Shown here in pieces: positions 1 to 64,000 of a stretch of DNA of 64,000 nucleotides. The stretch covers positions 62,001 through 126,000 of the forward strand of contig CDRNST010000306.1 in NCBI GenBank assembly GCA_977016875.1. The letters are read 5' to 3'. A model generated the notes under the pieces. The model saw only the letters and a program-made list of their open reading frames with translations, made no database searches and was not told the origin of the DNA. The first letter of the stretch is position 1; each line of letters opens with the position of its first letter. A program made the translations under genes and the position numbers. Origin of the DNA: Pavona decussata (Eukaryota).

Positions 1-193
1 CACAAACACCAGGAAAGAGCCAAGGAATTATCGGCCAGCGGACCTAATCCGTGGAATTTCATACCAAGGTGTCGAGAGGATGGCGGGTATTATGAAGTAC
101 AGTGTCACTTGGGCACTGGTCAGTGCTGGTGTGTGGATGAAAACGGCAATGAACGCTGGGGTACGACAGTCTGGGGATTACCTGACTGCTCAG
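1..193 (+). CDS. Exon: thyroglobulin type-1 repeat 1 (5'-truncated by window)
   Basis: Frame 1: ...NFIPRCREDGGYYEVQCHLGTGQCWCVDENGNERWGTTVWGLPDCS; donor CAG|GTATGC, phase 1. Confidence 0.92.
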
Positions 194-3100
194 GTATGCA
201 AAATAATTGATATATTCTGCGACGATGTGTGCGTAATCGATTGAAAATACATTTGCTTTCTGTTCCCTTTTTCATACTCGAAGACCAATTAACGTCTGAG
301 AAGGGGCGGATTTCTTTTGGCTTTTTTTCTTTATTCTAATACAAACTCAGAGTTAAAAAAAATTCTTTTTAGGCGTACTTAGTTTTGCACTGGCATAGGT
401 CTCCAGAGAAGAGAAAGAAAGCTGATTCGTCGAATTCTCTGATGGGATGCTTTTTAAAGCCACCCACTTATTTTGAGACGCACTGCGAGTTGGGACATTG
501 TGAAAATATGGCGTAAATTTCAGTAAAGAACCTCATCGAACTCAGCCTTCTCGTACATCTTATCAATGTGCGAAAGGTCGTGGGTTTTCGTTTCAGTCGA
601 CAACATCTGCTCATTACAAATTCATTTTGTTTCCTTGCTACATAACCGACTTAACAGTACCCCAGTTTTTAGTAATATAAACGAGGGAAGGACATAAATA
701 CTCTTTATATCACTCTTTCTCTTTTAGCAAATATCACCTCTTGTCAGCGTCATAGAACACGATCCCTGGGCTTGGCAGGGATTCCACCCCCTGGCACATA
801 CGTCCCACACTGTAATCCTGACGGAAGTTATGGTGATGTGCAGTGCCACAGTTTCACTGGGCTGTGTTGGTGCGTGGATGAAAAAGGAAAGGAAATACTG
901 GGAACAAGGAAGTGGGGACGGCCCCAATGCTCTAGACTACTTTCAGGTAATTGGAGTAGTGCGTCGTTGACAGTTTTCGTCAAGTTAGATTAATGGAATA
1001 ATTTTGAACTAACAGTTACTTCAACTGGTAACTTCCATGCAGCATTTTGTGTTCAGGGTGTTTTAAACAGCAAAGCAGGGGAGAAAAAATAATATTTAAT
1101 TCAGTAACTTAGGCCAATTAAATTTGGCGATCGGGTAGTCGATCTGTATGGGTTGATCTGTATTTGTCTTGGTGTTTTCATTTCTCATCGTTCACATAGA
1201 AATATGCACAGAGATGTTAATAATGGTGAAAGCTACTTTCTTATAAAAATCTAGAGTTAAAATGAGAAGAATACGGCGAATATTCAGTGGAACATTTCCT
1301 TCCAAACTCCGTCTGATTTATATATCTCTGAGTCTGTGTGGCAAATGTTTCACTAAGGTAGAAGAGGAATTTTTCATTCTGGAGAAGACTTATAAATGTG
1401 TAAAACTTAAATTGCAAGTTTTTAGACCAAAATAATGTGCTTCGTTGTCAAAGACAAATGCAATACCAATAACCAAGCCTTGCGTAAAACAGCTACTTTA
1501 CTTTTGTATTCCGTGTTAGCATTGGAGTGCTTTTATTGGTTTACAAAATAACAATCTTTAAATTACTTGCTTACCCAGATCATGAGACTCCAATAGATCT
1601 TGGTATCTTAATTGACGCATCGGACGCAAGTGTAGCAACGAATTGGACAAGCCTGCTGAACTTTGTATCTTCAATCGTGGCTTCTTTTGACATTTCCTCC
1701 AATGGTACTCATGTTGGACTTATAGTGTTCAGTCGTAATGGAGACGTTCAGTTGTATTTCAACACTTTACAAGAAAACAACTTGACAGTCGAGAATGTTA
1801 AGAGGGTTGTAAGTAATCTCCGTCCTAAAGAAGGATTCAGTCGATTTGACTTGGCCATGTTACTTGCTGAAGAAGAGCTGTTCAATGAGGCAACTGGAAT
1901 GAGAAATGAGATACCGAAGGTACAAACTAATCACTGATTACTAAAGCAGAAGTGCTTATTCACATTTACAGCCTTATTTCAGTTTTTACTATGTTAAGTG
2001 CTGTAGCCAATCAGAGCCTTCCTCTGTTCTCTAGATTTTATAAAATATCAAGCCTGTGAAATATCAAACGACCTCATGGAAAGTTTTTAAAATTTCTTTG
2101 CTCTTCCTGCAATTTAATATGAAATCTCATCAGAATTACCAAGACCGTTAATACGATCGTATTCCTTAGACCAGAAAGGAACTTCATTAACGTTTACACA
2201 GCAAAACAAATTTCAATTTAGCGCCAAAATCATTCGTGGTAATTCCCGCACGCGAAACTTAGCCCCCTTTTTTGCACTTGCTTTCGTCGTTCCAGACATT
2301 GCTAACAATGTAAAATTTGGTGGGAATTGTTTGTTATTCACACGGGAATAGGTGGAACAAGACATTACAGGTTGGTTACAAGAAATGTCATTGTGAACCA
2401 ACAGCCTGACCCTACTTGCCTGGTATGTCGCCGAAGCTCACCAAAATTATTACGATTAGGTATAAGAATGGTGCCATGGCTCGATCAGTACGAATGCTGG
2501 GTAACGTATCCCAAGGGATTATGCATTAAGCAGTCGCAGCGATCACATGGATAGCTTTCCTTTGGTGATCGTGCAAGAAATACCAAAAAAACAACAACTG
2601 AAAAAGATCATCAAAGATTCTTTGACCAAGACAAAAAAAAAAAGAAAAGAAAAGAGCACTTCATCGCTGAGACAATGGTTTTATCGGTTGATCTGAGCTT
2701 TATTTATCAAAATAATGACCGTTTAATAAAACTTTAAAGTTATGGACTATATATGAAATTTTTAGCCATCTTTTAGGGAGTTTACCTTTGCTAATCAGAG
2801 GAATATCCTTTGTCTTTCGATACTCTTTTTTTTTTAATTAAAAGGAAACTCGCCTCAATAGTGATGTGATTAAGTAACGGACATAAAGTCCGGAGTTTGA
2901 TATTGATTTTTCCACTTAATACTTCTCTTAAGCAAATTTTCTTCAACAGTCTTATGTATGTATTAACTGCTAAAAGATGTATGTATTAACTGCTAAAAGA
3001 AGAACTGACTATTGTAAATGCGCAGTTTGTCAATTTGTGTTTCTAATTAACAATTAGATTTTGAGCTCGAGATTTATGTCGCGTGATAGCTGATGCGGGG

Positions 3101-6100
3101 GCAGCCCGAATCAGCTATCACGCGTAGAAATCGAGAGCGAATAATCTAATTGTATTAGTATAAATTTACTAGTCGGTCAAAACTTAACAAGTAAATTATC
3201 TATTGCCTTATCGCAGACACTTCGAAATCGCGACGAAGCGGCCGCGATTTTGTTGAAAACCGCTACTCACTATCTATCACAGAATAGATAGCGAGTAGCG
3301 TAGCCAATCAGAGAACGGCATTCGTAATAGAACACTGGTAGATTTATACTGATTGTCCATAGAGCTTACCTTCCCTATAAGTAGTGATTTGAATGGATAT
3401 GAAGAAAACATGAATGCATTGTCTGGAATGGAGGTATAGACAATGCATGCATATTGTATACAATTATTTTATAAACTTCTTGTGTCATTTTTTAATCACC
3501 TAGACCCTACTTCTAGTGACAACTAGTAGCCAGGCAAGAAATCAAGGACCCTATGCCCCTCTGACAGCTTCTGCTCAAGGCCTTAGAGACAGGGGGGTCT
3601 TCATTTACGCTGTTGGTATCGGAGACGAAATAAAGGTTCCTGAGCTGCTGGACTTAACGTCTGACTACATGAATGTGTTTACTTCTGATGATTTCAGTGT
3701 TCTCCAATCCAGTAGCAGAATCTTGACAGAAATAATTAAAAATAAAACAAACGTTGTTATAACTAAAGGTAAGTGAAAATGGCAAAAATACTACGACTTT
3801 CATTCCTTTGTTACAGCTGTTGTTTTTTTTTCTCAACTCTCAAAGCTTGTACAACCAAAATTTGACTGTGTATCATGATGCAAACTTTCATTCAATCCAC
3901 TGACTTAAGGGTTAAAGGAAAGAAAATATACGAAGTCCTACAAACAATAAATTCCCAGTACATTGTGATAATGAAGTTGCACTTCATTTACTCTATTCTC
4001 TAATATAAAATATTCTCTCCCAAAAATATAACTCGGATGCTGTGAGAATTCTGATAAATACAACTGTATCTTTTAGTTTGTATTTCTAACAACCTAGTTC
4101 CGATAATGTCACAAGCTTTTAGATTGCGATAACTTACTGCGTTTTACCTAAGTGTATAATTACACTTTTTTAGAAAAATTATGTAATATGCCCTCTGAAC
4201 CTGGTCAGCTTGGGTGTCTGGCATCTATATCGGCTTTCTACTTCGAAGCAGCCTCAGGCGAGTGTCATAGCTTTGTATACAGTGGATGTGGAGGAAATGC
4301 GAACAACTTCCCTTCATATGAAAAGTGCATGGAAAACTGTAAAGGTAAGAGAAATCTAAAATGGCACCGTCGGCAAATCAAAATATGAATACAACATTCT
4401 GAGTAGCATAATTAATGATTCATATTCGCTTTCATACAGCTTATTTTACTAATCAATCAACCAGTTAATGAGTCAATCCATCATTCAATTAACTAGTTTC
4501 GGTCTTAAGTGCAAGAGTGCGTTGGTCGTAAACAGTATCGTGTACAGTTAACGAGCATGATAATTTCTCATTATTTCCTTGCTCAAGGAGTTCTGCCGTC
4601 CTGTATCGGTGATAAAAAACGCGTCTCTAGTCTGCGCGTGGGTCACTTCACTCCGAAGTGCAAGACTAACGGCCGATACGAAGACGTCCAATGCTACGGA
4701 AAGACTGGTTACTGTTGGTGCGTTGACGAATTCGGCAAAGAAGTACCGGGCACCCGGGTGATGGGAATTCCTATTTGCAGCCTAGCAACTTGTAAGTTAC
4801 TTTTCCAGCTTGTGTAGCTTTCCGAGCTTTGAATTATATCCAACCATTTAAATGGAACAGTTGTTAGATTGCCTTTTTTCACCATCTTGTCTTGGGTTTG
4901 AAAACCGAAATTGGATTCCAGTGTGAATTCATTCCATCACATTGCTATACATATAGTAGTACCTGTTCCTCGCTACGAAGACTTTTCTGAGAGCTATCCT
5001 GTTTTCCTTCAATCATAAAGAAAAGAACTAGTGTTTAGAAATTGTCTAATGTCATTTTTCGTTCGTATAATTAGCCTTTGGAAAGCTTACCCCTTGTCTT
5101 GAAGAAAGACGTAAAACACTGGGCATGGATGGTGTCCCATCTGTTGGGAGATTTGCCCCTGAATGTAATCCAGATGGAGAGTATGCAAAGATACAGTGCT
5201 TTGGAAACACGAACTTCTGCTGGTGTTCAGACAAGCGCGGTTACGAAATTCCGGGGACGCATCGATGGGGAACACCTGAATGTACCGTTGAAGGTAAATG
5301 AAGACAAATAGCAATTAAAAAATTCCTTCTGCAGAAACAACCTTTTATTGCACCGTACGGTGAAATAATAGCTTATTAGGAATGGCAAAGTTCATGGAAT
5401 TTTATGAAAATGTACCTTGTGCCACATACGAGATATAACCCATTCCGTCTGCGGCACAGGCTAAGGAGAATGGCGAACAGCCAATTCATTACTGCGTCAC
5501 GATGCGAAAAGGAGATGTTGACTTTGTGCCATCATGAACATCATAATGGCCCTGAAAAACAGAGTGGGTCACTTGTATCATCGCTGCAGGTCGCGTCAGC
5601 GTCAGCATCAGCAAAAGTATAAGCCTCCGAGTATTCCCTACCTCTATTTATCTTCGGATGACATGTAAGCGCAGAAAGCGCCCGTCCCGACTTTTTTTTT
5701 CATATCCAAGGCGAAGGGACTAACGTCACAAATTTACCACAAGTATGGTATGGAAATTCACTTAACGTTTCCTTGGCATCCACTTTTACACTCTCATACC
5801 ATCTTAAAGTCCTTTCATTAGCTTTTATTACTGCCGCCTTGGCGGAATCAAGATGGCGCCTACTCGCAAATCGTTACAAAATTTTCAATTTTTGTGGCGT
5901 CATTGTCTTATTTAACGGTCCTCAAAAGAAAATTCGTTTCACGCACTATATATCCTGAAGTTTTGCTTTCATTTTGTTCACTTATTTATTTATTACTTAT
6001 TTATGTCACCGTATTGTTTTTTACAAATATGACTGCCTTCCTGAAATACATGCAAATTTCCGCCCGATTATTCTTTCATGTACAATTAAGATTGTTTTGG

Positions 6101-9100
6101 ACTCCGCCAGCTCCCATACAGTTTGCTTTGCTGTTAGTCCCTTTGTTCCCCAGCGGGTCACTGCAATTATTAAAGTTCTGTTAAATTATAACGTGATAAA
6201 AGTATGACTCAGCCTTTTGCTTTCAGTTCGTCCTGGTGCGTGTCCATTCATAACAGATCCAACTAAATGTCCAGCTCAAATGACTCAACAGACATGCTCA
6301 CAGGATAGTGACTGTCCCGAATCTTCCAAATGCTGTGACTGTGGATGTGTAAGGCGTTGCACGTCTGTTTCTCCAGATGTATCAGGTAAGAGATGTGAAA
6401 AGCGTATTCATAAAGTTGAATACTGGAAAAACCTCCTTTCGTCTGGATATGGCGAGAAATAACACTTGATGTCTGCCTTTTGCCAAGGGCAGTTTGTTGA
6501 AAGCTGGAAAAGTTTCCAAGGTACATCGGAGAATTTAGGAAGTGTTACCGAATATTACAGATCTGAAGAGCTTACGATTTCTTACCAACCGACTTTTTGT
6601 CTTTCAAGAATGTAATAGGGACAATACTTGTAGAATTCGAGCAAACAGATCTATCCAATTTTTATATCGATGTTTTTTTTGTCTTACTGTACCTTAGCTC
6701 CAGTTTCCAGCTGTGTCAGTGAGCATTTAAAGTCACTGTCGACGTCATGTCCTCACTTTAAAGCTACGGGGCGTTTCTTTCCAAATTGCAAGCCCGACGG
6801 TGGGTATGAGGAGCTACAATGTAATGAGCTCTATGGTGTTTGCTGGTGTGTTGACAAAAATGGCAATGAAATTACTGGATCTAGGCAGACTGGGAAACCT
6901 AATTGTGCGAAGCAAGGTGAGGAAAAATATAAAGCTAAACAAAAGACGAATAGCGAGAAATTAGGTTGCTTTATGAGTGAAACTCATTTACTGTGTTTTT
7001 TTTTATAAGATTTTTTATAAGCCTTAGACACAATACAATATTTACAGTACTACGCACTGCTTACAATACTTACTATACTAACTGTACATATACTAATACA
7101 ATACTAATACTTTTAATACTTACAGTGCTTACAATACTTAACATTTGTCACTTTTTTATAGTGCTTACAATATTACACATACATTTAGATTAACAGAGGT
7201 AAAGGAGCCAAAAGATAAATAATTATATAAGTAATCAACAAATAGCTAAATATACTAAATGAAAAACAAAAGGGGAGAAGGGAAGTTAAACAGCTAAAGA
7301 GGAGGTCTTTGTAGCGTATATATATAGACGAAAGTTATGTTAAATTCTCACTTTTCCATTGCAATTTTAGTTTAGTTAAAAACTGCAAACAGCTAGGGTG
7401 TTTTGCGTTCTGATGTTCTCGTCAGATTAAATTTGATACACATTAAAGATAAATGAAAGCAAAACTCACTCATAAAGTAGATTTTTATTTTGTTACCGAA
7501 AATGCGTTGGAGCAGAATGAATTAGAACAGCTGCTTAGTGTTAATAAAGAAGCGGTGTAATAAATAAACATGAGCTACTCATATTTTTTTAGCGTCCAGC
7601 GACACTCTTATACTATAGTTTCCTGATATGATTCAAATGTCTTATAGTTGTTATGACATCATGTGAGCGAGAGCGTAAGAGGGCTATGGGCATGCGCAGC
7701 AGGTCTCCCATTGGCGTGCTCGTCGCAAGTTGCCAGGATGATGGTTCATTTAACCCGACTCAGTGTCACAATGCAACTGGTTACTGTTGGTGCGTTGACA
7801 AGCAGGGAAATGAACTGAAAGGAACTCGGAAATGGGGAAAGCTTAACTGCACCGATATAGGTAATAGAAGGTGAAGCCAGTCGAATTTCCCATTGGTACC
7901 AAAAGAGGAGACCGGGAATGGTGGCGATTACTGGAGATGCTGCCTATTAAAGAATTTCATTATTGCCTTTTACTGAGAATGAGAAATGAAGAAAATGGGA
8001 TTTTTTTTTCACCGAGGGTAGATCGCCTTTTATGCGTGTGCCGTCAATCAAAGTTCGTACAATGATTACGTACAATGATACCCTTGTAGATGTGATATAG
8101 CCGGGATACCATAATCAAGGTTACTTTTTTACACCACAAATGCCTGACTTGAATGACCATTTTGCCAGCTTTAGGACAATTAGGCACTAAGGAACAACTT
8201 TTTGTTAGCTGTCGCTTCTGATTTGATGATCAATTTTTGTTGGTACGTAGTTCAATGACGGAGTGATAGAGGGCTTTAGCCAGCATGTTGTCTAGACTAT
8301 ATGTCGAAAACGAAGGTGCACCAGGTTAAAAAAAAAGGAATGCCAATGATTAAGATAGATAACAGTGAATCTTTGATGATGAAAAATGAAATTTTTCCTT
8401 TGTTTTTCATTTCCATGTTTCAAATAGGTAAAGCCTTGACCGTTTGCCAATCCCGCCATGACGAATGCCTAGATAATGCTCCTCCGGGACAGTTTATCCC
8501 GCGTTGTAAGGCTGATGGCTCGTACGAAGAAAGGCAGTGTCTTCAATCGACAGGAGAGTGTTGGTGTGTTGACAAAAACGGAAACGAACTACCAGGGACG
8601 CGGTCCAGAGAAATGCATGACTGTTCTTTACTTGGTTGGTTTACGATAATGATAATACTGCAAGTGTGTGTGAAAGCAACAACAATAACAAGAAAAGCAA
8701 AGTGCATGTGGTTGATCTTGATTCATAACAGCGGGCAAAAAGCTATTTTACAATCCGTATCTTACCTGTTCGGTCCCGAAGAACACGCTAAAATGTACTA
8801 AGTAATCTGTATACGGTTTGCCAAGAGTCAGTAGTTTTCGGCTCAGGCCTGAAAAGACAAACGGAATACACTGACAACTATTATATTACATTTTATTATT
8901 CAAGAAAAGAAACGAACATTTCTAGGTGTCTCTGACATCATTCAATATTTAATCTTTAATCTGATGCTTATGCCCAACGTGCTTTTGTTAGTCCTATTAA
9001 AAGACAGTCACAATTTCACACAATATATATGTTATAAGTAAGTCAAGGCTCAACCGCTTGACGTGAATTTCCATATAGTTTTACTCTTTCGCAGCTTGGC

Positions 9101-12100
9101 TTAGCCCATGCCAAATCAAGAAACGTCAGGCCTTGGGTCTGAGAGGTGTACCTGTTGTGGGACTACACGCACCCGAATGCAAGGCAGATAGGGGGTACGA
9201 TGAAGTCCAATGTCACGTGACATCCGGGTTATGTTGGTGTGTAGATGAGTACGGAAATGAAGTGAAAGGAAGTCGTATAAAAGGAAGACCGAGCTGTGGT
9301 AAGAGTCTTAGCGTGAACACTATCATCATCGTCTTTATCTTCGTCAACATAATTTTTGCCATGATAAACAGTTACAAGTATTCATTCTACAGAAACAAGT
9401 TGCCTTCAGTCGCTTTAGCTATAGTAACTTTTAAAACCAACTTCCGAAAGACTCAATCTTTTCTTGAAATTGACTCTTTACAGTGTGTAATTGTTTTTTT
9501 AGCACAGCCTCAAATAACTAAGTAATGTTTTTTTCAGTATATTATATCGAGAAGTCACTAGCAAATTTTCCTAGTGATGCGGTCAAGTATGTCAAGCATG
9601 GACTGACAAGTTGATCGAGTACTAAAGTGCTTGCCGGCGTCTGGGAGGGTTAAGCCATGCATTCGTGATTTATTACTTCTATCTAATAGGAAAAGAACCG
9701 CCATGCAAGAAGGAATCTGAAACGATTTTAGCGTCCTTCCCAAAACCTCCTCCGGGGATGTTTGTTCCTCAGTGTCGTAAGAATGGTGGGTACCAGGCCA
9801 CTCAGTGTGACAGCTCGACCGGATTCTGTTGGTGCGTGGATGAGTATGGGAACGAGTTAATGGATACACGAGTCAAGGGACAGGTTAACTGTTCAGGTTA
9901 AATAGTAGCTTCTTTTTGCATTTCTTTTAAAAAAGGATAACGATAACCGCAGTCAAGAAACAAGAAAACATTAACGTTCGATTCTTGGTAGCTCAGTGTT
10001 AATTTTTTAACCCAAATCACCGTTAAGGTTAGGAATTTTATCATATGAATTTTAGTTTTGTCAAGCCCAGTTCTCTATTGCATAAAACAATTAACTGTGA
10101 TTGTCATTTCATTTTCTTTATAGCCATTCAGTGATATGTTATATATATAATTTCTGGTACCGAATTCTATAATTCTATAAATTGCAATCAAGGTAGGTAC
10201 GTAGGTATTCTTGATATATTTATTTTACTCTTATGAGTAATAAGTTAGATTCTTCGGTATATGAAGGCCCTCATACGCACGCCAATGGGGCAGAGAATTA
10301 TGCGCCTTAAGAATTCTAATTATTGAGAACCCTAGACGGAGCAGAAGTAGGACTTAAGAAAATTATATCAATGTTATTCCCATCTTTCAGTTTTGACAGA
10401 TCAAAGGCTGTCATTATGTCATAGTCGCTACAACAAGGCTACTGAAGTCAACGAACAAGGGCATCATGCTCCACTGTGTGAACCTGATGGATCTTATAAA
10501 CAGATTCAGTGCAACTCAGCAACTGGAGAGTGTTGGTGCGTTGATAGGGAGGGAAAAGAGAAGCTAGAAACTAGAAGAGTTGGAATGCCTCATTGTCAAT
10601 CAAAAGGTATGTTTTCTAGCCTCCAGTAGCTATTATCTGTAATCTTTTGCTTGCGTGAAACGAATTATGTTTAAGGAATATTTCAGCAAAATGCCGTTTG
10701 AAAGTGCCTTTAACTTTGAAGTATATGCTAGATATATTTTACGATGATCACTGAAGTAATTTAAATCTAATGTAAATATAATGGCTCTTTACTGACGTAG
10801 CTTTGATGTGTATATAAATTTTACTTTCAGTAGATAGTAGTTAGTTGTTAAGGTTATCTAAATTGAGCTACTTTGAAGTAGCTTTGGAGTATATCTTCTT
10901 TAATACGTCTTTAAAATTCTGTCCATCGTTGATGTACCTTTAAAGTATCTAGAAACTACTTTAAGTAGGGCCTTTTGCGTCCCCTGGCCTTCAATTTTAG
11001 CTAAAGTATACCTTTCAGTACATCGATCATCGAGGAAGTTTTCAGTTTAAGCTAAAATAAATATAATATTTCTATAGTTGAGGTTAAAGTTATATTTCTA
11101 TAGTTTAATCCTAAAATAATATTTTTTATAGTTGAGATAGCTTTGAGGTGTATTTAACGTATATATTTTCAGTACAACGTTGATTTAGTTTTCAGGTATA
11201 CCTAGAGTATACGTTTAGTAAATCTTTATTGTGGATTTCAGCTACAGCTAAAGGATAGCTTTAGTACATCGCTGGGACAGCTTTCCAGCATACTTTTAGC
11301 ATATCGTTGATGTAGCTTTGAGGTATAGATAAGGTACGCTTGAAGAACATCGTTGAGGTGGCTTTCAGGTACAACCTCGTTCCCAGGGCTTCTCCCTTGA
11401 AAATAGAAAGGGGCAGGGAGAGACCCTTGCATTAGCTGGTCACATGCTTACAATAAATAATTCGGAGACGGCTAATTTATGCAACCCGCTGCCAAAATAA
11501 TGAATCAATCAATCAATCAATCAACCGATGTTTACTTGCCCCATTCAATGATTTCTTACAGAAGTATTGTTTTCTAATAGCCTATGAGCAGGAGCTCTCA
11601 ACAAACCCTACAAGTGACATTAGTAAATCGAAGAATTTTTAATCCTTTGACAGTTTGATCTTAATAATCTTGTGTATGGCGCAGTCAACTGCAAAAAGAT
11701 TAATGCTCGTAGTCCAGCCAGTGTTTCAGCTTTTGTGTCGGGTGCGTGCAAAAGCCGTAATAAATCGATATTGACAAGAACATTCATCCTGATTGTGGAA
11801 TTGCAATAAATGAAGCTGATTGCCTTCCAAACAACAGGGCGAATAGGAATTATTCTTGATACATTCAAAGGGCAGTTGCGGCGCATGCAAATAGAATTTG
11901 TTGATTCAAATATGTATGACCGTGACAAAACAAAGCGTCACAAGATGCTACGTGTCTGTTGAAATATTATCCAGACAGAAGCCGAAAATGTTTGCTTGCA
12001 TGAGGCGAAGGGTGACTAGCCTGCGAAGCAAGTGTTTCCGTGGAGTTTTCTGCACAAAAGCCAATTTCCGTATTTTGGATGCGCGCGAGAGCGCAGGCTA

Positions 12101-12591
12101 AAGGGTGACCGTTTCGGAAAGCATAGATCTCAGCAACAAAGGCTGTGAGAAATATAGCGCATTTAAATGAGCCAAACCAAACCTAGTATAAATACCCCAA
12201 ACGGCGTAAGGAGCATATTCGCAATCTTAACAGACAGAAAAAGACATCAAAGAGGTTTAAGGCGAAAGCCACAGGATTCATACTACAAAAATGACCTTGA
12301 CCTCATACTTTTGACAGTATCAAACCTTTAGTTGGTCTTTTGTATTTGAGTCTAAAGGGTAGACAAGGAACGATGCTTTTTTCTCCGGCTTGACAAGCAA
12401 GTAGTCAAGCAGGAGCTGGAATAGTAGCAATTTCCCGAAACATTTTGGGTGAATTGCAATATCATCTAGGCCTTCTCAAATCTCCTCACTTGAGGACTGG
12501 AGAAAACTGAAACAAGGAAACTTACGGTGGTTTAAGGTGCCAACCCAAGTCGAATGGCTACGGATACTTTCTCCTGTTTCCGCGATCATCG

Positions 12592-12637
<46 letters not shown>

Positions 12638-15378
12638 TATCACCAGCCAATATTAGGGTCCTTTTCCCGCCCCTTCCAAATTACAAGGGAAAAGTTCTCA
12701 AAACGAGATTGTTTCGGGTATAGCTAAAGTACATTTTAGTACATTGTTGAGGTAGCTTGCAGTTATACCTAAAGTTATACCTAATGTTTTGCTACAGCTG
12801 TGGCTAATTTAACTAAGCGTATACACTTATAACACACAGTCGGGACGTATTCGGGATATTTGTCACTTGAACCTTGTTTAATGGCCTAGCTTTCACAAGT
12901 CTCCTCCAGCGTAGTGCATTGGTAGAGCATCCAAACTAGTAATCGGAAGGTCTTAGGTTAGACTCCTGTTGGGAGAACTCGGATTTTCATTTTTCAAGTA
13001 TGCCTGTGCCACTGACTGAAAAATGCATCAATCATTTATTCACCTGCGTTAAAACATAGCATCACATTTCTTTTTCGATGATGATCGATGATCGATTATT
13101 GTCTTTTAACGTTAGTTTTGCCAAAAGAAGAAAAGAGCTGCGAGTTGCCCCCAGACACCGGACCGTGTAAAGCATACACGCCGTTGTGGTATTTTAACAC
13201 CACGACCCGGACGTGCGCTGTGTTTCTTTATGGAGGATGCGATGGTAACGGCAACAGGTTTCCAAGTTACTATGACTGTCAAGATAGCTGCAGTGGTAAG
13301 TTGAATGAAATCCATTGAAGCACGTAGATTACCACACTTAAGCATTAAAAGCACTTTTTTTAATAAGTAAAGTAGGAGCTTTTGCGTACTTATAAGGTAC
13401 TGTTCTCATAAATGAAAAGGAAAATTTATCTGCGGTTGTAATTTTGTGCTGATCAAGTTCTGCTCTTTACCCTTCTTTATTGGAAGAAAAAGGAAAAATA
13501 TGCTAACTTATCTTATCTACACTAAATCATTTTTTGGAGAAAAATGAAGTGCATGCATGAGTGAATGATAAGCTATAATTTATTGTGAGAACGGCATCTT
13601 TTCAATACAGAAGGGACGCAGTCTCGTTAAGCTTCTTTAGTTTAGTTGTTTCCTATTTGTTTTTCAGACGTTGTTCTACGATAATTTTGATTTTTTTTTT
13701 TTTTGTTCATGGCTTTATGATTGAAGAGCGAAAACATTTTGATTTGACTCTACGTCACAACTGGCCTGGCCAATCAAGAGGACATAAAAACAAGAGGATC
13801 CCTCATTAAAGCTTTTACTCGCGGAGCAATACTATGGTTTCTTTCTGTTACAGGTCGAAATTTAACATTCTGTGAGTTGCAGCGTGAGATAGACAGCGCA
13901 CGCTCGAGGGATTTTATTCCTCGTTGCAAAGAAGACGGCAGATTCGAAGAAGTACAGTGCCAGCGAAAGTCTGAGGAGTGCTGGTGTGTAGATGAAGCTG
14001 GCATGGAAATTCCCGAATCAAGGACTATTGGATTGCCTGAATGTGATAAACCCGATGGTAAGGGATTCTTTTTTACTCGCGTTTAAGGGTTATATCACAC
14101 CATCCTGACTTTGTATGCCACGTCGGGGTGGTGTTATCAAAGCCTAGCTGCCTGTTTTAAACACCCCGCAAGATAAATCAGTTGTCTGGGACGCACGTAG
14201 GTACGTATAGGTTAACCTTGTCGTAATTTTCGAGGGTATTAAAAATGTAGAATCACAGCATCTGGCCCTTCATCTTGGATGGTGGATGGTAGTATAACCC
14301 AAGCACGGGAAATCTTTTCCATGACAGAAGCCTCTTTTCATTATCGCTTGAGAGTGTCTCCCCATGTGGCCTGGGCTTAGGCCTTATATAAATTAGTAGA
14401 GGACGTCAAGGAACAACGCTCAGGAACTTTGGAATTAAGTAACAGAGTAGGGGACGTAGGCCGCAGTGAGGTAATACAACCGGTTTCCTCGAGGGAGAGG
14501 AATGCAGTCAATGGCCTACAGTAAGCTGTTGCAGCGTCTCTAATGATCTTTTTGCAGTGACACAGAGAATCCTAGGAGTATGCTTGGATATTTGACACAT
14601 TAACCTGGAATAATGGTCTAGCTGCCTCGAGTTTCCTGTAGCTCAGTGGTGGACTATCCGAACTAGAAATAAAACTCCTGCTGGGAGAACCCTAATTTCT
14701 TTTTCCGAGTACCGTATGTCTGTGTCACTGACTGAAAAATTCATCTATCATTTAATCACCTGGCTTAAAACAAAAACTTCACATTCATTTCAATGAACTG
14801 GGGTCTATAGAGTTGAAACGTAACCGACCGCCACTGATTTGCAATTCCGGACACAATCCCCACTACACGTGACGTCTACAGTAAACATGTTGCGGTCGGT
14901 AACGGAAGCATCTTTTGACGCTCTTCATATGCATTTACGTGAAAGCGCCATAGGTCTGAATACACTCGGATTTAACTACTGCATTCGGCTGGGTAAGGTT
15001 GGGATCCTTGTACATTGAAAAAAAGNNNNNNNNNNNNNNNNNNNNNNNNNNNNNNNNNNNNNNNNNNNNNNNNNNNNNNNNNNNNNNNNNNNNNNNNNNN
15101 NNNNNNNNNNNNNNNNNNNNNNNNNNNNNNNNNNNNNNNNNNNNNNNNNNNNNNNNNNNNNNNNNNNNNNNNNNNNNNNNNNNNNNNNNNNNNNNNNNNN
15201 NNNNNNNNNNNNNNNNNNNNNNNNNNNNNNNNNNNNNNNNNNNNNNNNNAAAGAGCAAAAAAAAAAGTTGACGATAAGGTTTTCGTTCCCTCTAGGAGAG
15301 TTTGTGGTGTGCTCCCATTTAACCATCTATTTTTCTTTTTTTCTAGGAGAAGGAATTGGCAGCCGAGGAGCAAGATAA
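1..15378 (+). CDS. Multi-exon gene (5' end outside window): modular Tg1 x11 / vWA / Kunitz x2 / WAP protein, putative multi-class protease inhibitor (equistatin-like repeats)
   Basis: 16 exons joined by GT-AG introns give one continuous frame; repeated C..P.C...G.Y...QC....G.CWCVD..G.E..G......P.C motifs; candidate last exon 15347-15378. Confidence 0.9.
728..946 (+). CDS. Exon: thyroglobulin type-1 repeat 2
   Basis: ttttag acceptor; TSCQRHRTRSLGLAGIPPPGTYVPHCNPDGSYGDVQCHSFTGLCWCVDEKGKEILGTRKWGRPQC; donor CAG|GTAATT; 219 nt. Confidence 0.92.
1579..1919 (+). CDS. Exon: von Willebrand factor A domain, N-terminal part
   Basis: cccag acceptor; PIDLGILIDAS...FDISSNGTHVGLIVFS...ELFNEATGMRNEIPK; donor AAG|GTAC, phase 0. 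Confidence 0.9.
2954..2999. repeat. Perfect 23-bp tandem duplication
   Basis: ATGTATGTATTAACTGCTAAAAG x2. Confidence 0.9.
3050..3352. mobile_element. Intronic palindromic repeat (Crypton-like non-autonomous element)
   Basis: Hairpin ACAATTAGATT...GCGTGATAGCTGA-loop-TCAGCTATCACGC...AATCTAATTGT (3050-3153), then AGTATAAAT ... ATTTATACT inverted motif; family name from recall. Confidence 0.45.
3504..3768 (+). CDS. Exon: von Willebrand factor A domain, C-terminal part
   Basis: cctag acceptor; TLLLVTT...AQGLRDRGVFIYAVGIGDEIKVPELLDLTS...VFTSDDFSVL; donor AAG|GTAAGT, phase 1. Confidence 0.9.
4174..4344 (+). CDS. Exon: Kunitz/BPTI domain 1 (P1 Leu)
   Basis: CNMPSEPGQLGCLASISAFYFEAASGECHSFVYSGCGGNANNFPSYEKCMENC; ttttag / GTAAGA; 171 nt. 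Confidence 0.92.
4588..4791 (+). CDS. Exon: thyroglobulin type-1 repeat 3
   Basis: SCIGDKKRVSSLRVGHFTPKCKTNGRYEDVQCYGKTGYCWCVDEFGKEVPGTRVMGIPIC; tandem AAG/GAG acceptor (4588 or 4591); donor GTAAGT. Confidence 0.88.
5075..5293 (+). CDS. Exon: thyroglobulin type-1 repeat 4 (frame not in ORF track)
   Basis: TPCLEERRKTLGMDGVPSVGRFAPECNPDGEYAKIQCFGNTNFCWCSDKRGYEIPGTHRWGTPEC; ttag / GTAAAT; 219 nt. Confidence 0.9.
6227..6385 (+). CDS. Exon: WAP four-disulphide core domain
   Basis: RPGACP...KCP...CSQDSDCPESSKCCDCGCVRRC; tttcag / GTAAGA; 159 nt. Confidence 0.9.
6698..6916 (+). CDS. Exon: thyroglobulin type-1 repeat 5
   Basis: SSCVSEHLKSLSTSCPHFKATGRFFPNCKPDGGYEELQCNELYGVCWCVDKNGNEITGSRQTGKPNC; cttag / GTGAGG. 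Confidence 0.9.
7648..7860 (+). CDS. Exon: thyroglobulin type-1 repeat 6
   Basis: TSCERERKRAMG...SCQDDGSFNPTQCHNATGYCWCVDKQGNELKGTRKWGKLNC; tatag / GTAATA. Confidence 0.9.
8428..8634 (+). CDS. Exon: thyroglobulin type-1 repeat 7
   Basis: LTVCQSRHDECLDNAPPGQFIPRCKADGSYEERQCLQSTGECWCVDKNGNELPGTRSREMHDC; aatag / GTTGGT. Confidence 0.88.
9095..9298 (+). CDS. Exon: thyroglobulin type-1 repeat 8
   Basis: SPCQIKKRQALGLRGVPVVGLHAPECKADRGYDEVQCHVTSGLCWCVDEYGNEVKGSRIKGRPSC; tcgcag / GTAAGA. Confidence 0.9.
9690..9896 (+). CDS. Exon: thyroglobulin type-1 repeat 9
   Basis: PPCKKESETILASFPKPPPGMFVPQCRKNGGYQATQCDSSTGFCWCVDEYGNELMDTRVKGQVNC; aatag / GTTAAA. Confidence 0.88.
10391..10606 (+). CDS. Exon: thyroglobulin type-1 repeat 10
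   Basis: SLCHSRYNKATEVNEQGHHAPLCEPDGSYKQIQCNSATGECWCVDREGKEKLETRRVGMPHC; tttcag / GTATGT. Confidence 0.9.
12017..12100. mobile_element. 84-bp MITE TAGCCTGCG...CGCAGGCTA nested in the previous element
   Basis: Perfect 9-bp TSD AAGGGTGAC on both sides. Confidence 0.85.
12584..12641. repeat. (ATC)n microsatellite
   Basis: Direct inspection. Confidence 0.95.
12836..13075 (+). mobile_element. tRNA-related SINE, copy 1
   Basis: A-box-like TGGTAGAGCATCC, B-box-like GGTTAGACTCC; body shared with 14575-14790 and 37392-37458. Confidence 0.65.
13116..13295 (+). CDS. Exon: Kunitz/BPTI domain 2 (P1 Lys)
   Basis: CELPPDTGPCKAYTPLWYFNTTTRTCAVFLYGGCDGNGNRFPSYYDCQDSC; gttag / GTAAGT; 180 nt. Confidence 0.92.
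13854..14057 (+). CDS. Exon: thyroglobulin type-1 repeat 11
   Basis: LTFCELQREIDSARSRDFIPRCKEDGRFEEVQCQRKSEECWCVDEAGMEIPESRTIGLPEC; ttacag / GTAAGG. Confidence 0.9.
14575..14790 (+). mobile_element. tRNA-related SINE, copy 2
   Basis: GTAGCTCAGTGG A-box; CTCCTG.TGGGAGAAC...TGTCACTGACTGAAAAA...ATCATTTA.TCACCTG shared with copy 1. Confidence 0.65.
15026..15249. other. Assembly gap (224 N)
   Basis: Run of N. Confidence 0.99.
15347..15378 (+). CDS. Candidate terminal coding exon (GEGIGSRGAR-stop)
   Basis: Strong polypyrimidine acceptor ttttcttttttctag; the phase-1 join reads GGA GAA GGA ATT GGC AGC CGA GGA GCA AGA TAA; AATAAA at 15658-15663. Confidence 0.5.
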
Positions 15379-15657
15379 AAGTAATTGTTGAAGGGAAACT
15401 CCGTCATAAAAGCAAGGAAAATAACTTACGGATGCATATTTCAACCCTACAGACACTCCGCTTTCATGATTAATGTTTATCCAGTATGCTGACCACATGT
15501 TGTCAACAAAAGCGTTCATGATGTTGTAGTATAAAAAGTAGGCCCACGGTTTAATTTTAAAAAGCAAGCTTGAGCATGATAACAAAAAAAACAAAAAAAC
15601 AAACAAAACAAAACAAAACAAAAAAAACACGCTTTGTACCAAGTACCTTTATACGCC

Positions 15658-15663
15658 AATAAA
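15658..15663 (+). terminator. Candidate polyadenylation signal of the Tg1/Kunitz/WAP gene
   Basis: AATAAA about 280 nt after the candidate stop, followed by T-rich sequence. Confidence 0.35.
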
Positions 15664-16832
15664 TTTTTATTCAGTATTTCATGAGCATGGACTGCAAATG
15701 AATGTCCGAGGGGAGTTATGGACGACAAAATAATAATCAGGGATACCGCCATCCAATGTCGGCAACTAACTTGAAAAAGTAATATCCCTTCTCAAAAATG
15801 CCCCTGTGAAATTAAAATGCTTTAAACTACACCGATTTGAAATTGAATGGCAAAGCATGGACGGTGCCTAATCTCGCCTCACGAATACGTTATAATTTGT
15901 TTATGTTGTCTACACTGAAACGATTTAAAAAACGATTAAAAATGCTACTTTACAGTGACTTTCTCTGGTGTTGGGTGTGGCCATCATTATGCTAATATTT
16001 ATCGTCGCCAGTTTTTGAGGCATTGCGCCCGCCTGAGTCGTATGATTATTTACTTAAAAGTTTAATGAAAATGGTAAGGTTTACCTTTAAATGGAGATCG
16101 AAACCCTTAGACTGCCTTTGAATAATAGAAATAAAACATTGCGGATTAAAGTCGAAAACAACAACAATAACTTACGGTAATACGACGGTAATGCTTCTTT
16201 AATGTTTTGCTTAGTACAATGGAGCTTGAAGGCAGCCTCAAAAGCACGACTAGATTTACGAGCAACATGGCTCAATTTAATAAACCTAGCAAACTTTGAC
16301 AATCAGTGACTCCTATTCAATATCCCAAAACTAGTACGAATAATGAGAGTTCAAAAAAGTGGTGTAACATCTGCTTTCGAGATCTTGCGCATGAAACTGG
16401 AATACAAACATTCCTTTTTTTTTACATGTAAAAGCCGTCCAAGCATTTTTCCTTATCTTGAAGTACCGTAAAATTCCGAAAGTAGCCCCCTCCCCCCCCC
16501 CCCCCCCGGAAAGTAACGTTACATGTAATTTTTTATCTTCCTATTGAACTCCGAAACAACAACAATAAAATACTGTAAGTACTTTTTGACTCTATAATAC
16601 CATCCTACGAATAAATTGTGTCCATTTCGATGGACTTACAACCCGGTTAAAGTATTTAGCGTAACAAAAGTAACTCGAACACGAAAAATCTCTCCAGATA
16701 AACAAAGTGGTCTCTCTGTGTTTTAAAAGTAGTTTTTTCTTATTTTTGTATGTGAATTGTAGTTATTTGTGCGACAGAAACATAAAAAAGGCATTATCCG
16801 CCTCCTAGGAGGAGGATAATGTTGATTATTAA

Positions 16833-17909
16833 AGTGGCACAGTCACCTTTGTGACCGCGCTGACCTGGACACTAGTTTTGTCAGTTCGAAAAACGTCCAC
16901 CTCAACCCGAAATCAAAAGTACGCGTCGAATACATCTAGAAATCCGCTTCAATCTTTTACTGGAAACCTGTTTATGAGTATGCTTTTGCTCATCCTATGG
17001 TATTATTTTATCATATTTGGTTAAAAACAGTATAGATCGTGTCTCCAACGGAACATGAAAAGAAGAGGTGGGAAACATGAAGGCGCCGGGTGGAGGAAAT
17101 CGCCTGCGTTGACCAATATAACGAGAGAAATCAATCAAAAACATTGGAGAACAAGTCTCCATTATGTATATTTGGAAAATCGCATTTTCTCAACCTGGCG
17201 AAAGGTTCGTGCGGAGGGAATCTTCGTAAACGATTCGAACTTCGCGTCATAGCTGCTTGGTTTTGAGCTCAGACGAAGACAAGCTTTGGTACACAGTCGA
17301 TTATCTCCTCGACAAGGAAAACTTGAGCCTTGTTTTCTACGGGTCGAGCAACCGTTCTTGTAATGACATGAGTTTGGTTCCTAAATTTAGATAACGGAGA
17401 AGTTGTAGAAACGAAATTATAAACGCAAAATATATGATTGAAAGCAGAAATAAAGCTTACCGGTAGTCTCGCAGCAAAGTCGTTTCGCTATACTGCAGTT
17501 CAGGCGATTCGCTGCGTTTTAAAATTGACATATTCTCTAATATTTGAACTCAATTTGCTTCTTATCAAACACTGTGAAACGTAGAGACAGGTTTTTCACA
17601 CGACCGGATACCGAACTAAACAATTAAATGATTCTTCGACTTCAGAGCTATTGGCTGACGTTTGGCTTTCCCTGGACAAGTCCATCAGTAAATTTTTCAT
17701 GGTATCAAGAAAATGAGTGTTCTAATATGACATTAGGTCTATAATCACTATAATAATTTTGACTGGCAAACACTTCAACTCGACAAGGTTTGTTTAGATT
17801 TTTCAAAGGATGCGCTTCTCAGCGCGAGACTTGCGGATGAAGTGTGATATGCAAATCAGCTAAGAAATGGTATCTATAATGCGCATGTGCACCAGGTGAC
17901 TGTGTCCCT
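16833..17909. mobile_element. Kolobok-type non-autonomous DNA transposon
   Basis: TIR AGTGGCACAGTCACCT / AGGTGACTGTGTCCCT with TTAA on both flanks. Confidence 0.75.
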
Positions 17910-19644
17910 TTAAAAACTGGATCATTCTATAAGGCAATTCAATTCCAGAGATTTAATTGGCTTAGCAGCCATGGTATATGAGCCATTAAACCATTTTGCG
18001 GAGAAATAGCGACCATTAAATTGTCTTCTGGTTGTTCTTGCAAAGCGAAATCAGCAAGATTTCTGGGTTGTTTTTAATAAACCAGTTGTTCCACTCGCGC
18101 TTGTTGGATATGCTATCTATCTATACACTAATACCGTTTATCTTTACGTAGACCAACTGGCAATAGGAAAATGTAAAGATCCAACTGTCAGATACACAGA
18201 ACACATTAATGCAATTATGTTTAAAGAAGTGTGATTTTATCGACGTATTGTGCACGCTTTAAGAAAAAAGAACTCAGTAAATTTGCTTCTTTATAGAATA
18301 GTGTATTTCAAAATGCAGGGACTTAGTTTCCCTTTTAAAAGGCTTTTTTTTATTAAAGGAAATATGTTTTATCTCCAACTGTGAAATCGATCTCGGACCA
18401 TAAGTTTGGACTCACGTAAATACTTCACGTTGACTTCGCAGACAATGGTTCTAGTTTCAAAACAAACGCGTTTAACCAATAAGCGTAGTGTGGTTTCCTT
18501 TACAGACAGACAAGCTTCTTCTTGTATTAACAATTTACTCTTTTGTTTTGGTTTGTGCCCAAATTTAACAACTCGTCTGCATCGTTCGAAAGAACATCCT
18601 TTGGTTAATGGAATTTAACAAAATTGGGGTTTTACAGCCATTACTGATCGATGACTTGAAACTTGGTCCTGAAGCTTTACCATCGTACAGCACTACTGAA
18701 AAGCATATTGATAAAGGTGTGTGTTTAAACGAAGTATGCATATTATGTACATAATAGGGTGGTTCGCTTCGAGCAAAAAAAAATGTTTCTAGTTAATGGC
18801 TTTAATTAAGGCGTACTTTAACAACGATGCAAAAGATCCACCAGTTAATTTAAATGCTGTCAAAAGCGCTTATCAAGTGGAAAGTTCAACTTTCGTTTTC
18901 AACGTATGTCATTTCGCCTTTTCAAAGTTTTACACAAAGAAAAAACTTGGGAACTACAAAAAAGCAGGTTAGATAATGAATTTCCTCAAATACACGTTTT
19001 AAACTGCCGACAAAGTGCATCAATGATATAAACCCAAAGTGTTTTTGAACAGAAAACATTTTCGCCACAAAACATAAATATTTAATAGTTTTGCCTTTCG
19101 TTAGCTCAATGTAGTCTGTTTCACTCTCGCAAATGGTTCTATTTGTTCATTCACGATCATTTCGATTGCTTTCCAAAGCCAAAAAATACCCTGCCTTGAC
19201 ATACCCTACGTTTAAGACACACTGGTTCAATATTACAATTTAAGATATCGTAAAAGTATCGCAGTCTGCGTTATTCATATTCTTTATTGATCGAATAACA
19301 TTTCCTATAGTTTTTTTAGTTCTTTCTCAGAAACGTTATCTTGCCTGAGTTTTATTTTGACTATTTGAATATTTGAAGGTACTGTGTATGTTATATTTAT
19401 AACAGTTGTGGATTTTTTTCCTGTGTATTTAAAACTTGCTGTTCTGCGAATGACATGGAGGCTCAAACCATCCGCCATTTTGACAGTGTTTTCGTCTGAC
19501 AAACTTAATTGTAAGGAAACGTATCGCAGGGAAAAAAAGGTTTATAGATTTGGATTTTCTCAACCTTTTGACTCTCATCCTGCTATTATGCGTTCCGTAA
19601 TTCTAATTTAGTTCTTTCAATTGTTTGTTTTACAGCTGAGCGAA

Positions 19645-20610
19645 ATGAATACTTCAGAGGAAGCAGATACACTAAGCCATCTGTCACAGCCATTACCGGA
19701 CAGATCAGCCGCATTTATCCGTTCAATAATCTTAGCTGCCTGGAGCATAGTGTTCTCAGTAGAAGCGGGACTGATAATAGTTGCAAATATTTATACCATC
19801 ATTTTCCTGATAAGAGGGCATTTTGATCGAGTCAGATATTTCGCTGTGAGTTTCGCCTTCATTGACATCATGAGAGGCTGTACTGCAATTGTCATAGTAC
19901 TTGGTTTGGCGAGGTCCAGCGGACATAGTTGCAGATTAGATTACCAAGAATTGCACCTCGCTTTGCAAACCTTTTGCGATGTATTTTCCATGTGCTTCTT
20001 GACAGCAATTTCGTGCGACATGTATTACAGAACATTTTGGCCCCTGACACATAGACGCACTCGGGCAAGATGTTACATGTCAGCAAACTTTGCAATCTGG
20101 ATTATTTCAATGACTTTAACTATGTTTTTTGCATTTTCCTTGGGCGGCTTCTTCCAGCTTCTAATAGCCGATATAGTAGTATGGTTTACCGAGATTATCA
20201 ATCTGACAGTTATTTGCACAACTTATTTTCTGATTTGGCAACAAATCAAATTTCGTGAATACATGAATCAAGTTTGGAGGATCGAAAAACAATACGTAAC
20301 ATTTGCAAAGGCGTTTTCACTTTGTGCCATTGTTTATCTTGTCATATGGCTGCCGATTGAGGTTTTGGAAGGGCTATTCAGCCACTTAACCAATAGTTTA
20401 GACGTCTCGTGCAATGGTTTACTTTTTATGAAGTTTCTAAAAATTTTCTGTTCCACTGTAAGCCCGGTGATATATTTACGGAACCTTTCGCAGTTCAGCA
20501 AGCCGTGCTCTTGCACCATAATACTCAAAGACAGATCAATATATCTTCCTGATAGCTTACCGCTGATATCACTCCGATCCGCCTCCTATCTAATGACAGG
20601 TTATGATTAA
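19645..20610 (+). CDS. Class A (rhodopsin-like) orphan GPCR, 321 aa, atypical DMY motif
   Basis: 7 hydrophobic segments; TM1 N (IVANIYT), TM2 D (FAFID), TM3 AISCDMYY..FWPL.HR, TM4 W, TM6 IWLP, TM7 SPVIY; splice acceptor 9 nt before the ATG. Confidence 0.85.
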   Translation: MNTSEEADTLSHLSQPLPDRSAAFIRSIILAAWSIVFSVEAGLIIVANIYTIIFLIRGHFDRVRYFAVSFAFIDIMRGCTAIVIVLGLARSSGHSCRLDYQELHLALQTFCDVFSMCFLTAISCDMYYRTFWPLTHRRTRARCYMSANFAIWIISMTLTMFFAFSLGGFFQLLIADIVVWFTEIINLTVICTTYFLIWQQIKFREYMNQVWRIEKQYVTFAKAFSLCAIVYLVIWLPIEVLEGLFSHLTNSLDVSCNGLLFMKFLKIFCSTVSPVIYLRNLSQFSKPCSCTIILKDRSIYLPDSLPLISLRSASYLMTGYD

Positions 20611-20777
20611 CTATAGTAATACCTGCTTGGAAGTGAATTGAGCAAATTTCAATCAAATGTTTCACAGAGGAATGGGATGAAGGTGTCCATAAGCCATGGT
20701 TCTACTGTATAATCTGTGGCTAACATCCGTGACTAGTTTTTTTCCTATTTTATGACTTAAATGTGCTGTCTAGAAGC

Positions 20778-21487
20778 AGGCATAATTATTTGATTCCAGT
20801 CTTGGTTTTGATAAACAGATCGCACATATATGTAAATCTGCATTTCACTCAATTACATTGATTTCGAAAATTATAGAAAGTTTCTTAGTGTGGAAAATGC
20901 TAAGACTTTAGTGCATGTTTTCGTGCTTCTAAGCTAGATAATTCTAATGCACTTTTTTATGGCCTTCCCATGTAAAAGACCCAGCCTCTGCAATACGTAC
21001 TGACTCTGCCGCTAGGCTTGTTACATTGTCTAGGAAAAATGATCACATATCTCCAGTACTAATGGAGCTTCATTGGTTACATATAAAGAAGTGAATAATA
21101 TGGCACCTGTTTATCTTCAGGAACTATTAGACTTTTATATACCTGGCCGTAGCCTTAGATCAGGAAATATGCAACTTCTGAAGACACAATCGTACAATTT
21201 AAAAGTCGTACGGCTTCAGGGCATTTTCTATATGTGCCCTAACTTTGGAATGCCTTTCCACTGGAGCTAAGGATGTGCGACTCCCTAGGTAGCTTTAAGG
21301 AAGGCCTGAAGACTTTCCTTTTTTGAAAGGCTTTTTGTTGAGAATAATTAGGAAAAAGTTTTTAAATACTGGGAATTGATTTTAAGTTTTCATTTATTTT
21401 AGCTTTATTTCAATTTTTAAGTTTAAGGCAATTTTGATGTGAAGCACTTGTGGACTTTTTAGGCATAGGCGCTATAGAAAAAATTAC

Positions 21488-21539
<52 letters not shown>
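20778..21539 (+). mobile_element. L2/CR1-clade LINE 3' fragment with (TAT)n tail
   Basis: Frameshifted RT C-terminus (..ICKSAF..KTLVH..SKLDN.NALFYGLP..SAARLV..DHISPVLMELHWL); 3' end GGCGCTATAGAAA followed by (ATT)n. Confidence 0.85.
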
Positions 21540-23235
21540 TGGTATATATCACTAACACAGCCCTAACTGTGCCATCACCGACTTACGCCCATTAATGTAA
21601 GTTCCATCCCTTTTTGTCAATCATGGCTGTTAGCATAGCATAGCATTTTCCTGCAATAACAGCAAAAGAAACATCTTAAAATCGAGGTGAAAACATATGA
21701 CTGCTTGTAAATTTGCCATTTATTAAATAAAGGTTTCATTTTTCTCTACACAATTACTCTTTTGAACGTATGCTTTTAAAGTGAACCATTTCACTTTCCT
21801 TCTGTCCAGGTGTGCAGTGTTTCTTTAATAAAAGATTCAAGATAAATTAAAGTTGCTTGTTTTCAAATTTTGTCCGGCACTGTGCCAGTTCTTGTGTCAT
21901 TAACTCCAAACCTCTGATTCCTGTCTATTTGTATCTGTATGCTCGTCTTTCTGTCGGCCTTGTTTTTCTTCTTCAGGTATTAAAGCACTATAAAACTTTA
22001 TGGCGAATCAAAACATAATGTTTCTGTGCAACCATGCTCAAGACACATCACGAGAATTACATGAAAGTCAAACATCATTGCAAAATGTCCGCGAAAATAG
22101 TGATACCTAGAGAGTTAAATGGAACATTACAACTGACATTCTTTTTATATAAGAACATCAGGCAAAATTTTAAGAACACACTGAAAACATATCTTAGGCT
22201 GAGAATCTGAGCTAAGAACGTTGTTATTTTGACCGTCCGTTTAAAAAAAAGTAGAAGTTTGAACACGAGTAAAATAAATTGTAAAACGTGAGTTGGCTGA
22301 TCCGATATCGTACACGCAGCACAAGAGTAAACTGCGCAAGCATGTCAAAGGTAACTTGAAACCACATGGCAGCAAAAAATGCTCTTTGATAGGTTGCTGG
22401 TTTCATGTTATGAAAATATTGCACAAAAATAGTACGAAATGACATTTCGCTCGACCGCAATTTCCGAAGTGATCAATGCACCTTAGGACATGTTTTACGA
22501 CATATTTTTTTAAATTTCCTTTAGTACCTATTTAAAGCCGTTAATATTAGGAACTTTATGACTGTATCCTTTATTACTCGGGCCGTAAGGCGGACCGAGT
22601 TGAGGTTTCGGTAGCATTATCAAATTCTTTTTTTCTTTTGGGGGTCGCGATGGGCCGAGAGATAGGACTTCGGGCCACGAGTTTTTGTTCTCGGTCTCGT
22701 TTTTTGTACTCGGCTGGTACGAGTTACGTTTTCTGTCGTGTTATCAAATTCTTTAAATTCTGGGTCGCGTTCTTTGTTTTCGGGCCGTGAGGAATGTTTA
22801 CAATATGCGAGCCAGACGTGCGAGGCATGAACAAAACATGCGAGGCATGAGAGGAATGAACAACCCCAACATAAACTGCTAACCGTTAAGCTAACCGGGG
22901 AGCTATTAAAGCTAACCTAAGTGCTGTTTAGGCTAACTGGAGTGCTCTTTAGGCTAACCGGAGTGCTTTTTAGGCTAACCAGAGTGCCTCAAGGTTAGTT
23001 TTGTTTAACCGAAAATTTGGCAACTAAATCAGTCTATGACCTCGCAGGCCAAGATAGATAAAGATGTCTCACGTTTACTATAGAAAAACAATCAATGTAG
23101 AAACGGTTTCTGTCTTCAAGTGAAAGGTGAATAACAAATGCTTTCCCCTGAATTTCATTTAAAAATATAAACAGCGAAACATTGAAAATCGTACAAGGAT
23201 ATAAACGTACGCGTGATTCGTAACGTTACTCTAGA

Positions 23236-23623
23236 TTCGGGGGGGGGGGGGGTACTCAACAGATGCTTGGGTAGGGAGGTGCAGCCCGGGCGTTCAAACC
23301 CTGACCCTGTTTAAGACACAATTCTCCGATTTCCCTATCCCGTTTAACACAGAATTCAAAATTTTCAGGCCCTTTCTAAGACATTTAACCCAAAATCACA
23401 CCCTGCTTAAGACTAGAATGAAATAAGAATACACTAGTTTCTTACTGTATTTTAATGCATTGGCAATCACAATCTGTTTAAGCCATTAGGTCATGTAGGG
23501 ATACCCTGTTTAAGACAGAAAGTGATGAAATAGATACCCCGTTCAAGACAAAACACCCTGAAAACCATACCCTATCGGGCCGCACGTCCCCGTTAAGGTC
23601 ACATAAAAGAGTACCCCCACGGG
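23236..23623. mobile_element. MITE with (G)nTACTC...GAGTACCCCC termini nested in the HINE
   Basis: TIR GGGGGTACTC / GAGTACCCCC; flanking direct repeat TCTAGA(T); internal CCCTGTTTAAGAC repeats. Confidence 0.8.
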
Positions 23624-23868
23624 TCTAGATCATACCGAAAATTACGATCGGTCATTGACCCGGCGCGCGTCACATACATATTAGGACCGTACAAATGGTT
23701 TCTGTCTCTAAACGAAAGGTGAAAACGTAAGGATTAAAGCCAGGGGATTATAAAAAGCATTCGTGTGACAAATGCCGTTTTCCCTGTATTTCATTCTGAC
23801 TGCAAGAAATGTAATTCTATCCGGTGGTTACTTATTGCCTCACTATATCTCTGTATCTATCTATTTGG

Positions 23869-23951
23869 TAGCCTGCGAGCAAGCTCTCTTGGGGGTGGGG
23901 GGCGGGAGGGGGAAAGAGGATCCACCCCCAAGAGAGCTTGCTCGCAGGCTA
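23869..23951. mobile_element. 83-bp hairpin MITE TAGCCTGCGAGCAAGCTCTC...GAGAGCTTGCTCGCAGGCTA
   Basis: Perfect 9-bp TSD TCTATTTGG; the empty site is visible in the second HINE copy (~50210). Confidence 0.9.
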
Positions 23952-25012
23952 TCTATTTGGGGGAATTGGCGATGCTGGAGGTTATCACTGTTAAGAGATT
24001 GTAGGCTCTACGCACCACACAGTCAAATATGGCCCGAGTATAAGCTGGAAACAGCTTCTTGTTGAAGTAACATTAAGAGCAAACTGACTCACCTCTTTCT
24101 TTTCTTGTTTGTTTGTCTTGTTTTGATTACAAAAACTGAAACTGAATTTTAGTCGACCTTAATTGCCAAAGCGAGAACAACTCCCTGGCTTAAATTTACC
24201 TTCTCGCAGGTTTTGTCGTAATTCTTGGCAGTTAAAAAAATTTAAATTTGCAGTTACTAAATTCAAGTGTTTATAGTTGTAGAATTCAATAATTGGGAAA
24301 GAATTACAACACATGACACATGATTTCGATCCTCATTGCTCAGACTAGAACTTGTTCCCTCAGGGGTCTGCCTTGGTATCGGTCGGCTGTTGTACTGTTT
24401 GAAATAAGGGCTTTAACTGATAGGACGACTACTGACTACGGCTACGGTTGGACGTGAGTCGGCGCCTGGATCGAGTCAGACTGCGCATGATCATTAGCAC
24501 GCGAGTTTCCCGCGTTGTTCGTAGTCCTTCTGCTACGGGGAGTAGTCGGTGTGTTTCACGCAGAGGCGACTACGTAAGTATTTTTTTGCTGTTTCTTGCC
24601 AGTTTTTCTTTCCTATGTTACAATGTTAGGTGAAACAAACCGAAGCCTTCTTCTTCTGAGTTAAAGTAGTGGAGCAAATGTGTTTTTCTTCATTTACCGC
24701 CGCGAATTAACTGACACGGTACGATATGACGACCATGTAAACATAGCATACTAAGGCCCGGTTCATACGTCGAACTTTACATGAGCCGAACCTAATAATT
24801 TGGTTCGGCGCATGTAAAGATCGACGTATGAATCACTTAGCATGTGCGCAAAGGACTTCATTCTGAAAAAGATGGCGGGAAAAGAAGAATGTGCTTGTTC
24901 TTCTTGTTTCGAAACAACTGAATATACTTGTCTAAGATGCGAAAGATTAAAAAAAAAGAAGAATCTATTCTTGATGTGCACACGCACTTCAAACCGACAG
25001 AAACTTTCCAAT

Positions 25013-26100
25013 ACAGGCTATGTGAAAGGCGAAGCCGCAAGACTTCTCAGAACAAAATCTTCAAAAACAACATTTGAAGAAAACATTACTCTATTCAAAC
25101 AGAAATTACGCAACAGAGGTCACCTCGATAACCTTATAGATAAAACTCTTTCAGAAGCCAACCTCTGCGAAAGAATGTCGGCACTACAAAACAAACTAAA
25201 AACCCGCAAAAACATTTTGAAGTTTGTTATGGAATATCGCCCTTCTGTGCCTAACCTAAAACAATTCATGTGAGTAAATACAGGAGCCATAATCAGGGAT
25301 GGAGACCGTAAGCGTGGGGTCCACGCGTCCCCATGTGTTGTACCAAAAAATATATTTTTAGAAAAAAATGCCCCCCCCCCCCCCCTTCACGTCATAAACC
25401 CGCGTGAATACACGCAAATTTGCGTGGGGATACTACCTTATATGTGACACGGAAAGCAGCTGAGAAAAAAATCACTAAAGATAAAAAAGTCCTTACGTGT
25501 CTGAGTACATGCCCGTAGAGTGTAAGCTTTTTTTCATTCACTCAACAGTAGCAACGCACGCAGCGCCACCGTTTAGGCGCATTTATGACTTTACTGTGAG
25601 AGTCATGTGATCAATAGGCCGCTTATTCCAACTTCCCCCGTCTTCTTTCAATTGTTACCTTTTCTTTGTGAGAGTCTAATTCCTTAAATGTGGGCACTGA
25701 GGAGATATTCCCTGGCAGAATTTTAAAATTTGGACGCCATTTTGAACGGGTATAAAAAAATTTCAATTTCTCCACGCGCAATCCTGGCCGTTTATACGCG
25801 TGCGTGCACGCGCGTATGGCGCATTTTTTTCTAAAAATAGATTTTTTGGTACAACACATGGGGACAAGTCCACAAGTCAAAATGGCATATCGTTACGGTC
25901 TCCATCCCTGATTATGGCTCCTGGTAAATGACACTTGATAGAAAACCAGCCTCTGCCTAGGGAGATCTACAAAGACCCTTCCTTACTTTCGTGCAGAAAA
26001 GGGAGATCTTTGAAGGACGAACTCGTAAGAGCAAATTAGCTTTGAATGTCATATTCTTCCTATCTCGACCAGTAGGAGCCGTGTTTAGCCTGTCTTTATT
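25013..26100 (+). mobile_element. Penelope-like retroelement 3' fragment (layer 3), interrupted
   Basis: GYVKGEAARLLRTKSSKTTFEENI..FKQKLRNRG..FVMEYRPSVPNLKQ, resuming after 25923 as HLIENQPL.REIYKDP....RKGRSLKDELVRA. Confidence 0.75.
25281..25923. mobile_element. P-element-type MITE (layer 4)
   Basis: 31-bp perfect TIR CAGGAGCCATAATCAGGGATGGAGACCGTAA, CA..TG termini, 7-bp TSD GTAAATA/GTAAATG. Confidence 0.85.
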
Positions 26101-27219
26101 ATTTTACCAAACAAGCCCTTCCATGTCAGAATTCATCTTTCCCGCCATTTTGAATCTTGTTAAGTAAAAACAACAGCCGCTGACCACGAAAATCTATTTT
26201 CTCACGTTAGCTTTAATTAAGTTCGACTTCAGTTAGGTTCGACGTCTGAATCAACTGCCGAACTTAATTATTTGGGTCGACCTTAATAGGTATTAGGTTC
26301 GGCTCATGTAAAGTTCGACGTATGAACCGGGAACCGGTCATAAGCTTACTGCAATTTCTTCTTTTTCTTTTTTTTAACGCAGAATTCACAATGTCTAAGG
26401 AAGGAGATACTGCTAGGTAAGTTATGTTTAGAGATGATTCACACTTTTAAAATCGATATTGCTACCATAAGCAACTAAGCTTAATTTTAACATTTGTTTA
26501 CTTTTCAGTGGCAGTGCATATCTGGTCCTTCGGTCTACAAAGTATTAGAAGCTTATGTTTTCACTCTGTAATCTCTGGTACAGAAATAAACATTGTCTTT
26601 TAATGTATTCCGAGTGTGCCATCTATTATTACTCATTATTTTCTCATCTGTAGTCTTACATCGCGTAGTGGAAATCTTAATGTCAAAACGCACTTCGATT
26701 TTCCTGTCCTTTCAGCCTACTCGCGCCAGTCCACGATCTGTATGGCCTGGTGCGTCCTACCGTAGCCAGTAGTCCGTAGTCGTCCTATCTTAAAGTCCCT
26801 AATGTCGTTATGGCGAAGTCTTACGAGAATAGCCTCTCTGACCCTTAATCGAATTAGGTGCACCCGAAGAGGATATTCACATAAATTGATTATGTTCGGA
26901 AAATTGTCCATGTTCTACTTGATACTGAAATTTATCTTCCTACATTTTTTCTATGTCGAGGGAATCTAAACATTACTTGCGCAACGCTCAATATTTTGGT
27001 TAAATTGCAGCCACGTGTGACGATAGATTTTTCCACTGTAAGCGTCGGAAGGGGAAACTGTAACTTCTGTGTTACAACGGTGGGAAAACTAATTCACTTA
27101 ATTAAAGAGAACGTTTACACAAAAATGCAAACTAATCCAGCTGAAAAATACAATTTTCTTTTACAATAACTGATCCTACTCAAACAAACCAAAATACGAA
27201 TAGCAGCTAGGAATACAAA

Positions 27220-27461
27220 CAGTCGATTTAAATGTTCTTACATCATAGCCAGTCTCATATTAACGTCTTACTAATGCTGACAGTTTCGATGAATGTCAGC
27301 CATCTTTATCAAAACTTGAAAAACATGAAAAGTGTCAGAAGCCTTAAATAGGCTGACAGTCATTTAAACAGATAAAGATGGCTGACAATCATCGAAACTG
27401 TCAGCATTAATAAGACTTTAATATAAGACTGGCTATGATGTAAGAACATTTAAATCGACTG
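27220..27461. repeat. Fold-back inverted repeat: 91-bp arms (4 mismatches), 60-nt spacer
   Basis: 27220-27310 is the reverse complement of 27371-27461. Confidence 0.9.
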
Positions 27462-27821
27462 CTTATCTTCTACTAGCCTAACTACAGTTACAAAATTAAT
27501 TCAGCTGAACGACTGTCCATTATGTGTCTGGTTCTTGGACTAAATTCTATTTAAAAAAAAAAGCGCAAACTGCTAGTGCAGCTATGATGACACTAAAAAT
27601 AAACGATCACCTTAGTTCCTTTGTTGGAAGATAAATACAGGAGGAAAACTTCACCTATAGAATCCATTTTAACAAAGCCTACGTATCGCGAAATACAGAA
27701 TCTTAGTTAAACGAACAGAGTTCAATAATATTTCAAATCAAACAAAAAGTCAAAACAAGAGACTGATAGGCAAATAAAAAGAACCGAAAAGCAAACGCCA
27801 GTGACAGCCAATTGTGTTAAT

Positions 27822-27985
27822 AATAGTATACTTAAGCACTCAATTGTTTGAACGTGATGACACGTTTTCGATCGATTTTAAAATTAATTCCTTTTAATGA
27901 CACCAATAGTACACCTAAGTAATCATTGTTTGGATCCGTTTACATTATTTTCGATCGATTTCTAGTTTAATTCTACTGAATGAAA
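27822..27985. repeat. Diverged ~84-bp tandem duplication
   Basis: AATAGTA.AC.TAAG...ATTGTTTG...TTTTCGATCGATTT...TTAATTC...AATGA twice. Confidence 0.6.
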
Positions 27986-28015
27986 ATTTCCCCGTAACAC
28001 ACGTATTTGCCCGTG

Positions 28016-28456
28016 TATACACCAAATTCATAAAGATGGCCGCCGCACGGTATTGAGCCTGGGGCGGGTTAGGACAACAAGGAGTGGAGGCATTTTAGGA
28101 CATTTACGGCCATTTACCACCAAATCCTTTCTTGATTTCACTCGACTCGAAGTGCAAAGAGCAGACTTTAGTTGTATCTTTAACTTTAAAGTATTCGCCT
28201 TCGTCTCTCCGTATTTTATCAAGCCAGACATCTCCCAGCTTTCCTTTCGGTGGGAAACTAAAAAATCCTACCTTTTGCCCTTCTGGACCGACCGTTCCTT
28301 TTTGATTGCACAATGGAACACAACAATTTACATTAGAATTCGATTTCTTCGCATCGGAAGCCATTGTTGATTCTAAGGCTGTCCTAAAATGCCTCACACT
28401 GGTGCTAGGTCCCAGTTACTACCGCGTGGCGGCCATCTTTATGAATTCGGTGTATA
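28016..28456 (-). mobile_element. Mini DNA transposon (ISL2EU/Harbinger-like) carrying a THAP-domain ORF
   Basis: TIR TATACACC(A/G)AATTCATAAAGATGGCCGCC at both ends; internal minus-strand ORF. Confidence 0.75.
28104..28364 (-). pseudogene. THAP zinc-finger fragment (86 aa), transposon-derived
   Basis: MASDAKKSNSNVNCCVPLC...FFSFP...W...IRR...VCSLHF (C2CH signature); stops before the AVPTIF box. Confidence 0.75.
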
Positions 28457-28937
28457 ATGCACACTCTTTTCCCTATTGTTTGGTTACGTAAGCATACCTT
28501 AAACAAAAATGAACAAGAGCATTTCAAGTGAATATAGAATCAGTTTTAATGATTCCCGCGGTTTTCGTTAAGATCTCAAGAAAAAAAAAACTTGTCACTT
28601 TCCCATTCCTGTCCATAGGTCGTTTATCATATAGGTAAACATTTTGCAGATTTTGCAGGGGCGGATGACATTATCACCAAATTGGCAAAGGAGAGAAAGC
28701 CTGGGGCAGAGATCATCGAGCGCACTCCCTAATCTTTGATTATTATAAATAGTTAATAAAATAAGCAGGTGTATAATGACTTTATCCTAGCATTTTAGTG
28801 ACTTTTTTCTAGGTAGACTGAGCATTTTAAAATGGACAACATGGAGCATTTTCCTGTTTGGCCCCATGTGTAAGCAAACAGCGGATGTGAGTATTCCCAT
28901 CATTTTCATTGATGTATAATTTATTTACAGCGGGTTT

Positions 28938-30157
28938 CAACCTCGTTCCCAGGGTCTCTCTTCTTCCCGCCCCAGCGAGAGAGAGAGAGAGACCCTGGGA
29001 GAAGCTGGTCACGTGATAGCACACGACAAACTTCTCCTCAGTCGGGGTATACTCGCTCAACTATTTTATTCGCAAGAGTCGATCAGAGATTTTCAAGCGG
29101 GTGCGATTTTAAGCAAGCAAAATGCGAGAGATTTGGCGCAGTTTCATACCGTCTGCAAAAATCGTATATTAAGTACAATCTAGGGAATTTCAAACGGTCA
29201 ATGAAGCAGAGGTTGATCATAAACTCTACAACTCTACACTAGTTGGAACTGATTCCATGAATTGTACCAGAAATTTATTTAAGCTTAAACTGCGGTAATA
29301 AGTACATCTTTTGCTCTATAAATTGAAATGTAGTTCATAAAAAATTCTTTCAGTGACAGCATTATTAATAATTCATCACTCAAGAAAATATAAATACATT
29401 CTTCTTGTTCAGTATTCTGTTTATTTACATGTAATTCGCGACGCACAATATTGAATATATATTTGGTCACCGATTTCCTGTGAATAAATACATTGTTTTC
29501 GATCACAATCAGCGCTCTGAGCTCAATATTTTTCGTTTAACTACGTCTTAAAGTCAAGGACATAGGGAATAAACTAAGATGAAAAGTACCTTTGAATTAT
29601 ATTCACACGCGGCTTGCTTCGGTCCGTTGGTATTTCTGAGCACTTCTCCTGCTCACATTCTATTGCCGAAAATTCTTGGTGTTCCATTCGACAATACTAA
29701 AATTGATCTTCTTTCCCATTTCACCCCATTTGGAGCTCTGTTAAAAGGCGTAAAGCCAGCGATACTTCTGTTCTAATCACCATGCCTGTTTAGTTTTTGA
29801 CTCAAGCATCCCCCATCGTCTGTCGGTTTCCCTCTGGCGTCCTGAAACGACTGTTTTTAAAATAATTCTTTTGGATTAACAACACTCTACCTGAGTGGAA
29901 GAAACGTTGAACCTCTTCCAGGTCTCAAGTGAGTGTGCGATGTAGAAATGCTTGGTTGTAAAATCGCTTGTTGTCGTAGAGTTCGTAGCTGACTTCTCCG
30001 TCCTTCTGAGAAAGCAACAACTGCATACTTTACTACCCCTCCCTAACGGCTAATTGTGTCAAGCACCCAGATTTTGGGTGCCACGTGACCAGCTTCACCC
30101 AGGGTCTCTCTCTCTCTCGCTGGGGCGGGAAGAAGAGAGACCCTGGGAACGAGGTTG
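28938..30157. mobile_element. Non-autonomous DNA transposon, CAACCTCGTTCCCAGGG termini, 9-bp TSD
   Basis: ~78-bp near-perfect TIR; perfect TSD AGCGGGTTT at 28929-28937 and 30158-30166. Confidence 0.9.
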
Positions 30158-30400
30158 AGCGGGTTTCAGGTTTGATCGCTTCAGATGAGTTAAACTTCGG
30201 CAATTACAGGTATGAATAGCTCAAATGACAGTTCGCTTTCTGTTTCTGAAATGCGGATTTGGAGTGCTTCATTTCTTATGGAGAGCATCGTTGTCATCTT
30301 TGAAAACTTTATAACTGTTCAGATTTTTGGAAATAGAAGAAAACTTTGAAGAGAACTAGTTCCCTGATAATCGGTCTATCTAGTAGCTCTCGATGACATA

Positions 30401-31142
30401 CCGTGTGGCATGAAATTTTCGCGGGAGTTTAATTTCACGGAGTACCGATTTTTTGCCGACTTTAATGCTGGGAACAAATTTTGGCGGATTTCATGTACGG
30501 TACTTGTATAAAACAACAAAGGAATGCCATGTTTTCGTCGTTTATTTTCCTAATATGCGGAGTCGCCGATTAGGGTATAAGAAGACATTTTCACTATGGC
30601 GTCATTTTACTACAACTACCAGAATCTTTCTGGCTTCTGTTTTCTCATGCTAATTAGAGCTATTGTTCTTGCTGTCCACTGGGATTACAAAATTTGAATT
30701 TGAAAAGGAACGCGAAATTAATTGTGGTAGTTGTAGTAAAAATGACGCCATCTTGAAAATGGCCTATTCAAAGCGGCTAGGGCTACCTCGAATTTTCTTC
30801 ACAATTTTCAACATGAACGTGTGCTCTTAAGAATGGTGTCCCTTCGGACAACCCATTTTTATAAACCGAACAGTTGCCATCCGTGCACCGTAGTCACTCA
30901 TTGCTTATTTTGTTCTTCGGCAGGAGATAACGTACCGTAGTCTCCTTGTCTAGACAGAGTAGATTTTAAAAGCAAATTTACCCAGAGAAATGCGGGACTC
31001 TCCATTATATTGTTTGCAACCAAAGTAATTAAAATTTAGAAATGTAAATAAAAGGAGTAAATTTTCGCTGACTTTTTTTGGCTGGAGTTTATTTTCACGT
31101 GTCAAATTTTCGCGGATAGATGGAAAATTCAATGTCCACCGG
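30401..31142. mobile_element. TA-flanked MITE interrupting the GPCR pseudogene
   Basis: TA|CCGTGTGGCATGAAATTTT ... AAAATTCAATGTCCACCGG|TA; internal AATTTTCGCGG repeats. Confidence 0.65.
30580..30767. mobile_element. Small MITE nested in the previous element
   Basis: CATTTTCA.TATGGCGTCATTTTACTACAACTACCA versus TGGTAGTTGTAGTAAAAATGACGCCATCTTGAAAATG. Confidence 0.7.
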
Positions 31143-34100
31143 TATGGCAAGTTTTATGCGGCTGAGTGCACCTCTATAACATTTCTAGTCGTTGTTGCAC
31201 TGGAGAGAATGCATGCTGTGTTTTGGCAACTCCCTCATCGCTTAATCGAACACACATGTACCTTTATTCCATCTGCGTTACCTGGCTTCTTTGTGGAATG
31301 TTATCGACTTCAGTTTCATGTTATTATACTGACTGAAGTCCTCAACATCATAGTATCACTCAGCTTTTATATAATTTCGTATTTTTTTTAATAATTCCGT
31401 ATATAATTCCTCCGTTCTCCCAGTGTTGACATGGTTTCCGATGAGCGATACGTTACTGGCTCTAAAAATTTCTTGTTATATTGAACACGACAGCCCGTGT
31501 ACTTTATGCAGCGAGGACCTTCCAATATGGTTATTCGTTTCTACAGTTTAGGAATGCCTGAGTTTAATGACAGGCTATTTCATTTGATCTGTAAACGTAA
31601 GTCTTATAAGTTCAATAAACCCCCTCCACAGAGACTCTGTTTCCACAATCCGGTTGCTCGTAAAAACGATGGCTTTAGTTAGCAAGTGATTTTAATTAGA
31701 AATTTTACTGGGCCATAATACGATAAATAATTAGCGCATGTTAATTACTGAACATTGCAAACTGTAATTTTAAGCTGAAGTTAACCGACGAGCTAAAAGT
31801 GTGCAATTTACTTTTTATTTCTGATTAGTCTGTCATGTATTGGGAAAACCACAGTAAAACGCACATAGAGCAAAGTAATGTAGACCCCATCGCGAGATGT
31901 AATAAAAAATACCCGTTGTATTCAATAATTCAATATCTTTTTGGAATATACACTCTATTTGCTGGAAAGCAAAACTGGTTTGGTTGTAATTAATTGAAGT
32001 TAAAATATCTTAGCCGATAAAAAACCCAAGGGGGGAGGGGTGAGAATCTAGTTGTACATCCGAGGTTGGCAGGGCCTAGTTTTATTGTTCCTGCAGCCTT
32101 AAAAATTCATAGGGTGCTACAAGGCCTTAATTAAATATGTGGTTGAGAAGCGTCGTTGTTATTATAATTACTGTCATTAAATTTTTACTAGCCGCAGTTC
32201 TTGTACGAAAAGTAATCCAAGGTGTATCTTGCGAACACTACGGAGATAGCTGTTTGGCGAACCAAACCAAGCAAAGATAGAGATTTTAATTTTTTTCCTC
32301 CATACGCCCAGAACATAGGTTAACTATCCTAAAGTTGATGATTTCTGCAGTTAACAAAACAATGCAACCTTCGCAAGAATTAAACCTGTATAACCTTCAT
32401 TTGTTCTTTCATGATACACCCAATTAAATTTTGCCTTCTGTTGAAATAAATTGTAATTCTGGCAAAATGCAAAAGTCTGAAGTAAATAATTCAGAAACAT
32501 CACGGTTCTCCCCTGTAATTTTTTTAAAATTATTATTGCGAGTCCGTGTGACTTACTGGATTATTTATAAGGTCGACTTTAATTAAAGAAGCAAACAAAT
32601 AAACAAAGGGAAAAAGGTTTGCTTAAAGATAAGCCAGTATACAAGAAGCCCAAACATAAAAAATAATTTTTTCCACTTTTTTCTAATTCAAGGGAAAAGT
32701 ATAAGCTTTTTAATTTTTATGACCATTTAGCTGCTTTTTCTTCCTTTTTTAATTAAAAAACTCATTTTTTATCCTGAGATGATAAAATCAATCTTTGTTA
32801 TACGGAGAAGACGGTTGGTAAAGAAAAGGCGTCCTTCGTGGATAATACAAGTATATTATTACTAGGTTTGACTACGAAATCGCCCCTTATTGGTCAGTAA
32901 ATGACATTGTTTTTAAAATACACAATGGTCATTCGCACCATCTAATTTGCAGTACGCGGGGTGTAATGTGGAATTGAACTCGGAAGGAGAATATCATTGT
33001 CCATGGTGACAGTCGCGGTTTTCACACAATCGAGGGACCTGTCATTTCGGTGAAAAAGTGTGTGTTAAATCTGGAGCCGAGTTCATCAGCGACGCTTTCA
33101 CCTGCCAGCTACTGTTGGTTGCAGTTGTTCACCCCTGGTGCCATTTTTTTTGTGTGTGAAAATAACATACATTGGGCGACAGCAAATCATCCGCTGCCAC
33201 AAGGGGAGAAGTGTTTGCGTCTTTAAATTCGCTTTCAATGTAGCACTGATTGGGGAAAAGAGCTGACAAGTTTAAAGGTTGGTATATGCCTTATGATTAT
33301 ACCAAGGCTTATTCTTGTTGTTAAGAAATTGCCATTGATACCATCAATATTATTTATACAAAACTAATCTAAATGTTGTCATTTAAAAGTGATAATATTA
33401 AAACTCTATTTGAATGCAGCTTTTTGAATTTATGCATAAGTCCTTAAACACACACCGATATACCCTTGTCTTATTTTATCGAGGCAAGCTTTGAATCAGC
33501 TTTGAAAGACCAAATTTCCTGTTTTTAAAAGTCCCATTTGATTCATTTTTGCCTCATTAAATTTCGCTTTAATTTTCCAAGATGCCGTCTTTGCCACTCG
33601 TCCTCAGAATTATGATTTTGATCAACAAGTTAAAGCCAATATTGTCTCACCACCTCTCAATGTATCGTGGGAGATATGTACATGTCTATATTAATTCCTT
33701 CTCCATTTTTGCATTTTTCTGTCATTTATGTTTTCTATATTTGCTATGAATGGTTACTCGTAATTTCACTTGAGTCATTCATTGATATATTCAAAAACTG
33801 GCAGCAATGTGTTCCATTTTAATTACTTTGTTTCTGGGAAAATGATAAGACTTTTAGTTCCTAGTTTGCGTTTGTCCTTAAAATGATTCTTTTCCTTTTT
33901 TTCCAGCTAGAAGCATAAATTTCACAGACCCAACAATCCTAGAGATTAAATTCACGTTCCCTCTTTGACGAGAGTGGTTTCAATCTTGATATTTAAATTT
34001 TACGTTTTCATTTTCAAATGTCTTACTTTATTTAAAATACAAAAGTGTTCGCTATACGTAAAACAACAGAATGTAAAAGCCATGATTTAGTTTAGATAGC

Positions 34101-35294
34101 AATTCGTTGTAGTTTTCGTTGTTTCAGTTTGTTTTCGTTTATTATTCCAGTGCTTAGTCACTCTGAGTTGATATTTCAAAGATGCCGTTTGGACCGTTAA
34201 TGATGACCTTGGGGTTATATTGGTCTAGCATGCAAATGTTAATTGCTTTGTTTGGACTAAATCTTTCAAGGAACCAAAAAGCCTCATTAATGCGAGGGAC
34301 ACTTCAGAAAATATATGTATTCCTTTGTTTCTGGAACGTCAGAGTCAACTTGAAAATGAAAAGAGGGGAGATAAGCGGACACCTTTCATTAACAACGGAA
34401 GGCAAATAGCCTGTAGGAAGGAAGGCAAAAGGCCTTATTATGCAACTCCAAGGGTCCCTCATTGTTAATTAATTTAATTTAAAACAGGTAACTTCCATTT
34501 TGTCATTTTTGTTGCAAAAGAAACTGGCATCGTGTGATTAACGGCGTCGAAAGAGGCAGTTTTGGAAGCAAATATATGACAGAGAGAATAGGAATTGCAA
34601 TAGGAAGTCAAGAGAAAAAAAGAACAATTGTATTTTCATTTTGAAACGTTCCCTGTGAATGCGCGCCCTTTCCCCGCATCGTACTGTGGTTTCGAATTTC
34701 AATGGTTATTCTCATACTCACTAATTTAGTGACGTAAAGATTTTGCTGGAAGAAAATATCAATACTTATACACCTGATCGTAAAGAATGTTTTGGTGTGT
34801 CATTAAGCTTGAAGTAAATAAAAATCAGATGTTTAAGAAAACAAAAGACCAAGAAGCTTCCGATCCAGGTCATTTAAGCCTTTTGATTGCAGATGTTCTC
34901 AATAAGACTCTGTTGAGCTATTTGTTCTTTTTGTTTCGACTAAATGTCCCCATAAGTACAACAAAATACGGTGAAAAAAAATTAATATTGCACCTAAATA
35001 ATTCAAGATGAGATATTTTAACTGATGGCTGAGAATCCTTCACCCCCATATAGACCCTCTTGTAGTTACTAAGATACCAAACACCTACGCTTGAATTTCC
35101 AAGTGTAATCGCATGATAAATTGCTTCCACTGCCTTTCATAGCTTTAAGTGTAGTGGATTTACTGAAATAATCAGGCAGTTGTCATATATGAAGTGTTTG
35201 GTTAGTTAAACTACTGCTCTCGCGTCTTACTTTCACAGAATAAGCTTCATCCTTGATTATTTATAAGGCTTTTTTTTTTTTTTTTTCAGAAAAG

Positions 35295-36320
35295 ATGAAC
35301 AACAACAGCATCATGAACGCGACGCGAGAACGTCAAAATACAACCAGTTTCTCAAAAATGGGTCTTTCTTCATTCCTTCTGTGGTGCACTGCATTTGGAG
35401 CTGTCGACATCGCCGTTGTTCTCACGAATGTCTTCGAATTACTCGTATTTTATTCAAACAAATTCCTGTTGAGGAAGCGACATAACCAGTTCTTGATCGT
35501 GTTAGCCGTCTCGGATATTATGGTTGGGGTCATTGTGATGCCGTTGTATATATATCAACTGATATCCTGGTGGGTCAACGCGCATGAAGTTCTGCAGAAC
35601 TCTGTATTAGAAGTCTTTAGAGCAATGGACATATTGTCTGGGTTTGCTTCCATCTTCACTCTGGTGATGATTGCAGCGGACCGTATCTACGCAATAGTGT
35701 TTCCACTTTACCACAAGGTCCCTCCAAGGGGAGTTTATCCTTCCATGATAGCCTCCGTGTGGATACTTTCAGGATTAGTGATGGTTTATTACTTCTTGTC
35801 TAAGCTTGAAATACTTCCCCAAGAGGCATTTATCTATCTTTTGCTGCTCAGTATCTCCCTGTCCCTTCTGGTTATTTGCATATCTTACTTGCTGGTTTGG
35901 GTTCGAGTGAAGTGTTTTACAATATCTCACGGATTAAAGGGAGCACCATTTAGGGAGAGACGCTTAGCGGAACTGTTATTCCTCATAACTGTTGTTTTTA
36001 TTTGCACTTGGCTGCCATTTCATGTTCTAAACTTCATCTTCCATTTTTGCAAATCGCCGAGCTGTCATCCTCCATCTGCGTCAGTTGTTTACTTCAGCAA
36101 ACTTTTACACTACAGTAACTCGTTTTTGAACCCTGTTGTTTATTGTTACAGAAACAGCGAGTTTCGAAGATGTTTAAAAAGACTCGTGAAGAATGTGACA
36201 TCACAGTCAAAACCAGCGCTACCGGAAAGGGGAGGAAGAGGGAGGATCAGGGAGCGAAAACTGCTACTGGAAAGACAAGATGCCTTTCGCCGCATTCTAG
36301 TCAAAGAAAGCAGAGTTTGA
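35295..36320 (+). CDS. Class A orphan GPCR, 341 aa (aminergic-like D3.32)
   Basis: N-terminal N-glycosylation sequons; LAVSD (TM2), IAADRIY..FPL (TM3), TWLPF (TM6), NSFLNPVVY (TM7), EFR helix 8; acceptor 5 nt before the ATG. Confidence 0.92.
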   Translation: MNNNSIMNATRERQNTTSFSKMGLSSFLLWCTAFGAVDIAVVLTNVFELLVFYSNKFLLRKRHNQFLIVLAVSDIMVGVIVMPLYIYQLISWWVNAHEVLQNSVLEVFRAMDILSGFASIFTLVMIAADRIYAIVFPLYHKVPPRGVYPSMIASVWILSGLVMVYYFLSKLEILPQEAFIYLLLLSISLSLLVICISYLLVWVRVKCFTISHGLKGAPFRERRLAELLFLITVVFICTWLPFHVLNFIFHFCKSPSCHPPSASVVYFSKLLHYSNSFLNPVVYCYRNSEFRRCLKRLVKNVTSQSKPALPERGGRGRIRERKLLLERQDAFRRILVKESRV

Positions 36321-36949
36321 TCCTATCTAAATGGATCAACAATGTTAATCTATAATTATCAACCTTTTCAACTAAACATGTACCTGATAAAAATAATGCA
36401 TAAAAAGAGGGTTGAATGACACAAAGTTGCATAATACGAAAAAGATTAAACGTTATTCATCAATAATGTATTTGTAACACTTGGTAATGAAAGGAGGGCG
36501 CAGTTTAATCTTATTTACAGAGCAGCTGGTGTTTCTGCCCGATATAGCGCGCGCTCTGATTGGCTACTTGAAGGGCAATATTCTCAGTGCCCACAGGCAA
36601 ATGCGTAATGATACATGTAAAACAAGGTCAGACAGTCCAATTGATTTTTCATATATAAACCTACATCAATCCTCCTCTGAAAAGAAGTTCCCTTGTATCT
36701 CTTGTATTTCTTGGCTTCGCAATTATCCTTTGGCCTTCAAGATTTACTCAGTGAATAGCTGCATGTACATCTCGCGCAAATTCAATTGAATTCAAGGTGA
36801 GTTGTGCGAGTTGACAGTATTTATTCAATCGGAGATGAATTTTTTTCCAAGCCAGCGAGTAAGTCAAAGACAGTCAAAGTTGCATGTTAACTATGCAAGC
36901 GAGGGAAGTTCACCTAGTCGACGTAAAGAGTGGCGTGTTTTCACTTAAA

Positions 36950-37231
36950 TTAAAATTAAAAAAATTAAATTTTAATACTTATATAGCGCCCTTTAACATC
37001 TAAATGATCAAAGGCGCTTTACAATCCAAGAAAGCTAATTACAAATCAAATCAAATCAAATCAAATCTTGGTTTTTGAGGAGAGGGGAAAACCGGAGTAC
37101 CCGGAGAAAAACCTCTCGGAGCAGAGTAGAGAACCAACAAACTCAGCCCACTTATGACGCCGAGTCCGGGAATCGAACCCGGGCCACATAGGTGGAAGGC
37201 GAGTGCTCAAACACTGCGCCAACCCTGCTCC
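36950..37231 (-). mobile_element. tRNA-derived SINE with Meta-like core and L2-like tail
   Basis: Minus strand: TGGCGCAGTG A-box, GGTTCGATTCC B-box, TTTTTCTCCGGGTACTCCGGTTTTCCCC core, tail GGCGCTATATAAG plus AT-rich repeats. Confidence 0.85.
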
Positions 37232-37391
37232 ACCATGCTGATTGTTTGTCGGTCGTTTAAGAGATTGATGGCAAGGCGAGAAGGTTATTTAATTCAAAGC
37301 TGTATTCCGTAGGCTTGTGACTCAGTATAAGGACATCAAAACTATGCAAATTTATATTAGGTACTATCATAAGTAATAACGGTCTCACCAA

Positions 37392-37458
37392 CGGACCCCG
37401 TAGCATCCGAACTAGCGATCGGAAGATCACAGGCTCGATTGCTGTTGGGAGAACTCGT
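37392..37458 (+). mobile_element. SINE fragment related to the 12836 and 14575 copies
   Basis: AGCATCCGAACTAG..ATCGGAAG.TC..AGG.TCGA...CTGTTGGGAGAACTCG. Confidence 0.55.
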
Positions 37459-37762
37459 TCTTAAATGTGTCAAGAAGATGTTCAACATTTTGTTGTATCG
37501 AACAATGGTCATTGGAGAGTTAGCACAGTTGTTTACTATTCCCTAAAGATTCAAAACGATGGTGTCACTGTTCTAAATTGAGCCCCAGGCCACTCGGTAT
37601 TTAAATCATAACAACATTTTAATAAGAAGAAAGGACGATATTTTATCGTGGTCTTGCTTTGCAATATAACTGAACCCACTCTCATCGATGAACCATCCTA
37701 TGGACTGTGGTTAAGTAAATTTGACTGAACCAAGTAACAAACACTGAACTAAAAAAAGGACA

Positions 37763-38371
37763 ATAGGTGGTTTTCACCTCACACATCGTCACGCAAGTGA
37801 AAAAATAAAATCCTCAACCATTCAATAGATAAAGTCAAGAAATTGATATGTTGTAGAAGAGTGATACATAAACAACGGGTGAAAGCCACAGGGCCGTGCG
37901 ATGTCTCCTAATTGAGTTATTCGAGAAAATGTGCCACGGAAAATTACAGAGTTTAGTATGGGACGCCATGTTGGTGCCCCGTCTGATGGGCACCAACAGG
38001 GCGGCCGTAAACCAGCAAAAACATCTGGAGTTTACCTTGGCTATTTCAAAGCCTTTCTTCTCTCTGCTGAACTTTCACACATTGACATTAACGCTTCTAT
38101 TACATGTTAGCTGATCAGACCTGAAAAAAACACGAGGCGAATCGATGTTTTCATGTACGTGACATGTTTAGAGCAGCAATCCTTCTGTCACGCACTGCGC
38201 AAAAATCTAAAATTCAAACTGCTCTATTTTCAAAACAAAGAATGCTATCCTGCTGAAAACAAGCAAGCCGGCGTAAATTTAGATTTTCTTATATGTCATG
38301 AAGATAAAAACCCAAAATTGTGTTTAGTTATGAATTTCAGTTTTTTATGACGTCATGTGAAAACCAATAAT
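37763..38371. mobile_element. MITE with TGGTTTTCAC / GTGAAAACCA termini
   Basis: Imperfect terminal inverted repeat with AT-rich flanks. Confidence 0.5.
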
Positions 38372-40830
38372 AAACGCAAGCCGCATATGTCACGATATGT
38401 TAAGTCATGTCACGTGGTCTTACAAACCATTAAGCTATTTCAACAATCGGCTTCTTTTTACTTTCTTTTATATAATGGAACCAACCTTTAGTAGAACCAT
38501 GGCTATAAGAAAAATTTAGTTTGACTAAAATTAATTTTTATTTCTCTCAAATATTATAAAGTCAAATTAAACTCCCAGTGCAGTAGAATTGTGTCTTTTC
38601 TCGTCGTTTCTACCCCCTACGTTTCGTAAACAAACAGTCCTTTCACAAAAGTTTTCTTTGCAATGTCTCTTCGAAGCTGTGGCGCGACAGCTTAAGGAGG
38701 CTCGTAAAGGTTTTTCATTGTTGTAGTATCTGATCATGTGGACAAACTATTGACAGCTTCGTAAATCAGTTGTTGGGCAAAACTTTAAAGCTAGTTCTGA
38801 CGTCATAGCTGTTACCATTGCAACAGGTCAGCTCTATAAAAAAGGACCTCTAAATATCAGTTTTTGCAAATTATCTCAAAACCTAAGTCGGTGACCTACC
38901 ATTTTTTTTGCTTTGTTGGAAAGCACCCTAAATTCTTTAACTCCTCTTGTAATATGTCAAAAAGTTATTCAGATAGATATTGTGTTATTTCAAAAAAGGC
39001 TTTTTTACCTACAGAAAATTCACCTGGCTAACTTTCTCCCAAACTTTTCTATTTGAAGTGACATACTGAATGTGGCATGCATGCAAAAATCAAGATAGGT
39101 CACAGCGAAAAAATTTCGAGATAAAAACAAATGTTTCCTGCAGCTTTTATTTCCGGTTCACCCGATTCTACCTTACATTTCCACTTCCGGTATCCTGCGC
39201 GTGCGACTTTTTAGATAGACATTTTAATTCATTCAGCTGACGCGTACACCCTAGTTATGACGTGGGTATGTTACTCGCGCGCACGAGGCTAAAAACCCTT
39301 TCGACTGGGTGGGAAATGGTTTAACCGTTGCTAGGAGAATTAAGCTACTGGCCAATCACAGGACCGAAAAAAGAATGTTTTCCAAATTCGCTTTGCAGCT
39401 GGAAAGAGAAACAAACTCCTTTCACCTCTTGCTAGCTGCGAAATGTGACAAAAAAGATGAGTCTCTCCACAACTGAGGAAGGAGTCGAAAATGGATTGAA
39501 CTGGATAATGAAGCCTAGATTATACAATTTTGAAATAACGCAACTATGACTCGACTCGACTTAGTTAATTGCTGTTGGCATAACTGTATTTTGAAATCAA
39601 TGACAGATGTTTTTGGCCAGATGAAACGGAAGAAGCAGAAAAGCAAAGCAAAAGGTTGTATTCATAGCATTTTATTCAGGACTTTTCCAAACATTGCTTG
39701 ATGTATTTCAGTTTGAGCGACAGGGGTATTTTGCAGAATGCCAAATGCCCAACGTCGCATTTTACGCCATCTACAACATGCAACAGTTTAGGATTAAGCA
39801 ACGAACGAAATTATTAAGATCTAAGGACTTCAATATACCATTTAGGATTAGGCAACGATTATACAGACGGTTAGCTTTTAGTTGTTGTTATGGCAGACAT
39901 TTGGCATTATAGGATTTTGGATTCGGGGTTCGGTGATCTGCAAAATACCCCTACCGCAGTTGGCCCCACCCCCCTGCTCCTACCCCGGCCTCTTCAGCTG
40001 GCTTCAACGTCGGATGAGTTTGTTCTCAGTCTATTTACCGGTTAAATGATTCGTACTTGTAACAAGCTTTAAGAGATATTTGTATGGCAACAATCGCTAT
40101 TCAAAAGAAAACAAATCGAACGCTTAAAACAGGTTTCAAGCGCTGAACTGGAGTAAACGTATTTTGAAAGGTGGTTTTTTCCGAACCTGGAAGGAAGTCG
40201 GTTTGACACTCCATGGCACAGGAACCTAAATACTCAACGAAATATTCCTGTGACAACAGCTCTCAACTATCCACATGTTTCCGAACTCATGACTATCTCC
40301 TTTCCAGTTTTCTCGAGGTAAAATCCATATATGGAGTTTGTCTATAGGAGTTTCTTACGAGCTTTGATCGATTGTCCCATTTTTTTTTTTGGCTACCCAG
40401 GAAGGATTAAGGATAACACTAAGCACTTAGCCGCTGCGCCTCGGCTTCGAAGAAAACGCTTGGTAACCAAGATATTGGAAATACTCGCACTTACGTGAAA
40501 CGACTGTTTGTTTACAAGATGTAGGGGGAGATAGACGAGATAAAAACACACTACTTAACTGTCAGTTGAATTTGACTGTTTATTTCCGACTTAATTTAGT
40601 AGAGCTGCATTTTTCTAATAGCTCATCCGATGGAACCCTGATGTAACGAACCCCTTCATGAAGAAATTCCCCGCCGAGAGTATAACGAACGATATTCTTC
40701 AGCCCGGTCAAGGTAGCAACGAACACAACGTAGAGACCCAACCGCAAATTTACCCATAATATAAATGAGTTATCTGATCACGCGGTTAAAGTTGAAAGCA
40801 AAACAGATCAATAAAAATGAAATACCTGAA

Positions 40831-41226
40831 AGGGACAATATCACGCTATTTTTAGTGACACATTGAAAATCGGAAAGACGCTATTCGGTTGATAGCAGCC
40901 AACTGCTATAATGACAAAATTCCATTAAAAGGCTATCATAATGCAAAGAAACTATCCACGGATATTTTGGCCGGCAGATGACCAAAATAGAGAGGGGTTC
41001 ACGTTTGAAAACGTCTGGCAGACGTTTTCAAATTTCGCTGTTGTAACGCACTAAAAATCGCCGGTTGTACTATATTTTGGTTCAACCTGTCGTCTTAGAA
41101 TCACTATTAATGTTTCTTTAAATTAGCGATTGAGAAATTGAGTAACACAGTGTTCAAAGTTTAAAGTTAGAGAATTTTGGCCAAATATCGTGATATCTCC
41201 CATCGATCTCCCATGATACTGCCCCT
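40831..41226. mobile_element. Kolobok-type MITE
   Basis: AGGGACAATATCA / TGATACTGCCCCT; flanks TGAA and TTAA. Confidence 0.6.
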
Positions 41227-41253
41227 TTAATTCTATTCAGATATTAATTAATT

Positions 41254-41286
<33 letters not shown>

Positions 41287-41471
41287 TTTCTTCATTCATT
41301 GATTTTATTTGTCATATAACAAAAACTACAAGAACTGTAAAGAAGTTAATTGTGATTTTACTGTTAATCATTACAACTTTTTAGTAATTGTCATCATTAT
41401 GTAAATACAAAAATGTAAATGTAAAATACAAAGTAAACAATAATGACGAGGAGACCTCCAGAACCTACCAG

Positions 41472-41589
41472 GCCCTGGTTGTTAAAAGAGCGGATAACTC
41501 TATCCAGTGGATAAATCGCTATCCAGCGGATAAAATGTAATCCAACTAATCTGTTGGATAAAGTTATTCGCTCTTTGAACAACTGGGAC
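41472..41589. mobile_element. Harbinger-type MITE with GGATAA/TATCC repeats
   Basis: GCCCTGGTTGTT.AAAGAGCG.ATAACT / AGTTATTCGCTCTTTGAACAACTGGGAC; TSD CAG. Confidence 0.75.
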
Positions 41590-43587
41590 CAGGCTTATAC
41601 GAAGGAGGTCTCGTCACATGATTACATGCGTGCAATGACAGGAGTTGGGAGATCCTTGCCGTCGTTGTTGTTGTTTTTCATAATCCATCATATGAGACTG
41701 TAAGTTTTTACAGCTCATTAGCTGCGACAAGAGGGATTAACGCCGCTTTATCCTGTCTGTCTCTTGTCACTTCTATCAACTTCTCAAAACAAATTAACGA
41801 CTAACGATGTAACGACTATTTTGGTCATTTTGCCACTAATTAGTTATAGCGGGGTTTCGTTTATAGCGACTTCCTGTTATAACGAGCACATTTTTCTAGT
41901 CGTTTGTTTATCACTTCGTGATATCGAAGTTCCTCTACATTTAATTTTTGGTTACGTTTAATCCCAATGGGGGTGAATTCCAGTAATGCTAAACTTACAA
42001 TGGCTGTGGTTCCACTGCAGAAAGTACGGTAAAGTGCGATTTAGCTCAACCTAGCTCTAGGCTAGCAAGGCAGCAGTGGATAACATATTGTTCGAAATCT
42101 TAGGAGGAAGCGTAACAAACGTCACTTAAACTGTGTTAAATATTGGCCAAAATGTTTGATCGTAAGCCAAACATTCATCCAACAGAAAATGTTGGCGCAG
42201 GGATAACACTCGAAATGTCAGCTCTCGAACCTCTTTATGGTGGCCAATTTTTTTTTATTGAGCTTTGCCATGAAATAAATATACAGAAGACACTCAGGCA
42301 GGGGAGCCACTACAGCAAGATCCAAATACAATGGTCCCCTTACATTACCTTATTAAATTCCCCTTAAATTACCTTATCAACTTAGCTGATAAAATCAAAT
42401 ATTCGTATTATCTAAAATGGGGATGGTAAACACTTTTAACATGGTTCATCCTACAAAATGTCGCGCAACTAAGTTACGAGTGGGTCCTTTGGTCTTGCAA
42501 TATTTGTAATCGTTTTCGTTTTTATACCGAATATAATTATAATAAAGCTGCTTATTTCTTTTCCAAAAATCACGGTCTGAATTTGCAGTCTAAGTGTGTG
42601 CACTGAAAAGGTGACAGCTTTCTATTAAAATTACAGCAACAACAAGCATATATATCACATATTTCGTAGTATTTTTTTCTGTGCTGACTCCTTAATTAAC
42701 CTTCAGATGTCTGACTAAAATCCTGGTAAGCGACTAAACACAAATAACCTGGCAGGGATAGGATACTTTTTTGGGAAACTGCTCTTAATTTCTCGCTTTC
42801 TTAATGGTGTTTGTTACTGTAATCGATTTTCAAATCCTGACACTAGTCACTCTGGGGATTGGAGGATGCAAGGGTGGCAGAAAACAACCACCGTGACTTT
42901 CAACTTTGCCACTTTTTTCTTAAAGATCAAAGCAAAAGTCACCAAAGTTAAACTATTTTTTGACCATTTGTTGTGACCATCCACTGTTCACGTGACTTGA
43001 TACTTCCATGGCAGACATAGTTGATGTGCATGTTTTTCGAAAATGTACCAAACTTTGGGATTTTTAAGAAATGTTCAATCTTATCGTGTTGAAGTGTACA
43101 TTTTATGCCATTTTTGCCTTATTGGTTTTGATTATTTGGGAACTTTTGGAAATTTTGAGGTATCAAGATGGCGAATTCATAGCTGTTCAGACATGACTCT
43201 CACGTCATATCACGCCATCATCCTATTTTGAATACCTTAAAGGAAGCAGGAAAACCTGTTGGAAAGCATAAGATGTCCTCAAGTTTCATTGTCATATTTA
43301 AGTGCTCTTAAACGTGAAAAGAGGTCAAAATCTGCCTACCCCTCCCCCCTCCTTTCCCAGGCTCACTTACTCAAAAATTAAATAAACGCCAACCGTAAAC
43401 AAGTCTAAATAACAAAAGAGAACCGTTATGTTACTAGAAGCAAACAACTCTAGCAGCGATCGTTTTCCTTCACAAAACGGCAATTGCGATTAGAGCATTA
43501 CAGTCTACGTCTTCGGAACTGAATACCAAATCAGAACTGTAACTTATTTACATATCTAGCATATATTCTGAGCTTGTATTGACTTAA

Positions 43588-43935
43588 GGACGGTGCCTAC
43601 TAATACCGAAGTATTTTTGTCCGGTTTATGACTATGCGGAAAAAGCAGATCTTAGCAAGGGCTATTGGAATCCAAAAAGAAAATTGGGGGTAACCACGCA
43701 TTTTTCAGAGATAATTAAACATTAATATCTCTAAAAAACGCCAAAATATAAAGCAATGTATGGGATTTTTTCCTAAATTGAAGCTTAGTTATCTCTGAAA
43801 AATGCATGGTTACCCCCAATTTTTTTTTGAGATACCAAAAGCATTTGGTAAGTTCGGCTTTCTCCGTATAGTTTTAAACCGCGCAAAAATATTCCTGTAT
43901 TAGTAGGCACCACCCGTAGGAAACTCGAGTATCTC

Positions 43936-43980
<45 letters not shown>
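43588..43980. mobile_element. Kolobok-type MITE (393 bp)
   Basis: Perfect 15-bp TIR GGACGGTGCCTACTA, TTAA TSD; internal inverted repeat GGGGGTAACCACGCATTTTTCAGAGATAA. Confidence 0.88.
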
Positions 43981-43985
<5 letters not shown>

Positions 43986-44622
43986 GAGGATGTTGGTCCA
44001 AAGGACCAATAGCATTACTTTCAGCATTACTTTCAGCATATATCACATCTTAAATTTGACCATTCCAAACGATTTTTTTCTTTTACAATATAAAGATACA
44101 TTGCCTTGGTACACTTTGAGAGACTAATGTCCAGGCGTGCATTGCTTTAGAATTATGACAGAAAAGAAAAACCGATTCGATTTTTCTTGCTAACAACTGG
44201 AATTATTCATCAATACTTGTACAATACGTTGTCAATGCCAAAATGTTTTAGGCTAGAAATCAAGTTTATGATAAAGAAGCTGATCGTTTCTGTAGCATTA
44301 GATGGGCGTAGAGTTAAAAAAAGGGTTTCTTGGATGATTGGTCAAATGGAAACTAAAGCAAATTGTAAACCAGATAGTTGTAAAAGCTGGTTATGGAAGA
44401 ATGCTTAATAACATCAAAAGGTAATGTATAGACAGTATAAGGAATGATAGCATACCGTGCATGGAACATGCAGAGTCATTTTCCTTTCTCTTCTTTTTAT
44501 AATTATTTGTTGGTTTCTTCTGTCATTCAGCGTACTTCTCGTTTATATTGTTGCTTTTTATGATTGCTTTTGATTCTGACGTTCTTTTTGCATACTCCGA
44601 AAATCTGTTGTAGTTAGTCTCT

Positions 44623-45510
44623 CTATACTTTCACTTCTTCAGTTTCTGCCAAGTTATTTAAAGGTCTCTCCTCAATCATGGGCGTTTCCTCAGCATAGTT
44701 ATCCTTGCACAGTTTTTTACCCAGTGCTATTCTGAAGTCAGGCATTTGAAATACATAAATAACTGGATTTAAAAATGAATTGGCATAATGCAGTAACTTA
44801 CAGGAAAACAGAACACTGTAGGGAAAGCAAGACTTACAAAAGAAATTGATTATGTTTAACAAATGAAATAGTAACCAAGTGACCACAAAAGTCAAGGTAA
44901 TTGTTAAGAGCATTCTGGCTATCTTTTTGTCGCTCCTTGAGGAGTGATGCCGTGCCGGGCTGAAATAAAACTTAACCCTGATCCAAATACCTATGTATGA
45001 CACGCACATTGAGAATAAGCAAGAGCTTAAACATGTCATCATTGCATAAAAGAACACTTCATAAGGAATCACGTGGTACTTGTAGAGTAGGTGAAGTACA
45101 GTGACGACGAATGCCAGGATCCAGACTGCGCCAATCATTAGCAGGCATTTGACATCAGTCAAGACCGCACGGTGACGGAGTGGCCAGCAAAACGCGTATA
45201 GACGCTCCAAACCAATTGCCGTGAGCGTGAAGACAGATGCAAATCCGGAAGCGATGTCCACGGCGGTGTAAATACTCTGATATGTAACGTTGTCCAAGTG
45301 ATAGCACAAGAGAATTATGTACATAGGAACTGCGATTGCGCCCACGAGAAGGTCAGCGGCTGCTAAGTTGATCAGAAAGTAGCTCGAACGCATGTGCAGA
45401 AGCTTCTTGTAGCCGAAAAAGGCAATCACTGTAAGAATGTTACCTGTCATTATTAAGAAGGCAACTAGGCCAAATCCTACACTCCATCCAATAATTTCCA
45501 CGGAACTCAT
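44623..45510 (-). CDS. Class A orphan GPCR, 295 aa (D3.32; P6.50L)
   Basis: GN (TM1), LINLAAADL (TM2), IGLERLY..WPL (TM3), TWLLF (TM6), NSFLNPVIY (TM7), MPDFR; minus-strand acceptor 34 nt before the ATG. Confidence 0.92.
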   Translation of the reverse strand: MSSVEIIGWSVGFGLVAFLIMTGNILTVIAFFGYKKLLHMRSSYFLINLAAADLLVGAIAVPMYIILLCYHLDNVTYQSIYTAVDIASGFASVFTLTAIGLERLYAFCWPLRHRAVLTDVKCLLMIGAVWILAFVVTVLHLLYKYHVIPYEVFFYAMMTCLSSCLFSMCVSYIGIWIRVKFYFSPARHHSSRSDKKIARMLLTITLTFVVTWLLFHLLNIINFFCKSCFPYSVLFSCKLLHYANSFLNPVIYVFQMPDFRIALGKKLCKDNYAEETPMIEERPLNNLAETEEVKV

Positions 45511-48500
45511 CTTTATATAGCTGTATTAATCTATGGTATTCAATCTGCACAAAAAAGAAAAAAAAACAAAGAGAATGAGCAGGTGAGATACAAAACATTT
45601 GTATGAAAGGGGATAAGTTTACACCTTACTTCACGTAAATAGGGCGCGGAGAACGCGAACAAAATGGATTTTATGTCTTGACAAGCCAAAAACACGACTT
45701 TATAGCTAAAACGTGGAAAGCCATTTATACCAAGACTTTGCCTCTTATGGAAATCTTGCTAATCATCACAGTCTGAAAGACGCGACGGTTTTTTTTTTTT
45801 TTGTAGAAATAGAACTATTTCAATACCACTGAAGTACTTTTAATACTTAGTTCTTACATGTGGTTCCAATATATCTCCCAGGTTAGTGAGAAATCCTAGA
45901 ATAAGAACCGTTATAATTAAATCAGTTGCTACCATCTGTCTCACACGATTAAATTGTACGCGTTCGTTTACTGTAATACGTTACGATGGCCGGAAGCGGT
46001 GATACATTTACGCGGCGAAAATCGATAAAAAGAATTATCAATGGGAAGCGAACTGATCAAAGTTTGAACATCTCACCTGTTCAAAAATTGTTTATGATAT
46101 TGACCACCAAAGAAAAAAAGGTGGAACACTCAATTCGGCTTTCATTAGATTTTTTATCCCATGCATGGATGTGCTTCGTAACGGGCAACACGGGAAGTTA
46201 AAGAAAGGAAGTTAAAGGAAGTTGCGAAACTTGAAAATGAAACACTCATTTTAATTCGGCGTATAAAAAACAAAACAAAACAGGAAACAACAACAAGAAA
46301 GAAAGAAGGGACGAGAGAAAATAAATTCAAATAATGTCTTTTCTTACCTTTTTGTTATGGCTACATGATCAAAATTTACGCTGTCGTATTAAAAAAATTC
46401 ATTTTTGGAAGATGCTGCTCTTGAAAAGTGTTAAGTCTACCTTGAAAATTGAAATAATGCAATTCTTACTCCTGTTCGTTAAAACCTCGGTTCAACACAC
46501 TGAGCAAAGCAATCCAGGATGAATATTAAAATGCCACACTTACTGGCGAAATTAATAACAGTGTCAGTCTGATGCTTTACATGAAATAACTTACATTTCC
46601 TGGTCTTCGCCTCAAATCCCTCAGTTTTGGCTATTCATTTCCTTTTCTATTGGAAATTTCCGTATCATGTTTCTGTTTTTTGAAGTTTCAAACTGTAATA
46701 TATTAAGTCCATTTAATTACAAATCCACATTGTTTACATCTGAATATGTCAGAACCGCTTGACAAGAGTTCATGACGTATAGCACTTTTAAGTTGATATA
46801 GGAAAATAATGCTTTGGATATTGGATTAAGTCCAGAATTTCACTGGCATTGACAGGTAATTTTTCTTTCGCTCATCTAAGTGAACCATGAAGAATGAAAT
46901 AGAATAAAAACAAAAGTCTTGCATCGTATTCAGACTAAAGAAACCATATGTGCCTATATTTTGTATCGAAAATAAAAGAAATCGAAATGCATTTATTGTT
47001 TTTGATGTGTTTCAAGAAGCAGTGTTTTCTACTTTCTTAATACAGCCTTACTAGAATTTCCTCCATGGCTGACAAGTTAAATTTAAATATTCCAAATCCG
47101 AGTAAAGGAGACAGGTGACATTTATAAGTAGTACCTTTGGCAGCTCAGAAAATGTGCAGCTTTTTATAATCTTAAACCATGATACCTAGGCTAAAAGAGC
47201 TTTAAGGAATATAGATATGTGAACTGTTTCACTTTAATGGTCGTTTGTAGCGCTTTCATACGAGAATAAGTAAAAGACACTTTAAAAATTCATTTACGAT
47301 GAGCTTGAAATACACATCGCATTTAAAAATATGAAAAACTTAACATTGGCCGATTAAAGTAGCACGTTGGCATAGCTGATTGAGAGGCAAAACAAAATTT
47401 AAAACTGAGACTAGTAACACGATTTTGTCGGTCCAAACTAGATCTTTATATTTATAAGACCCCGTTAATGAAGATATGTAACTTTAGTAGTATTACCTCT
47501 GTTACCTTATGGATAGATTATATTGGATTTAACACAAAAAGGTTTAAAGAAATAAACTTAGTTCATGATTACCTTAGAATATCCTCAAATGATATAAGAA
47601 AGTGATCAGTTCTTTTATGTGAAAGATCCCACTCTTTGAAAGGAGTGTACGTTTCCTTATGTTTTTCGCGCGACACAGCACGCCAAACAGCAGCCTTTTG
47701 TGAATTCGTGATTATATGCGGTTGCAGTATTTGGTGCCTTGAGTTATAAACATACATGCACCCCACTGGGACGAAAACGCGTTTCAGTACTCCTCGTGCT
47801 AGCTTTTTCTTCTGGTGTTACTAAAATTGGTTTCTTGTGTATTCCCTCGTGTCGTTTGAGAATAAATACATCCTTTGAATTGTTGCAAGAACACTTTAAC
47901 AGCTTTGAGCCAAATACACTGTGAATTCACTGGTTTAGAAACACTTAAGCAGCAAACCCCCCTTCTGTTTCAAACAATGAAAAATATTCAATCGCAAAAT
48001 TAGGAAGAGGTAAGAAATTAAATTTTACATAAAAAATTGTTTGCCACCTGCCGGTGCCTCAGGTAATTTTTCAAGGGTATTGTGGAAAAAAGATGCTGTT
48101 AACGTAAACAATCGGCCGATAATGATTTGTTATTCCCGAAAAGAAGTCAGTATAATATGATATCACCAGGAGCTACACGAAAATAGCGCGAGCTATATTG
48201 CATTCTCTTTTTATTTTAGCGTTGCGAATTAATGTCAGGCTTCATCAAAATTTTCCTTTTTCGTTGGTTACAGGAAAACGAAGTTGTATGATTATCTACT
48301 TTTTTTTTTCAAAATTTTTCTTCCATCTTGCCGAGGTGTGTTTTTCTTTGTAACATAAGTTTTTATGAGACGGAAATGCATAAATTTGCATGTTTCACTT
48401 CTATGAAAATATAGAAACAAGTGTCATGATTACGGGAATTAAAATGTTACACGGATGCTATTTTCTTTTCTTCTTCTTCTTCTTCTTAGTAGTGTATGTA

Positions 48501-49174
48501 GAATTATTTCTGGATGATTTTCACCCAACTTATTATAGTTTTAAATTAGTATTCTAAACAATTAGACTTTTCTTTTCTTTTGCATCATTATTAATTTGCA
48601 TTCATGAAATCGAAAGGTCAATATCAGATACTCTTCCTTCGAGTCGGAAATTTTTAAGACGTTTCAAGTTTGTAAAGATTCGAAAGTAATTTCTCTTTGT
48701 CCTCGATGTAATTTGGTGCCATCTCGACCAAACCTCGATGTATAAAAAATTCCTTCCTTCCCTTGTGGTGTCTACAACAACTTTGGCGTTGTTTCAGATG
48801 GCTAAAATTGATATTAAAACCAGCTCGCTATCCAGTGTAATCACCTAAACAGGCGAAGGTCATGTACCGTCAAGATGAGGAGGAAAATAAGACATCAACA
48901 AGAATCAAACGCTGGTTATTACTCGGGCCGTAAGGCGGCACGAGTTAAGTTTTCCGTCGCGTCATCAAATTCTTTTTTTCAATTTGTTCAAGAAGGAAAC
49001 CGTTTTGTCAACAAACTTCTTGAATTTGTGCCCTAGAGCTCACAGAGCTTTGTTTGGTTAAATCATGTTTCATATCGTTGATACATCTGAGTAAAAGAAT
49101 TTGAGCTTATATTGATAAGTTGATATTAGAGTGTTTATGTCAGTGTATGCTAAATATAGCAAATTTAAAAATTG

Positions 49175-50194
49175 TCAATTGTACACAAATTTTTATCCAT
49201 CGTCGACAAATGCTTCCCCAAGAACCACCCATTAAACAAGAGCTTCAACAGACACACACTAAAACTCAGCTACTCATGCATGCCAAACATGAAAACCATC
49301 ATCGTATCACATAACAAACAGATACTCTCAAATGTAGCAACGACCCCAAACCAAAATCATGACCCGAGCTGCAACTGCAGGAAGAAAGCAGAACTGATGC
49401 CCACTTGATGGTAAATGCCTCTAAGCGAACGTGGCCCGGCCTACCAAACGATGGTAACGACGGTAACAACAACAGAATCGTACGTGGGACTGGCATCAAA
49501 CTTTAAAGAACGATAACGAAACCGCAACACATTCTTCCGAAACGCCAACAGACGAAATGCAACGGAACTATCTGAACATATATGGACCCTGAAGGACGCA
49601 AGCAAAACTGATTTCGCATTAAATGGAAAGTACTCAAAAAGTGCAAACCCTACAATAACACTAACAAGAAATGTAACCTATGCCTTCACGAAAAGTTTAT
49701 TTTAATCTGTGGAAAAGATCTTTGTAGCCTGAACAAACGCAATGAATTACCAAGTTCATACCCCCATAGAAATAGATATGTACTCAAAACCTCTCGAATA
49801 ACGTAAAGTAACCGTTTGACATCATAGCACGTAAATTGTATCACGCCACGTGCATTAGTATTTTATCGCCCAGCAAACGCTTGTTTTAAATCACCAGGTC
49901 GAATGATTTCACAAATCCATGCCCTCATATAAATAGATATGTACCAAAAACCTCTTGTATAATGTAACGTAACCGTTTGTATCATGGCACGTGAATTTTA
50001 TCACAGCACGTGGAATTGTATTTTATCGCCTAGCCGCTGCTTGTTTTACATCGCCAGTTTTTGATTACTTTATATAGCCAGCTTTTGTCGTTGAAGTTGC
50101 CTGATGATTGAGGTCATCTCCTGACCATGCGAAACAGAGCTGTAGCAATAAAACGATGAATCACTTCTGAAGCCTGAACTATGTTTCCTGAGTG
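49175..50194 (+). mobile_element. Penelope-like element 3' fragment (GIY-YIG endonuclease remnant plus terminal repeat)
   Basis: KFLSIVDKCFPKNHPLNKSFNRHTLKLSYSCMPNMK..HN..CNCRKK..CPL.GKCL..ESYVGLA..FKER..TELS.HIW.LK..KCNLCLHEK..LNKRNEL; ~161-bp tandem duplication 49771-50056. Confidence 0.85.
50097..50148 (+). ncRNA. Minimal type-I hammerhead ribozyme in the Penelope terminal repeat
   Basis: TTGC-CTGATGA-[GGTCA-TCTCC-TGACC stem II]-GAAA-CAG-AG-CTG-TA-GCAA; intact CUGANGA, GAAA and GUA core. Confidence 0.65.
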
Positions 50195-53100
50195 TATATC
50201 TCTATATCTATCGATTTGGGGGAGTTGGCGATGCTGGAAGTTATCACTGCTAAAAGATCGTAGGCTTACGCACCACACAGTCAATAGAGCTAATGTCATC
50301 TTACAAAGTGTTTAAATCAGCGGACTCTTAGAAGTGGTAAAAATGTATGACCACAAAACCCTGAAATCGCAAAGCAATTAATAAATGCCGCAGTTTGAAA
50401 ATGTAAACAAAGGGACAAAATGTAAATTGAAGCAAACACATGCAGTACAACTGCGCCAAACACAACACACGATTCCTTCTAAATACTGTCTGTCGTAGAG
50501 GATGACGATCAGATATCACCAACAATTTTTATTTGATAAATTTTAATATATTTTAGCCCACTTTGTCTGAGTAACATTTTCATAATTACTAAGAATGGGT
50601 TAAATATTGAACTTTGGCATCAATTTAAACATGGACGTCCTGGATATTGTAAACATATCACCCAAATTTTAATCTTCCTGCGGAAGTCGCTGAAGGCCTT
50701 ATAATAATGGCGCGAAAAACTGAAAGCATAATCAATTTATTGTATGTATGAGCTTTTTTTTTCAATAATGACCGAGCGACGTTTCCTCGCCACCTTGATC
50801 TGTGTATAGGTTAACTTCAGAAATGCCTTTTCCGTTGATGCTACAATGAATATATAATTTGCTGCCACGACTGCGGGGTACATTTCGTTTTGGCACGATT
50901 TTCCAATCTTCATTTTTGACCCTGGGTACAAATTAAGAGCAAATACATTAAGACATCTTTGACATGCCAAACATTTTCTTTTGCAAACACATAGACATAG
51001 CAACTTCCATAAATCGGGCTATTAGTTTGTCTTCGCTGCTAAAGTACTATCCGTATCCTTCTGAGCTCTGTCTCCGACATATGGTAGCTAAGTATGCTTT
51101 GCCAAGGCCTTCTGTACGCTTAGAAAACTTTGTTTCTTCTCCCGTATTTTCTTTTCAACTATTTGACGATAAACATCTTAAGTGGAGCGAAAATATTCCC
51201 GAAACAACGCTGCGTCCCAAAAGCGGGGATTTCAACTTGAAAATGATTGACAGCGTTTTCTGTGGTGATATATTACCTGCGGTTATATATTATATATATC
51301 ACCACATTATGGTGCAAACTAGTTTCCCACTTTTTCTAGATTGTTAAAGATTCAAAAATGGGAGCAAGTTAACTCCAATGTGACAAAGAACAAATTCGTA
51401 TTTTTTTATTAGTATGTTCTATTTGTTTGGGAGTGCATTTAACTACGAGGGTAAAGATCTAAACAGGTGACGGTATTCTCTCAGACACGCAATAAGAACA
51501 CAAAGCTGACTCAAATAAAGGCGACTTTAAAAAACCTATAATTAGCATATCCTAAATGTAAACATACTGACATTATATATAAAACATCGCAACCTCATAA
51601 TGTGGATTTCCTTATGAAGGAGAATTTCTTTGCTTTAACTGAGGAACCTCAGACCACCGAGTGAGGTGAGTTTTGTGAAGGGCATTTGCTTCTTATCTTG
51701 CTGAAAGACTCCATACGGAAGGAAATCCTAGAAATGTAAAATTCGTTCCAAAAATTGAACGATTGCTCAGCTTACTATCGCCCACCTACTATTTTCGAAT
51801 GGTTCGCAGACTTCGAATCCGGAGCAAATACGATGTGATTCTCACAACCAAACTATGATATTGTAGGTTATATATTTATCACCTCTACTCGATTCAAAAT
51901 TAGAGCATTGTTCGTTGACAGGCGACAAACAAAGAGAAATCTAAGCTTTAAATCATTTCGCGAATACCAGCGGGAAATGTAAAAACGTTAGCGTGACGGA
52001 CTTATTCTAAACTGGCCATGTAACAAACTATTCGACATTAAAACAAAACCAGTACTGAAGGCTTTCATTTGCAGCCAAAAATACCGAAAAGACTATTATT
52101 AGTAATATTTGATCCCGAAAACCGAACGAAACGCGACAAAATAACCTTTATTAGTATGAATAGGTAGTGAAATACATAAACAAATGAAGCCATGTTTGTT
52201 CAGAACTTTGCAACCAATAGTTTTCTTATTCTTCGGATCGCGTTTTTGCTAGGTTAAGTAACGGAAATGTCAGTGCCTTTTTTGGTGATGGAGGAGGGCA
52301 TATTTCTATCGAATATTCCAATATAAGACAAACTTGAATATGCCCCCCCCCCCCCCCCCCAATACCACCACCACCACCACTCCCCCCCGCTTCCATCAAC
52401 GCACGCTAAGGCTCCTAACATATTTCAATACGGCCCACAATGTAAAGCTGGGTGAATAAACTGAATCCAAGCGTTTCTTTTTTTTAATGTCTTAGATTCA
52501 GTTATATTAAGACAATAAACATAAAGTTTTGCCTTGGGCATGTTTAAAAATCTATATACATAGAAGCTCACGTTCTTGAGTTTAGCACCTTGAATAATTG
52601 TTTTGTTGCATAATTTAAGGAATACGGTGGATTGAACTAGCAAACATATTGACCAAGATCATCATGATTGCCATGTAAAACTCCATTACGCATTATTAGT
52701 AAGAAGACATTCAAAGCACCACAAGGAATACTTTTGCACAAATGGGCACACTGGCCTGGGACACTTACGTCTAGAGTGTCTGTGCTAAACTTTGAAGGCA
52801 AATTGGCCTCCCACAATCCAGTATTCGCCCTAAATAAATCATACGCCATCGTAAAAGGATATCCATCTCTTATGGATTGAGTATTGGAAAGTACAAATGC
52901 TGCTCAGTAGGTTATGAGTGGGAATTAGAAGTAACTGAGCTATTTATAAGCATGAGGTGGCAAAGTTGACGGCTCGAAAGCTTCAGTTTGAATTGCCACA
53001 GCTAGGATGCCACCTACCGACGGAAAAGGAAATTTTTTTTTTTGCACAGGTCAACAAATAACACAACAAGAATATAGGCTGAATGGACCTCTTCAGAAAT

Positions 53101-56100
53101 GTGGCAGCATTTGTCATATCACCTCAATATGTATGAAGTAACTAAAGAAAAAAACAAAAATAAAAACAAACTCAATGACAAAAATACAACGACTACAACA
53201 ACCAAACAGGTCAATGTTTTATGGTGGATGTCCTTTAACGTTTTGATTATAATTAAATCATTCTTCTCTCAGTAGTTGATAGCAGCTACCGCGAATTTTC
53301 AGTTACGAAAAAAAATGTATTTCATTTTTCTCGAAAAGTTATCATGTAAGGTAACGGGCCAAGATATTGATCACATAACACTGAAATATAATAAGTATAC
53401 GGTTAATAAAAAATATCTGCACTGTGGCTGTTTCGCTACTTCAGTAGGATTAAGAGGAAATGCATTGGGACATGCCAGGCCATTTCATTAATTACCGGTC
53501 ATAACTGGGCTGCTGCTTCTCATTTTCTTTCACTTTCTCATTAGTTTTGTGTCTAATCAACTACCAGTAGTAACGGAAGGTGCCCAATAGACCGCACTGC
53601 CTCTACATCTAATAGTGGATGAATCATGAAAAGCGAAGTTATTTTTTTTCAAGGATGACACTTTAAGAAAATAGGTTTCAGTCGCTTTATATGAGGTTCA
53701 ACCAATTTCTTTTGAGTCTTAAGTGATATTAATAAAAACTGTTCGATACTGCTAACATCTTTATTAAGTAGACAGTAAAAGTTCGCAGGTGACAAGCGAA
53801 TATATTTCAAGAAAAATAATTGATGTTTTTCAGTCTAAAGTTATGTAAATAGGGACCTTTCGATGCTGCTAACATTATTTCCAAGTAGTTCAATGCAACC
53901 TAGACATTTCGCGTTCTTAGTAATTTCTGTCCTTTTTTGGAAGAACGCAAGTAAAATAATAGCAATTTCAAATTTTATTAACAAATGATTTTAATTCATA
54001 GGAAATATTTCACGGTTGGAAAATTTCTTCTTTTAAACTTAAGGAACAAACCCAAAAATAAATCTGAACAAAAAGAATTTCGGACTGAAGAATTTTCTGC
54101 AGCTGAAGTAAGTTAACAACACCCAACATATAATCACAATAGTTATTGGGTGACTGTTAGAAAGAGAACGTACTGGTTTCTGTAAAAGGCGATTTTGCTG
54201 GTACAGTTTTGATTTTTATTGTGATTTTTTTTTTTTTTTGCTTAACTTCGAAAATGTTCAGAAGCATAATTATCCACCGCTGTTTTTCATCCTATTGATA
54301 AACATATTCATAAGAAATTAGGACCAAACTGTTCTGATGTTTTCTGCACGATTAATAACGGCCTGCACCTTTAAATCCCTTTTGTCAAGATATGCCGGCA
54401 AACAGATCGCCCTTTAGTTACCACTCCGCAGTTAAACGTGAGACTTACATCAATATTGCAATTATAATTACTTCATGTATGTCAGAAAAGCTTTCCGACT
54501 GGTCATCTTGTCATAAAAATGTTGAAAATCAGTAGAAACACGTTGGTCACCAGACTATGGTTGATTAATAGTTATCATAGGCTGTAGACTTTTCCTGAAG
54601 TTTTATCATTTAGGGACAAAAGTTTCCTGTGAAGCTGAATGACAATTTTCAATGCCTCGTAATGACAGGTGTCCTTCCGAAGCCCTCATTTGTCACAACG
54701 TAATAACAAAAACCCACATCAGATGAAACTAATAAATATTTTATGGAAATCATGACTTGAAGATAAATATCTTAGGCAAACATTAATCACACGTTCTACC
54801 GTTCTTCGTATAAATCTACTTTATATCACAGATCTAGCTGAGAAAAGGTTATCACCTTAGACAAACGGATTTCAGTTCAAACCAGAATCATTCAATTTCC
54901 AATTTTGCCAACGATCTCCCCTTAGTCGTATTAATAATTTTTGGTAAAGTTATGTTCCGTCAACTTTGCGAATAAAATTTAAAATTGTTCTGATTAATCG
55001 TAGGGAAGAATTATCCCAGCAGGAAAGACTTCCTGGCGAATTGCAATTTGTAAATTTTGTATTTTTAAACGCCTCGGTGAAAGGATAGGAAGATAAAATG
55101 TAAGTTCCGCTTTGGACAATCTGTTTACAAAAAGGCTTTCGCCCTTTTATTTCTTTGCCTCCATTGCAGTTTGATGTAAGCGCTGACACCTATTGTCGAT
55201 CATTCAAGGAAAGATTTGCTGTCATAAGCAGACGGTAAAGATAGTAGATAAACCGCAGTCAAATACTAACGTGCTTCAAATCTGGTGACATTGAATGAAG
55301 CTAACCGTGTGAGAGTCCGAAGCTGCCTCTTCAGAATTTTGTCTAAGTCTGTTTCTTACGGTCGTTTCCCAAGGCAATATGTCTCTTTTCGCGGTGAGTG
55401 TTTTCCGTATTTCTTTAACATGTCGACTAAACATTTATAATGGCATAAAACCAACAAACCGGTCCTCTGTCAGATAGAATGCTTTCCAATCATGCCTTAA
55501 CTAATACAATGTGTAGTCATCACAACTGTCGTCATGGATTACTTTTTTATGTTTTTACTTTCTTAGCAGACTCGATAACTTGAGACCCTAGTCGTTTTTG
55601 ACAAAAAAAAAAAGAAAAAGAAAGAAAAATTCAAAACTACATAACTTTGTAAGATGTGCGTTTACTTTGAAATTTCAATCAAACTGCACAGAAAAAAGCT
55701 GCGCAGCGGTAAACTATCGCATTCGTAATTATTTTGAGAGAAGGTGAAATATTTCGTCTATTCGTGTCTATTTTCAGGTTTGAATGTCAGTGTGATGGGT
55801 ATTTGGTTAGAATGATTTCAGAAGTCATTGATGTGTATTTATAGATATTTAAAGAAAAAAGGTTTAGAGAAACAGGCAAAGAATAAGAAAGAAATTCCTA
55901 AAAACGTTTATATAATTCGGTGCAGAAATTCAAGGTTATTCATGTTCATGTCACTGGCTCAATCAAGTTGTTATGGGCAAACCGCTTGATTTTTACACCA
56001 TATAATGCATTCCTGAAATGATAACAAGAGGAAACATCACAAAGGCCTTTTGGTCAGTCAAATGTTATTAGCTAGGAGCCGATTCATTGTTGCGGGTAGT

Positions 56101-56609
56101 AGATACTGCTATATTACTAGGTATTTAATCAAAGGCTCCTGTGAGCCAACTCGTGAATGGAAAGTGATGAGTGGTAGCCGTAATGCGGTATTCGCATCAA
56201 ACTTCGCTACAAGGATCCGCGGACGCCATGCGGGAATGAAGGGTGACCTGAAAGGTATTTTGTCGGCATTGTGTTTGGTTGGCCCATGAACCGAAATATA
56301 AATCGTATTTAACAAGAAAGCCATAAAGGCTTAATAAGCGGCCTCACTGTAAGTCCGCATCAGTACGCCGCTTAGATTTTTTAGCCGTGAGAGTCGCCAT
56401 ATTTGCTGAAAGTTTACGGGCCATGGGGAGTGACCGATGAAATGACCGAGCGAGCGACATTTCCACATATCTCGATAACTGGTTACTGCACATGCGCGCA
56501 TTCACAAGTAAAAACGTAACGGGAAATAGCATTTCCTTTCTTTGATATAGACTTTTCAAAATTACGCCAAACAGAAAAATACGGCCTCCTGTTTTTAAAG
56601 TAACTAGAA

Positions 56610-56792
56610 AAATGAAATACTCATCATGTCACTAGCCTCCCACGCAGTCGTTTTTTGTGTGGGGAGGAGGTAATACGAGTCCCCTTAAAACGAGTGCGTG
56701 GGAGGCTATCATGTCACCTGCATGGGAGAAAGAGAAGTCTCTGACAGGAATCGAACCCATGACCTTCCGACATCGATCGCGTGCTCTAACCA
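56610..56792 (-). mobile_element. tRNA-derived SINE remnant interrupted by a MITE
   Basis: Minus-strand TGGTTAGAGCAC and GGTTCGATTCC boxes. Confidence 0.55.
56633..56708. mobile_element. 76-bp MITE TAGCCTCCCACGCA...TGCGTGGGAGGCTA
   Basis: Perfect 9-bp TSD TCATGTCAC. Confidence 0.88.
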
Positions 56793-56943
56793 ATAGAAAC
56801 CTTCAGATCTATACTGAAATTTTCCAGTTTTTGCGTGCGCACTTCCCCTTGTTTATTGTTATTTATGTGTGTGCGTGTGTGTGTCTATGTTAATGTAGGG
56901 TATTTGCAAATTTTTCCCGCTTGGCTTAGCCACTTAGCTCGAT

Positions 56944-57856
56944 CACAGGGAGCAGAGGAGTTATGCTAGAAATGTCAACAAAAAAACGTCTTACCTCTTA
57001 AAATTGCATTCTTGTATTTCTTTGCGTAGTTAAAACCTCATTTGCGAACCAAATATATGCATTCATTTGCGATCGAATGCGGTCGATCGTTTCGAACCGC
57101 CATTATTTGAAAAGTGTCGACCGCTGTTTATTTGGCCAACTGACTGTGGGCGGCAAAGATGTCACATGAGTAAGAAAAGAGGCAAGGAATGAAACAGATT
57201 TCGGTCGAATTTTCGTTTCCCAATAACTCGCTACATATTCAACAAATTAGCCCCAGTATCTGCTTGCGGTATTGCATTTACGTTATCTTTAAGCTACCTA
57301 AACCATTATGATGAAAAGATTCATTAAACGGGCCTTTTACAATCGCTCATTTCGCGTTGAAAAATTGGCTTTTCGTGGGATGTGCACCGCAACATACTGG
57401 TGGCGCAAATACGTCATATAAGGTGTCATGCACATGACCGGAAGCCATTTAAATGGGTTTATTGTTGTGGGCATGCGCACAGCAAGCGTCTTCTGTGAAA
57501 ACGTCACTTCCGCCACCAGTGTGCTGCGGTTCACATCCGACGAGTCACGTGGTTCTATGTTGCTCCCCTTGTCATTTTTTCCTTCTCGGCACTTCGTGCC
57601 TCGTTCGGAAAGCTTCGCTTTCCGATAATTATTCGTTGGATTTCGTCCAACTGAATACACGGTCCCAATAAACAGCGGTCGATACTTTTCAAAATAATGG
57701 CGGTTCGAAACGATCGATCGCATTCGATCGCAAATGAATGCATATATTTGGTTCGCAAATGAGGTTTTAACTACGCAAAGAAATACAAGAATGCAATTTT
57801 AAGAGGTAAGACGTTTTTTTATTGACATTTCTAGCATAACTCCTCTGCTCCCTGTG
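56944..57856. mobile_element. Young P-element-type MITE with ~190-bp TIRs
   Basis: CACAGGGAGCAGAGGAGTTATGC.. / ..GCATAACTCCTCTGCTCCCTGTG near-perfect; 7-bp TSD GCTCGAT. Confidence 0.9.
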
Positions 57857-58607
57857 GCTCGATTAGCTTGCTATTTCTAAGTGGCTGTGCTCTCTTCCTT
57901 AGTAATTTTTCTTTCTTGCATTTATGTAAACACTGTATAATTTCTGGGCACGAATAAAGATTGTTGTTGTTGTTGTTGTCTATGACGGCGGTGTCAACAA
58001 GAACGCCACAAAACTGCAGGATATTTTAGTATACTGTATTTCTTTCCGGTCCTCTGCAAAACAGCGACGAGAAATGACTAAATCTTAAGTTTTATGGAGA
58101 ACGTGCACAAGCGCACACAACGTTGAATCTTTAATTTTCTTTCGTAGCTCCTATCAATCTCAGTGACCAATTCAGTTCCTAGCTGAACGTCTTTTTCAAT
58201 GGCCGGGCACAAGGCCTTGGAACACGCACCGATTCTTAAATTTGCGATATTCGCAAAGAACTGTTTTACCTCAGAAACATATTTAAAGGAGATAATGTAA
58301 AATTTGGCAAAATTCTCGGAAAGCGTGGTCCAAATTGTTAACAAAGGAGAAGAAAGACTTGCGGATGACTCGAAGGAACAGTTGTTTGGGTTTTTGGAAA
58401 AAGCCTTCTCAAACTCATTAATAATTCATGCAGTCAAAAGCCAATAAATGACCTCCATTTCGGTCAGGTGGATGAATCTTGATACCCCAATGAAACACCA
58501 GATGAAACACCACCAGGTTTTCATCTGAGATGAAACATGTTTTTCATCTGAGATCAAACATTTGCATTTTAATGAGATTAATTTCTTATTGTTTCATTTG
58601 AGAAGAC

Positions 58608-58751
58608 ATGTCAAAAACTCGGGCTTCGTGCTTTATCACGGGTTCCAAATACCTCGAAACAGATGAAAGCACTCGGCCTGCGGCCTCGTGCTTTCATCTG
58701 TTTCTCGGTATTTGGAACCCGTGATAAAGCACTCGCCCTCGTTTTTGACAT
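58608..58751. repeat. 144-bp palindrome centred on GGCC-TGC-GGCC (Crypton-like repeat)
   Basis: ATGTCAAAAAC..GTGCTTTATCACGGGTTCCAAATACC..GAAACAGATGAAAGCAC mirrored across the centre. Confidence 0.8.
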
Positions 58752-61700
58752 ATTACTTGAAAATTGAAAGATGGAAGAACTTGCCAGTGCCAACGTGTCA
58801 AAGACTAACAAAGCTGAATCGAGAAGCGATGGAAGTAGAAGAATGATAATCTTCCATTTCTTGGTATAATCTGATCGCAGGGTCGTCTGGTCAAAGACGC
58901 TGAACTTCAAAATCTAGATGAGGTATCATGTCTTCATCAAACTTCAGCAAATGAAGGAATTAAAAGGTGTGAGGCGAGAGGGCATTTTTTTTCCAGCAAG
59001 TTCTACAAGTAGTGTATAAAAAGTTAAACATTTTAAAAATCCAAAATTTCAAATCAAATTAGCCTTGCGTCCCTAATGATGCTAACAATCCAGTGTACGC
59101 GTTGCATAGTTTTTTTGCCAGAACAAGAGATGCCCCTGAACGCACCAATAGTTTTTGTTTTGCTGCATTAAAGGATAGGCCAAAGCGTTAATTGCTCAAA
59201 GGGACATCTTTCTTGATTCATAACTGTTAATGAACAAGATTGTGCTAATTGTCCTACTGAGCAAAATTGTATTGGAGTGCTGTTTTTTGTTGCTGTTGTT
59301 GTTGTGGATGTTCGTCGGATTCAAAGAGGATGCAACCTCAAGTGTTAATGAATGCGATTTTTTGCTCGTTCGAAATATCTTCCTTGTCTTTACTTTGTTT
59401 CACGCATCGCAACTTTCTTCGCGCCGCTCCTCACTCGTGATCTGAACGCCTGGAGCGGGCTTAAGCCCCAGTAAAGTGCATATTCTTCTCACTGTTATCC
59501 GGCCATACATTTCTTAGGATATAATTAGGGAGAATTTGTTTGGAGATCAAGACAATTTATCTTTGGTGATCATTTGCTTCATTCTCAAGACTTGCAAGTT
59601 TGATCAATTATGAAAAATTAGATTCTTATTACTATTGGACCTTAAAGTACACTGTTTCCCGCAATCAAAGCGTGCGCATCCGTTAAACGCCGCTCGTAGT
59701 ACTTTTAATTAATGTTTGGCCATAATTTTATCAGTAATGTCTGAGAAGTAAAATCTGTTCGTACTAATGTCCTTACATTGAAATACAGTCCGCTTTTCCG
59801 TTAATTAAAAGCTCGTCGCGTTCTTATTTTATGTAAGTTTTTTAGATTCGTATTCTAGGAATGACAAAACTTTGCCTTCATTTTGTGTCTTGAAAGTCCC
59901 CAGACAACGAAACACCTTCTCCATATTTGGTTTAACATCCCGTTTATTTTTGCGTCTAATATTTTACTTCCTGCAAAAAATATTAACATATAAGAATTTG
60001 CATGACGCCAGCTGCTCGACCGTATTCTAAAATAATAACGGTGGAAATTATGATTTTGATGTCTTCTCTTATAGCTCCTTCACATCCAAGGATTCTAGCC
60101 GTGAAGGGGACACGTTGAAGTGTACCGAGTTTGGAGGGAATTCACAAACGTATTATCCTTATTCACAACAGGTAAATTGGTAAGAGATACTGAGTAAATT
60201 CATCTTGTCTAAAGTAAGCCATGATAAAAACATCCCAGGATGCTTTAAACTAGACTCAGAAAATCTTTGCCAGTTGCAATTTTATCTCGGGAATATCATA
60301 TGTCCGCTGCTGTCCAGTGGTGATTCACTGATTGGCCGTTATTAGCACTGGTTGGAAGAAATGGCTTCCGTGGATTTGAGTTTGCGCGTCTTGAGAAGCA
60401 AATCCAGTAGTGGATGTTAAACCGTTTGAAACACTCTACAGTAATAATTGGCTGCGTAAACTAAGTTAACAATGACTGTTTCGACGTTATGAAACAATAA
60501 AAAGCGAAAATAGCGAATCGCGAAACTTTTTTATATCTATGAAACGAAAATAGCGAAAAAAGTGAATTGCGAAAACTAAATTAAAAATAAAGGACAAAAG
60601 CTATAAACGAAACGCGGTCTTTGAAAGGCGAAAAACCTTTAACGAGTAATTATTTCGACCTGCTTATAAATCTTCATACATGGGAAAAACAGATATGAAT
60701 AATTATTAAACAAGTGGCAATTAGCTGAGAATGTTTCTTGCGTGTTCCGAAGGTTCTTTGTTTCTTGTTTTTTATTCCCTTGTGAACAATGACATGCCGC
60801 TGAACTAAGGCTTTTTTGACACAAAAAAGCAGCCAATAGATCCGAAAATTAAAGGCTTGAAAATTAAGGCTGACAGTTGTTAGAACGTGCTGCATTTTGT
60901 ATCGAGTGTATTCTTGAAAATTAGTGATAAGAAAGCTGATAATTATCTTGTTGCAGGCCTGCCGTTTATGGAGAAACGAAAGGAATTCTGGCGTACAATT
61001 GAAATAAACTGTGAAGAGAAAGGACTCGCCAGCTTTTAAGGGTAATATCTTCTTTACTTTCACCCGCTATATTGCGTTAGCGCCATCTTTCTTTCGCTTC
61101 CGACATTCTGAGCGCTTGCCATAGCCTGGGTAGTCAGCAACAAGCCAAAAATGAACAACAAGGCTTAAACATGCGTCACATTGATACGTAATGGGCATTA
61201 ATCGCTTTACTTACCAAAATACGCTAGCTGCCCTTTCGCTAGTCAGCAATCTTCGTTCAAATTAAACGGTTGTTTTTATTCGTCGAAGTACTCATTACTC
61301 TCGTAGATAATTTAAATTAGTATATACCAGCTCAGCGCCCTTGGCGTTTTACGCAATCTGATTGGTCCGCTATCTCTATCCCATTCAGCATTGTTCACCT
61401 GCTAGGAGGTGAATAATGCCTTTGCTCGTGTTTCTGTCGGACAAATCACTAAAATTCACGAAGATGATACTCTAGAACAAGTACCCAGAGCGAACCACTA
61501 TCTTTTACAAGCTTTTGTAAGAAATATTCCACTGTTTTCCGAGAGAAATTAGCTATTTTGTGATCGATTGTTAAATATAAACGAACTAAAAGAATCCGTA
61601 TCGAGGTTTAACGAGTAGCTGAGATTGTCTTCATCCGTATTCTATCATTTCCCAGGACAATTAAACCTAAAACGTCTCTTAAATACTGTTAAGTACGAGA

Positions 61701-64000
61701 TTAAAGTATCCAAATTCAATAAATACCTGAGAAAGGTTTGCTTCAGGAACATGACGGTGGGTGAACTCGAAGAAGAAGAAATGTTAGCAAACACAACTGA
61801 GTCATAAATCAAACTTACTGAACGCCTGTTTCGTTCAGTGTCAATGAAAGCACCACTTTTATATTAACGGCCATGTGTACAGTAAAGATTGATGTATACA
61901 TCTGCTTCGCTTATTGGTCGGGAAGTCATATACATACATTGTTCTTATTAGTAGACTCAAAGTACTGGATATTAATGTTTCCTTTTTGAACAACGTGAAA
62001 CGGACACATATATTCTCTGTGTTTAAACAGTTAACACGAGCATCTTTCATTCATTTTTCTTTCCTTTTATCACACAGTTCTAATCATTAGTCTTGCTCTT
62101 TATGACACATTTCATTTCCTTTTCTGTTTATCTTGAGTTTTCTCGTTAAACACTTCCCTTTAAAGCACTTATTGTGTTTTCCTTTTGAGGCCAATTTTTT
62201 TGGGTATAATTTAAACAAGAGAAATTAAAACTAAATTTAGGGCAAACAGAATATAAGGTTCTCAAGATATGTCGAAATTTAGTACAACAAGCTATAGTGT
62301 TGAATCTTCAGCAGGTCGACGTCATTGAAGTCTTCAAAAAAAGTCACTGAAAAATTACCCTAAACTCTCATTATATTCACTCGGAAGAATATGGAATGCA
62401 ATTGGATCTTAAAATTCAATAATAATATAATAAACTAAAGATACTTGAATATCTCATCACATTGGGTCAGTTCACTTTTTAACCGAGATGTGTCAAATCT
62501 CTTACTGTTACCAGAACAGTTTGAGTTAACCATCAATGATAACAAATTCACGCGTGTGACTTGACTTACATTGATTCTAAAGCTATTCAATTACCAATTG
62601 AAATTTTATAAAATACCCTTGGGCCTTGGTCATTTCTGTCTTGATGCATGAACGAAATGGTTATTAATCATAACGTTTCATGGACAACGGAGACCATTTA
62701 TTAAGAAAAAAAAGGCCTATAATATTTTTACAGTTTTTACAGCTCTATTTCTGCACAAAAACTCCATCATTTTCGCTATAAGATGGATGCTTCAAAGAAA
62801 AAGTGAAACCGTGGTATTCCCATACTTGCATCTCTCACCAACCCCTAAGTTTCTTATAGCTTACGTCTTTCACACAAGAGAATATAGTAAAGTCTTGCCT
62901 TTTGTACGAAAATAATGAAATTAAAATCATTTTTTAGAAGAATTTAGGAATGTGGGAAACGTCACTTATTCAGAAATTGTACGCCAAATATTTAATATGT
63001 TTAAACAAACCGCATCCCCCGGCGTCCCCCTCCCCCAATCCCTGAAAAATGGTCAGGAAGGATACGAAACAAACATGTCGGCTTTTGTTATTCAAAAATG
63101 ATCTTTACATTGTGCGAATGTCGACTATGGAATCTTTTGAGATATCAAAATGTATCAAAGTATCGCTGTATCACGAAACTATTAAAAAGACATTTTGACT
63201 GATCTTCAGACCAGCTCCCAATTGCATAAATTTATATAGGTTGTTTAACTTGCTTGCGGCCGTTAATTTGTGGTTTACCATGTGCTAAATCACAACACCT
63301 TTCATTTAGGTATCAGTGTTTTTCGTTAACTAAAGACAAGACTGAATATGCGAATGGAGATAAGTGGACGTGACTCGAGCTAACAAAAGAAAGTTGACAA
63401 CAGCGTGTCTGCGTTAAATCATTTCTCAAACTCCATGATTGAATTTTATTGTTAACGAGCTTTTAGCTTCTGTCAGTTCCATCCTCAAACAAAAGCAAAA
63501 GCCAATCTTAAGTAAACCAAGCGTCAATTAAGGTTTTCCTGTATCTGAATTTACGTCTGATTAATACAAACTTTAAAATGTTTCAAAGGTGAAACTGTTT
63601 ACCTAGTTCTTCTTAGTAATAAATTTTCAAATGTCGGTGGGTGCTTAAAATGTATACTTACGTGATATCTTTAAGTTGAGTAGTATACTGTATGCAGATC
63701 GAGGAAAACTGAGCGCTGGTGAAAACATGTCAAGGGGAAAGAAACTTCAGTAAGTGATTTTGTTCGTATTTGTTTCCAAGGCACCAGAGGGTAAAGGAAA
63801 CTATGACAAGTGTGATTAACATTCAGAAGTAAAGATCGAGCCGCTTCGATTTGTTTCCATCATGAAATGATACGTTCTGCCGAAATAAAACTTAGTAACC
63901 ATGTTTCGTTAGGAAAAAAATAACTCTGATCTGTTGTGAGAAGGCTGATGGTATAACGTTCAAGATATTTTCAACTACATTTGAAGAGGTATACATATAA

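Follow-up and report, generated by a model that had tools for sequence, protein, structure and literature searches.

What does the run of coding blocks that opens this 64,000-nucleotide stretch of the Pavona decussata genome (the window; contig CDRNST010000306.1, here C306) encode, and does it form one gene? The original prediction had assigned to positions 1-15378 11 Tg1, two Kunitz, one WAP and one vWA module. We searched the locus with Pfam profiles, taking the gathering score of each family as the threshold. All 16 coding blocks on the plus strand matched the predicted families in the predicted order, Tg1-Tg1-vWA-Ku-Tg1-Tg1-WAP-6xTg1-Ku-Tg1, with 56-71 bits for the 11 Tg1 modules, 63.5 and 72 bits for the two Kunitz modules, 32.9 bits for the WAP and 57.4 and 20.7 bits for the two parts of the vWA (Table 1). 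Spliced together at RNA-verified or predicted sites, these exons amount to 3,429 nt, or 1,143 aa, in agreement with the expected length of more than 1140 aa, and the profile matches and splicing bear out that a secreted-type, cysteine-rich chain combines modules of the Tg1, Kunitz, WAP and vWA families.

The predicted extent held for the window exons but not for the gene, whose first window exon begins 16 nt earlier and which runs on for 24.7 kb further upstream. Our full model occupies the plus strand of C306 from 37,280 to 76,057 or beyond (~39 kb; 37 or 38 exons totaling 7,765 nt, every one open and in phase), such that positions 1-15378 are the 3' 44% of the gene and hold exons 21-36 of 37. 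Almost throughout, one module corresponds to one phase-1/phase-1 exon. The product is a secreted-type chain of ~2,600 residues and 212 cysteines with modules laid out like beads on a string: a signal peptide, an RLRR site, WAP, follistatin/Kazal, I-set Ig, two Kunitz, 17 Tg1 and the vWA, followed by Kunitz, two Tg1, WAP, six Tg1, Kunitz and a C-terminal Tg1. In total there are 26 Tg1, four Kunitz, two WAP and one follistatin/Kazal, that is, 33 modules of protease-inhibitor type, along with one Ig and one vWA. All 36 domain exons match their Pfam families, and 35 pass the threshold individually. The exception is the C-terminal half of the vWA (20.7 bits against a cut-off of 23.8), which we identified from its splicing to the N-terminal half and its match to profile positions 109-170.

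Table 1. Exons and candidate C-termini in the window (window coordinates; X1, X6 and X8 are RNA runs; "relative" is a more distant coral)
Feature	Position	Strand	Pfam bits	Remarks
Exon 21, Tg1 repeat 16 of 26	1..193	+	62.8	Both borders RNA-joined (X1, X6, X8); starts at C306:61984, 16 nt ahead of window; RNA-joined to upstream Tg1 exon C306:60773-60991
Exon 22, Tg1 repeat 17	728..946	+	71.1	RNA-joined borders; ortholog in relative 79% identical
Exon 23, vWA N-terminal half	1579..1919	+	57.4	Profile 1-106; phase 0 end; RNA joints
Exon 24, vWA C-terminal half	3504..3768	+	20.7	Profile 109-170; RNA joints 1919|3504 and 3768|4174
Exon 25, Kunitz 3	4174..4344	+	63.5	P1 Leu; RNA joint
Exon 26, Tg1 repeat 18	4588..4791	+	63.8	Phase 1-1
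Exon 27, Tg1 repeat 19	5075..5293	+	60.4	Phase-1 splice sites; ortholog 82% identical, Ka/Ks 0.05
Exon 28, second WAP	6227..6385	+	32.9	Phase-1 sites; ortholog 77% identical
Exon 29, Tg1 repeat 20	6698..6916	+	62.5	Acceptor 6698 or 6704; phase-1 sites
Exon 30, Tg1 repeat 21	7648..7860	+	70.1	Acceptor located
Exon 31, Tg1 repeat 22	8428..8634	+	66	Phase-1 sites
Exon 32, Tg1 repeat 23	9095..9298	+	56.3	Phase-1 sites
Exon 33, Tg1 repeat 24	9690..9896	+	69.3	Phase-1 sites
Exon 34, Tg1 repeat 25	10400..10606	+	61.8	Acceptor 10391 or 10400; phase-1 sites
Exon 35, Kunitz 4	13116..13295	+	72	Phase-1 sites; P1 Lys, Glu in relative
Exon 36, Tg1 repeat 26	13854..14057	+	63.5	Ends at phase-1 donor G|GTAAGG
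C-terminus option (a), read-through tail KGFFFTRV + TAA	14058..14086	+		ATTAAA at 14238-14243
C-terminus option (b), micro-exon to ...GEGIGSRGAR + TAA	15347..15378	+		Strongest downstream acceptor; polypyrimidine score 0.94

That the exons belong to one spliced, expressed gene, as had been proposed, is directly visible in RNA. Spliced contigs from three runs (X1, X6 and X8, which come from three independent studies and each carry their own SNPs) confirmed five GT..AG introns, with joints on C306 at 60991|61984, 62193|62728, 62946|63579, 63919|65504 and 65768|66174. These joints cover the splicing of exons 20-25 and tie the first window exon to the Tg1 exons upstream. The loose contig ends agree with the neighboring exons; past the Kunitz exon, for example, the X6 and X8 contigs have a loose end that agrees with the start predicted for exon 26. 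The X1 contig (5,739 nt, with 1,869 nt 5' and 2,444 nt 3' of its aligned stretch) spans about exons 11-36 (~27 exons), while a coral metatranscriptome run, X15, gave no cover of the exons.

We then compared the gene with its counterpart in the more distant coral. All 36 domain exons are collinear there, and each finds its best match in its positional ortholog, with identities of 52-79% (82% for exon 27 in Table 1). Ka/Ks is 0.12 overall and 0.03-0.30 per exon, indicating purifying selection domain by domain. This is a real, expressed and strongly conserved large gene of a stony coral.

Does the model join two neighbors? For the 5' extension that had been recommended as a check, RNA contigs reach the upstream Tg1 exons, and the model was extended to a candidate signal-peptide exon, which alone of 41 loose candidates has a perfect donor and which has a positional counterpart in the relative. 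The contigs end at about exon 11, however, and none extends into the head of the gene (signal peptide to Kunitz 2), whose order WAP, follistatin/Kazal, Ig, Kunitz, Kunitz is that of WFIKKN. A short WFIKKN-like gene might lie next to a second gene, which would consist of the Tg1 array and contain the window exons; read-through of the Kunitz 2 donor meets a stop after 15 codons, and the interval between head and array contains one ATTAAA. Against such a division, every border is in phase 1, the first Tg1 exon, with its phase-1 acceptor, lacks a Met, and the 1.8-kb interval from Kunitz 2 to this exon (C306:44855 to 46660) yielded no rival first exon or signal-peptide-like exon. In the relative, moreover, Kunitz 2 ends in a strong donor (CAG|GTAAGC) with the strong first Tg1 acceptor only 600 bp away. 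An inhibitor cassette likewise precedes the array in a paralog on another contig (C54), and in Nematostella the best hit of "thyroglobin repeat protein-1", as entered in the supplementary table, is WFIKKN2, which implies a head and repeats on a single model. We consider two genes improbable and infer that head and array are joined in one, from which a head-only or array-only isoform may also be made.

At the other end of the gene, exon 36 closes with a donor whose GT has a counterpart at the identical codon in the relative, and no Tg1 profile match lies on C306 beyond 76,044. The only run of Ns in the sequence (15026-15249, A-rich on both sides) starts 969 nt past the last domain exon (end 14057), placing it either outside the coding sequence or within the last intron. 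Open reading frames that appear to cross it are artefacts in which N was translated as X. Under option (b), the last coding segment would be a 32-nt terminal micro-exon whose intron spans the gap; since the gap would then be intronic, the frame across it is irrelevant. The originally predicted end, 15378, is the stop of this micro-exon, and that C-terminus is thus reached through the gap-containing intron. The X1 contig continues for 213-228 nt past 14057, which under option (a) would put its end at ~14270-14285, and its length is compatible with option (b) as well. The relative shows no conservation of the option (a) tail; for option (b), it has an analogous acceptor leading to DLGGRRNR and a stop; a search of the relative for a conserved block past its last Tg1 exon found none. 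Either of these two short candidate tails may be the C-terminus. Both are at most 10 residues long and carry no membrane anchor, consistent with the predicted lack of a transmembrane segment or GPI tail.

One element of the original prediction, that of a polyprotein, found no support. Across the 34 inter-domain linkers the median length is 9 residues, and none contains an R-x-K/R-R furin or dibasic processing site, so the product is one chain. It is very improbable that the gene encodes a precursor cut into single-domain inhibitors, as in LEKTI, or a component of a venom, nematocyst or digestive secretion. One conserved RLRR site does follow the signal peptide, and sea-anemone equistatin and Kunitz peptides have been found in secretions and mesenteric filaments; yet the position of every repeat is kept across species, and the relatives described below came, according to their supplementary entries, from mesoglea preparations.

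Calling the gene undescribed also proved too strong, given its Nematostella relatives, the compound inhibitors of arthropods and the paralogs in the same genome. In the supplementary tables of a Nematostella vectensis matrisome study, NvThyr-1 (NV2.14419), NvThyr-2, NvThyr-3 and NvvThy appear as core-matrisome members with enrichment in adult mesoglea, and the authors place them among the protease inhibitors (PMC12549020). The NvThyr-1 entry carries the annotation "WAP", its best SwissProt hit being human WFIKKN2, and NvvThy is described as vWFA plus Tg1 repeats (PMC12549020). Set side by side by these names and best hits (supplementary files 2 and 8), they resemble the coral gene in being anthozoan secreted Tg1-repeat proteins with a WAP/WFIKKN2-like or vWFA part; going by those entries, this kind of protein is already catalogued, uncharacterised, in the Nematostella mesoglea. 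Within the coral genome, the C54 locus (1.52-1.63 Mb) has an inhibitor cassette (follistatin/Kazal, Kunitz, WAP) followed by a long same-strand Tg1 array, with the same building blocks and one module per exon, but the C306 gene is set apart by its single vWA, its complete W-F-I-K-K head and the Kunitz and WAP modules inside its array. In arthropods, compound thyropins combine Tg1 with Kazal, Kunitz, antistasin, WAP or SPARC modules (PMC3407033) and so share the pairing of Tg1 with serine-protease-inhibitor modules on one chain, but they belong to another phylum, are much smaller and lack both the vWA and a WFIKKN-ordered head. Thyroglobulin, too, is secreted, long and rich in Tg1 repeats, but this hormone precursor has 11 of them with a cholinesterase-like domain and no Kunitz, WAP, Kazal or vWA.

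We next consider what the chain might do. Its Tg1 modules (PF00086, MEROPS I31) score 27.8-71.1 bits in all 26 exons (cut-off, 20.6), and 25 retain the six framework cysteines, 18 with a CWCVD motif and seven with C[FY]C. The remaining one, repeat 19 of the C[FY]C subtype, has lost Cys3 and Cys4 and keeps four cysteines, as does its ortholog. Equistatin of Actinia equina, a cnidarian inhibitor of papain-like proteases and cathepsin D (PMC11857728), shares with these modules, and with other thyropins such as the p41 invariant-chain fragment and saxiphilin, the six-cysteine Tg1 framework and CWCV motif, but it consists of three Tg1 and nothing else, whereas the coral chain has 26 of two subtypes and also carries matrix modules and domains of further inhibitor families. 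The four Kunitz modules (PF00014, MEROPS I2; 63-73 bits) each have six cysteines, and their best PDB relatives are the active inhibitors SmCI, TFPI and bikunin. Their P1 residues are K, R, L and K in modules 1-4, and three of the four are conserved in the relative. The WAP modules (PF00095) have 8 cysteines (WAP1, 34.7 bits) and 9 (WAP2). The vWA (PF00092), RNA-spliced from two exons that cover 1-106 and 109-170 of its 174 profile positions, does not have a complete MIDAS (DxSxS ... T ... D): it reads DASDA here and DASDS in the relative, and neither species keeps the "TDG" Asp (TTS and TSN). This incomplete MIDAS and the Lys/Glu difference at P1 of Kunitz 4 count against the reading of a matrix-bound protease inhibitor.

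Could the protein instead be mainly a structural or ligand-binding component of the matrix rather than a working protease inhibitor? Its follistatin/WFIKKN-like head would then trap TGF-beta-family ligands, the vWA would serve assembly, and the Tg1 array would provide a binding platform or a stiff spacer that resists proteases, like the Tg1 modules of nidogen, SMOC, testican or the IGFBPs. We know of no inhibitors among the Tg1 modules of these proteins, of Trop2 or of thyroglobulin, nor of any sequence rule that separates inhibitory from non-inhibitory Tg1. Thyroglobulin is the best PDB match of the Tg1 exons, with IGFBPs and Trop2 also matched, and many Tg1 proteins are non-inhibitors. The WFIKKN domain order of the head, its follistatin-type module, which is nearest to agrin and follistatin, and the strong constraint on its WAP (Ka/Ks 0.03, the lowest of any exon) point the same way, as does the classification of the Nematostella relatives, in the tables of that study, as core-matrisome ECM glycoproteins (PMC12549020).

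The resemblance to WFIKKN1/2 (GASP-1/2) of vertebrates and lancelet lies, however, in the order of the first five modules after the signal peptide. Downstream of the head the chain goes on for about 2,100 residues more, and the NTR domain, which contributes to ligand binding by WFIKKN, is absent: PF01759 has no match on C306, and none of the 12 NTR exons found in the genome, a lower bound, is on a contig with any Kunitz match. Nor is a specific sequence kinship of the head modules to WFIKKN apparent among the matches listed, in which the coral Kunitz and follistatin modules are no nearer to it than to other families. Kunitz 2 of WFIKKN1 (2ddi) ranks 11th among PDB matches to the Kunitz modules (59.5 bits; a rank by score rather than by phylogeny), and the follistatin domain of WFIKKN2 (6maa; 20.5 bits) is the weakest among the matches listed. 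Furthermore, seven canonical serine-protease-inhibitor modules are kept with their cysteine frameworks intact, and P1 is conserved in three, including the reactive loop of Kunitz 3 (PGQLGCLAS), which is unchanged in the relative. A mainly structural or ligand-binding role is possible but in our view unlikely.

Instead, we favor, with a probability of about 0.6, a single ~39-kb gene whose secreted product of ~2,600 residues acts as a matrix-resident, multi-class protease inhibitor. Going by its domain families, a multi-class inhibitor is the most likely role, and three protease classes would be its predicted targets; a matrix location is plausible by analogy with the Nematostella entries. The protein would work as a multivalent buffer of proteases in the extracellular matrix, namely the mesoglea and possibly also mucus or the calcifying matrix. 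Its four Kunitz, two WAP and one Kazal modules would engage serine proteases by the canonical mechanism, much as substrates do, and the 26 Tg1 modules, as thyropins, would block papain-like cysteine cathepsins by wedging into their active-site cleft, some of them perhaps acting on aspartic cathepsin D, as equistatin does. Tethering of the chain to matrix partners may fall to the MIDAS-poor vWA together with the Ig and follistatin modules. That every repeat is individually conserved suggests a separate target for each.

Searched exon by exon, as in all searches here, the 16 coding blocks of the window each matched a named Pfam family, in the order given by the original prediction: thyroglobulin type-1 (Tg1), Tg1, vWA (two exons), Kunitz, Tg1, Tg1, WAP, six Tg1, Kunitz and Tg1. 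Fifteen of the 16 exceeded their gathering scores, and the C-terminal half of vWA, taken alone, fell below its own (20.7 versus 23.8 bits). The CWCVD-type motifs lie within stop-free + strand frames (window 1-14083), and with the splice sites assigned here the blocks code for 1,143 residues, in agreement with the predicted length of more than 1140 aa. No Met is found in the first exon of the window, and the first Cys of this exon lies just upstream of base 1. The 30 kb before the window on contig CDRNST010000306.1 (C306) holds 20 further domain exons on the same strand and with similar spacing, all confirmed by Pfam, and a genome-wide Tg1 profile scan of the 602-Mb assembly placed all 26 Tg1 exons of C306 within 46,695-76,044 and none elsewhere on it. 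In almost all exons, a phase-1 acceptor precedes the first Cys and a phase-1 donor follows the last one, each at a distance of a few residues; a single phase-0 intron splits vWA. The 37-exon model contains no stop or frame break over its 7,765 nt to the last donor, and predicts a protein of ~2,590-2,600 residues with 212 Cys and 23 N-x-S/T sequons. We regard the structure of exons 11-36 as very probably correct as modeled.

Four sequencing runs were aligned to a 5.8-kb stretch across the window start (C306:60650-66450). In X1, X6 and X8, which come from three studies and carry their own SNPs, cover was restricted to exons, and five GT..AG joints equaled the predicted sites, indicating that splicing joins the first exon of the window to a Tg1 exon upstream and that Tg1, vWA and Kunitz exons share one RNA. 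Loose contig ends enter the neighboring exons, a four-Cys Tg1 exon at ~60105 on the 5' side and a Tg1 exon at window 4588 on the 3' side. An X1 contig is 5,739 nt long, with 1,869 nt 5' and 2,444 nt 3' of the aligned exons; judged by exon lengths, it runs from the Tg1 exon at C306:~50,340 to ~213-228 nt past the last Tg1 exon, placing ~27 exons on one assembled RNA, although assembly alone does not prove that these exons share a single molecule; for the six aligned exons, the spliced joints are direct evidence. The predicted single gene is borne out for these exons; it is 2.3 times larger than could be seen from the window. One X1 contig switches inside exon 21 (window 153) to the sequence of exon 32 (window ~9230); the most likely cause is that the assembly graph fused two similar Tg1 exons into a chimera, with exon skipping as the alternative. 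X15, a coral metatranscriptome and the sole run recorded as RNA, covered only an intronic repeat in this stretch and none of the exons.

The vWA intron contains a ~312-bp dispersed repeat that resembles a MITE in having an internal inverted segment; more than 1,500 candidate copies share 93-95% identity, and the extreme RNA depth seen over it in all four runs adds up the contributions of these copies. Rfam gave no match in the vWA intron. A separate, wholly intronic 191-nt X1 contig (depth 8) in the same intron could be a minor transcript, a retained intron piece or a repeat. The intron before exon 22 carries a 46-nt motif with many 96-98% copies genome-wide, often as same-strand pairs ~520 bp apart and, on contig C169, as seven copies spaced by ~2,350 bp, and thus belongs to a tandem or dispersed repeat of some kind. 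Exons 34 and 35 are separated by a 2.5-kb intron in which a CAT/ATG trinucleotide microsatellite yields spurious poly-His, poly-Ser and poly-Ile ORFs, and poly-Met on the minus strand.

Coordinates of features at the locus and of Tg1 clusters elsewhere in the assembly (a slash marks a splice boundary)
Feature	Location	Strand	Remarks
Candidate first exon	C306:37280-37352	+	ATG, hydrophobic 24-mer, AG/GTAAGT donor
RLRR site	C306:39,912-39,935		Start of head WAP exon
Upstream domain exons	C306, 30 kb before window	+	WAP, follistatin/Kazal, I-set Ig, two Kunitz, 15 Tg1 (Pfam)
Splice joints	C306: 60991/61984; 62193/62728; 62946/63579; 63919/65504; 65768/66174	+	X1, X6, X8
46-nt motif	window 655-700		Intron before exon 22
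191-nt X1 contig	window 2098-2288		vWA intron
Dispersed repeat	window 3041-3354		vWA intron
CAT/ATG microsatellite	window ~12,570-12,640		Intron between exons 34 and 35
N run	window 15026-15249
Intronless ORF	window 19612-20607	+
Intronless ORF	window 35244-36317	+
Intronless ORF	window 44626-45525	-
Large Tg1 array	C54:1,521,870-1,627,565	+	~60 Tg1 exons; loci L008-L010 cover its start
Exons preceding this array	C54: 1,521,870; 1,524,146; 1,527,316	+	Follistatin/Kazal; Kunitz; WAP
Tg1 cluster	C15:2,877,459-2,894,628	-
Tg1 cluster	C486:1,400,784-1,404,954	-
Tg1 clusters	C54:0.99-1.04 Mb; C47:1.22-1.23 Mb
Tg1 clusters	C28, C86, C44, C103

The most upstream modules form a WAP-Kazal-Ig-Kunitz-Kunitz head, which no RNA contig from X1, X6 or X8 reaches. 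Several observations nonetheless support its link to the Tg1 array: the exon borders are all phase 1, the first Tg1 exon has no in-frame Met, and the 1.8-kb interval between the two contains no signal-peptide-like first exon even under very loose criteria. A 5' extension had been proposed as a way to find the signal peptide, and a candidate first exon does lie upstream of the head; of 41 candidates that passed loose criteria on the two strands of 94 kb, it alone has a perfect donor. In the more distant coral used for comparison, Kunitz 2 ends in CAG/GTAAGC with the first Tg1 acceptor only 600 bp downstream, and the sole extended (weak) DNA alignment to our candidate includes an exon that resembles a signal peptide, has a phase-1 donor and lies ~4 kb ahead of the WAP exon. 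Collectively, these data make it likely that head and array are joined in one gene. The head has the module order of WFIKKN proteins but lacks their NTR module: of the NTR exons detected in the genome (at least 12), none lies on C306 or shares a contig with a Kunitz exon. As specific sequence kinship was not apparent either, we rejected a canonical WFIKKN, which is on record in vertebrates and lancelets (PMC6071037).

At the other end, the last Tg1 exon closes at a good phase-1 donor (GTAAGG, after window 14057), and the relative has GT at the same codon position. The C-terminus can be read in two ways. Read-through would add KGFFFTRV before a TAA at 14084-86, with ATTAAA at 14238, and fits the length of the X1 contig with an end near 14270-85. 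Splicing to the strongest downstream acceptor (15347) would instead add GEGIGSRGAR and a TAA at 15376-78, fitting the contig with an end near 15560-75, just before an A-rich run; the analogous acceptor in the relative gives DLGGRRNR plus a stop. The latter must be the model behind the original prediction, as its stop coincides exactly with the predicted end. BLASTN and TBLASTX against the relative found no conserved block in the 5.5 kb after the last Tg1 exon. As both tails are at most 10 residues long and not hydrophobic, neither provides a transmembrane segment or GPI anchor, in line with the original prediction. The N run hits no known exon, lying outside the gene under read-through and in the last intron under splicing. 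The next ORF begins at window 19612; of the three intronless ORFs downstream, two encode rhodopsin-family GPCRs (Pfam 7tm_1, 97 and 116 bits), and the third is hydrophobic with no Pfam match.

The gene is conserved in the relative, on a contig (ENA ERZ25067556) that we reached via coral exon fragments and walked for 38 kb. The gene spans 25.5 kb there and retains all 36 domain exons in collinear order on one strand. The best match of each exon is its positional partner, at 52-79% identity (60% for the Ig exon) compared to 34-54% for the second-best exon, which shows that the repeats are old and individually maintained rather than recently amplified or homogenized. Individual exons have Ka/Ks values of 0.03-0.30 (0.12 overall), and Ks is saturated at about 1.5.

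None of the modules stands out from its family in comparison with solved structures: the Kunitz modules are closest to SmCI, TFPI, bikunin and collagen VI, the Tg1 modules to thyroglobulin, saxiphilin and the p41 fragment, the follistatin module to agrin and follistatin, and the Ig module to generic I-set domains. The Tg1 modules fall into two subtypes, CWCVD (18) and C[FY]C (8, with a two-residue deletion before the motif and a longer last loop), and their alternation along the N-terminal array suggests that the array grew by duplication of a two-module unit. Repeat 19 has cleanly lost one disulfide, with Cys3 and Cys4 both gone, as has its ortholog. The Kunitz P1 residues are K, R, L and K (K, K, L and Glu in the relative), of which we count the first three as conserved; the reactive loop of the Leu-P1 module is identical between the two. 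The vWA of this coral has an imperfect DxSxS, and both species lack the MIDAS Asp of 'TDG', so any binding is probably metal-independent. The linkers (median, 9 residues) contain no R-x-K/R-R processing sites, and on this basis we rejected the term 'polyprotein' in favor of one chain. The sole such site outside the domains, an RLRR that follows the predicted signal peptide and precedes the first WAP, is conserved in both corals and may mark a short propeptide removed by a convertase.

The vWA exon was also used for an exhaustive protein search. Its close matches (55-75% identity) were exon-sized genomic ORFs of other corals that run into the intron, and its long top matches were pure vWA-repeat or TSP1/PAN/cystine-knot proteins without Tg1. 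This search found no full-length relative in the library, a silence that says nothing about novelty, as eukaryote contigs are called there ORF by ORF. Word searches with upstream Tg1, Ig and head WAP exons likewise returned only coral exon fragments, with no spliced transcript ORFs and no sea-anemone matches. Within this genome, the profile scan found at least 115 Tg1 exons, indicating an expanded family of Tg1-array genes that includes a far larger same-strand array on C54; Kunitz exons are interspersed in some of the further clusters. Compound Tg1/Kazal/Kunitz/antistasin/WAP proteins have been described in arthropods (PMC3407033), and Tg1 and vWA are among the commonest domains of uncharacterized proteins in sea-anemone mucus and tissue proteomes (PMC11857728). 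In Nematostella, NvThyr-1/-2/-3 and NvvThy belong to the core matrisome and are enriched in adult mesoglea, and the authors of that study count thyroglobulin-repeat proteins among the protease inhibitors rising in adults (PMC12549020). Our literature search found no paper on the coral gene. The proposal of an undescribed system overstates the case: the gene is a new, well-conserved member of an anthozoan family that has already been catalogued, though never characterized.

We consider, with moderate confidence, that the protein most likely serves as a matrix-resident inhibitor of several protease classes; the chief alternative is that it has a structural or ligand-binding role in the matrix. 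A bolder and improbable scenario is that the W-F-I-K-K cassette is ancient and in anthozoans heads giant thyropin arrays, with 26 repeats each kept in place since deep coral divergences, forming a 33-headed inhibitor whose heads would each suit a different protease (or ligand) in the mesoglea or calcifying matrix; WFIKKN of chordates would then be a cut-down descendant whose array was swapped for NTR. A WFIKKN-ordered head without NTR is also of relevance to how the WFIKKN/GASP regulators of myostatin/GDF11 arose. Truncated gene models arise easily at this locus, which is represented in public protein collections only by fragments the size of an exon. Should the inferred function be correct, the protein would be among the largest compound protease inhibitors known, with four inhibitor families on one matrix-bound chain and 33 modules each conserved in position and sequence between coral lineages, and it would offer a handle on how corals control extracellular proteolysis in growth, wound repair, symbiosis, defense and perhaps skeleton formation.
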